A DNA stretch of 24,000 bases from positions 23,839-47,838 of the forward strand of contig JAXDMK010000127.1 in NCBI GenBank assembly GCA_034666105.1. Direction: 5' to 3'. The first letter of the stretch is position 1; every line of letters starts with the position of its first letter. Shown here one piece after another: positions 1 to 24,000 of this stretch. The stretch is from Actinomycetota bacterium (GTDB lineage: Bacteria; Actinomycetota; Acidimicrobiia; Acidimicrobiales; AC-14). The notes below the pieces were generated by a model that made no database searches, was not told the origin of the DNA, and worked only from the letters and a program-made list of their open reading frames with translations. The position numbers and the translations under genes were made by a program.

Positions 1-262
1 CGGCGGTGGGGTCGAGGACCTTGCCCAGGGTCGACACCTGGTTGTAGCGGCGGGCGATGAACCCGTCGACCCAGTCGGTGCAGCCGAGGACGGCGAGCAG
101 CCACGCCGCCGCCAGCCGGTTGTCGCGGCCGAAGAGGAGCCACAGGAAGAGGGGGACGCACAGCAGGCGGCCGAAGGAGAGCAGGTTGGGGACGGTCCAC
201 ACCCGGCCCAGGTCGGGTGTTGACGCCGGCGGGGGGCCGCCGGAACTGGGCCGTCGGCTCAT
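1..262 (-). CDS. CDP-alcohol phosphatidyltransferase (PgsA / cardiolipin-synthase type), N-terminal part; gene runs off the left edge
   Basis: Reverse-strand ORF absent from the supplied track because it is cut by the window edge. The ATG is at 262..260, with an in-frame TAG 9 nt upstream. The translation MSRRPSSGGPPPASTPDLGRVWTVPNLLSFGRLLCVPLFLWLLFGRDNRLAAAWLLAVLGCTDWVDGFIARRYNQVSTLGKVLDPTA contains the family signature D-G-x2-A-R-x8-G-x3-D (DGFIARRYNQVSTLGKVLD). Confidence 0.8.
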   Translation of the reverse strand, partial: MSRRPSSGGPPPASTPDLGRVWTVPNLLSFGRLLCVPLFLWLLFGRDNRLAAAWLLAVLGCTDWVDGFIARRYNQVSTLGKVLDPTA

Positions 263-317
263 GGTCCGAGGCTACCGGCCAGGTTTGCCCGCCTCCGACC
301 ACGGGGACGCGTGAGGT

Positions 318-506
318 ATGGAACTGCTCGTCGTGCTTCTCATCGTGCTCGCCGCCGTCGCCCTCCTGCGCCGCGGCGGACCCACCTGGTACCGCAGCCG
401 GCCCCGGAGCGTCGTCCACCACGAGGACACGGCCGTGGTCGACGAGGACCTCACCGTCATCGACCAGCCCGTCGTGCGCCGCACCCGGGTCGTCGAGGAC
501 TTCTAA
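318..506 (+). CDS. small hypothetical protein with N-terminal hydrophobic anchor (62 aa)
   Basis: ATG at 318 is preceded by GTGAGG. MELLVVLLIVLAAVALL forms a single TM-like segment followed by an acidic tail. The third-codon position is strongly G/C, as in neighbouring real genes. I recognise no family. Confidence 0.5.
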   Translation: MELLVVLLIVLAAVALLRRGGPTWYRSRPRSVVHHEDTAVVDEDLTVIDQPVVRRTRVVEDF

Positions 507-537
507 CGACACCTCCCGTCGTCCGTTTGGTGCGTCC

Positions 538-582
538 GTAGGGACGTGATCCGGGCGTCGGCGGCCGGATCCACGTCCCTAC
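538..582 (+). terminator. 17/18-bp imperfect inverted repeat (hairpin); possible U-tract-less terminator or protein-binding site
   Basis: GTAGGGACGTGATCCGG (538-554) and CCGGATCCACGTCCCTAC (565-582) are reverse complements apart from one extra base, with a 10-nt spacer. The element lies 32 nt after the stop of the 318-506 ORF and 40 nt before the mobA-like start. No T-run follows it. Confidence 0.35.
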
Positions 583-621
583 CGGCGCTCGAACCGCCGG
601 CGGCGGTAGGTTGCCGCCTGC

Positions 622-1230
622 ATGAGCGACGCGGGCTTGGTGGTCGCGGTCGTGCTCGCCGGCGGCGGCGGGCGGCGTATGGGCGGCGTCGACAAGGCGG
701 GACTGGTCGTCGACGGGCGGACGCTGCTCGATCGCGTGCTCGCCGCCGCCTCGGGGGTGGCCGGGCGCCTGGTGGTGGTCGGGCCGCCACGGACGGTGAG
801 CCTGGAGCGGGCGGTGATCTTCGTCCACGAGGACCCTCCGGGCGGGGGGCCGGTCCCGGCGGTGGCGGCCGCCCTCGACGCCACCGGAGGGGCCCGGGTT
901 GTGCTCGTCTTGGCCGTCGACCTGCCCCTCCTGACGACGGCCGACCTATCACGCCTCGTCGACCGCCTACAGGCCGCGGATCCGTCGGTCGGCGCGGTGG
1001 CGGCCGCCGACCCGGGGGGCCGGCCGAACCCGCTGCTGGCCGCCTACCGGGCCGAGGTGCTCGCCGGAAGCGACGGCCGGCCGGGGCGGGCGGCGAAGGA
1101 TCTCCTGCCCCCGGGCGTGGAGGTCGTCGAACTCGGACCCCGGGCCACCCTCAACGTCAACACGCCGGCCGATCTCGAGCGGGCCTGCACCTGGGGGTTG
1201 GTCGCCGACTCGCCCGACGGCGCGTGCTAG
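622..1230 (+). CDS. mobA: MobA-like NTP transferase (molybdenum cofactor guanylyltransferase family)
   Basis: The N-terminal motif VVLAGGGGRRMGGVDKAGLVVDGRTLLDRVL matches the MobA LAGGxxxRMGxDK nucleotide-binding signature. The length (202 aa) and the C-terminal NVNTPADLE are typical of the family. Confidence 0.75.
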   Translation: MSDAGLVVAVVLAGGGGRRMGGVDKAGLVVDGRTLLDRVLAAASGVAGRLVVVGPPRTVSLERAVIFVHEDPPGGGPVPAVAAALDATGGARVVLVLAVDLPLLTTADLSRLVDRLQAADPSVGAVAAADPGGRPNPLLAAYRAEVLAGSDGRPGRAAKDLLPPGVEVVELGPRATLNVNTPADLERACTWGLVADSPDGAC

Positions 1231-1239
1231 GCCAAGGGC

Positions 1240-1524
1240 ATGCCCGGAAGCTTTGCCGACGACTACGCCGCCGCCCTCGGACGGGCGGCCATCGCCGACA
1301 TCAGCGTCGGGCCGGACGAGGTCGAAACCCTCCTCGACCTGGCCCGCGACGTGGCCCACGGCACCGAGCGCAGGTTCGCCCCCCTCGTGTCGTACCTGGT
1401 CGGCCAGTACGTGGTCGCCCGCACCCGCGACGGCGCCACCCGCCGCCAGGCCCTCGACGAGGCCGTCGACGTGGCCAACCGGCTCCTGGGCGGTTCGGGC
1501 CCCGGCCGGCCGCCCGCCCCTTGA
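1240..1524 (+). CDS. small conserved hypothetical protein (DUF6457-like, commonly follows mobA in actinobacteria)
   Basis: 94-aa ORF starting 9 nt after the mobA-like stop, with AAGGG upstream of the ATG. Coding-type composition. The family assignment is from memory of the mobA-adjacent small protein, not from a search. Confidence 0.55.
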   Translation: MPGSFADDYAAALGRAAIADISVGPDEVETLLDLARDVAHGTERRFAPLVSYLVGQYVVARTRDGATRRQALDEAVDVANRLLGGSGPGRPPAP

Positions 1525-1550
1525 GGCCGCCGACGGGCCACACTGTCGTC

Positions 1551-2051
1551 ATGAGCGTGACCACTGACTTCGAGGCCCGCCGCCAGGAACTGGTCCGGAC
1601 CTATCTCAAGCCGGAATCGGAACGACCGAAGAGCAATGCCAAGGGCGTGCACCACCTGGCCCTGATCTGCAGCGACGTGGAGCAGACCGTCCGCTTCTAC
1701 CAGGACCTGCTCGGGTTCCCGCTGGTGGAGATGTTCGAGAACCGGGACTACCCCGGGTCGACCCATTTCTTCATGGACATCGGCAACGACAACCTGCTCG
1801 CCTTCTTCGACTTCCCCGGCCTCGGCCTGGGTCAGTCCGTCGAGGCCATCGGCGGGGTGCAGCACCTGGCCCTGTCGGTGAGCCAGGAGGCGTTCGACCT
1901 GCTCAAAGCCCGCCTCGACGAGGCCGGCGTCGAGTACCTCGGGCCCGACCGGGGCCTGACCCGGTCGATGTACCTCAAGGACCCCGACGGCATCCAGATC
2001 GAGCTCCTGGCCGAGCCCCTGCGGATCATGGACGACCGCTACCTCGGCTGA
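1551..2051 (+). CDS. VOC / glyoxalase-bleomycin resistance-dioxygenase superfamily protein (166 aa)
   Basis: Only the last 166 codons of track ORF 546..2051 look like real protein. The ATG is at 1551. Paired beta-alpha-beta-beta-beta module motifs are present: GVHHLALICSDVEQTVRFYQDLLGF and GVQHLALSV...YLKDPDGIQIEL. Confidence 0.85.
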   Translation: MSVTTDFEARRQELVRTYLKPESERPKSNAKGVHHLALICSDVEQTVRFYQDLLGFPLVEMFENRDYPGSTHFFMDIGNDNLLAFFDFPGLGLGQSVEAIGGVQHLALSVSQEAFDLLKARLDEAGVEYLGPDRGLTRSMYLKDPDGIQIELLAEPLRIMDDRYLG

Positions 2052-2065
2052 CGCCGGGAAATGGG

Positions 2066-3355
<1,290 letters not shown>

Positions 3356-3416
3356 ATCACCAGAGTGGCGCACTTCTGAGGAGTAGGGCGCCGAGGGACG
3401 GGTACGGTGCCAAAAG

Positions 3417-3851
3417 ATGGACCCGGACCGAGCTCGGAAGCCCACGCCGGGGCGGATGCTTCGCCGTGGGCTCACCAAACGGTGCCCGGTCTGCGGCAGC
3501 GGCCACGTCTTCGACGGCTGGTTCCGGATGAAGGAGCGCTGCCCCCGCTGCGACTACCAGTTCGAACGGGAGGAGGGCTTTTTCCTGGGCGCGTACACGG
3601 TCAACCTGGCCATCTCCGAGGGCCTGCTGCTCCTCGTGGCCATCTTCCCCCTGATCTTCCTCCTCGGCACCAACCGCGACGTGAGCATTTGGCCCATCGT
3701 CGGGATCGGGCTGGTGGCGGCCATCGCCGCCCCCCTCGTCTTCTATCCGTTCTCCCGCACCATCTGGTCGGCCGTCGACCTGGCCCTGCGGCCCCGGGAC
3801 CGACCCGAGCCGGCCGACCGCCACCACCTGCCAGCGAAGACCGACTCATGA
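3417..3851 (+). CDS. DUF983-type zinc-ribbon membrane protein
   Basis: Two CxxC pairs (CPVCGSGHVF...CPRCDYQFERE) are followed by two hydrophobic helices (LLLLVAIFPLIFLL, IVGIGLVAAIAAPLVF). The stop overlaps the kinase start (ATGA at 3848-3851). The start could instead be the Met at 3456. Confidence 0.7.
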   Translation: MDPDRARKPTPGRMLRRGLTKRCPVCGSGHVFDGWFRMKERCPRCDYQFEREEGFFLGAYTVNLAISEGLLLLVAIFPLIFLLGTNRDVSIWPIVGIGLVAAIAAPLVFYPFSRTIWSAVDLALRPRDRPEPADRHHLPAKTDS

Positions 3852-5425
3852 CCGAGCAGGTGCTCGGCGGCCGCTATCGCATCGTCAGCCACGTGGCCAA
3901 GGGCGGTATGGCCGAGGTCTACCTGGGCCACGACCAGCTCCTCGACCGGCCGGTGGCGATCAAGGTGCTCGTCCCCGACCTGGCCCCCGACGCCACCTTC
4001 GTGGAGCGCTTCCGCCGGGAGGCCCAGGCCGCGGCCGGGCTCAACCACCACAACGTGGTGTCCGTCTACGACTTCGGCCAGGACGACGGGGCGTACTACA
4101 TCGTCATGGAGTACGTCGACGGGCCGACGCTGCGCGACATCATCCGCAGCGAGGGACCGATGGCGCCGGCCAGGGTGATCGAGGTCGGGGCCGAGATCGC
4201 GGCCGGGCTGGCCGCGGCCCACCAGCGCGACCTCCTCCACCGGGACATGAAACCGGCCAACGTCCTGATGACGGCGTCGGGAAACGTCAAGGTGGCCGAC
4301 TTCGGCATCGCCCGGGCCGCCCACTCCGCCCGGGAGGGACTCACCATGCCGGGGGCGGTGGTGGGCACCGCCACCTACCTGTCGCCCGAGCAGGCCATGG
4401 GCGAGCCCCTCGACCAGCGCTCGGACGTGTACTCGCTGGGGATGGTGCTCTACGAGATGCTGGCCGGCCGGGCCCCGTTTTCCGGCGACACGCCGGTGGC
4501 GGTGGCGTACAAGCAGGTCAACGAGGTGCCTCCGCCCCCGTCGGTCTACAACCCCGACGTCCCGCCTGCGCTCGACGGCATCGTCATGCGGGCCCTGGCC
4601 AAGCGGGCGGCCGACCGCCAGCAGTCGGCCGAGGCCCTGCGGGCGGAGCTCCTCGACGTGCAGTTCGGCGCCGCCGGGTCCGACGCCACGGTGGTCGCGG
4701 CCGGGGCCGCGGGCGGGGCTGCGGGGGGGACCGCCCTGGTCGACGCCACCGCCACCGCCGTCGTGGCCGGACCGGCCACCTCCATGATGCCGCCGCCGAC
4801 GGGTGTCGACATGGGCGCCCCGGTGGGCCCGCCGCCCCGGCCGATGGGGCCGGCGCCTTCCCCCTACGGGCGCCGCCGGCTGACGGCGGTGGTGCTGGTC
4901 CTCCTGGCCGCGGTGGCCGCCATCGCCCTGATCAGCACCCTCGGGGGCGACGACAAGAAGGCGGAGCCGGTGACGGTGCCGTCGGTGGTCGGCTTCGACG
5001 TCAACGACGCGGTGGCCGAGATCAACCGGGTCGGCCTCAAGCCCCACACCGAGACCAAGAAGGAGCTCGACGGTGCGATCGACACCATCGTCGAGCAGGA
5101 TCCGGTCGGAGGGGCCACGGCCAAGAAGGGCGACACGGTGAAGCTCTTCCTCCCCCTGGGCAGCTCGGAGACCAGCATCACCACCACCCCCACCACCGCG
5201 CCCACGACCACCGACGCGCCCGCCACCACCCAGTCCCCCCAGACCACCCAGGCCACGGCCCCGGCCACCACCGCGGCCACGGTCGTCACCATCCCTCCCA
5301 CCACCGCCCCGCAGGTGACGGCACCGCCCACCACCGGCGCCACCGTCACCAGCGTCGTCTTGTCGGTCCCGGCACCGCCGCCGCAGCAATCGGCGTCGGG
5401 ACCACCGGGGCGAGGCCGCGACTAG
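3848..5425 (+). CDS. transmembrane Ser/Thr protein kinase with one extracellular PASTA domain and a Thr/Pro-rich tail (PknB-like)
   Basis: Hanks kinase motifs are present: [39 protein letters not shown] single TM segment follows ([21 protein letters not shown], about 4873-4945). One PASTA-like unit ([25 protein letters not shown]...GDTVKLFL) spans about 4970-5160. A T/P/A low-complexity tail spans 5161-5400. I chose the ATG at 3848, not the track start at 3407. Confidence 0.9.
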
Positions 5426-5449
5426 CCCGCGGCCGGCGGTTGCACCTCG

Positions 5450-5683
5450 TCACCGGCCGCCGTCGTCGAACGTGAGCAGGTCGCCCGGCTGGCAATCCAG
5501 CTCGGCGCACAGGCCGGCGAGGGTGGAGAAGCGGATGGCTCGGGCCTTGCCCGTCTTGAGGATCGACAGGTTGGCCAGGGTGAGCCCGACCCGGTCGGCC
5601 AGCTCGGTGAGGGTCATCCCCCGGGCCTGAAGGAGGGCGTCGAGGTGCACCGAGATGGCGGTGACGTCGGCATCGGAGGGCAT
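5450..5683 (-). CDS. XRE/Cro-type helix-turn-helix transcriptional regulator (YozG-like, 77 aa)
   Basis: The HTH segment is MTLTELADRVGLTLANLSILKTGKARAIRFSTLAGLCAELDCQPGDLL, typical of short YozG-like regulators. The gene begins 1 nt after the stop of the upstream DUF2975-like gene. Confidence 0.85.
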   Translation of the reverse strand: MPSDADVTAISVHLDALLQARGMTLTELADRVGLTLANLSILKTGKARAIRFSTLAGLCAELDCQPGDLLTFDDGGR

Positions 5684-5684
5684 G

Positions 5685-6260
5685 TCAGACGGTGAGCTGC
5701 TGCTCGTCGCGCATGTCGACGCCCCGCTGCCAGATGGCGGCCAGGGCGTACAGCACCACCACCCACACCAGCGGGTCGAACGAGATGTTCAACGGGTGGG
5801 CCTGGTGGAGGCGGAGATGGTCCTGGACGGCCATGCCGACCATGGACTGGGCGATGGTGGCCACCCAGAACCCGACGGCCAGTCCCCCCAGCACCCGGAT
5901 GCGGCGGACGTTGGCCGCCACGAACGGGTCGCCGGCGCCGGCGCTGGCCACGATCTGGTGCAGCATCCACGCCCCCCACAGCACCAGCAGGCTGGTCGCC
6001 GGTCCCACCAGCCACCACGCCAGCCGGTAGCCGAGCTCGGCGTGGCCGCTCACCACCGCCTGGGCGCTGTCGACGGTCACCCCCGCCGCCAGCAGGTCCC
6101 GGACCTGGTCCTTCGGGAGGGCGACGGCGATGCCGCCCAGCGCGTTCGAGGTCACCGCCACCAGCAGGGTCAGTCCCGCCACCAGTCCGGCCAGCAACAT
6201 GGTCAGGAGCAGCGCCCCGTCGGCCACCGCCAGCCACGATCGATCCTTCAGCCGCACCAT
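5685..6260 (-). CDS. DUF2975-like polytopic membrane protein (191 aa)
   Basis: Four to five hydrophobic segments. There is a strong RBS (AAGGAGG) 6 nt upstream of the ATG at 6260. Pairing of a membrane protein with a short HTH regulator is the known DUF2975/YozG arrangement (assignment from memory). Confidence 0.65.
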   Translation of the reverse strand: MVRLKDRSWLAVADGALLLTMLLAGLVAGLTLLVAVTSNALGGIAVALPKDQVRDLLAAGVTVDSAQAVVSGHAELGYRLAWWLVGPATSLLVLWGAWMLHQIVASAGAGDPFVAANVRRIRVLGGLAVGFWVATIAQSMVGMAVQDHLRLHQAHPLNISFDPLVWVVVLYALAAIWQRGVDMRDEQQLTV

Positions 6261-6283
6261 GGCGGTCCTCCTTGGTCGCTGTC

Positions 6284-6316
6284 TTATTGATCAACGATAA
6301 CATCGTTTATCGATAT
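6284..6316. promoter_or_regulatory. AT-rich cluster of palindromes in a divergent promoter region (candidate operator plus -10 elements)
   Basis: In a GC-rich background, 6284-6316 reads TTATTGATCAACGATAACATCGTTTATCGATAT. It contains TTGATCAA (6287-6294), AACGAT-aac-ATCGTT (6293-6307) and TATCGATA (6308-6315). TANNNT-type boxes occur on both strands: TAACAT on + and TATCGT on -. Confidence 0.45.
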
Positions 6317-6351
6317 CCGCAAGGGCGCTTCCCGGGAACCGGCGAGGGAGA

Positions 6352-7530
6352 ATGTCATCGATGGCCACTCCCGAGCAGGCGACGGCGGCCCTGGCCGCGG
6401 TGAGCGAGGCCGTGCTGGGGGTGGCGGGCGACCTGTCGGTGGCCACCGTCCTCCAACGGCTGGCGGCCGCGGCCCAGGCCCTGGCCGACGCCCGCTACGC
6501 GGCCATCGGCGTCCCCGACGATGACGGCGACGGCTTCGCCCAGTTCATCCACGTGGGCATGAGCGACGAGCTGGTGGAGGCCATCGGGCCCCTGCCCAAG
6601 ACCCACGGCCTGCTCGGCTCGATGCTGCTCGACCCCATCCCCTACCGCACCGACGACGTGCGGGCCGACCCCCGGTTCAGCTGGTGGCCGGCGGCCCATC
6701 CCCGGATGCGGTCGTTCCTGGGCGTCCCCATCGTGTTCAAGGGCGACGTGGTGGGCGCCTTCTACCTGGCCGACAAGGAGGGCGGCGGCCGGTTCACCGA
6801 CGACGACGAGTCGCTCATCGGCCTGCTGGCGGCCCACGCCGCCATCGCCATCGAGAACGCCCGCCTCTACGAGAAGAGCCGGGAGCTGAGCATGGTGGAG
6901 GAACGGAACCGCATCGCCCTGGAGCTGCACGACGCCACTGCCCAGACCCTGTTCGGCATCCGCCTGGCGGCCGACACCGCCCTCGGCCTGCTGACCACCG
7001 ACCCCGACCGGGCCGCAGCCGAGCTGGCCACCGTCCGGGACCTGGCCGGCACCGCCGCCGGCGAGCTGCGCTCGTTGATCTTCGCCCTGCGCCCGCCCGC
7101 CCTCGACGCCGACGGGCTCCTGCCCGCCCTGGGCAAGCACCTCGATCTCCTCGGCCGCACCCACAAGCTGGCGGTCGCCCTCCACCCCCCGGGGGACGGG
7201 CTCGACGGGCTGCCGGCCGACGTCGAGGCCGACCTCTACCGGGTGGCCCAGGAGGCGCTCACCAACGTGGTCCGCCACGCGTCGGCCACGTCGGTGACAG
7301 TGACGGTCTCGGTGACCACGGGTCCCGACGGCACCCTCACCCTCACCGTCGCCGACGACGGGACCGGCTTCGACCCCGGCGCCCGCAGCATCCGGGCCCA
7401 CCGCCTCGGGCTGACGTCGATGGCGGTCCGCACCGCCCGCCACGGGGGGACGACCCGGGTGGAGTCGGCCCCCGGCCGGGGCACCACCGTCACCGCCGAG
7501 GTTCCCCGTTCGTGGATCCGGCAGCCGTGA
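6352..7530 (+). CDS. GAF-domain sensor histidine kinase (HisKA_3 / NarX-DegS class), cytoplasmic
   Basis: The N-terminal region of about 170 aa is GAF-like (YAAIGV...FLGVPIVFKGDVVGAFYLADK). The H-box is EERNRIALELHDATAQTLFGI. The ATPase motifs are QEALTNVVRHA (N), DDGTGFD (G1) and GLTSMAVRTARHGG (G2). I saw no TM segments. Confidence 0.9.
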   Translation: MSSMATPEQATAALAAVSEAVLGVAGDLSVATVLQRLAAAAQALADARYAAIGVPDDDGDGFAQFIHVGMSDELVEAIGPLPKTHGLLGSMLLDPIPYRTDDVRADPRFSWWPAAHPRMRSFLGVPIVFKGDVVGAFYLADKEGGGRFTDDDESLIGLLAAHAAIAIENARLYEKSRELSMVEERNRIALELHDATAQTLFGIRLAADTALGLLTTDPDRAAAELATVRDLAGTAAGELRSLIFALRPPALDADGLLPALGKHLDLLGRTHKLAVALHPPGDGLDGLPADVEADLYRVAQEALTNVVRHASATSVTVTVSVTTGPDGTLTLTVADDGTGFDPGARSIRAHRLGLTSMAVRTARHGGTTRVESAPGRGTTVTAEVPRSWIRQP

Positions 7531-8171
7531 TCCGGGTGCTGGTGGTCGACGACCACCCCATCGTGCGCCAGGGACTGCGGTCGTACCTCTCCCGCCGGGA
7601 GGGAATCGAGGTGGTGGGCGACGCCGGCGACGGGGAGTCGGCCGTGGCCCTCACCGCCGACCTGCGGCCGGACGTGGTGCTCATGGACCTGGCCATGCCG
7701 GGCATGGGCGGGCTGGCCGCCATCCGGGAGGTCGTCGCCCTCGAGCTGGGGGCACGCATCCTGGTCCTGACCAGCTTCTCCTCGGAGGACCAGGTGCTGC
7801 CGGCCATCCAGGCCGGCGCCGCCGGCTACCTGCTCAAGGACGCCTCGCCGGAGGAGGTCGAGAGCGCCATCCGGGCCGTCCACGCCGGCGAGGGCCGCCT
7901 CGACCCGTCCCTGGCGGCGGTGGTGATGGCCGCGGCCGCCGGCCGGACCCGCACCGACGAGGACGAGGGCCTGGCCCGGCTCACACCCCGGGAGACCGAG
8001 GTCCTCCGCCTGCTGGGCCAGGGGCTGTCCAACCGGGCCCTGGCCGAGCGCCTGTTCGTGTCGGAGAAGACGGTGAAGACCCACGTCAGCAGCATCCTGG
8101 CCAAGCTCGAGCTGGCCGACCGCACCCAGGCCGCCCTGTTCGCCGTCCACCACGGCCTGGTCGAGGACTGA
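7527..8171 (+). CDS. NarL/LuxR-family response regulator (REC + HTH)
   Basis: The GTG start at 7527 overlaps the kinase stop (GTGA). The REC domain includes VLVVDDHPIVRQGL and VVLMDLAMPGMGG. The LuxR HTH is LTPRETEVLRLLGQGLSNRALAERLFVSEKTVKTHVSSILAKL. Confidence 0.9.
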   Translation: MIRVLVVDDHPIVRQGLRSYLSRREGIEVVGDAGDGESAVALTADLRPDVVLMDLAMPGMGGLAAIREVVALELGARILVLTSFSSEDQVLPAIQAGAAGYLLKDASPEEVESAIRAVHAGEGRLDPSLAAVVMAAAAGRTRTDEDEGLARLTPRETEVLRLLGQGLSNRALAERLFVSEKTVKTHVSSILAKLELADRTQAALFAVHHGLVED

Positions 8172-8257
8172 GGCCCCCCTACTCGGCCGGCACGATCTGC
8201 GCCGAACCTTCACCTCGCACCAACCACTCCTCCACTCGCCGTCCGTACCGTGGCGAC

Positions 8258-9088
8258 ATGGGCTGCGGGCGGGTGCGGGGGTTGGTGATCACGGCCGGCC
8301 TGCTCGCCCTCGCCGGCTCGTGGGTGGCGTCGGCCCGGCTCGACGCCCGCTTCCGGAACCCGGACGGGATCCCCATCAGCCACCCCCGTCTCGAACCGGT
8401 GAGCGGGGTGTCGTTCGATTTCTTCACGTCCCGCAGCCCCGACGGCACCTTCTCGACGGTCCTCCGCCAGACGCTCTACGCCTCGCCGGCCGACGTCACG
8501 TTGCTCGTGGTCGACGCCGGCAGTGGCGACGTCGTCGGACGGTTCCCAAGTCCCCGGTCCGGTGGCCGGCTGGACGACATCGGCTGGCGGGACGCGAGCA
8601 CGCTCTGGGTCAGCGTCGTCGAGTTCCCCGCCACCTGCGTGGCCGCCGCCGTCGCATCCCCGCCGGCATGGGAATTCGTCCCCGACGACTGCGGGAACCG
8701 GCCCGCGGACGCGGGGGCGACCAGGCTGCCGCTCCGGGCGCCCTCGCCCGACGGACTCCTGACGGCCTCCGCCCGCGACGACCGTTCCGGACCCTGGGAT
8801 TTCGGGGATGGCGCCCCGCCGGTGCCCGACGTGCGCATCGACGACCGCGACGGCCGCTTCCTCGCCCAGCTGGGGAACCTCACGCTCGGGGGCTGGACGC
8901 GGGACGGGACGCTGATCGTCATCTCCGACTCGGACCGTCGCACCTACGCCATCTCCCGGGCCGAGATCGACCGGATCGTCGCCGGCGGGCCCCGGTGGAA
9001 GGGCCCGTCTAGGACTTTGGGCGGAGGCGGAAACCGGTCCGCCGCCCGATGCGCACCGGGGGCCTCGTCGGTCATCGTCGAGGCATGA
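8258..9088 (+). CDS. hypothetical exported/membrane-anchored protein (276 aa)
   Basis: The N-terminus MGCGRVRGLVITAGLLALAGSWVASA resembles a signal peptide or anchor. The body is rich in D/G/S/W with recurring SPDG/RDG turns (possibly a beta-propeller). The stop overlaps the SDR start (ATGA at 9085-9088). I recognise no family. Confidence 0.5.
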   Translation: MGCGRVRGLVITAGLLALAGSWVASARLDARFRNPDGIPISHPRLEPVSGVSFDFFTSRSPDGTFSTVLRQTLYASPADVTLLVVDAGSGDVVGRFPSPRSGGRLDDIGWRDASTLWVSVVEFPATCVAAAVASPPAWEFVPDDCGNRPADAGATRLPLRAPSPDGLLTASARDDRSGPWDFGDGAPPVPDVRIDDRDGRFLAQLGNLTLGGWTRDGTLIVISDSDRRTYAISRAEIDRIVAGGPRWKGPSRTLGGGGNRSAARCAPGASSVIVEA

Positions 9089-9831
9089 CAACCAACAACG
9101 GACACCAAACGGTCGCCCTCGTCACCGGCGCCTCCCGGGGCCTCGGCCTGGCCCTGGCCCGGGCCCTCGCCGCCGACGGGTGGGCCCTCGTGATCGACGC
9201 TCGCGGCGGCGCCGCGCTCCGGGCCGCGGCCCGTGAGCTCTCCGACGTCACCATCGTGCGGGCCGTGGCCGGCGACATCGCCGACGAGACCCACCGGCGG
9301 GACCTGATCAAGGCCGTCCACGACCTGGGCGGCCTCGACGCCATCGTCCACAACGCCAGCGTCCTCGGCCCCAGCCCCCAGCCGGCGCTGGCCGACTACC
9401 CCCTGGCCGTCCTCGAGTACGTCTACGCGGCCAACGTCTTCGGGCCCCTGCGCCTCACCCAACTGGCCCTCCCCGAGCTCCGGGCGGGCGCGGCCGTGGT
9501 CGCCATCACCTCCGACGCCGCCGTCGAGGCCTACGGCGGATGGGGCGGCTACGGGTCGTCGAAAGCGGCTTTGGAGCAGCTCACGAACATCCTCGCCTCC
9601 GAGAACCCCTACCTGCGGGTGTACCGGGTCGACCCCGGCGACATGAACACCCGACTCCAGGCCGAGGCCTTTCCCGGCGAGGACGTCTCCGACCGGCCGC
9701 CGCCCGAGGCCAGCGTGCCCGGGCTGATGCGCATCATCACCGGCACCCTCCCCGGCGGCCGCTACCAGGCCCGCGACCTGGCCCCGGTCACCGCGGCCGC
9801 GGCCCCGGTCGCGGTGGCGGCGACGGGATGA
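9085..9831 (+). CDS. short-chain dehydrogenase/reductase (classical SDR; sepiapterin-reductase-like by eye)
   Basis: The cofactor motif VTGASRGLG and the catalytic YGSSKAAL are present. I chose the start at the internal ATG 9085 (MTTNNGHQTVALVTG), which has GAGG upstream and an ATGA overlap with the preceding gene. Confidence 0.9.
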   Translation: MTTNNGHQTVALVTGASRGLGLALARALAADGWALVIDARGGAALRAAARELSDVTIVRAVAGDIADETHRRDLIKAVHDLGGLDAIVHNASVLGPSPQPALADYPLAVLEYVYAANVFGPLRLTQLALPELRAGAAVVAITSDAAVEAYGGWGGYGSSKAALEQLTNILASENPYLRVYRVDPGDMNTRLQAEAFPGEDVSDRPPPEASVPGLMRIITGTLPGGRYQARDLAPVTAAAAPVAVAATG

Positions 9832-10940
9832 CGGCCGTGCTCGCGGCTGCGCCTCCCCTGCCCGACCCGGCCGGCGCCGGCCTCCTCCCGGTCGACTTCG
9901 AGCTGCCCGCCGACCTCATCGCATCCGAGCCGGTGGAGTCGGGCGGCGGCGGCCGGGAGGATGCCCGCCTCATGGTCGCCCGCCGCTCCGCCACCACCTC
10001 CGACGCCGACCACCTCGTCCACACCACCTTTGCCCGTCTGGGCGATTTCCTCGACCCGGGCGACCTGCTGGTGGTCAACACGTCGGCCACCCTGCCCGCC
10101 GCCGTCCCCGCCGTCGGCCTCGACGACGGCCTGGTCGTCCACCTCTCGACCGAGCTCCCCGGCGGGCTGTGGCTGGTGGAGCTGCGCCGCCCGGTGGGCG
10201 CCGGCACCGAGCCCTTCTTCGACGGGGAGACCGGCCGCCGCATCTCGTTCCCCGGGGGCGGCGCCGTCGACCTTCTCGCCCCCTACCCCGCGGGCGGGCC
10301 GCCGGCGCGGCTGTGGTTCGCCGTCCTCCGGCTCCCGGCGCCCACCGTCGCCGCCTACCTGGGCCGTCACGGACGCCCCATCCGCTACGGCTACGTCCGC
10401 CGGCCCTTCCCCATCTCCGCCTACCAGACCGTGTTCGCCCGCGAACCGGGCAGCGCCGAGATGCCGAGCGCGGGCCGGCCCTTCACCACCGCCCTCGTCA
10501 CCGACCTCGTCAGCCGGGGCGTGGGTGTCAGCCCGATCGTGCTCCACACCGGCGTGTCGTCGGCCGAGCCGGGCGAGCTGCCCTACCCGGAACGGTTCCG
10601 GGTGCCGGCGGAGACGGCCGACCGGGTCAACGCCACCCGCCGGGCGGGCCACCGGGTGATCGCCGTCGGCACCACTGTCACCCGGGCCCTGGAGACGGCG
10701 GCCGACGAACGGGGACAGGTGCACCCGGCCGGCGGCTGGACCGAGCTGGTGATCACCCCCGAGCGGGGCACGAGGGTGGTCGACGGCCTCCTCACCGGCT
10801 GGCACCCCCCGGCCGGGTCCCACCTCCTGCTGGTGGAAGCGGTGGCGGGACGGGCGGCGGTGGAGCGGAGCTACGCGGCCGCGGTCGAGGAGCGCTACCG
10901 GTGGCACGAGTTCGGCGACGTGCATCTGGTGCTCCCGTAG
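9828..10940 (+). CDS. queA: S-adenosylmethionine:tRNA ribosyltransferase-isomerase (QueA) family protein
   Basis: The ATG at 9828 overlaps the SDR stop (ATGA). FELPADLIASEPVE...REDARLMV resembles the QueA N-terminus (Y-LP-x-LIAQ-P...SRLLV). GHRVIAVGTTVTRALE matches the conserved VGTT-x-R-x-LE segment. The length is 370 aa. Confidence 0.75.
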   Translation: MTAVLAAAPPLPDPAGAGLLPVDFELPADLIASEPVESGGGGREDARLMVARRSATTSDADHLVHTTFARLGDFLDPGDLLVVNTSATLPAAVPAVGLDDGLVVHLSTELPGGLWLVELRRPVGAGTEPFFDGETGRRISFPGGGAVDLLAPYPAGGPPARLWFAVLRLPAPTVAAYLGRHGRPIRYGYVRRPFPISAYQTVFAREPGSAEMPSAGRPFTTALVTDLVSRGVGVSPIVLHTGVSSAEPGELPYPERFRVPAETADRVNATRRAGHRVIAVGTTVTRALETAADERGQVHPAGGWTELVITPERGTRVVDGLLTGWHPPAGSHLLLVEAVAGRAAVERSYAAAVEERYRWHEFGDVHLVLP

Positions 10941-10957
10941 GTCCCTACCATGACGGG

Positions 10958-11467
10958 GTGAAGTTCCGCCTCGAGCAGCGATTCCCGGCACCGGTGGAAG
11001 AGGTCGAGGACGCCTACGTCGACCCCGATCTGTTCGCCCACCTCCACCGCCTGGCCGACCTGGGCCGGCCCGAGCTGCTCGACAAGGTCGACGACGGACG
11101 TACCGTCCGCCTCCGGGTCCGCTACGCCTTCACCGGCGAGCTCGGTCCCCCGCTGTCGTCGCTGGTCGAGTCGGCCCGGATCACCTGGGTCGAGGAGTCG
11201 ACGCTCGACCGGCCCACCCACCGCACCGAGTTCCACATCCTGGCCGACCACTACCCCGACCGCCTCCGCTGCCACGGCACCGTCGAGCTGGGCGACGACG
11301 GCGCCGGCGGCACCCTGCGGGTGGCCGAGGGCAAGCTGGAGGTGAAGATCCCGTTCGTCGGGGGCAAGGTGGAGCGGGCCGTGGTCGACAGCCTCACCGA
11401 CCAGGCCGCGGCCCAGGCCCGGGAGGTGGGTGAGTGGCTGGTCAGTCGCCGGCAGGCGCAGGCCTGA
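10958..11467 (+). CDS. SRPBCC-superfamily protein (DUF2505-like)
   Basis: GTG start at 10958 (VKFRLEQRFPAPVEEVEDAYVDPDLF...), 169 aa. The sequence pattern and size are typical of START/polyketide-cyclase-like DUF2505 proteins. This is assigned from memory, not a search. Confidence 0.6.
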   Translation: MKFRLEQRFPAPVEEVEDAYVDPDLFAHLHRLADLGRPELLDKVDDGRTVRLRVRYAFTGELGPPLSSLVESARITWVEESTLDRPTHRTEFHILADHYPDRLRCHGTVELGDDGAGGTLRVAEGKLEVKIPFVGGKVERAVVDSLTDQAAAQAREVGEWLVSRRQAQA

Positions 11468-11975
11468 AGTCGGCGCCCGGCTCCGGCGGGCAGCGGCCGG
11501 CGGCCCGCTCGTCCTCCCGGAAGCGAAGCAGGTGGTCGCGCACGGCCTCGCTGATGACCCGCAGCTGCTCCACCTGCTCCTCGCTGAGCCGGTCGAAGAG
11601 GTGGCTGCGCACACCCTCCACGTGACCGGGGGCGGCCGCGGCCAGGGCCTCGAAACCCTTGTCGGTGAGCACCGCCATCGACCCTCGCCGGTCGGTGGCA
11701 CACGTCTCCCGCCGCACCCAGCCCTCCTCCTCCAACCGGGCCACGGCGTGGGAGATCCGGCTGCGGGACGACTGGGACCGCTCCGCCAGCTCACTCATGC
11801 GCAGGGTGCGGTCGGGCGACTCCGACAGCCGGACGAGGATCTCGTAGTAGCCGTGGGGAATGCCCGCGCTGCGCTGCAAATCGTGGTCGAGCGTCTCGAA
11901 CAGGAGCTGGTTGGCGTCGAGGAACGCGCGCCACGCCCGCTGCTCCTCTGCGTTCAACCACCGGGCCCCAGGCAT
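11442..11975 (-). CDS. MarR-family transcriptional regulator
   Basis: The winged-helix core is LRMSELAERSQSSRSRISHAVARLEEEGWVRRETCATDRRGSMAVLTDKG, with the typical D-x-R...LT-x-x-G wing. The ATG is at 11975. The 3' end overlaps the convergent SRPBCC gene by 26 nt. Confidence 0.9.
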   Translation of the reverse strand: MPGARWLNAEEQRAWRAFLDANQLLFETLDHDLQRSAGIPHGYYEILVRLSESPDRTLRMSELAERSQSSRSRISHAVARLEEEGWVRRETCATDRRGSMAVLTDKGFEALAAAAPGHVEGVRSHLFDRLSEEQVEQLRVISEAVRDHLLRFREDERAAGRCPPEPGADFRPAPAGD

Positions 11976-12021
11976 GTCATCAAGACTATTGGTCCGGAGC
12001 CGCTACCGGTGGGAGAGCTGA

Positions 12022-12190
12022 CGCTTCGCCAATGACTCGCCGATCTGCCACCTGGGCGGGAGGTCGGCCCCCGGCCGGCCGGGAGCGGCGGGGTCGGCCC
12101 GCCACCGGGCATCTGGCCCGCGGCGCGGGCGCCCGGGTAGCTTGGGCCTGTCCCCCTCGCTGTTTGACCCTGCCCGACTCCGAGGAAGCG
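12022..12190 (+). promoter_or_regulatory. candidate structured 5' leader, possibly a divergent ydaO-class (cyclic-di-AMP) riboswitch, upstream of the muralytic gene
   Basis: CGCTTC (12022-12027) can pair with GAAGCG (12185-12190), enclosing about 170 nt. The internal segments CCGATC...GGCGGGAGGTCGGCCC (12040-12070), GAGCGGCGGGGTCGGCCC (12083-12100), hairpin GCCCGCGGCGCGGGC, CTGTCCCCC (12148-12156) and GACCCTGCCCGACTCCGAGGAAGCG (12166-12190) partly resemble my recalled ydaO consensus blocks (CCGAAUC, ACGGAGGAACC, GGGGU, CUGUCCC, ACCCGAC...UCCGGAGGC). The conserved AGCUAAC block is not clearly present. The RBS GGGAGG lies just downstream. Confidence 0.3.
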
Positions 12191-12206
12191 CCGGCCCGGG
12201 AGGTCG

Positions 12207-13193
12207 ATGACCGCACCGCCCCGACGTTCGATCCTGCTCACGACCATGCTGACGGTCCTCGCGCTCGTCGTGGGAGCCGTCGGTGCCGGCGCGGACGAGA
12301 TCGGTGACAAGCAGGCGGAGGCGGAGGCCGTGGCCGGACGGCTGGCCGACCAGGCCCGCGCCATCGTCGCCCTCGACAAGGAGCACCGGGCCGCGGAGGA
12401 CCGTCTGGGCCAGGTCCAGGTCGCCCTCGACCAGGCGCAGACGGAACTGGCGGGGGCGTCGACCCGCCAGGAAGAGGCCCGCCGGCTGCTCGTCGCCCAC
12501 GCCCAGGCCGCCTACGTGACCGGCGGGTCGATCTCCTTCGTCGGCAACCTGGCCAACGGGGCCGCGCCCGACGGCGTCGCCCGCAACACCTACATGCGCC
12601 TGGTGACGGGCGAGGACCGGCAGGCGGTGGGCCGTATGCGGGCGGCCCGGGAGGACCTCGAGATCCGCCGGACCCAGCTCGACGCCGCCCGCCGCAAGGC
12701 CGCCGACCAGGCCGACACCGTCAGCGGCGACCTGGAGGAGCTGCAGCACGCCATGACCGCCCAACGGGCCCAGGTGGCCAAGGTCGACGGCGAGTTGGCC
12801 ACCCTGGTGGTGGCCGAGCAGGCCCGGGCCGAGGAAGCCGCCCGCCAGGAGCGGGCGTTGCGGGACGCGGAGGCGGCGGCGGCCCGGGCCAAGGCCGTGC
12901 CGACCGCCGCCGCCGCCCCGTCGATCCTGGCCGCGGCCTCGACGCCGGCGCCGGGGCTGGCCCTGTCGATGGACGAGGCCTTCGCCTGCATCCGCCAGTT
13001 GGAGTCGGGGAACAACTACTCGGCGCCCGGCGGCGGCGCCTACCAGTTCCTGGACGCGACCTGGGGGTCCCTCGGCTACAGCGGATCGGCCCAGGACCAT
13101 CCCCCGACCGACCAGGACGACGGCGCCCACCGCCTCCAGGCCCGCAGCGGCTGGGGTCAGTGGACCACCGCTTCCCTCTGCGGCCTCATCTGA
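12207..13193 (+). CDS. secreted coiled-coil protein with C-terminal transglycosylase-like (Rpf/SLT-type) domain
   Basis: The signal peptide is MTAPPRRSILLTTMLTVLALVVGAVGAGA. About 200 aa of heptad-like A/E/R/Q-rich sequence resembles a CwlO-type coiled coil. The C-terminus ACIRQLESGNNYSAPGGGAYQFLDATWGSLGY...GWGQWTTASLCG resembles the C-x3-ESGGN...G-x-QF-x3-TW motif of transglycosylase-like muralytic domains. Confidence 0.75.
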   Translation: MTAPPRRSILLTTMLTVLALVVGAVGAGADEIGDKQAEAEAVAGRLADQARAIVALDKEHRAAEDRLGQVQVALDQAQTELAGASTRQEEARRLLVAHAQAAYVTGGSISFVGNLANGAAPDGVARNTYMRLVTGEDRQAVGRMRAAREDLEIRRTQLDAARRKAADQADTVSGDLEELQHAMTAQRAQVAKVDGELATLVVAEQARAEEAARQERALRDAEAAAARAKAVPTAAAAPSILAAASTPAPGLALSMDEAFACIRQLESGNNYSAPGGGAYQFLDATWGSLGYSGSAQDHPPTDQDDGAHRLQARSGWGQWTTASLCGLI

Positions 13194-13210
13194 GCGCCCA
13201 CCCCCGAACC

Positions 13211-13480
13211 GGTGACGGTTGGCGCCCGGTGGGGGCTGTAGGCGTCACCAGTTCGCCGACGGAGCCGCCGCCATGGCAACTGGTGACAGTTGGCGCCCGG
13301 TGGGGGCTGTAGGCGTCACCAGTTCGCCGACGGAGCCGCCGCCATGGCAACCGGTGACACTTAGCGCCCGGTGGGGGCTGTAGACGTCACCAGTTCGCCG
13401 ACGGAGCCGCCGCCATGGCAACCGGTGACACTTAGCGCCCGGTGAGGGCTGTAGGCGTCACCAGTTCGCCGACGGAGCCG
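13211..13480. repeat. tandem array, about 3.8 copies of a 71-bp hairpin-forming unit
   Basis: Units start at 13211, 13282, 13353 and 13424. The consensus is GGTGACRSTTRGCGCCCGGTGRGGGCTGTAGRCGTCACCAGTTCGCCGACGGAGCCGCCGCCATGGCAACY. Copies differ only at unit positions 7, 8, 11, 22, 32 and 71. The last copy diverges after 13480. Each unit contains GGCAACYGGTGAC / GTCACCAGTTCGCC inverted arms. Confidence 0.95.
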
Positions 13481-13495
13481 GTGGCCGGCGCCCGG

Positions 13496-13753
13496 TTAGC
13501 CGTTGTGCTTGGCCCGGCCGGTCCGCCAGACGAGCAGACGGTCGACGAGGGCGCCGAGGACGGCGGTGATGGCGAGGACGCCGATGAGGGGCGCTCTCAC
13601 ATCGCCGACGACGTAGCCGATCCGCACCGACTGCCCGTTGTCGAGCAGCAGGGCCAGCAACACGATCACCGTCACCGCCAGCCCCACGATGCGGGCCGTC
13701 TCCCGGTTGTCCCTCGGCTTGTCGGCTTCCGCCACGAGGCGAACGTAGCCCAA
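13496..13753 (-). CDS. small membrane protein, LapA-domain/DUF1049-like (85 aa)
   Basis: Two hydrophobic helices (IVGLAVTVIVLLALLL, LIGVLAITAVLGALV) are separated by NGQSVRIGYVVG, as in LapA-domain proteins. The track start at 13753 is a TTG, and an in-frame GTG at 13735 is an alternative. Confidence 0.55.
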   Translation of the reverse strand: MGYVRLVAEADKPRDNRETARIVGLAVTVIVLLALLLDNGQSVRIGYVVGDVRAPLIGVLAITAVLGALVDRLLVWRTGRAKHNG

Positions 13754-13802
13754 CCCGACCGAGGGTCAGACGGACGGTTTGTCGTCCCCTCGTCCCGGGG
13801 TT

Positions 13803-14339
13803 TTACGTCCCACCGTGCCCGGTCATCCCTACCACCACCGCCACCTTCGACAGGCGACCGAGGGCGGGATGGCGGACGCACGCCAGGAACAGGCACAGCG
13901 CCGACTGGGCCAGCACCGCCGGGGCCAGGGCGGGCGACGGCCCCACGGCCCCGCTGGCCGCCGCCCACCACCGGGCGGGGGCCGACATGGCGGGCCACCG
14001 GGTGGCGTAGGCGAAGTCGAGCGGAGCCACGCGGTAGTTGGCCAGGACGTGTTCGTAGGTGCCGAAGGCGGCCACCAGGACCAGGCCGAGGGCCACCCAC
14101 CGCACGGCGCGGATGGTGCGGGCCGCGGGACGAACGGCCATGAGGACGACGGCCACCGCGGTGACGGCCACCGCCGCCCACGGGACCAGCTGCACGGTTG
14201 AGTCCCAGTGGCGGAGGGCGGCCAGCTCGAGGGCGGTGCCGGCGGTGCCCAGGCCGGCCAGCAGGAGCAGGCCCTGGCGCAGGGGCCGGGCGGGGTCGGC
14301 GAAGTCGGCCGCCGCCGTTGGAGGGTCCGGCCGGGTCAC
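13803..14339 (-). CDS. hypothetical 4-TM membrane protein (178 aa)
   Basis: This is the C-terminal part of track ORF 13803..15392. The GTG start at 14339 overlaps the stop of the upstream lipoprotein gene (GTGA). Four hydrophobic segments are present (LLLLAGLGTAGTAL, VPWAAVAVTAVAVVLMAV, WVALGLVLVAAFG, LAPAVLAQSALCLFLACV). I recognise no family. Confidence 0.6.
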   Translation of the reverse strand: MTRPDPPTAAADFADPARPLRQGLLLLAGLGTAGTALELAALRHWDSTVQLVPWAAVAVTAVAVVLMAVRPAARTIRAVRWVALGLVLVAAFGTYEHVLANYRVAPLDFAYATRWPAMSAPARWWAAASGAVGPSPALAPAVLAQSALCLFLACVRHPALGRLSKVAVVVGMTGHGGT

Positions 14340-14755
14340 GGGACGAGGGTGGCGACGATCTGGTCGACCACGCCCGGTCCCGGGTTGTACTTGGCCAGTT
14401 CCTGGCGCAGCTTGGCGAACGTCGGGTCGTCGGCGACGTAGGGCCGGTACTCCTCGACCTCCCTCGCCCACTGGGCGGGGCTGGAGATGCCGGCGGCGGT
14501 GAAGGCGGCCTGCAGCTCGGCCCGGGTGGCGTCGTTGGCCGACACCTTCCCGGCCGCGGACGGGGCGGCAGTGGTGGTCGGGGGGACGACGGTCGTGGCC
14601 GGGACAGTCGGGACGGGTGCGGCAGCCGTCGTGGCGGTGGTGGCGGCGCCGGCGGCCGCGGTCGACGGCGTGCCGCTCCCGCCCCCGCCGCAGGCGACGA
14701 GGGACAGAGCCGCGGCCAGACCCAGGCCGGCCAGGCGGGCAGTGGTGATACGCAT
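14336..14755 (-). CDS. lipoprotein with Thr/Ala/Pro linker and small helical (possibly helix-hairpin-helix-like) C-terminal domain
   Basis: I chose the ATG at 14755 (MRITTARLAGLGLAAALSLVACGG), which has a GGAGG RBS 5 nt upstream and a lipobox (LVAC). The linker is T/A/P-rich. The C-terminus NDATRAELQAAFTAAGISSPAQWAREVEEYRPY resembles ComEA/PsbU-type HhH segments, but this assignment is weak. Confidence 0.65.
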   Translation of the reverse strand: MRITTARLAGLGLAAALSLVACGGGGSGTPSTAAAGAATTATTAAAPVPTVPATTVVPPTTTAAPSAAGKVSANDATRAELQAAFTAAGISSPAQWAREVEEYRPYVADDPTFAKLRQELAKYNPGPGVVDQIVATLVP

Positions 14756-14833
14756 CGATTCCTCCGGATGGTGGGGGGTGTCCACTCCACTCTCGGGTCC
14801 CTACCTGGGAGGTACCTGGACGCCCGGTGGGAG

Positions 14834-15595
14834 TTACCCGGAAGCGAGAAGGGCCGCCGCCACCTGACGGTACAGGCCGGTCAGGGCGTGGTCGGGCTGG
14901 CGCACGGCGAGGATGCCGGCGCTGCCCAGCTCCAGGAGGTCGTCCGAGTGGGGTAGCACCGCCGCCACCTCGCACCCGTAGGTGGTGGCCACCTTGGCCC
15001 GCACCTCCTCGGCGTCGTAGCCGGCCGGCGTGTTGTTCACCACCAGCGTGATCCGGGGCACCTTGAGCCGGCGGGCGACGGTGAGGGTGACGTGGGTGCC
15101 CTCGAAGTCCTGCTGGTCGGGCCGGAGGACGATCGCCAGCGAGTTGCACATGGCGATCGACAGGAGCGTCTCCTCCACCAGCCCGGGGTGGGTGTCGAGG
15201 AGGAGGACGTCGAGGGAGAGGGTCTGGATGAGCGACCGGACGCCCTCGTTGAGCACGCCGACGTCGTAGCCCTCCCGCATGACCCGGGCGATGTCGTGGG
15301 CCCGGATGCTCGACGGCACCAGCCACACCTTGCCGCCGGCGGCGGCCGCCGTCCCGGGGGTGACGTCGTGGGCCGCGTCGACCATCGTGCACTGGCCCCA
15401 GAGGTAGTGGTTGAGGGACTGGCCCATGGTGTCCTGGTCGAGGCCGAACAGGATGTGGATGCCGGGCGACTGGATATCGGTGTCGACCACGCCCACCCGC
15501 TTGCCGTCGGCGGCCAGGAGGGCGGCCACATTGGCGGTGGTGTTCGACTTCCCCGTCCCACCCCGGAACGAGTGGACGGCGATCAGGATGGCCAT
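14834..15595 (-). CDS. MinD/ParA-family P-loop ATPase (SIMIBI class)
   Basis: The deviant Walker A is HSFRGGTGKSN, with Arg where MinD/ParA have the signature Lys. Switch/Asp motifs are VGVVDTDIQSPGIH and DVLLLDTHPG. The length is 253 aa. GGGAGGA lies upstream of the ATG at 15595. Confidence 0.85.
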   Translation of the reverse strand: MAILIAVHSFRGGTGKSNTTANVAALLAADGKRVGVVDTDIQSPGIHILFGLDQDTMGQSLNHYLWGQCTMVDAAHDVTPGTAAAAGGKVWLVPSSIRAHDIARVMREGYDVGVLNEGVRSLIQTLSLDVLLLDTHPGLVEETLLSIAMCNSLAIVLRPDQQDFEGTHVTLTVARRLKVPRITLVVNNTPAGYDAEEVRAKVATTYGCEVAAVLPHSDDLLELGSAGILAVRQPDHALTGLYRQVAAALLASG

Positions 15596-15635
15596 GGCGT
15601 CCTCCCGGGAGCTACGCCTGTAGGCAGGGGGCGGG

Positions 15636-16343
15636 TCACTGGTCGGCCGCGATCCGCAGCTCGTCGACCCGCCGCTCGAGGTTCTGGAAGTACTCGGTCT
15701 CGGTCACCTCCGCCGCCCGCCGGGCGCTCCGGGTGTGGTCGATCTCGATGGACAGCTCCCGCACCTGCTCTTTCAGCCGGTCCTCCCGCTCCTGGACGTG
15801 GCGGGCCATCCGGGTGAACACCCGGGCCATCTGCCCGAGGGCGTCGGTGCGCCGGCTCACCGGCTCCAGCAGCTCCGGCTCGAAGCGGCCGGCTTCCATG
15901 GCGATGGCGGCGTCGACCACCCGGCCCACCTGCTCCAGGTACTCCCGCTGGAGGTCGAGCAGCCGCTTCTTGGCCAGGCCGGCGTTGATCCGGGCCCGCA
16001 GGAGGCTCCGGTCGAAGGGCTTGGGCAGGTAGTCCTCGGCGCCCATCTCGATGCCGCGGACCACGCTCTCCATATCGTCCACCGCCGAGATCACGATCAC
16101 CGGCACGTGGGTGAGGGTGGGGTCGGCCTTCATCGCCGCCAGCACGTCGAACCCGTCGGCCAGGGGCATGACGATGTCGAGCAGGACCAGATCGAAGGGC
16201 CGGCTGCGCAGCATGTCGAGGGCCTCCAGCCCGTTGGACGCACTCTGGACCCGCAGGCCCTCCTGCTCCAGGCTGCGCGTCAACAGGAGCCGGTTCAACG
16301 ACTCGTCGTCGACGACCAGCACCGTCCCGGCGGGAATGGTCAT
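15636..16343 (-). CDS. response regulator: REC domain plus about 110-aa helical/coiled-coil C-terminal region, no recognisable output domain
   Basis: The REC domain has an intact acidic pocket (VVDDE), phospho-acceptor (LLDIVMP), Ser (VISAV) and Lys (LPKPF). The C-terminal LGQMARVFTRMARHVQEREDRLKEQV is HAMP/coiled-coil-like. The ATG overlaps the stop of the upstream 1026-aa gene (ATGA at 16340-16343). Confidence 0.9.
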   Translation of the reverse strand: MTIPAGTVLVVDDESLNRLLLTRSLEQEGLRVQSASNGLEALDMLRSRPFDLVLLDIVMPLADGFDVLAAMKADPTLTHVPVIVISAVDDMESVVRGIEMGAEDYLPKPFDRSLLRARINAGLAKKRLLDLQREYLEQVGRVVDAAIAMEAGRFEPELLEPVSRRTDALGQMARVFTRMARHVQEREDRLKEQVRELSIEIDHTRSARRAAEVTETEYFQNLERRVDELRIAADQ

Positions 16344-19300
16344 GGTCGACTCACACTAGGCGTGGGCTGGGCGACGTCGAGATCCTCCATCTCCACCCGC
16401 ACGATCACCGGGCCGGATCCGGGGTCGAGGGCGGCGATGACCTGGCTGGTGGTGATGCCGACGTCGAGGGTGACGGGTCCGTCGCCCCCGTCGAGGCGGG
16501 CGCGGGCCTGGAGGGGGAACGAGTCGCCGGTGAAGGTGACGTGGTGGAGCCACACCTTGAGGTCGTGGACGGGTCCGGCAAGGGGCCGGAAGGTGGCGGT
16601 TCGGAAAGAGGGGTAGTCGGCGATCTGGCCCGACGGGACGTCGTGGTCGATCCGGGAGCCGTCGGCGTAGGTGAGCGACACTTCCCCGGCGGCGGGTTCG
16701 CCGCCGGCCGTCATCGAGAAGTAGGCCCGGTCGGCGGGCTCGTCGTCGACGGCCCGCACCTCCACCACCAGCCGCCGGCGGAAGGCGCCCCCCTTCCCGA
16801 CGGCCACGGTGAGGGCGAGGATGCCGGCGCCGGCGAGGAAGCCGCCGGTGCGCCGCCACGGGTCGTCCCAGATCACCAGGGCGTGGGCGAACACGCTGGT
16901 CACCGACAGGACGTAGACGGCGACGAGGACCACCGGGTGTCCCCGGAGACGTCCGGTGGCGGCGGTGCTGTACTCGCCCCGCCGGCGGCTGGAGGCGAGC
17001 AGGAGGACGGGGTAGACGCCCGCCAGCAGCGACACCACGATCACGCCCACGAAGCCGATGAGGCCGGCGAACGACCCCGACCCGGTGGCGAGCATCCACC
17101 CGGCCAGGGAGAAGACGCCCACCACGGGCGCGAGCCCGACGGCCACGCCGGCGGCGGTGCCCGCCAGGGCCCGCCGCACCGCCGGCAGGGTCCGCGGCGG
17201 GGCCAGACCGGACGGGTCGGGGTCGGGGCGGCGGGGGTCGGGGCGGCGGGCATGGGCGTCGGCGTCGCCCCCGGGCCCGTCGGCGTCGGCGGCCATGGCG
17301 GCCCAGACCCGGTCGGGCAGGTTCCGGGCCCGGCGGACGGCCATGCGGGCCTGGTAGCGGTGGTCGTCGTCGGCGTCCGACTCGGAGACCAGGCCCCGCT
17401 CCAGGAGCGACTCGAGGACCTCGCGGGCGCCGGAACGGTCACCGCCGGCGTGGGCGACGACCTGCTCGAACACCACGCCGCCCTCCCGCGCCATCCACCC
17501 CACCATCGCCGCCTCCGCCTCGTCGACGTCGAGGAGGTCGGCCATGCCGGTCCCCAGCGCGTCCCAGTCGCCCTCGTAGGAGACGGCCAGCGACGACGCC
17601 ACCCGCAGGCGGACGCTCCCGGGGGACGCGTCGAGGATGTCCAGGGTCACCTGCAGGCCCCGCTCGCCGATTCCGGGGACAGCCTTGGTGAGGGGTGACT
17701 GGACGTTGTCGCCCAGCAGGGCCCATGGGTCCTCGGCCGTGGCCTCGACCCGGTGGAGGGCGCCGTCGAGGTCGACGTCGAGGCGGAAGCGGGGCCCCCG
17801 GTCGAGGCCGAGATAGGTCACCGCCATCCGGGCGGGGGGCCGGCGGCTCGACGGCCGCCGTTCGGAGAGGACCAGGGTGCCGCCCCGGCGGGGCAGGAGC
17901 ACCACCGGGTCGGGGTGCGACGGCAGCCGCTCCCGGGTCAGGTTGTAGAGGGCGAGGCTGTAGTGGATCGATCCCATGCCCATCCCCAGCACCACGTAGA
18001 CCGCGCCCAACACGCTCACCAGCGGCCCCACCTTGTCGGCCAGCGGCACCAGGGCGGTGCCCGTCTCCCGGGCCAGCACCCCCCCGTCGACCGCCCCACC
18101 CACCGTGAGCACCCACAGGCAGTAGACGACGAGGGCGGTGGCCTGGGCGGCCACGACCCCTCTGACCAGCGCTTTTCCGGTCGGCTCCCGACGCAGCACC
18201 TCCTGGCCGCACAGGCTCACCGACAGGTGGCCGAAGAAGGCGGCCAGGATCACCCCGAACACGGAACCGACCAGGGCGGCGTCGAAGGGACGCCCGGCCA
18301 CGAACGGCAGCTCGATCCGGGTGACGTTGGCCATCTCCAGGCTGGGGACCGACAGGAGGGTGATGACCAGGATCATGGTCAGGTTCACGATGCCGACGAC
18401 GATGGCGACGGCGATGGTGGCGTCGAGCGAACCCCTCCGGATCATGAAGACGGCCGCCGCGAACAGGAGGGCCACGAACAGCTCCGGCGGCAGACCGGTG
18501 GCGCCGGCCATCGTCGACCCGATTCCGACCTGGTCGGCCACCATGATCAGGAAGCTGAAGACGAAGAGGGCGCCGGTGAGCACCACCGACCCGGCCCCGC
18601 CCAGGTAGTCGTGCACCATCTTGCCGATGTAGGCGGCCCCGTAGCGGACGGAGCCGCTGCGGGCCACCGCCTCCCCCATGGCCGCGGCGGTGACGATGTT
18701 CACCAGGCCGAGGACGGCGAGCACGACCACCCCCGCCAGGGGTCCGATGCCGGCCAACGCGATGGGCAGGGCCAGCATGCTCGTCCCCACCGTCTCGGTG
18801 AGGCTGAGGACGTAAGCCGACCACGCCGGCGGGAGTGACTCCAGCCGGGTGGCGAGGCGGGTCCACAGCCAGCGCAGCCGTCCGCCGGCGCCGAGGTCGT
18901 CGGCGAAGACCCGTTCGATCGGCTCCTCGTAGAGCTGCCGGTAGGCGGCGGCCACCAGCTCGTCGTCGAGGCCGACGGCGGCGCGGATGCCGGGCACCGC
19001 GTCCCTGGTGAAGACGTACTTCTCGCCCAGGAGGTGGGCGAGGGCGGCCCGGCCCCGGGGGTTGGAGGGAACGAGCGGCGCCCAGTGGGCGGCGTAGCGC
19101 TCGAGGTCGTGGATGCGGACCGGGAAGGGGGGCTCCCGGCCCCGGGCGAAGGCGTCGACGAAGGCCAGGTCGCGGTCGCGGACGGTGTCGTCGGTGAGGA
19201 AGGGGGCCATCGCCTGCCGGGCCCGGGCCGCCAGGTGGCCGGTGCGGCTCTCGATCAGGAACAGCAGCGTCCGGGCCCGCCGGGCGGTGAGGCCCCCGAC

Positions 19301-19420
19301 GAGCTGGGTCCAGTCCGCGCGATCCCGGCCATCCGACGTCGTCCCGCCAGTCTGGCCGGGGCCCGCCGGCCGGGGCAAGGACCCTAGGATGCGGGCGGTG
19401 GTGCTCGACCCCGCCGCCAT
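16340..19420 (-). CDS. large polytopic membrane protein: cytoplasmic N-domain + APC/aromatic-amino-acid-permease-like TM core split by a soluble insert + C-terminal beta-rich domain
   Basis: 1026 codons with normal coding composition. About 12 hydrophobic helices are visible by eye: 8 in aa 200-490 and 4 in aa 750-880. The TM1 motif LTETVGTSMLALPIALAG resembles the G-x-G-MLALP motif of the Trp/Tyr permease family. A soluble insert spans aa 495-750 and a soluble C-terminus spans aa 881-1026. The start is uncertain: either the ATG at 19420 (antisense overlap with Hpt) or the TTG at 19378. Confidence 0.8.
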   Translation of the reverse strand: MAAGSSTTARILGSLPRPAGPGQTGGTTSDGRDRADWTQLVGGLTARRARTLLFLIESRTGHLAARARQAMAPFLTDDTVRDRDLAFVDAFARGREPPFPVRIHDLERYAAHWAPLVPSNPRGRAALAHLLGEKYVFTRDAVPGIRAAVGLDDELVAAAYRQLYEEPIERVFADDLGAGGRLRWLWTRLATRLESLPPAWSAYVLSLTETVGTSMLALPIALAGIGPLAGVVVLAVLGLVNIVTAAAMGEAVARSGSVRYGAAYIGKMVHDYLGGAGSVVLTGALFVFSFLIMVADQVGIGSTMAGATGLPPELFVALLFAAAVFMIRRGSLDATIAVAIVVGIVNLTMILVITLLSVPSLEMANVTRIELPFVAGRPFDAALVGSVFGVILAAFFGHLSVSLCGQEVLRREPTGKALVRGVVAAQATALVVYCLWVLTVGGAVDGGVLARETGTALVPLADKVGPLVSVLGAVYVVLGMGMGSIHYSLALYNLTRERLPSHPDPVVLLPRRGGTLVLSERRPSSRRPPARMAVTYLGLDRGPRFRLDVDLDGALHRVEATAEDPWALLGDNVQSPLTKAVPGIGERGLQVTLDILDASPGSVRLRVASSLAVSYEGDWDALGTGMADLLDVDEAEAAMVGWMAREGGVVFEQVVAHAGGDRSGAREVLESLLERGLVSESDADDDHRYQARMAVRRARNLPDRVWAAMAADADGPGGDADAHARRPDPRRPDPDPSGLAPPRTLPAVRRALAGTAAGVAVGLAPVVGVFSLAGWMLATGSGSFAGLIGFVGVIVVSLLAGVYPVLLLASSRRRGEYSTAATGRLRGHPVVLVAVYVLSVTSVFAHALVIWDDPWRRTGGFLAGAGILALTVAVGKGGAFRRRLVVEVRAVDDEPADRAYFSMTAGGEPAAGEVSLTYADGSRIDHDVPSGQIADYPSFRTATFRPLAGPVHDLKVWLHHVTFTGDSFPLQARARLDGGDGPVTLDVGITTSQVIAALDPGSGPVIVRVEMEDLDVAQPTPSVSRP

Positions 19421-19742
19421 CGACCGGCTGGTCCTCGCCTTCGGTCACGAGGGCAGGGGCGTCGTGGCCGAGCTGGTGGCCACGTTCCTGGCCGAGGCCC
19501 CGTCCCGCCTGGACGCCCTGCGCCGGGGGGTCGCGTCGGGCGACCCGCGGGAGGTGCACCGGGCCGCCCACACGTTGAAGTCGGGCGCGGCCACCCTGGG
19601 GGCGTCGGAGCTGGCGGCGGTGTGCCGGGAGGTGGAGGCGTTGGGTGGCGCCGGTGACGTGGCCGGCGCGGCCGCCCTGGTCCCGGCGGTGGAGGCCGGC
19701 TACGACCTGGCCCGGCAGGCGTTGCTCGAGGCCGTCGGATGA
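19389..19742 (+). CDS. stand-alone Hpt (histidine phosphotransfer) protein, 117 aa
   Basis: The motif HRAAHTLKSGAATLGASELA matches the Hpt H-x-LK-G/S-x4-G consensus, including the phosphorylatable His. I chose the ATG at 19389 (MRAVVLDPAAIDRL) within track ORF 19113..19742. The stop overlaps the GNAT start (ATGA). Confidence 0.8.
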   Translation: MRAVVLDPAAIDRLVLAFGHEGRGVVAELVATFLAEAPSRLDALRRGVASGDPREVHRAAHTLKSGAATLGASELAAVCREVEALGGAGDVAGAAALVPAVEAGYDLARQALLEAVG

Positions 19743-20257
19743 CGGATGCGCTCGACGGGGCGTTGGTACGGCTGCGGCGGGCCACCCGGGACGACATCGG
19801 CGAGCTGGTGCGGATCCGGGGGACGCCGGAGGTCTACGCCCGGTGGCGGGGCGGCGACGACCTGACCGCGTCGGTGGAGGAGGACTTCGACGACCCCGAC
19901 CTGATCGGCTACGTCATCGAGCTCGACCGGCGGATCGTGGGGTGGATCCAATGGGAGGCGGAGGAGACGCCCGACTACCGCCATGCCAGCGTCGACATCT
20001 TCGTCGACCCGGCGGTGCACGGGCGCGGCATCGGCACCGACGCGGTGCGCACGCTGGCCCGGCACCTCCTGCGGGATCACGGCCACCACCGGCTGGTGAT
20101 CGACCCCGCGGCCGACAACGAGGCCGCCATCCGGGCCTACGCCAAGGTCGGCTTCCGGCCCGTCGGCATCATGCGCCGCTACGAACGGGCCTCGGACGGC
20201 ACCTGGCACGACGCCCTCCTCATGGACCTCCTGGCCGACGAGTTCGTGGAGGAGTAG
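19739..20257 (+). CDS. GNAT-family N-acetyltransferase (Acetyltransf_8 / AAC(6')-like subgroup by eye)
   Basis: The acetyl-CoA motif A is VDPAVHGRGIGTDAV. NEAAIRAYAKVGFRPVGIMRRY and the C-terminal W-x-D-x-LLMDLL are typical of this subgroup. Confidence 0.85.
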   Translation: MTDALDGALVRLRRATRDDIGELVRIRGTPEVYARWRGGDDLTASVEEDFDDPDLIGYVIELDRRIVGWIQWEAEETPDYRHASVDIFVDPAVHGRGIGTDAVRTLARHLLRDHGHHRLVIDPAADNEAAIRAYAKVGFRPVGIMRRYERASDGTWHDALLMDLLADEFVEE

Positions 20258-20263
20258 CCGGCG

Positions 20264-21163
20264 TCAGCCGGCCGCGGCTCGGGCGGCGAACTCGAGGGCG
20301 CCGGCGGGACCGGCGCCGTCGCCCAGGCCGGCGGTGACAACGAAGTCGGGCCGGTCGTATTCGGGAAGGCCGGGGTAGCCGCCCAACGTCGCCGCCAGGG
20401 AGCCCCGCACCCGCTCCACCAGGCCGGCCATGTGCGCCACTCCCCCGCCCAGCACGATCCGCTCGGGCGCGAAGGCGTAGACCGCGTTGCGCAGGCCGGC
20501 GGCCAGGTAGGCGGCCTCCAGGTCGAGGGCGGCCTCCCGCCGTGCCCCATCCAGCTCCTCCGGCCGGCACCCCCAGCGGGCGGTCATGGCCGTGCCGCTG
20601 GCCATCCCCTCGAGACAGTCCCGATGGGCGAAGCACGCCCCCTCGTAGGCGTCGCCGACCTGCCGGGGCACGATGACGTGGCCCATCTCCGGATGGAGGA
20701 TGCCGTGGACGAGGACCCCGTCGACCACGATCCCCATCCCGATACCGGTGCCGATGGTGACGTAGACGAAGTCGGTCAACCCCCGGGCCGCCCCCGCCGC
20801 CCCCTCGGCCAGGGCCGCCCCGTCGACGTCGGACCCGATCCCCACCGGCACGCCCGGGAACGCGGCCCGCACCGGCGCCAGCACGTCGACGCCGACCCAC
20901 GCCCGCTTGGGGGTCTCCAGCAGGTGGCCGTAGGTGGGAGCGTCGGGCCGGAGGTCGACCGGCCCGAAGGCGGCCACGCCGATGGCCGCCAGCGGCCCCT
21001 GCTCGTCGGCCATCGTCCGCAGGCGGTCGACGGCCCACCCGAGCGTCTCGACCGGCGCAGTCGTCGGATGCCGGTCGAGGGCCACCACGCCCCCCGGCCC
21101 GTCGCCGACCACGCAGATGACCTTGGTGCCCCCCAGCTCGATCCCCCCGAGGAGACGGCTCAG
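20264..21163 (-). CDS. ROK-family sugar kinase (fructokinase/GmuE-like)
   Basis: Motifs are LLGGIELGGTKVICVVG (ATP-binding DxGGT-type), HPEMGH and CFAHRDCLEGMASG. There is no in-frame ATG/GTG/TTG upstream of the GGTK motif. The best candidate start is the CTG at 21163..21161, which overlaps the permease stop (CTGA). The start is therefore uncertain. Confidence 0.8.
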   Translation of the reverse strand: MSRLLGGIELGGTKVICVVGDGPGGVVALDRHPTTAPVETLGWAVDRLRTMADEQGPLAAIGVAAFGPVDLRPDAPTYGHLLETPKRAWVGVDVLAPVRAAFPGVPVGIGSDVDGAALAEGAAGAARGLTDFVYVTIGTGIGMGIVVDGVLVHGILHPEMGHVIVPRQVGDAYEGACFAHRDCLEGMASGTAMTARWGCRPEELDGARREAALDLEAAYLAAGLRNAVYAFAPERIVLGGGVAHMAGLVERVRGSLAATLGGYPGLPEYDRPDFVVTAGLGDGAGPAGALEFAARAAAG

Positions 21164-22218
21164 TGCCCGGCCGACTTCCGGGTGTTGAGCTGGTCGAAGC
21201 CGACGGCCACCAGGATGAGCACGCCGATGGCGATCTGCAGGTAGAAGGCGTTGATGGCCAACAGGTTGCCACCGTTGTTGAGCACGCCCATGATGAGCGC
21301 CCCCGTGGCCGCGCCCAGGGCGCTCCCCTTGGCCCCGAACAGGCTGGCGCCGCCGATCACGCAGGCGGCGATGGCGTTCAGCTCGAAGCCGGTGCCGGCC
21401 GTGGGGATCCCCGCGCCCAGGCGGGACGTGAGCAGGAACCCGCCCACGCCCGCCAGCAGGCCCGAGATGGCGTAGACCGATACGGTCACGACCCGCACCG
21501 GCACCCCGGCCAGGCGGGCCGACTCCGGGTTCGACCCCACCGCGTAGATGTAGCGGCCGAAAACGGTGCGGGTGAGCACGAAGTGGATCGCGACGGTGAT
21601 GATCACCGCGAACACGAGCAGGTTGGGGATGCCGACGAGGGTTCCGTTGGCGATGGTCTCGAAGCCCTTGGGCAGCGGTCCGACCGTCTTGGCGTCGGTG
21701 ATGACGAGGACGACGCCCCGGGCGATCCCCAGCATGCCCAGGGTGGCGATGAAGGGCGGCAGCTTGGCCCTGGTGACCAGCAGCCCGTTGACGAGGCCGA
21801 GACCGGTGCCGAGCAGGACGCCGACCAGGATGGCCAGCGGGATCGGCCACCCCGCCACCAGCAACTGGGCCGTGACCGCGCCCGACAGGGCCAGGATCGA
21901 CCCCACCGACAGGTCGATCCCCGCGGTCAGGATCACCAGCAGCTGGCCCACCGCGATGATGCCGAAGATGGCGACCTGGCGGGCCAGGTTGGACAGGTTG
22001 TTCCCGGTCAGGAAGTCGCCGCTGGCCAGGGTGAGCGCCCCCACCGCCACCAGCAGGACGACCAGACCGCCGCTCTCCCGCCCGGCCACGTCGCCCAGGG
22101 TGACGACCCGGTTGACCGTCGCCGGCTCGCCCGGCTCGTCGGGCGGCTCGATGCCCACCGCCGGTCCGCTGCGGATGGTGGTGGTGAGAACCGGCTCGCG
22201 CCACAGCAACTTAGGCAT
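21160..22218 (-). CDS. sugar ABC transporter permease (RbsC/CUT2 type)
   Basis: About 10 TM segments. TAGIDLSVGSILAL and GGASLFGAKGS motifs are typical of BPD_transp_2 ribose-type permeases. The ATG at 22218 overlaps the ATPase gene by 8 nt. Confidence 0.9.
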   Translation of the reverse strand: MPKLLWREPVLTTTIRSGPAVGIEPPDEPGEPATVNRVVTLGDVAGRESGGLVVLLVAVGALTLASGDFLTGNNLSNLARQVAIFGIIAVGQLLVILTAGIDLSVGSILALSGAVTAQLLVAGWPIPLAILVGVLLGTGLGLVNGLLVTRAKLPPFIATLGMLGIARGVVLVITDAKTVGPLPKGFETIANGTLVGIPNLLVFAVIITVAIHFVLTRTVFGRYIYAVGSNPESARLAGVPVRVVTVSVYAISGLLAGVGGFLLTSRLGAGIPTAGTGFELNAIAACVIGGASLFGAKGSALGAATGALIMGVLNNGGNLLAINAFYLQIAIGVLILVAVGFDQLNTRKSAGH

Positions 22219-23773
22219 TCGCGTCCACCTTTCCCTCGGAGGCCGGAGGTCGACCGCCGCCGCTGGCCAGCCGCAGCACGTCCTCCTCCGACGCCGCCCG
22301 CCCCAGCTCCCCGGCCACCGCCCCGTCCTTCAGCACCAGGACGCGGTCGGCCAGGCCGAGCAGCTCGGGCAGGTACGACGAGACCACGATGATGCCCAGC
22401 CCGGCCGCGGCCAGGTCGCCGATCACCGTGTACAGCTCGCCCTTGGCGCCCACGTCGATGCCCTTGGTGGGCTCGTCGAACACCAGGATCCGGGGCTTGG
22501 TCAGCAGCCACCGGGCCAGGAGCACCTTCTGCTGGTTCCCGCCCGACAACGTCGACACCGGCTGGTCGTAGGACCCGGCCCGCAGGCGGAGGCTGTCGAG
22601 CAGCCTGTCGGCCTCCTCCCCCATCTCCTTGGGCGGGAGCAGGCCCCGCCGCGATCCCCGCCGGAGGCTGGCGATGGTGACGTTCTCCCGGATCGACAGC
22701 TCGGGCAGCAGGCCCAGCACCTTGCGGTCCTCGGTGAGGAGGCCGATGCCGGCGTTCATCATGGTGCGGGGACCGGTGGGCTTGACCGGCGTGCCTTCCA
22801 CCTCGATCTCGCCGGCCACGATCGGCGTGGCCCCGAACAACGACAACAGCAGCTCGCTGCGTCCCGACCCCAGCAGCCCGCCGATGCCGAGGATCTCGCC
22901 CGCCCGCAGGTCGAAGTCGATCGTGGGACCGTCGGCCTCCCGCTGCAGGCCCCGCACCCGGAGCAGTGGAGTCCCCGGCTCCTTGTGGGTGTCGGGGTAG
23001 AGCGACGTGATCTCCCGGCCGACCATGGCCGTGATGAGCTTGTCCTCGTCGTAGGCCGACATGGGTCCGCTCTCCGACAGCCCGCCGTCGCGGAGAACCG
23101 TCACCCAGTCCCCGATCTCGAACATCTCCTCCAGCCGGTGGGTGACGTAGAGCATGGCCACGCCCGCCTCCCGCAGCCGCTTGATGTGCTCCATCAGCCG
23201 CTTCGACTCGGACTCGGTCAGCGCGGTCGTGGGCTCGTCGAAGACGATGACCTTCACCACGTCGGCGGTGAGGACCTTGGCGATCTCCACCAGCTGGCGG
23301 GTGGCGGCGGGGAGCCGCTCGACGATGGCGTCGGGGGAGACGTTGTGGAGGCCGACGTCGTCGAGCGCCGTGCGGGCCCGGGCCTTGAGGTCGCCCCTGT
23401 CGAGCACCCCCCGGTGCGACGGCAGCCGGCCCATGAACAGGTTCTCCGCCACGGACAGGTGCGGAAGCAGGCTGAGCTCCTGGTACACGGCCTGCACCCC
23501 CGCCTCCCGCAGGGCGGCGGGCGTGGGCGAGGCGACCGGCTCGCCGTCGATGACGAACGTGCCCGCGTCCGCCTTGTGGGCGCCGGTGAGGACCTTGATG
23601 AGGGTGGACTTGCCGGCCCCGTTCTCCCCCGCCAGGCAGTGGACCTGCCCCGGCAGCAGGCGAAGGTCGACGTTGGACAGGGCCTGGACGGGCCCGAACG
23701 CCTTGGAGATGCCCTTCAGCTCGAGAACGGCGGTGCGCTCGGCCGCCGGCGGGGGTGTTGTGGTGGCGGTCAT
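22211..23773 (-). CDS. sugar ABC transporter ATP-binding protein, duplicated ABC domains (RbsA/MglA type)
   Basis: Domain 1 has Walker A GENGAGKST and Walker B VIVFDEPT. Domain 2 has the degenerate P-loop GLLGSGRSEL, the signature LSGGNQQKV and Walker B ILVFDEPTKGIDVGAK. Confidence 0.95.
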   Translation of the reverse strand: MTATTTPPPAAERTAVLELKGISKAFGPVQALSNVDLRLLPGQVHCLAGENGAGKSTLIKVLTGAHKADAGTFVIDGEPVASPTPAALREAGVQAVYQELSLLPHLSVAENLFMGRLPSHRGVLDRGDLKARARTALDDVGLHNVSPDAIVERLPAATRQLVEIAKVLTADVVKVIVFDEPTTALTESESKRLMEHIKRLREAGVAMLYVTHRLEEMFEIGDWVTVLRDGGLSESGPMSAYDEDKLITAMVGREITSLYPDTHKEPGTPLLRVRGLQREADGPTIDFDLRAGEILGIGGLLGSGRSELLLSLFGATPIVAGEIEVEGTPVKPTGPRTMMNAGIGLLTEDRKVLGLLPELSIRENVTIASLRRGSRRGLLPPKEMGEEADRLLDSLRLRAGSYDQPVSTLSGGNQQKVLLARWLLTKPRILVFDEPTKGIDVGAKGELYTVIGDLAAAGLGIIVVSSYLPELLGLADRVLVLKDGAVAGELGRAASEEDVLRLASGGGRPPASEGKVDANA

Positions 23774-24000
23774 GACCCCGCCTTCTCGGTCGGCGGCTCG
23801 AGGAGCTGCTTGACCTCGACCTGCTCCATGTTGCCCTGGTCGGCCACCACCGCCCCCGGGTCGAGCACCCGCGGCGGGATGCGGCCGACGGTGGCCATGC
23901 CCGCCTGGAGGACGCCCTGGTAGCCGAAGAAGTACGGGTTCTGCACCACCAGGGCGTCGATCGACCCGTCGGCCAGGGCCGCGTTCTCCTGGGGGTCGGA
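23770..24000 (-). CDS. sugar ABC transporter substrate-binding protein (RbsB/Peripla_BP_4 type), C-terminal part; gene continues past right edge
   Basis: My reverse-strand translation is SDPQENAALADGSIDALVVQNPYFFGYQGVLQAGMATVGRIPPRVLDPGAVVADQGNMEQVEVKQLLEPPTEKAGS*. The D-A-L-V-V-Q-N-P-Y segment is typical of CUT2 binding proteins. The stop overlaps the ATPase start (ATGA at 23770-23773). Confidence 0.8.
   Translation of the reverse strand, partial: SDPQENAALADGSIDALVVQNPYFFGYQGVLQAGMATVGRIPPRVLDPGAVVADQGNMEQVEVKQLLEPPTEKAGS

Follow-up and report, generated by a model that had tools for sequence, protein, structure and literature searches.

The gap between the stop codons of two convergent genes in the window (the whole 24-kb stretch of DNA that was analysed) is occupied by an array of hairpins, which is probably a dispersed REP-like extragenic palindrome that was amplified locally into a cluster, with an inferred role as a 3'-end hairpin barrier. 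Its identity as a dispersed palindromic repeat, amplified locally and variable in copy number, is well supported. The function of a bidirectional 3'-end hairpin barrier or attenuator is plausible by analogy with the REP clusters of E. coli. The best reading of the elements is a new REP/BIME-like family, not a new kind of RNA. REP-type repeats have been studied mostly in Proteobacteria, and to our knowledge, according to literature searches, REP-like repeats have not been described in the Acidimicrobiia lineage.

The array is the only long-period one in the 24 kb. Tandem Repeats Finder placed it at 13207-13480 with a period of 71, 3.9 copies, 96% matches and a score of 492. The units lie head-to-tail, and the 71-nt register was also obtained in a separate search for direct and inverted repeats, which paired, for example, the arms 13205-13217 and 13243-13255. 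A 39-nt hairpin probe matched the array four times, with no matches expected from shuffles, and had no match elsewhere in the 24-kb window, the GC content of which is 73%. Four tandem 71-bp units in a convergent gap, as described in the earlier note, were thus confirmed by Tandem Repeats Finder, the repeat search and the probe; the unit starts given there (13211, 13282, 13353 and 13424) and the variable unit positions (7, 8, 11, 22, 32 and 71) proved exact, and the stems GGCAACYGGTGAC / GTCACCAGTTCGCC with the constant 17-nt linker GACGGAGCCGCCGCCAT between them are present. The partial arm noted at 13205-13210 does exist, but it belongs to a complete first hairpin as its outer arm (Table 1). 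Past 13480, the linker after hairpin 4 diverges from the repeat.

A coding repeat was ruled out by the period of 71, which is not a multiple of three, together with stop codons in all six frames, in keeping with the earlier observation that no frame stays open across the array. A mini-ORF in the window linker (MATGDT-stop, preceded as GGAG-N8-ATG) was also rejected, being not conserved and missing from the orthologous array of locus L040. No promoter-like site or U-tract terminator was found in the array (terminator scan of 13200-13500; tails GUUCGCC...), and the tRNA search found none.

Table 1. Coordinates of the array, its parts and the two flanking genes in the window
Feature	Coordinates	Strand	Description
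Upstream convergent gene	12207-13193	+	328 aa, C-terminal transglycosylase-like domain (PF06737, E=2e-7)
Whole array	13205-13480		Four 47-nt palindromes with three identical 24-nt linkers between their cores; a fourth linker begins
Hairpin 1	13205-13255		CGAACCGGTGAC-N27-GTCACCAGTTCG; core 13207-13253; MFE -31.3 (+) / -31.1 (-) kcal/mol
Linker	13254-13277; again 13325-13348, 13396-13419		CGCCGACGGAGCCGCCGCCATGGC; locus-specific sequence
Hairpin 2	13275-13328		GGCAACTGGTGAC...GTCACCAGTTCGCC; core 13278-13324; MFE -33.7 / -30.4 kcal/mol
Hairpin 3	13346-13399		Core 13349-13395; MFE -28.7 / -30.9 kcal/mol
Hairpin 4	13417-13470		Core 13420-13466; MFE -32.2 / -33.6 kcal/mol
Downstream convergent gene	13496-13753	-	85-aa membrane protein; LapA_dom (PF06305, E=4.5e-4; weak, under the curated cutoff)

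The TGA stop codon of the 328-aa gene (13191-13193) lies 11 nt ahead of hairpin 1; the protein is identical in the related contigs L001 and L002. The stop codon of the 85-aa gene (13496-13498) lies 25 nt past the last extended stem and 29 nt past the last 47-nt core. For this LapA-like protein, 27 homologues were found. In the relatives L041-L045 (positions ~8700-10000), the LapA-like gene directly follows a 425-aa NDH-2-type (Pyr_redox_2) gene, instead of which the window (13757-15392) and L001 carry two small genes without annotated function. No tblastn match to the NDH-2 protein was obtained in the window or in L001.

On both strands, a single unit folds at -29 to -34 kcal/mol (z = -2.3 to -5.6), forming an outer stem of 10-13 bp, two internal loops of 6-7 nt and, at the tip, a 5-nt loop closed by a 4-bp apical stem (GCCC/GGGC). 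The interior of 27 nt had been described as a loop, G-rich on one strand and C-rich on the other. However, it contains the apical stem with its small loop and the internal loops beside it, so that the G-run and the C-run are mostly paired. The outer stem of hairpin 2 is a perfect 10 bp (T variant), and at stem position 4 of hairpin 3 a C.A mismatch on the + strand corresponds to a G.U pair on the - strand. Folding of the whole array gave z = -6.1 for the - strand versus -3.3 for the + strand.

The inverted arms are paired in 91.8% of the cells, compared with 22-45% in a control with the partners slid. Covariation in a reduced model was not above that of column shuffles and is uninformative because the stems barely vary. 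A full-length 23-bp helix was rejected, since its covariation did not exceed the shuffles and its middle 7x7 region is only ~45% paired. Variants of the apical stem keep the pairing: besides GCCC/GGGC, there are three independent compensatory versions, GCCG/CGGC, GCCA/TGGC and CGGTCG/CGACCG. The hairpin is supported by the conservation of the inverted repeat, by these compensatory apical stems and by thermodynamics, and the data fit an RNA hairpin, a DNA cruciform or a single-strand hairpin alike. At the tandem loci, no bias between transcribed and antisense folding was seen (10 versus 8 hairpins; mean difference -0.16 kcal/mol), nor any strand bias of G.U versus C.A at the Y.R pair. With no folding advantage of the sense strand, selection at the RNA level is not demonstrated.

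The unit proved to be dispersed, the outcome which the earlier note had itself set against the idea of a special, unique RNA locus. The 47-nt core, AACYGGTGAC-N27-GTCACCRGTT, was found at at least 13 independent intergenic sites on contigs with a GC content of 0.67-0.75, including those of an Acidimicrobiia MAG. Its terminal arms of 10-12 bp, (CG)AACYGGTGAC...GTCACCRGTT(CG), are near-invariant and often extended to CGAAC...GTTCG. In a species-level genome collection, a 21-mer of the unit matched one genome, an uncultured Acidimicrobiia MAG, on two contigs: L003 with 3.7 copies of a 73-nt unit and a degenerate fifth copy, and L004 with two copies 71 nt apart. The hairpin is common to the window, L003 and L004, while the linkers differ from locus to locus.

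Metagenomes were searched with a structural pattern made only of GGTGAC, GCCC, GGGCTG and GTCACC. This returned 34 loci, and in ten of them the match was preceded by AACY and followed by RGTT, neither being part of the pattern. Nine of the ten lie on contigs of 0.71-0.75 GC and the tenth, L026, on a contig of 0.67 GC. The remaining 24 loci, on lower-GC contigs and devoid of these extensions, were discarded as chance or coding matches. The appearance of the unsought extensions in ten loci identifies the 47-nt palindrome as the unit of the family. Two metagenomes contained 4-6 family loci each, and at least three loci belong to a single MAG or close relatives of it.

The covariance model R1, built from 31 distinct copies, scored the array in the window at 73.7-75.4 bits on the + strand and 42.7-50.2 bits on the - strand; in general, one strand scores best for every unit of an array. 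The model added a fourth copy in L023 and a degenerate copy in L003 to the family, as well as copies with a wholly different interior, GTTTTCGGTCG-CCAGGA-CGACCGTTCGT, which still forms a 6-bp apical stem. The loop sequences vary across the family (GGTG, TCTCA, CGGGA, TGTGG, CCAGGA). A scan with R1 of the window and ~165 kb of locus flanks for a second family locus revealed none except at L026. With one extra site in these ~165 kb, the density of the family looks low, which suggests an abundance of roughly tens of copies per genome at most. Neither the search of viral contigs with the arm pattern nor the plasmid search yielded a match, and a phage or plasmid origin was rejected on these grounds.

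Multi-copy arrays arose independently at 11 of the 16 loci, with periods of 61, 71-73 or 83 nt and with the units head-to-tail within each array. The linkers measure 14 nt in L005, L016, L018, L026, L028 and L040, 24-26 nt in the window, L003 and L004, and 36 nt in L009; those of L023 (13-18 nt) are an exception to this clustering. Linker length is apparently quantised in steps of ~10-11 nt across loci with unrelated linker sequences. This clustering could stem from a fixed duplication register or from helical phasing that suits a DNA-binding partner, or it could be due to small numbers. A dimer as the mobile unit was considered and rejected, as the first and second hairpins of the 61-nt doublets showed no consistent types.

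Contig L018 also contains a second tandem hairpin array of a different sequence (6462-7034; 7.9 x 73 nt), composed of the hairpin GAGCARGTGGC...GGTCCC-TCTGA-GGGACT...GGCACTTGSTC and a 22-nt linker. This array, in contrast to the main family, folds far better on one strand (-26 versus -15 kcal/mol), which hints at a role at the RNA level. Its presence suggests that ladders of hairpins arise repeatedly in these genomes.

The orthologous convergent gap was located in seven other contigs by means of the LapA-like homologues, with the protein of the window as the reference for identities. No hairpin is present in L043, L044 and L045 (LapA-like identity 70-74%), where the gap is as short as 27 nt in L044 and 13 nt in L045. 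L042 (74%) contains one copy with the apical stem GCCG/CGGC, and L041 (80%) one copy with a degenerate interior. Three copies with a 61-nt period are found in L040 (87%), four with a 71-nt period in the window, and 6.9 copies, one of them with a 19-nt variant linker, in L001 (99%), the flanking DNA of which is 99.9% identical to that of the window. The arrays of the window and L001 differ only in internal units. Across the species compared at this site, the arms are unchanged except at the Y/R position, while the interior and the flanks have diverged. In the hairpin-free gap of L043 (10240-10330), there is an unrelated short direct duplication, GAGACATCATCTGGGGCYTCA x2, which includes the end of the transglycosylase gene; the gene caller stretched the LapA-like ORF to 132 aa across it.

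In the lineages of both L040 and the window, the linker is a fusion of two flank pieces, the start of the right one followed by the end of the left one, which is the signature of simple tandem duplication of the hairpin together with its flank. Likewise, the first half of the window linker corresponds to the flank 3' of the single hairpin in L042, and the array is thus a local tandem duplication of hairpin plus flank. Since the two lineages have different junctions, with periods of 61 and 71 nt, amplification took place at least twice. The suggestion of recent amplification made from the window alone was borne out by these two independent duplications and by the difference of four versus seven copies between nearly identical flanks. 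No target-site duplication was seen when filled and empty orthologous sites were compared. As read from the sequences, the history of the site points to an insertion, which would have been followed by repeated local tandem duplication to give a site of variable copy number (1, 1, 3, 4 and 7 copies).

The neighbouring ORFs were called by GC3, with a Pfam check for ten of them. The elements adjoin housekeeping genes that are unrelated to one another, namely those for urease gamma and alpha, a luciferase-like oxidoreductase, LigD phosphoesterase, Fpg/Nei, an alpha-amylase, an AlkZ-like glycosylase and a BTAD regulator. In 15 of the 16 placements, the element or array starts 0-24 nt past a stop codon. 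Five independent loci lie in convergent gaps, seven in tandem gaps and one (L026) in a divergent gap; these 13 loci are too few for the scarcity of divergent gaps to be more than a trend. The slightly asymmetric interior is oriented 3:3 relative to transcription. In L004 (2982-2984) and L018 (11984-11986), the upstream gene takes its stop codon from the TGA within the conserved arm GGTGAC, so the insertion has remodelled the 3' end of that gene.

A family array of 4-5 copies is found in the urease cluster of L003 (988-1327), between ureA (669-977) and the urease alpha ORF. Complete termination here would deprive the urease alpha gene of transcription, so that the array cannot be an efficient terminator at this position; the elements are thus tolerated or used in intercistronic positions. 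At L026 (24-1133), an AbiEi_4 + DUF559/MTES_1575 restriction-endonuclease-like gene (78-1001, - strand) is bracketed by family hairpins at 24-70 and 1026-1072/1087-1133, just upstream of the uvrB start. This AbiEi/DUF559-type gene may have been inserted into a hairpin array or carried along with the hairpins.

Of the four roles proposed earlier for the array, that of a REP/BIME-like element agreed with the results, as the unit belongs to a dispersed intergenic hairpin family. In E. coli, REPs form clusters of 1-12 palindromic units, ~60% of which are convergent, 40% tandem and 1% divergent; where they separate convergent genes, both genes tend to be more highly expressed, and REP325, which has 12 hairpins and is the nearest functional model for the family, acts as a partly Rho-dependent attenuator and a stabiliser of the upstream mRNA (bioRxiv 10.64898/2026.03.23.713779). 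The family shares with the REP/BIME elements of E. coli short, GC-rich imperfect palindromes at many extragenic sites, regular spacing, a copy number variable between strains, a bias towards convergent and tandem gaps with divergent ones rare, occurrence also within operons, and hairpins on either transcript with no U-tract. There are also differences. The unit is 47 nt long versus 20-40 nt for REP; the units are head-to-tail, whereas BIME units alternate in orientation; the linkers are locus-specific, whereas those of BIMEs come from a small set of motifs; and the host is an actinobacterial lineage, Acidimicrobiia. REPs typically exceed 100 copies per genome (PMC2817692) and bear a terminal unpaired tag, GTAG or CGTC (PMC3733652), while in the family copy density is apparently low and no such unpaired tag is present. 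GTAG and CGTC do occur inside the copies of the window (CTGTAGGCGTCACC), but these positions vary in the family (GTAC, GTCA and GTTT; TGTC), and the bases outside the arms are not conserved.

Published definitions of REPs include a GT(A/G)G or CGTC tag, alternating BIME orientation and a RAYT flanked by REPs (PMC2817692, PMC3733652). Similar to the REPIN/RAYT systems of Pseudomonas, Stenotrophomonas and others, the family is a dispersed palindrome with conserved termini and a freer interior, present or absent between relatives, with no target-site duplication seen. Unlike them, it has no GT(A/G)G head, its mobile unit is not an inverted REP doublet, and no RAYT was detected in the available sequence: a tblastn search with E. 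coli RayT against 428 kb of locus sequence gave a best E of 0.49, which is a weak negative, and the Y1 transposase PF01797 was absent from the gene tables of seven loci. No other candidate mobilising gene was found in the 428 kb and the annotated neighbours. Two surveys of REP and RAYT make no mention of Actinobacteria; a full-text literature search for REP and RAYT in Actinobacteria gave nothing, and neither did searches for REP-like repeats in that group or in Acidimicrobiia.

Mycobacterial MIRU-VNTRs also have an actinobacterial host and tandem intergenic units of 40-100 bp (family periods being 61-83 nt) at several loci, some of them in operons, with copy numbers that differ between close strains (here four versus seven). 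In contrast to them, only the hairpin and not the whole unit is common to the loci, there is no small ORF through the units, and the strong palindrome is the defining feature. Bidirectional intrinsic terminators resemble the elements in that a GC-rich hairpin lies 11-29 nt past both stop codons and folds on both strands. The proposal of a bidirectional terminator stack is only partly tenable: the hairpins are strong on both strands, but neither strand has a U-tract, and an array is located inside the urease cluster, between co-transcribed genes. The elements also differ from such terminators in being multimerised and in recurring with the same sequence at loci that are unrelated. A CRISPR array was rejected, as the spacers within the array are identical or nearly so and the CRISPR-DR matches were below the threshold (16-20 bits versus 42).

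If the palindrome is a REP-like element, the first copy would have reached the site by insertion or a transposition-like event, and the copy number would then shift by slippage or unequal recombination between units. Transcription from either convergent gene into the gap would allow each unit to fold into a hairpin of about -30 kcal/mol. The resulting ladder could serve as a 3'-end barrier to 3'-5' exonucleases, as in the REP/BIME clusters of E. coli, and as a partial brake, independent of a U-tract, on transcription running on into the opposing gene rather than a clean intrinsic terminator.

The main alternative, possible though unlikely, is that the repeat is purely selfish or neutral. As a small mobile palindrome, it would settle in permissive gaps behind genes and expand there by slippage, with no host function at this site. 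This reading agrees with the presence or absence of the element among relatives and the range of 1-7 copies at one site, with the missing strand bias of folding and informative covariation, and with the random (3:3) orientation relative to transcription; a place behind a stop codon may be no more than a spot that tolerates insertions. However, invariance of the arms against a diverged interior and flanks needs selection or continuing recognition or conversion, and this alternative also has to accommodate the independent multi-copy arrays at 11 of the 16 loci and an element that provides stop codons and whose presence in an operon is tolerated. The invariant arms could instead be accounted for at the level of DNA, if AACYGGTGAC/GTCACCRGTT were bound by a nucleoid protein, topoisomerase or recombinase and the tandem copies provided cooperative phased binding. 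Conservation of the arm sequence and not just of its pairing, equivalence of the two strands, and the clustering of linkers of differing sequence at 14, 24-26 and 36 nt, in steps of about one helical turn, are in line with such binding. It is nonetheless quite improbable, because no candidate protein gene recurs beside the elements in the annotated neighbourhoods, the loci are few, the 13-18-nt linkers of L023 break the phasing, and an apical stem kept despite replacement of its sequence speaks for an extruded hairpin rather than a plain duplex site. A related scenario, also improbable, combines mobility and recognition: the family would be a mobile hairpin specific for Acidimicrobiia, with its own non-RAYT partner that reads the AACYGGTGAC arms and lays head-to-tail copies at the 14/24-26/36-nt registers. 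If this were true, hypervariable hairpin ladders in 3' UTRs and intercistronic gaps would tune the expression of neighbouring genes from strain to strain, and the second array of L018 (8 x 73 nt) would be a sister system.

A discrete multi-hairpin small RNA or a sponge of the 6C/B11 type derived from a 3' UTR is highly improbable; the earlier note had listed a 3' UTR-derived sponge among the possible roles and the 6C/B11 class as an analogy only. The regular string of stable hairpins on both strands, with the - strand folding somewhat better overall, would suit such an RNA, and the 6C RNA (RF01066) likewise has an actinobacterial host, GC-rich hairpins and a C-run on one strand. Yet the 6C RNA consists of two hairpins with conserved single-stranded C-rich loops, while here the C-run takes part in base pairing and loop sequences differ among family members; a promoter-like site is lacking, and orthologous sites bear from zero to seven copies. 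The Rfam check, including RF01066, returned nothing at E<=10 for 12800-13900 and nothing at the gathering threshold for the window, with only sub-threshold noise (Prion_pknot, CRISPR-DR20, mir-598). The chance that the repeat was falsely expanded or collapsed in assembly is next to negligible. Short-read contigs from another sample (SRR24887482) do end inside the first and last unit (L002:2086-2132; L039:1362-1383), and the window and L001 differ only by internal units, as a collapse would look. Against an artefact, the array was found in independent assemblies, its units carry distinct SNPs in a fixed order, and orthologous (three copies) and paralogous (4-5 copies) arrays are located in contigs of 0.2-1 Mb. 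The existence of the array is therefore safe; given the contig breaks inside units and the 6.9 copies of L001, the copy number in the window is provisional, and only its exact value is uncertain, as it would be in any assembly from short reads.

The REP-like family described here opens no new mechanism and answers no long-standing question. It is a well-delimited family in an uncultured actinobacterial class that shows the habits of REPs, namely location behind stop codons, tandem clusters and rapid change of copy number, and it extends the known range of REP-type elements. For annotation and assembly, it calls for caution, as contigs break at the arrays and gene callers run ORFs through them. 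For these soil Acidimicrobiia, the arrays provide a practical strain marker (VNTR), and the orthologous series from an empty site through one, three and four to seven copies is a rare natural time-course of the growth of a cluster.

Follow-up and report, generated by a model that had tools for sequence, protein, structure and literature searches.

A widespread, undescribed three-gene module is probably a new bacterial route to signal control of a membrane protein

Background

The closest described systems fall into several groups. The first are the ParA/MinD systems, such as BcsQ with BcsE/BcsR on cellulose synthase, TadZ/CpaE, FlhG, ParC-ParP and PpfA-TlpT. Partner proteins control the ATP-dependent dimer cycle of other ATPases of this type, and for BcsE and TadZ the partner includes a receiver-like domain. 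The locus which we describe here resembles these systems by a small dimerising deviant-Walker-A ATPase encoded beside a partner and a membrane target. However, the target is a single polytopic protein with an APC fold, a signal adaptor with exchangeable inputs and a specific C-terminal helix takes the role of the partner, and the ATPase, which is not known to position anything, has an arginine in place of the signature lysine.

Transceptors or trigger transporters form a second group (the SLC5-histidine kinases CbrA/CrbS, LysP-CadC, DctA-DcuS; for CbrA see PMC13022988). CbrA is a LeuT-fold transporter tied to two-component signalling, and in our locus a LeuT-fold transporter-like protein, which we call the giant, is also tied genetically to such signalling. 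In transceptors the transporter is the sensor and is fused to a kinase or regulator or modulates it, whereas the giant is the product of a separate gene and would lie downstream of an adaptor and an ATPase. Its branch is also a different one (AAAP/HAAAP-like), and it carries N- and C-terminal domains of its own. We reject a CbrA-type transceptor, since the giant lacks both kinase and phosphotransfer domains, and in related loci the kinases are encoded separately and have sensors of their own.

Phosphorelays such as ArcB, TorS-TorR, LuxU-LuxO and RcsCDB lead from a hybrid kinase through a receiver and an Hpt domain to a terminal receiver. Orthologous loci of our module encode this full chain, while the locus studied here has no kinase. 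The terminal regulator differs from those of the phosphorelays: it has no DNA-binding domain and its output is a HAMP-like/coiled-coil tail. Chemoreceptors (Cache-TM-HAMP-coiled coil on CheA/CheW) are similar to the Cache variants of the module, in which a periplasmic sensor feeds a cytoplasmic coiled-coil tip through a TM segment and a HAMP domain; the tip of a chemoreceptor addresses an enzyme that uses ATP, as the tip of the module would. However, the tip of the module has about 47–55 aa and is not a long four-helix bundle with methylation sites, and instead of a histidine kinase it would address a MinD-type ATPase. In the ArsA-ArsB system, an NTPase of the SIMIBI class docks on a membrane protein of the secondary-carrier type and alters its action. 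This system and SLC38A9 with the Rag GTPases are functional analogies only; by sequence, nothing beyond the superfamily is shared. The best Pfam match of the giant is Aa_trans, the family of SLC38A9, but the giant has neither metalloid-binding sites nor Roadblock partners. We found no description of the module in the curated families, solved structures and literature searched.

Organization of the locus

The window, i.e. the whole stretch of DNA analysed, has 24,000 nucleotides and comes from an Actinomycetota bacterium. Its relevant features are given in Table 1. A first-pass annotation had listed six genes with their overlaps and gaps, all of which are present when ORFs and junctions are rechecked. 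The start of the receiver (REC) gene overlaps the stop codon of the giant (ATGA). It is followed by a 40-nt gap with GGGAGGA, the MinD/ParA-like gene, a 78-nt gap with GGAGGA and the lipoprotein gene, which a GTGA overlap joins to the gene of the 4-TM protein. The 5' ends of the Hpt gene and the giant overlap by 32 nt with the annotated ATG; NCBI places the start of the giant at a TTG in position 19378, which gives 1012 aa and leaves the two ends 10 nt apart.

The five co-directional genes had been considered as one set. Their orientation and junctions are correct, but the lipoprotein and 4-TM genes are rejected as parts of the module: neither has a match in any of the 82 related loci searched (0/82), and in an 83%-identical relative (L083) other genes occupy their place and the lipoprotein is absent. 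Among the PADLOC models of anti-phage defence the giant and the Hpt protein have no match, and the REC and ATPase proteins only generic weak domain matches.

Table 1. Features of the locus, with positions in the window
Feature	Position	Strand	Basis or remark
Giant membrane protein, 1026 aa	16340-19420	-	ORF call
Giant, N-terminal all-helical cytoplasmic domain, aa 43-195	18836-19294	-	helices of the AF2 model
Giant, TM1-TM8 of the APC-fold core, aa 198-498	17927-18829	-	AF2 model, Foldseek, invariant columns
Giant, beta-rich domain, first half of the TM8-TM9 cytoplasmic insert, aa 506-617	17570-17905	-	strands of the model
Giant, winged-helix domain, second half of the insert, aa 626-691	17348-17545	-	weak profile matches
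Giant, TM9-TM12 of the APC-fold core, aa 755-876	16793-17158	-	AF2 model
Giant, C-terminal all-beta cytoplasmic domain, aa 883-1011	16388-16774	-	AF2 model
Adaptor / response regulator, 235 aa	15636-16343	-	REC, HAMP-like segment and output helix
Adaptor, receiver domain, aa 8-120	15984-16322	-	Pfam E 1e-30, invariant columns
Adaptor, HAMP-like helix-connector-helix, aa 125-183, with motif DALGQMARVFTRMA	15795-15971	-	weak Pfam HAMP match
Adaptor, universal output helix, aa 184-230, QEREDRLKEQVRELSIEIDHTRSARRAAEVTETEYFQNLERRVDELR	15654-15794	-	conserved behind all types of input domain
MinD/ParA-family ATPase, 253 aa	14834-15595	-	Pfam matches above cut-off
Lipoprotein, lipobox L-V-A-C	14336-14755	-	lineage-specific neighbour, outside the conserved module
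4-TM protein, 178 aa, four hydrophobic stretches	13803-14339	-	lineage-specific neighbour, outside the conserved module
Stand-alone Hpt protein, 117 aa	19389-19742	+	Pfam Hpt E 1e-17; divergent

Conservation of the module

For comparison we used about 90 related loci, most of them found with the giant as seed, with ORFs taken from stop to stop. We call a locus well-flanked when it has at least 2.5 kb on both sides; this is the case for 37 of them. In 29 of the 37 the giant has both an orthologue of the ATPase (E 1e-76 to 1e-113) and one of the adaptor tail next to it, so that these three genes are the conserved core. These loci come from at least eight phyla: Actinomycetota, Chloroflexota, Cyanobacteriota, Pseudomonadota, Desulfobacterota, Acidobacteriota, Methylomirabilota and others. 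The order of the genes varies (RMG, GRM, MGR), their membership is constant. When the ATPase is taken as seed, the giant is present in four of five distinct arrangements. The distance matrices of the three core proteins correlate with r 0.84–0.89, a level reached by none of 500 permutations. The association of the genes is far beyond chance. The idea that the locus is an uncharacterised signalling module is thus supported by the synteny of its genes in many genomes, which also removes lack of synteny as an objection.

There are a few different cases. In 6 of the 37 well-flanked loci, mostly from Anaerolineae, the giant stands alone with all its domains; it may work there without adjacent partners, or the partners may be encoded elsewhere. 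In one locus (L007) an ATPase gene is found 9 kb away from the giant. In another (L089) a kinase-REC-ATPase cassette precedes a cNMP-binding patatin-like protein and there is no giant; judging by this locus, the ATPase may lack specificity for the giant.

Soil Actinomycetota and Chloroflexota commonly carry the module, and it is also found in the cultured strains Patulibacter minatonensis DSM 18081, Paraconexibacter sp. AEG42_29 and Ornithinicoccus halotolerans.

The ATPase

The ATPase has the P-loop HSFRGGTGKS in positions 15545-15574. It matches ParA (58.6 bits), AAA_31 (51.5) and CbiA (48.1) in Pfam, all above the cut-offs, and among solved structures it comes nearest to archaeal MinD (1hyq) and Mrp (3kb1). 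It is not a bona fide MinD, an assignment rejected by its scores with the curated models: minD_bact gives 39 bits (cut-off 212.9) and minD_arch 66.7 (cut-off 201.75). No MinC/MinE-type genes are found in the window. Identity across phyla is 50–70%. The 55 orthologues, with 49–68% identity, keep RGGTGKSN, DTD and DTHPGLNEETLL; with DTD and DTHPG conserved, they have the switch I and switch II aspartates of the ParA/MinD family. However, the signature lysine of the deviant Walker A motif K-G-G-x-x-K-[ST] is missing. The sequence is F-R-G-G-T-G-K-S, with the arginine in at least 90% of the 55 orthologues. We have seen no natural fusion of the ATPase to the adaptor or to the giant.

The adaptor and its phosphate source

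The regulator had been described as REC-only, which is not so: a conserved HAMP-like/coiled-coil tail of 115 aa follows the receiver. The REC domain itself is complete (106 bits, Pfam cut-off 30.2). Residues D12, D13, D56, S86 and K108 are intact, they are invariant or nearly so in 59 orthologues, and Foldseek aligns the domain to RR468 and CpxR with TMt 0.95. In the window protein the HAMP-like segment has a Pfam HAMP score of 15.5 bits (E 0.022), below the cut-off of 25. Weak HAMP matches are also found in 39 of the 59 orthologues, the model has a helix-connector-helix layout, and the segment aligns with HAMP domains of Cache-type homologues which are above the cut-off (39.6 bits in L029, 36.5 in L075 and 33.5 in L063).

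The sole universal part of the adaptors is the output helix (IEID...TETEYF), with a length of about 47–55 aa and invariant residues R186, E187, I199, E200, I201, D202, T214, Y218 and F219. The domain ahead of it is exchanged between loci: it is REC in 37 loci, a cNMP-binding domain in L024, L032, L048, L058 and L065, Cache-TM-HAMP in L029, L042, L055, L063 and L075, and GAF in L057 and L070. Profile searches find no DNA-binding or enzymatic domain in the adaptor. Since variable inputs are found on a constant tail, the sequences mark the C-terminal helix as the likely output and place the ATPase and the giant downstream, on the effector rather than the sensor side.

The window Hpt protein (64.6 bits, Pfam cut-off 24.6) carries the phospho-accepting His61 in HTLKSG (codon 19569-19571). 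It is most similar to Hpt domains of TorS and LuxU type, and it matches best the Hpt domains at the C-terminus of the hybrid kinases which flank the module elsewhere. The Hpt protein of L083 is 74% identical and keeps the histidine. A separate Hpt gene lies directly upstream of the REC-ATPase-giant genes in L085, and in L034 and L047 small ORFs matching Hpt are found upstream of REC.

The locus has no histidine kinase. The sole kinase in the window is a GAF-HisKA_3-HATPase gene (6352-7530) about 8 kb away, which has its own NarL-type regulator. The first-pass claim that there is no kinase is correct for this locus, but not for the system as a whole, since orthologous loci encode one: REC-type loci usually have an adjacent hybrid histidine kinase ending in an Hpt domain. 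The sensor part of these kinases varies (PAS, Cache, 7TM, GAF) and their end is constant, HisKA-HATPase-REC-REC-Hpt. The module is arranged in several ways, and the form without a kinase but with a stand-alone Hpt gene is one of them. As only the Hpt step is present here, the phosphate would have to come from a hybrid kinase encoded elsewhere, most likely a distal one. The proposal that phosphate reaches REC through Hpt from such a kinase is very probably right, given the kinases beside the orthologous REC genes.

The giant membrane protein

The AF2 model of the giant (pLDDT 80.8, pTM 0.76) has an N-terminal alpha domain, a 12-TM core with the APC/LeuT fold, a cytoplasmic insert and a C-terminal beta domain. 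Together with the Foldseek matches in the PDB (AdiC, BasC, GkApcT, LAX3, Nramp) it agrees with the earlier description of an amino-acid-permease fold with three cytoplasmic additions. For AdiC, BasC, LAX3 and Nramp the probability given by Foldseek is 1.00, with a TM-score of 0.5–0.6 on the target over about 315 columns. The helix breaks typical of the fold are found in the model at residue 213 in TM1 and at 395-397 in TM6. These two helices contain the motifs VGxxxLALPIA and YFGH, conserved among giants as G-x-x-I/M-L-A-L-P and Y-F-G-H; the columns L216-A223, G389 and G397 are invariant.

The window giant scores 22.6 bits with Pfam Aa_trans (cut-off 25.6) and 28.6 bits with NCBIfam araaP (cut-off 350), in both cases below the cut-off. 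Out of 18 homologues, 17 match Aa_trans (best E 5.5e-10) and 11 match Trp_Tyr_perm (best E 4e-14). By these scores the giant is a divergent sister group, outside the curated Aa_trans, Trp_Tyr_perm and araaP families. The family is large, with 405 clusters at 50% identity (E<=1e-30). It includes a short form of about 750 aa, without the winged-helix insert, which still keeps the ATPase and the adaptor.

The N-terminal domain is the best conserved soluble part, with a mean pairwise identity of 68%, the same as the TM core, and it is common to long and short forms. The C-terminal beta domain is present in the long and in most short forms. Neither of them has a PDB profile match or a recognisable family. 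The beta-rich domain of the insert is missing from the short forms, and its family HMM only matches inside giants. Profile searches of the window giant and its homologues detect no kinase or phosphotransfer domain.

The winged helix is followed by a disordered linker (aa 693-739). Its fold class is weakly supported: 14.3 bits with a MarR/IclR-type profile in the window giant, below the cut-off of 27, weak MarR_2, IclR and FeoC matches in 11 of 18 members, and a PDB profile match to MarR (3bpv) with E 0.003. Over 117 homologues its mean net charge is -4.3, with an average of -1.8 in the recognition helix; a conserved basic stretch, RRGRQ, comes after it. Elsewhere the same type of winged helix is encoded by a gene of its own, or is fused to an HD phosphohydrolase or to a sensor protein. 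In L070 it is fused to the C-terminus of a sensor which bears the adaptor tail. Because it is acidic, absent from the short form and present separately or fused elsewhere, the winged-helix insert is probably a docking module.

How the module may work

We propose that the window contains the REC-type variant of an effector module with a pathway from adaptor to ATPase to giant, a reading with a slightly better than even chance of being right. We infer every physical contact in this pathway, as well as the direction of control and the transported solute. The signal would enter the adaptor through a lineage-specific input domain, here the receiver, phosphorylated on Asp56 by the neighbouring Hpt protein. 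From there it would pass through the HAMP-like segment to the conserved, presumably dimeric C-terminal helix, which would act on its dedicated ATPase, most likely by controlling the ATP-dependent dimer cycle. The ATPase would then bind the family-specific cytoplasmic domains of the giant and switch either its activity, by which an amino-acid-like solute would be taken up or exported, or its position in the membrane. In this process the winged helix would be a docking piece, not a DNA reader. A more general proposal is tentative: diverse sensors might converge through the shared helix on a dedicated ATPase which, as a nucleotide-dependent switch, acts on an APC-fold protein, and occasionally on a patatin-like lipase or others.

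It is also conceivable, though unlikely, that the ATPase places the giant, or another cargo anchored by it, at the pole, at the septum or along the cell, and that the adaptor stimulates the ATPase. Its ParA/MinD family and its nearest solved relative, an archaeal MinD, fit such a role. As a rule, ATPases of this kind have a partner and a cargo whose genes are adjacent to their own (10.1101/2022.06.09.495121), and many carriers of the module belong to filamentous or polar-growing lineages. However, the arginine replaces the signature lysine, the loci contain no nucleoid-binding or MinC/MinE-type partner, and it would be unusual for the cargo to be one polytopic membrane protein. An amphipathic-helix test, itself uninformative, reveals no clear extra helix for membrane targeting in the ATPase.

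The first-pass annotation proposed the opposite direction: the giant would sense the occupancy by its substrate and signal through REC to an ATPase with a positioning role in the cell. Precedents of such transceptors are CbrA, and SLC38A9 with the Rag GTPases. The giant retains, in TM1 and TM6, the motifs known from ligand-binding APC/AAAP proteins, its large conserved cytoplasmic domains are suitable for signalling, and the window has no other sensor. This direction is nevertheless disfavoured and we think it quite improbable, since REC can be exchanged for cNMP-binding, Cache and GAF domains which bring their own signals, and the linked kinases also have their own sensors. Furthermore the receiver would be phosphorylated by Hpt and not by the transporter, and the giant has no domain for phosphotransfer. 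It may still have a co-sensing role.

A membrane-tethered transcription factor of the LysP/CadC kind, in which the winged helix binds DNA and the core, ATPase and adaptor control expression, is very improbable. The MarR/IclR-like domain does occupy a cytoplasmic loop, where a long flexible linker holds it, and the basic RRGRQ comes after it, but both the domain and its recognition helix are acidic, short forms which keep ATPase and adaptor do without it, and it is also fused to other proteins. There is almost no chance that the giant is an ordinary amino-acid permease with REC, MinD-like and Hpt genes as incidental neighbours: some giants do stand alone among housekeeping genes, e.g. cysS and a SpoU methylase, and the gene order varies, but the synteny across phyla with constant membership contradicts it, as do the recovery of the giant from ATPase seeds and the translational coupling or tight spacing of the three genes in the window.

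Significance

Sensors and two-component regulators without a recognisable output domain are a long-standing gap in the maps of bacterial signalling. Most ParA/MinD-type ATPases outside the chromosome, plasmid and division systems are also still "orphans". The module which we describe joins both gaps: it has a conserved output helix for a family of adaptors, and a likely partner and target for a large orphan subfamily of ATPases. It also suggests that a protein similar to secondary transporters can come under the control of multiple signals through an ATPase switch, and it is probably a new bacterial route to signal control of a membrane protein. As the module is present in cultured strains, our proposal is directly testable. 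If diverse sensors do converge through the shared helix on an ATPase which acts as a switch, this would define a new output domain in signal transduction and a role of ParA/MinD ATPases other than positioning.

Organization of the locus

The six genes of the locus are as described in the first-pass annotation (coordinates and sizes in the table), and the junctions given there (an ATGA overlap, gaps of 40 and 78 nt and a GTGA overlap) were each confirmed by direct reading of the DNA. Both gaps contain a Shine-Dalgarno-like GGAGG. The window has a G+C content of 71–76%. The largest protein, which we will call the giant, is identical to a hypothetical protein of an Actinomycetota metagenome-assembled genome, and its neighbours have their closest named relatives in Acidimicrobiales.

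The start of Hpt overlaps the giant by 32 nt when the giant begins at its ATG; if translation begins at the TTG annotated by NCBI (1012 aa), the two genes are 10 nt apart. These divergent genes thus have almost no intergenic DNA (19376–19420), with a CCTAGG palindrome between them. The promoter of each would then be located within the other gene, unless the transcripts are leaderless; a scan for promoters and terminators did no better than on shuffled sequences. Hpt is translationally coupled (ATGA) to the GNAT gene, and the pair is kept in the 83%-identical relative, locus L083 (5893–6826).

Features of the window, predicted domains of the giant and variant proteins of related loci (L numbers)
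Feature	Position or locus	Strand	Remarks
Giant	16340-19420	-	1026 aa
REC protein (adaptor)	15636-16343	-	235 aa
MinD/ParA-like ATPase	14834-15595	-	253 aa
Lipoprotein	14336-14755	-	139 aa, lipobox LVAC
4-TM protein	13803-14339	-	178 aa, four hydrophobic stretches
Hpt	19389-19742	+	117 aa
AAC(6')-like GNAT acetyltransferase	19739-20257	+	NCBIfam E 4e-50, below cut-off
GAF-HisKA_3-HATPase kinase, then REC-GerE (NarL-type) regulator	6352-8171	+	complete classical two-component pair
PknB-like Ser/Thr protein kinase with PASTA domain	3407-5425	+	
Secreted coiled-coil protein, C-terminal Rpf-like transglycosylase domain	12207-13193	+	
Small LapA-domain-like membrane protein	13496-13753	-	adjoins Rpf-like gene
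Giant, disordered N-terminus	aa 1-42		AlphaFold2 model
Giant, helical domain	aa 45-194		AlphaFold2 model
Giant, TM1-TM8	aa 198-498		AlphaFold2 model; TM1 broken at 213, TM6 at 395-397
Giant, cytoplasmic beta domain	aa 506-617		AlphaFold2 model
Giant, winged helix	aa 626-691		AlphaFold2 model
Giant, disordered linker	aa 693-739		AlphaFold2 model
Giant, four further TM helices	aa 755-876		AlphaFold2 model
Giant, all-beta C-terminal domain	aa 883-1011		AlphaFold2 model
Winged helix-HD/HD-CE protein	L050 12463-14586		~700 aa
Winged helix-HD/HD-CE protein	L081 4626-6701		~700 aa
Winged helix-HD/HD-CE protein	L058 7816-9930		~700 aa
Input before tail: cyclic-nucleotide-binding domain	L024, L032, L048, L058, L065		E 1e-20 to 1e-23
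Input before tail: Cache domain, TM segment, HAMP	L029, L042, L055, L063, L075		
Input before tail: GAF	L057		
Input before tail: 7TMR-DISM region and two GAF domains	L070		

A conserved module of three genes

When one genome per species was scanned, 78 distinct related loci were obtained, and look-ups added about a dozen. This sample was mostly seeded on the giant, its ORFs were taken from stop to stop in GC-rich DNA, and it was drawn mostly from metagenome bins. For 82 loci the ORFs of all six frames were searched with the window proteins: an ATPase orthologue is present in 60 of them (E 1e-76 to 1e-113, 49–68% identity), and the C-terminal 113 residues of the adaptor are matched in 56. Both nearly always adjoin the giant and have its direction. 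Both partners are present in 29 of the 37 non-redundant loci that have 2.5 kb or more of DNA on each side of the giant; two have the ATPase only and six neither, so the gene-neighbourhood check proposed in the first-pass annotation finds giant, ATPase and adaptor tail together. When look-ups were seeded on the ATPase, the giant was adjacent in four of five distinct arrangements. The three proteins have correlated distance matrices (r 0.84–0.89), to which shared species history contributes.

The membership of the module is constant and its gene order varies. The commonest order is adaptor-ATPase-giant; that of the window, giant-adaptor-ATPase, is shared with five other loci. The carriers are found in Actinomycetota, Chloroflexota, Cyanobacteriota, alpha- and gammaproteobacteria, Syntrophobacter, Acidobacteriota, Methylomirabilis, Rokubacteria and Bipolaricaulia. 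All-against-all clustering of neighbour genes, in which many clusters are antisense shadow ORFs of GC-rich DNA, gave no further widely conserved gene apart from a kinase. The lipoprotein and 4-TM genes, which had been counted in the core of the operon, were rejected as members, as they have no homologue in any of the 82 loci; an NDH-2-type gene occupies their place in the 83%-identical relative.

Solo full-length giants are found in Anaerolineae (L001–L003, L012, L015, L017, L019, L020 and L022). In the single arrangement of L001–L003 the giant is flanked by cysS and by a gene for a SpoU-type methylase; L002 and L019 are on a single contig. In L007 an ATPase orthologue is found 9 kb from the giant. 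A full-length giant is also present on a contig binned as Bathyarchaeia (L030), either by horizontal transfer or by mis-binning. Tandem duplication of giants is frequent (L083 7392–9730, L086 4352–6987, L014, L058, L075); in L083 and L086 splits or frameshifts break the additional copy into several ORFs, which suggests decaying paralogues.

The giant and its winged helix

The structure of the giant was predicted with AlphaFold2 from an alignment of 117 homologues (pLDDT 80.8, pTM 0.76). When compared with the PDB by Foldseek, the model matches exclusively carriers of the APC/LeuT fold (AdiC, BasC, GkApcT, LAX3/AUX1, Nramp), with probability 1.00, target TM-scores of 0.5–0.6 and about 315 aligned columns. 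Its sequence scores just under the Pfam Aa_trans cut-off and far under that of NCBIfam araaP. The giants therefore belong to no curated family and represent a sister group that has diverged from the AAAP/HAAAP permeases. Their invariant columns include VGxxxLALPIA in TM1 and YFGH in TM6. Mean pairwise identity is 68% in the N-terminal domain, equal to that of the core, and about 50% in the beta domain, the winged helix and the C-terminal domain. Profile searches of the PDB with the N- and C-terminal domains gave no match even at E 10.

In an exhaustive representative search the giants fall into two size classes, about 960–990 and 730–780 aa. The short forms lack residues ~506–737, and their loci retain the ATPase and adaptor, often also the kinase. 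The winged helix is acidic, with a mean net charge of -4.3 over the 117 homologues and of -1.8 in the putative recognition helix. A family-specific HMM found it outside the giants: as a separate gene of about 116 aa (L042, L067, L070, L075) and at the N-terminus of HD/HD-CE phosphohydrolases adjoining giants (L050, L058, L081). The HD/HD-CE domain of the latter resembles domain III of Ppx-GppA. We read the winged helix as a docking module rather than a DNA reader. One protein of L070 (135–2603) has a 7TMR-DISM/GAF/GAF sensor, the output helix of the adaptor and a C-terminal winged helix of the giant type. This fusion, which places tail and winged helix on a single chain, is the one piece of fusion-type evidence for a putative contact between adaptor and giant. 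L070 has a second, stand-alone winged-helix gene (6696–7043) with a weak match (E 0.003, below cut-off) to DUF742, known as CvnC in the conservons of actinobacteria.

The ATPase

By Pfam the ATPase belongs to the ParA/MinD/Mrp group. The solved structures closest to it are those of archaeal MinD and of proteins of the Mrp/ApbC type (E 1e-11 to 1e-10), and it scores under every curated MinD, ParA and Mrp equivalog cut-off. The P-loop is RGGTGKS, with an arginine in place of the signature lysine, a change kept in the orthologues. A CxxC motif like that of Fe-S carriers is absent from its sequence. It belongs to a very large family (at least 7984 members at E ≤ 1e-20, with 8000 candidates scored), which the sources name only generically. 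Fusions of the ATPase with a partner are absent among the best 120 and the best 150 matches.

The adaptor and the direction of the signal

The regulator had been described as REC-only. Its receiver has all the catalytic residues; in the predicted structure helix alpha-5 continues beyond it into a helix-connector-helix, after which comes a long terminal helix. The Pfam HAMP model matches weakly in 39 of 59 adaptor orthologues, and Foldseek matched the receiver part to receiver domains, with none to the tail. Other loci have the same tail after different inputs (see the table); among adaptors of the Cache type HAMP is above cut-off in L029, L063 and L075 and just below it in L055 and L042. The receiver-less tail proteins all end in RE.RL..QV.EL.IEID......V.EITETEYF..L...A..LR in the alignment, which corresponds to the output helix at aa 184–230 of the window adaptor. 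A constant C-terminal element joined to variable inputs is what usually marks an output (transmitter) module. This points to the ATPase and the giant being downstream of the signal.

Locus L089 (1361–7889) encodes a GAF...Hpt hybrid kinase, an adaptor of the REC-tail type, an orthologue of the ATPase (E 2e-114) and then, in place of a giant, a 645-aa cNMP-binding/NTE_Ploop/patatin protein; its 11-kb contig has no giant. The last protein may be an alternative effector, which suggests a kinase-adaptor-ATPase cassette able to serve other effectors. L089 fits the proposed direction of the signal, but it argues against a strict specificity of the ATPase cassette for the giant.

Kinases and Hpt

The locus has no kinase, as had been noted: those of the window are elsewhere. 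The GAF-HisKA_3-HATPase kinase, about 8 kb from the module and apparently unrelated to it, was rejected as phosphate donor: it forms a self-contained pair with its own NarL-type partner, without a receiver domain to feed Hpt, and is therefore an unlikely source.

The absence of a kinase is not a general property of the system, since about 30 related loci carry a hybrid kinase within the DNA fetched. A protein of about 1000 aa adjoins the adaptor in many REC-type loci; all six that were scanned end in HisKA-HATPase-REC-REC-Hpt, and their N-terminal parts have PAS repeats, a 7-TM region, HAMP-PAS or a Cache domain. One further kinase, in L089, starts with GAF. The best matches of the window Hpt are the C-terminal Hpt domains of these kinases (E down to 2e-23). 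There are several variants. In L085 the kinase is fragmented and Hpt is a gene of its own (112 aa) that immediately precedes the adaptor; in L034 and L047 small Hpt-matching ORFs lie upstream of the adaptor. In L090–L092 a hybrid kinase and a 127-aa single receiver precede an adaptor of 412–432 aa, which has a HisKA (DHp) domain without ATPase domain before REC-HAMP-tail: here the same relay is wired differently, the adaptor carrying its own phosphotransfer domain. In the clade of the window an Hpt-GNAT pair faces the giant; Hpt is 74% identical to that of L083, with the histidine kept, and L083 has no kinase within 10 kb. The kinase-less state is thus one of several arrangements, and we infer that it is derived. 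That the window Hpt is fed by a distal hybrid kinase, as first proposed, is a natural inference from the kinases of the orthologous REC-type loci. Loci with cyclic-nucleotide-binding adaptors have no kinase within the DNA fetched, which fits adaptors that do not need one.

A proposed mechanism

The best-supported reading is a switch which runs from adaptor to ATPase to giant. The signal would enter via the adaptor, in the window from Hpt to Asp56, as domain content and the comparison of loci indicate. The HAMP-like segment would carry it on to the terminal helix, which would govern either how the ATPase cycles its nucleotide or how it binds. The ATPase would then engage the conserved cytoplasmic domains of the giant and switch its transport activity or its location. 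For these later steps we infer from gene association, domain swapping and analogy with the partner proteins of ParA/MinD.

The chief competing reading gives the ATPase a positioning role. No gene of the MinC/MinE type is found near it, and a hydrophobic-moment test for a MinD-type membrane helix gave no discrimination. The first-pass annotation had offered as plausible a transceptor, in which the transporter-like giant is the sensor and signals to REC and then to the ATPase. This is weakened by the swappable inputs on the constant tail, which put giant and ATPase at the receiving end, but it retains a small probability because the core of the giant keeps the motifs of the ligand site.

For the adaptor-ATPase-giant module, the claim that no described system has this composition held in all that was searched: the gene set is not described in the curated families of Pfam, NCBIfam and PADLOC, the PADLOC defence-system models gave no match, no solved structure covering its family-specific parts describes it, and a full-text literature search found no paper on it. 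A survey of ParA/MinD cargoes (10.1101/2022.06.09.495121) does not mention this gene set. The building blocks are all of known kinds (phosphorelay, HAMP, ParA/MinD ATPase, APC fold), and the module is therefore filed with the ParA/MinD ATPases that have a partner and a target in the membrane, here controlled by two-component or other sensory inputs. It has a substantial chance of being a new output route of bacterial signalling.

Follow-up and report, generated by a model that had tools for sequence, protein, structure and literature searches.

The window, by which we mean the whole 24,000-nucleotide stretch of DNA that was analysed, encodes a membrane protein that, according to its AlphaFold model, is a 12-TM protein of the LeuT/APC fold. 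Its gene leads a tightly packed operon, in which it is followed by genes for a response regulator and an ATPase, while a gene for an Hpt protein lies divergently upstream (Table 1). The recurrence of the ATPase and of signal-input proteins next to its homologues points to a module, as yet undescribed, for transport or sensing under the control of a signal. We found no literature on either the family or the module. With slightly better than even confidence, we lean towards a signal-controlled transporter or transceptor, the cytoplasmic domains of which would dock a nucleotide switch.

Table 1. Features of the membrane-protein locus (positions in the window; aa, residues of the membrane protein or of the named protein).
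Feature	Position	Strand	Description
Membrane-protein gene	16340..19420	-	ATG-to-stop ORF, 1026 aa; full-length homologues
All-alpha cytoplasmic N-domain	18833..19315	-	aa 36-196; AlphaFold helices 37-194
TM1-TM8 of LeuT/APC-fold core	17924..18832	-	aa 197-499; AlphaFold, Foldseek
Beta-rich half of insert	17546..17923	-	aa 500-625; nine-strand antiparallel domain, TM8-TM9 cytoplasmic loop
Winged-helix half of insert	17321..17545	-	aa 626-700, then basic patch
Disordered Asp/Pro-rich linker to membrane	17186..17320	-	aa 701-745; pLDDT <50 over 694-739
TM9-TM12	16787..17185	-	aa 746-878; AlphaFold helices 755-779, 784-814, 829-850, 854-876
Beta-rich cytoplasmic C-domain	16376..16786	-	aa 879-1015; twelve strands, pLDDT ~90
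Response regulator	15636..16343	-	REC aa 8-120 + HAMP-like coiled-coil output aa 123-235
MinD/ParA-like P-loop ATPase	14834..15595	-	Walker A SFRGGTGKS; 40 nt downstream of response regulator
Stand-alone Hpt phosphotransfer protein	19389..19742	+	Pfam Hpt 9.9e-18; divergent from membrane-protein gene

The ORF of the membrane protein is a single real gene, read in one frame. Its GC3 was 0.90-1.00 in each 60-codon window and its GC2 mostly 0.42-0.58, with values of 0.70-0.72 in the first window and in the Asp/Pro linker; no frameshift signature was found in these windows. The full architecture recurs in over 100 independent homologues, which align across about 95% of the length with about 45% identity, and the protein is thus no product of chance or assembly. 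The first-pass annotation had allowed for two or more genes fused by a sequencing frameshift. We rejected such an artefact, in which a frameshift or a misassembly would have joined two or three genes, as hardly credible: GC3 is continuously high, the same architecture recurs in more than 100 independent assemblies (NCBI, ENA, JGI, Logan) as well as in complete genomes, and TM9-12 complete the 12-TM core in homologues devoid of the insert. We found no point in its favour. The public gene call (P0001) places the start 14 codons downstream, at 19378, which gives a protein of 1012 aa; sequence conservation starts at about residue 36.

The AlphaFold model of the full protein (mean pLDDT 81.4, pTM 0.77) and hydropathy agreed almost residue for residue with the domain layout first drawn by eye, with eight TM helices at residues 198-498 and, in the model, four more at residues 755-876. 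TM8 and TM9-12 are contiguous in the insert-less homologues. Foldseek matched the model with a probability of 1.00 to AdiC, BasC, GkApcT, Nramp, LAT1/2 and AUX1/LAX3; the target TM-scores were 0.5-0.6, AUX1/LAX3 being among the highest (0.56-0.60). TM1 is broken at 212-214, within the LTETVGTSMLALP motif that had been likened to the unwound TM1 of permeases, and TM6 is broken at 394-398. Together with two short EL4 helices in the model, these breaks agree with the published description of the LeuT fold (PMC5809530). The Foldseek matches and the broken helices therefore identify the core as APC/LeuT-type, as had been suspected. The broken TM1 bears a GxxxLALPIA motif and the broken TM6 a YFGH motif; LALPIA, G226-P227, G389 and YFGH vary little or not at all across the family, and TM1-8 are exactly 303 residues long, without indels, in almost every member. 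This fixed length and these near-invariant motifs show that the membrane core is under strong constraint.

Further evidence on topology came from the charge of the loops, which carried on average 1.6-7.4 K+R per predicted cytoplasmic loop versus 0-0.9 outside in 70 family members. By the positive-inside rule, this supports a predicted N-in protein with 12 TM helices and every soluble part in the cytoplasm, the side on which even helix counts had already placed them.

The nearest recognisable relatives are the amino-acid carriers of the AAAP (Aa_trans) and HAAAP (Trp/Tyr/Ser permease) families. The search for permease families proposed in the first-pass annotation did give weak matches on the core (Aa_trans, E 5e-5; araaP, E 8e-7), but the query scored below the Pfam and NCBIfam thresholds of these families. 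Precomputed Aa_trans and/or Trp_Tyr_perm matches were present in 88 of the 120 top homologues. A search of solved structures with the family profile reached no LeuT-fold protein by sequence. Because of this, and of the subthreshold scores, an amino-acid-like ligand class is a guess. When TM1-8 were used as a phmmer query (E<=1e-3) against 1.84e9 representatives of 50% identity clusters, we retrieved 498 representatives in at least 8 phyla and no ordinary permease. The family is thus a discrete, uncharacterised clade, unlinked by phmmer to ordinary permeases. The architecture, which had been called very unusual, is so among characterised transporters, but it is common in nature: the family has hundreds of members, spread over at least 8 phyla.

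A highly conserved N-domain on TM1 and a beta-rich C-domain past TM12 define the family. The N-domain is its best-conserved part (29% of its columns are at least 90% conserved), surpassing the membrane core, and its last helix runs straight into TM1. It had been described as a soluble domain of no recognised family; it proved to be all-alpha, and no PDB or Pfam relative was found by sequence. The twelve strands of the C-domain lie at residues 883-1011 of the model. This domain is present in all but one of 72 full-length homologues from the loci, and also in the insert-less forms; a PDB search by sequence gave no relative, and comparison with the beta domain of the insert showed the two to be unrelated.

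The model also bore out the insert between helices 8 and 9, with its beta-rich part, winged helix and Asp/Pro linker. In this member and about half of the family, the insert consists of a beta domain and an acidic winged helix. The beta domain (nine strands at residues 506-617; pLDDT 87 when modelled alone) is novel: a sequence search found no relative and comparison with PDB folds gave nothing significant (best E 0.098). The second half (residues 626-691) is indeed a winged helix, both by its H-H-H-strand-strand topology and by profile matches to MarR (3bpv, 5e-5), EutK, ArsR and SmtB. Insert-less homologues, which the first-pass annotation had proposed to look for, do exist, with a length of about 745 aa. 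In a census of 125 near-complete family representatives, 65 had the beta domain and the winged helix, 12 the beta domain only and 45, about a third, no insert, which indicates that the insert is an optional module of the TM8-TM9 loop. The linker spans 23-83 aa among insert-bearing members.

These data bear on the idea that the protein is a membrane-tethered one-component regulator of the CadC/ToxR kind, in which the core would sense an amino acid and the winged helix would bind DNA and regulate transcription itself. The matches to the DNA-binding domains of MarR, ArsR and SmtB, weak Pfam matches to MarR_2 and TrmB, precomputed MarR_2 or HTH_IclR matches in 13 of 120 homologues and a conserved basic patch behind the wing (mean charge +3.8) would fit with this. 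However, the non-DNA-binding winged helices of DEPTOR, DDRGK1, SelB and ESCRT-II match equally well, the winged-helix core (mean net charge -2.7) and its recognition helix (-1.8) are acidic, and the best-conserved residues, W642 and R645, sit on helix 1 rather than on the DNA-reading helix. The MarR dimerisation helices are absent, as are the winged helix in cyanobacterial members and the whole insert in 45 of 125 representatives, while the partner genes persist. We therefore consider such a regulator very unlikely. The DNA-binding module first suspected stands as a fold, but DNA binding is unlikely, since the domain is acidic and dispensable.

The operon partners are the most informative feature of the locus and were missed in the earlier sequence-only layout. 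The response-regulator gene begins before the membrane-protein gene has ended, with a 4-nt overlap. The REC domain (Pfam Response_reg, 1.4e-30) has D12, D13, D56, S86 and K108, and the C-terminal part matches HAMP (E 0.003). Of 45 loci, 33 had the ATPase and 35 the coiled-coil domain within 2.5 kb of the homologue, and 32 had both, often with genes overlapping or standing less than 50 nt apart. This co-localisation spans Actinomycetota, Chloroflexota, Cyanobacteria, Methylomirabilis, Binatia and Dormibacterota, and the partners stay together although gene order and input domain vary, the coiled-coil output being joined to REC here, to dCache_1 in Nostocales and to CHASE3 elsewhere. Hpt homologues, common in actinobacterial loci, lay no more than 2.5 kb away in 6 of the 45. 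The partners also stood near three of five insert-less members, and not near the other two. We looked for fusions of the ATPase to the membrane protein among the homologues and found none.

About one-quarter of the well-flanked loci, mostly from Anaerolineae and Bathyarchaeia MAGs, had neither partner nearby, so that the membrane protein can evidently occur without these neighbours. Such genomes, as well as the LeuT-fold core with its conserved TM1 and TM6 motifs, are what one would expect of an ordinary secondary amino-acid permease, with extra domains that only stabilise or regulate it locally and with an ATPase and a response regulator that are co-transcribed but serve some unrelated purpose. 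We regard this as unlikely in view of the co-localisation across these six groups, of the N-domain, which is conserved beyond the membrane core as would not be expected of a passive appendage, and of the ATPases themselves. The latter form a dedicated subfamily, with the Walker A sequence S[FY]RGGTGKS: RGGTGKS, with Arg in place of the signature Lys, was present in 57 of 57.

The partner ATPase passes the Pfam thresholds for ParA, AAA_31 and CbiA, and its nearest solved structure is archaeal MinD (1hyq, 1.2e-11), with Mrp, MinD and Soj also among the closest. Its assignment as Mrp was rejected for want of a CxxC motif, and as a BY-kinase for want of a C-terminal Tyr cluster. No C-terminal amphipathic membrane-targeting helix was evident when its sequence was read by eye. 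These similarities, the need for a protein anchor that a missing targeting helix would create, and the coiled-coil in the small partner would suit a ParA/MinD-type positioning system, in which the ATPase, with its coiled-coil partner as a MinE/ParB/McdB-like activator, would bring the membrane protein to a particular site or use it as a membrane landmark, the permease fold serving mainly as an anchor. This seems quite improbable, because an anchor needs neither such constraint on ligand-site motifs nor a core free of indels, the signature Lys of ParA/MinD is replaced, and the link of the coiled-coil to REC, dCache and CHASE3 inputs fits signalling better than housekeeping.

In the signal-controlled transporter or transceptor that we favour, the permease core would bind, and probably carry, a small amino-acid-like ligand by alternating access. 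In LeuT-fold proteins, TM1a swings and the bundle rocks, moving most at its cytoplasmic side, while the hash (TM3, 4, 8, 9) is rigid (PMC10862720). The N-domain would be attached to TM1a of the mobile bundle and the insert to the rigid hash (TM8/TM9), so that inward/outward switching should alter how the cytoplasmic domains are arranged in space. The same domains may form a docking platform for the ATP-bound dimer of the ATPase, itself apparently without a membrane-targeting helix. The HAMP-coiled-coil protein would set the state of the ATPase, switched here by Hpt-to-REC phosphotransfer. We infer this coupling from the gene neighbourhood. The outcome could be that the signal gates uptake or that the occupancy of the ligand site is reported. 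The winged helix, being acidic and dispensable, would be an accessory protein-binding adaptor and not the output.

Like the AAAP (PF01490: SLC32/36/38, AUX1/LAX) and HAAAP (PF03222: Mtr, TyrP, SdaC, TdcC) carriers, the membrane protein has a LeuT fold with discontinuous TM1 and TM6, the motifs G-x-x-x-L-x-L-P in TM1 and F-G-H in TM6, and weak but consistent profile matches. It differs by scores under the curated thresholds, by 12 TM helices instead of the usual 11 and by an added 160-aa N-domain, 135-aa C-domain and, here, 250-aa TM8-TM9 insert. The partner ATPase differs from MinD, archaeal MinD, Soj and Mrp/NBP35 by the constant Arg at the signature Lys of the deviant Walker A and by the lack of an obvious membrane-targeting helix.

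LysP-CadC and DctA-DcuS are co-sensing pairs, and ToxR and CadC are membrane-tethered winged-helix regulators. By analogy, an amino-acid permease may here be tied to a signalling protein, with a winged helix held at the membrane. In CadC, the winged helix is a basic N-terminal domain of a separate bitopic protein, whereas the present one is acidic, is embedded in a loop of the permease and can be dispensed with in many members. ArsA is a SIMIBI-class ATPase that docks on the secondary carrier ArsB to make an ATP-coupled pump. Here too, the gene of a MinD/ArsA-class P-loop ATPase stands beside that of a secondary-carrier-type protein, and docking on the cytoplasmic loops is conceivable. In contrast, ArsB is not LeuT-fold and ArsA, a pseudo-dimer, has a metalloid site, while the present system has a third component, the sensor-linked coiled-coil protein.

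SLC38A9 is an arginine sensor of the AAAP family, the N-terminal tail of which engages Rag GTPases, and yeast Ssy1 is a transporter-derived sensor or transceptor. In Pseudomonas CbrA, an SSS-type transporter carries a fused histidine kinase (PMC13022988), and Bacillus GerAB is another transporter-derived sensor or transceptor (PMC8617281). All four share with the present protein a ligand-binding core of the LeuT fold that is linked to signalling parts, with the difference that sensing is putative here and that the two-component parts stand on proteins of their own. The present protein resembles SLC38A9 in having its key conserved cytoplasmic element ahead of TM1 and a P-loop NTPase as candidate partner, but one of the MinD/ParA type, rather than a Rag GTPase or, as in CbrA, a fused kinase.

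Because spurious long open reading frames are frequent at the G+C content of the window (about 73%), we checked the frame of the membrane-protein gene. GC3 was 0.90 to 1.00 in every 60-codon window from start to stop, with no phase shift, and GC2 was mainly 0.42 to 0.58, rising to 0.70-0.72 in the first of these windows and in the Asp/Pro-rich linker. A first search gave 779 relatives, the best 120 of which were about 960-1000 aa long and shared about 45% identity with the query across about 95% of its length. The continuous frame and the full-length homologues in other genomes rule out the frameshift fusion that the first-pass annotation had named as a possible flaw of its 1026-aa reading. 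The ORF is a single real gene, and we regard an assembly artefact as practically negligible. The public gene call (P0001, the database record of the same protein) is 1012 aa long and starts 14 codons downstream of the ATG. Conservation across the family starts near residue 36, and the first 35 residues or so are unconserved, with pLDDT values below 50. If the ATG at 19420 is used, about 30 nt are shared with the divergent Hpt gene (start 19389); if the database start at 19378 is used, just about 10 nt separate the two starts.

Positions of the membrane protein, its predicted domains and the neighbouring signalling genes (nucleotides of the window, or residues of the 1026-aa protein)
Feature	Position	Strand	Remark
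Membrane-protein ORF	16340..19420	minus	ATG start, 1026 codons
All-alpha N-domain	aa 37-194		AlphaFold2
TM1-TM8	aa 198-498		AlphaFold2
Nine-strand beta domain (insert)	aa 506-617		AlphaFold2
Winged helix, helix-helix-helix-strand-strand	aa 634-691		AlphaFold2
Asp/Pro linker, disordered	aa 694-739		AlphaFold2
TM9-TM12	aa 755-876		AlphaFold2
Twelve-strand C-domain	aa 883-1011		AlphaFold2
Response regulator, REC + HAMP-like coiled-coil	15636-16343		start overlaps membrane-protein stop by 4 nt
MinD/ParA-like ATPase	14834-15595		40 nt downstream of response regulator
Hpt, stand-alone	19389-19742		divergent from membrane-protein gene

An AlphaFold2 model derived from 118 family members (mean pLDDT 81.4, pTM 0.77) reproduced the layout that had been drawn by eye, with soluble domains before, within and after a membrane part of eight plus four helices; it also placed two short helices between TM7 and TM8. 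In 70 members, the mean number of Lys and Arg residues was 1.6-7.4 in each predicted cytoplasmic loop versus 0-0.9 in each outside loop. This bias indicates a 12-TM protein with its N-terminus inside and all soluble parts in the cytoplasm, the side on which they had been presumed to lie.

The proposal of an APC-fold-like core held. When the model was compared with the PDB using Foldseek, the top matches were exclusively LeuT-fold carriers (AdiC, BasC, GkApcT, ApcT, Nramp/MntH, LAT1/2, y+LAT, CodB, NCC/KCC and AUX1/LAX3), with a probability of 1.00, target TM-scores of 0.45-0.60 and 310-385 aligned columns, so that the predicted ten-helix core is superimposable on that of solved carriers. DSSP assignment of the model showed both TM1 (198-212/214-221) and TM6 (381-394/398-411) to be broken. 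Discontinuous TM1 and TM6 are a hallmark of the LeuT fold and make up the substrate pocket together with TM3 and TM8 (PMC5809530). The residues near these breaks are the most conserved of the core, L-A-L-P-I-A, G226-P227, G389 and Y-F-G-H being invariant or nearly so from cyanobacteria to actinobacteria. The TM1-8 region is exactly 303 residues long in almost all of 72 full-length homologues, and in homologues without the insert the 12-TM core is contiguous.

The permease profiles proposed as a check did match, with scores for the query itself below the curated thresholds: Aa_trans (PF01490) gave 22.6 bits (E 5e-5, residues 199-401 only) for a gathering threshold of 25.6 bits, and the HAAAP model TIGR00837 araaP gave 28.6 bits for a cut-off of 350 bits. 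Precomputed matches to Aa_trans and/or Trp_Tyr_perm (PF03222) are present in 88 of the 120 closest homologues, which suggests that the kinship to AAAP/HAAAP permeases is real but remote. While HAAAP (Trp_Tyr_perm) permeases have 11 TM helices and about 400 aa, the present protein has 12 and extra domains; it resembles AAAP/HAAAP-type LeuT-fold carriers, falls below the curated cut-offs of both and forms a clade of its own. A sequence search of PDB chains with the whole protein and with the TM1-8 family profile gave no significant match, which is unsurprising since HAAAP has no member with a solved structure (PMC10862720).

Members occur widely among soil and freshwater Actinomycetota, Chloroflexota and heterocystous cyanobacteria. 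When one genome per species was scanned, 152 encoding stretches came up, including some in Rubrobacteria, Thermoleophilia (Gaiellaceae, Solirubrobacterales, and the cultured Patulibacter and Paraconexibacter), Anaerolineae, Chloroflexia, Nostocales cyanobacteria, Methylomirabilis, Rokubacteria, Binatia, Dormibacterota, Acidobacteriota and Bathyarchaeia MAGs. With TM1-8 as the query against 1.84 billion representatives, we found 498 matches at E<=1e-3 and 247 at 1e-30, and ordinary permeases were beyond its reach. Databases list the members under automatic names ('amino acid permease/predicted transcriptional regulator' or 'hypothetical protein'). Some genomes appear to hold paralogues in tandem or close by, since the query has tblastn matches extending over more than 4.4 kb at five homologue loci (L011, L014, L038, L042 and L061), and two others (L007 and L049) lie on one and the same contig.

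Homologues lacking the insert, for which the first-pass annotation had recommended a search, do exist, and three architectures could be distinguished. Among 125 near-complete representatives, 65 carried the beta domain and the winged helix, 12 the beta domain only and 45 no insert, and 3 apparently had the winged helix only. The beta-only forms, in which 11-20 residues replace the 75-residue winged helix, comprised nearly all cyanobacterial members plus one from Acidobacteriota and one from Anaerolineae. The insert-less forms (about 745 aa) have a short TM8-TM9 loop and keep the N-domain, the C-domain and the 12 helices; when a rough NJ tree was built from the membrane core, most of them grouped in a small number of pure clades. 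The insert, located in the cytoplasmic TM8-TM9 loop, is an optional module, and the family is defined by its N- and C-domains. The N-domain is the most conserved part, with 29% of its columns at least 90% conserved. The structural reading of the first pass was right and the finding is real; we hold the statements on architecture and family with high confidence.

The winged helix that had been suspected in the insert was recognized both by its predicted topology and by profile matches, the best being to MarR (3bpv, 5e-5), along with EutK, ArsR and SmtB. The same profile matched equally winged helices that do not bind DNA (DEPTOR DEP, DDRGK1, SelB, ESCRT-II), and MarR_2 scored 14.3 bits (E 0.046), below its gathering threshold of 27 bits. 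The fold would be compatible with a membrane-tethered transcription factor acting via this domain. We consider such a role very improbable in view of the charge, conservation pattern and dispensability of the winged helix. Averaged over 48 members, the net charge was -2.7 in the core and -1.8 in the recognition helix; a basic patch (mean +3.8) comes after the wing; the best-conserved residues, W642 and R645, are on helix 1; and whole clades do without the domain. The fold was confirmed; to judge from these features, the domain is unlikely to read DNA.

The beta insert was confidently folded by AlphaFold2 when isolated (pLDDT 87.2). It has no relative by sequence among all PDB chains (profile search) and no solved structural relative by Foldseek against the PDB (best E 0.098, TM-score 0.31 or less). 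It is not a duplicate of the C-domain either (hhalign probability 1%). The N- and C-domains had no Pfam, NCBIfam or PDB relatives by sequence. The protein therefore contains three soluble domains (N, beta insert and C) without a Pfam model or a solved relative detectable by sequence.

Two genes follow that of the membrane protein. The first encodes a canonical receiver (Response_reg, 106 bits; D12, D13, D56, S86 and K108 present), the C-terminal 110 residues of which form a HAMP-like coiled-coil (HAMP E 0.003, below threshold) without enzymatic or DNA-binding output. The second encodes an ATPase with scores exceeding the Pfam thresholds for ParA (58.6 bits), AAA_31 (51.5 bits) and CbiA (48.1 bits); its nearest solved structure is archaeal MinD (1hyq), and it has no evident membrane-targeting helix. 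Its Walker A motif reads S[FY]RGGTGKS and departs from KGGxxGK[ST] at the signature Lys. The replacement of this Lys by Arg in 57 of 57 distinct partner ATPases marks them as a dedicated subfamily. The ATPase is neither an Mrp/NBP35 protein (no CxxC motif) nor a BY-kinase (no C-terminal Tyr cluster). A function in anti-phage defence was discarded too, PADLOC being silent on the membrane protein and giving just generic P-loop and REC matches for the partners. A scan for operon promoters and terminators found no sites, which says nothing in a genome of 73% GC, and Rfam and tRNA scans gave nothing.

As to the other genes of the window, the ATPase gene is followed after 48 nt by a 149-aa lipoprotein-like gene (14336-14785, minus strand), with an LVAC lipobox in its signal peptide and an Ala/Thr/Pro-rich linker; this gene had no Pfam match and no counterpart beside homologues at other loci. 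Downstream of it, a stretch of high GC3 (about 13803-14290, minus strand) apparently encodes a small, very hydrophobic protein of about 4 TM, the true start of which is uncertain as the listed ORF (13803-15392) runs far upstream across other genes. The genes at 3380-5422 (+), 6301-7527 (+), 11442-12002 (-) and 12168-13193 (+) comprise a Ser/Thr kinase with a PASTA domain, a GAF-HisKA_3 histidine kinase, a MarR-family regulator and an Rpf-like transglycosylase-domain protein. Such a signalling and cell-wall set is typical of Actinomycetota, and none of the four is conserved beside homologues. On the other side, upstream of a GNAT gene (19739-20257), a ROK-family kinase, a BPD_transp_2-type ABC permease and an ABC ATPase (20264-23998, minus strand) apparently form a separate sugar-uptake operon.

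The partnership was examined at 45 homologue loci with at least 2.5 kb of flank on each side. Within 2.5 kb, the ATPase was present at 33 loci, the coiled-coil domain at 35 and both at 32. The ATPases at these loci are 50-70% identical, and the genes mostly overlap or lie less than 100 nt apart, in an order that varies between phyla. The input domain of the coiled-coil protein differs: REC in actinobacteria and others, often with a PAS-rich hybrid kinase and an Hpt ahead of it; dCache_1-HAMP in Nostocales; and CHASE3-HAMP at one insert-less locus. As the partners also accompany insert-less members, at 3 of 5 sampled loci, the partnership is an attribute of the family core and not of the insert. 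One such locus (L087) has the order REC / REC-HAMP-coiled-coil (244 aa) / ATPase / target, as in other loci. Beside this operon (1-2764, minus strand) lie the genes of a TorS-like hybrid histidine kinase and, divergent, of a periplasmic binding protein of the amino-acid type (Peripla_BP_6/ANF_receptor), a hint that extracellular amino acids are an input in this organism.

Neither partner was found within 2.5 kb at 9 of the 45 loci, mostly in Anaerolineae, with one in Bathyarchaeia and one in an Acidobacteriota MAG; at one of the nine (L011), both lie slightly past this cutoff. Four Anaerolineae loci (L001-L003 and L019) have no ATPase or coiled-coil neighbours and show the row Hexapep (CysE-like) - CysS - homologue - SpoU/TrmH-type methylase, which may point to a Ser/Cys-related ligand or be a coincidence. 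This context and the likeness to HAAAP would make Ser, Thr, Cys and aromatic amino acids candidate ligands. A plain permease with unrelated neighbours would account for such loci, and we judge it unlikely as a reading of the family because of the cross-phylum synteny, the dedicated ATPase subfamily and the highly conserved N-domain. No Rosetta-stone fusion joining ATPase and membrane protein was found, the over-long ORFs being read-through artefacts of high-GC DNA. In Nostocales, the module gains a DUF7005 protein and a two-repeat cNMP-binding-like protein (11676-12938 and 13005-14099 at L075, Nostoc sp. C117), with equivalents at 17 and 13, respectively, of the 45 well-flanked loci. The DUF7005 assignment is strong (Pfam E 6e-178), and an HExxH-like 'HECTH' motif hints at a possible metallopeptidase-like enzyme.

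The bundle of LeuT-fold carriers (TM1, 2, 6, 7) rocks against a rigid hash (TM3, 4, 8, 9) and moves most on the cytoplasmic side, and TM1a often swings (PMC10862720). The present core would bind, and probably transport, an amino-acid-like ligand through alternating access. As the N-domain is fused to TM1a and the insert attached to the TM8-TM9 loop of the hash, the C-domain following TM12, the transport cycle should shift the mutual geometry of the cytoplasmic domains. These could serve as a docking site for an ATP-bound dimer of the partner ATPase, the state of which would be set by the HAMP-coiled-coil protein, switched in the present case by phosphotransfer from Hpt to REC; the winged helix would act as an accessory adaptor that binds proteins. 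Either uptake would be gated in a signal-dependent way, or ligand occupancy would be reported (a transceptor). A ParA/MinD positioning system, with the membrane protein as cargo or landmark, would also account for the type of ATPase; we find it quite unlikely, as the constraint on the ligand site and the sensory wiring suit signalling or transport better. The link to the signalling proteins was seen solely as genomic association, and a mechanistic coupling of carrier, ATPase and coiled-coil protein is a tentative proposal, more doubtful than not. Taken together, the architecture, the family and this coupling make up a statement that we consider slightly more probable than its contrary. Somewhat unlikely is the fullest version, a three-part machine in which the ATPase docks on the LeuT-fold carrier and either gates or energises transport or reads the conformational state, with REC, dCache and CHASE3 inputs being interchangeable.

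What is of most interest goes beyond what had been noted at first, namely a family hundreds strong with an optional insert, and its partnership with an Arg-variant ATPase and an output-less HAMP-coiled-coil protein. The membrane protein belongs with the LeuT-fold carriers, and something more novel may plausibly lie behind it. Few membrane proteins have been studied as well as these carriers, and to our knowledge none has been described with a folded domain in the hash loop between TM8 and TM9, a conserved N-domain joined to TM1a, or a dedicated MinD/ParA-type ATPase partner. The coupling, if true, would be a new route to control or read out a secondary transporter, and would explain what an orphan ParA/MinD subfamily and a class of output-less HAMP-coiled-coil sensors do. 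Nostoc, Scytonema, Patulibacter and Paraconexibacter are cultured, tractable hosts. A literature search retrieved no paper describing the family, the three-gene module or DUF7005. The PAAP family (Putative Amino Acid Permease, TCDB 2.A.120) has B. subtilis YyaD as an example member (PMC10862720); this is a different protein. Closest in concept are transporter-derived sensors (SLC38A9-Rag, CbrA, Ssy1 and GerAB), ArsA-ArsB and LysP-CadC, none of which is known to have the domain set or the partners in common with the present protein. In its gating or energising version, the three-part machine would follow an ArsAB-like logic inside the APC superfamily; in its read-out version, it would be a prokaryotic counterpart of SLC38A9-Rag signalling.
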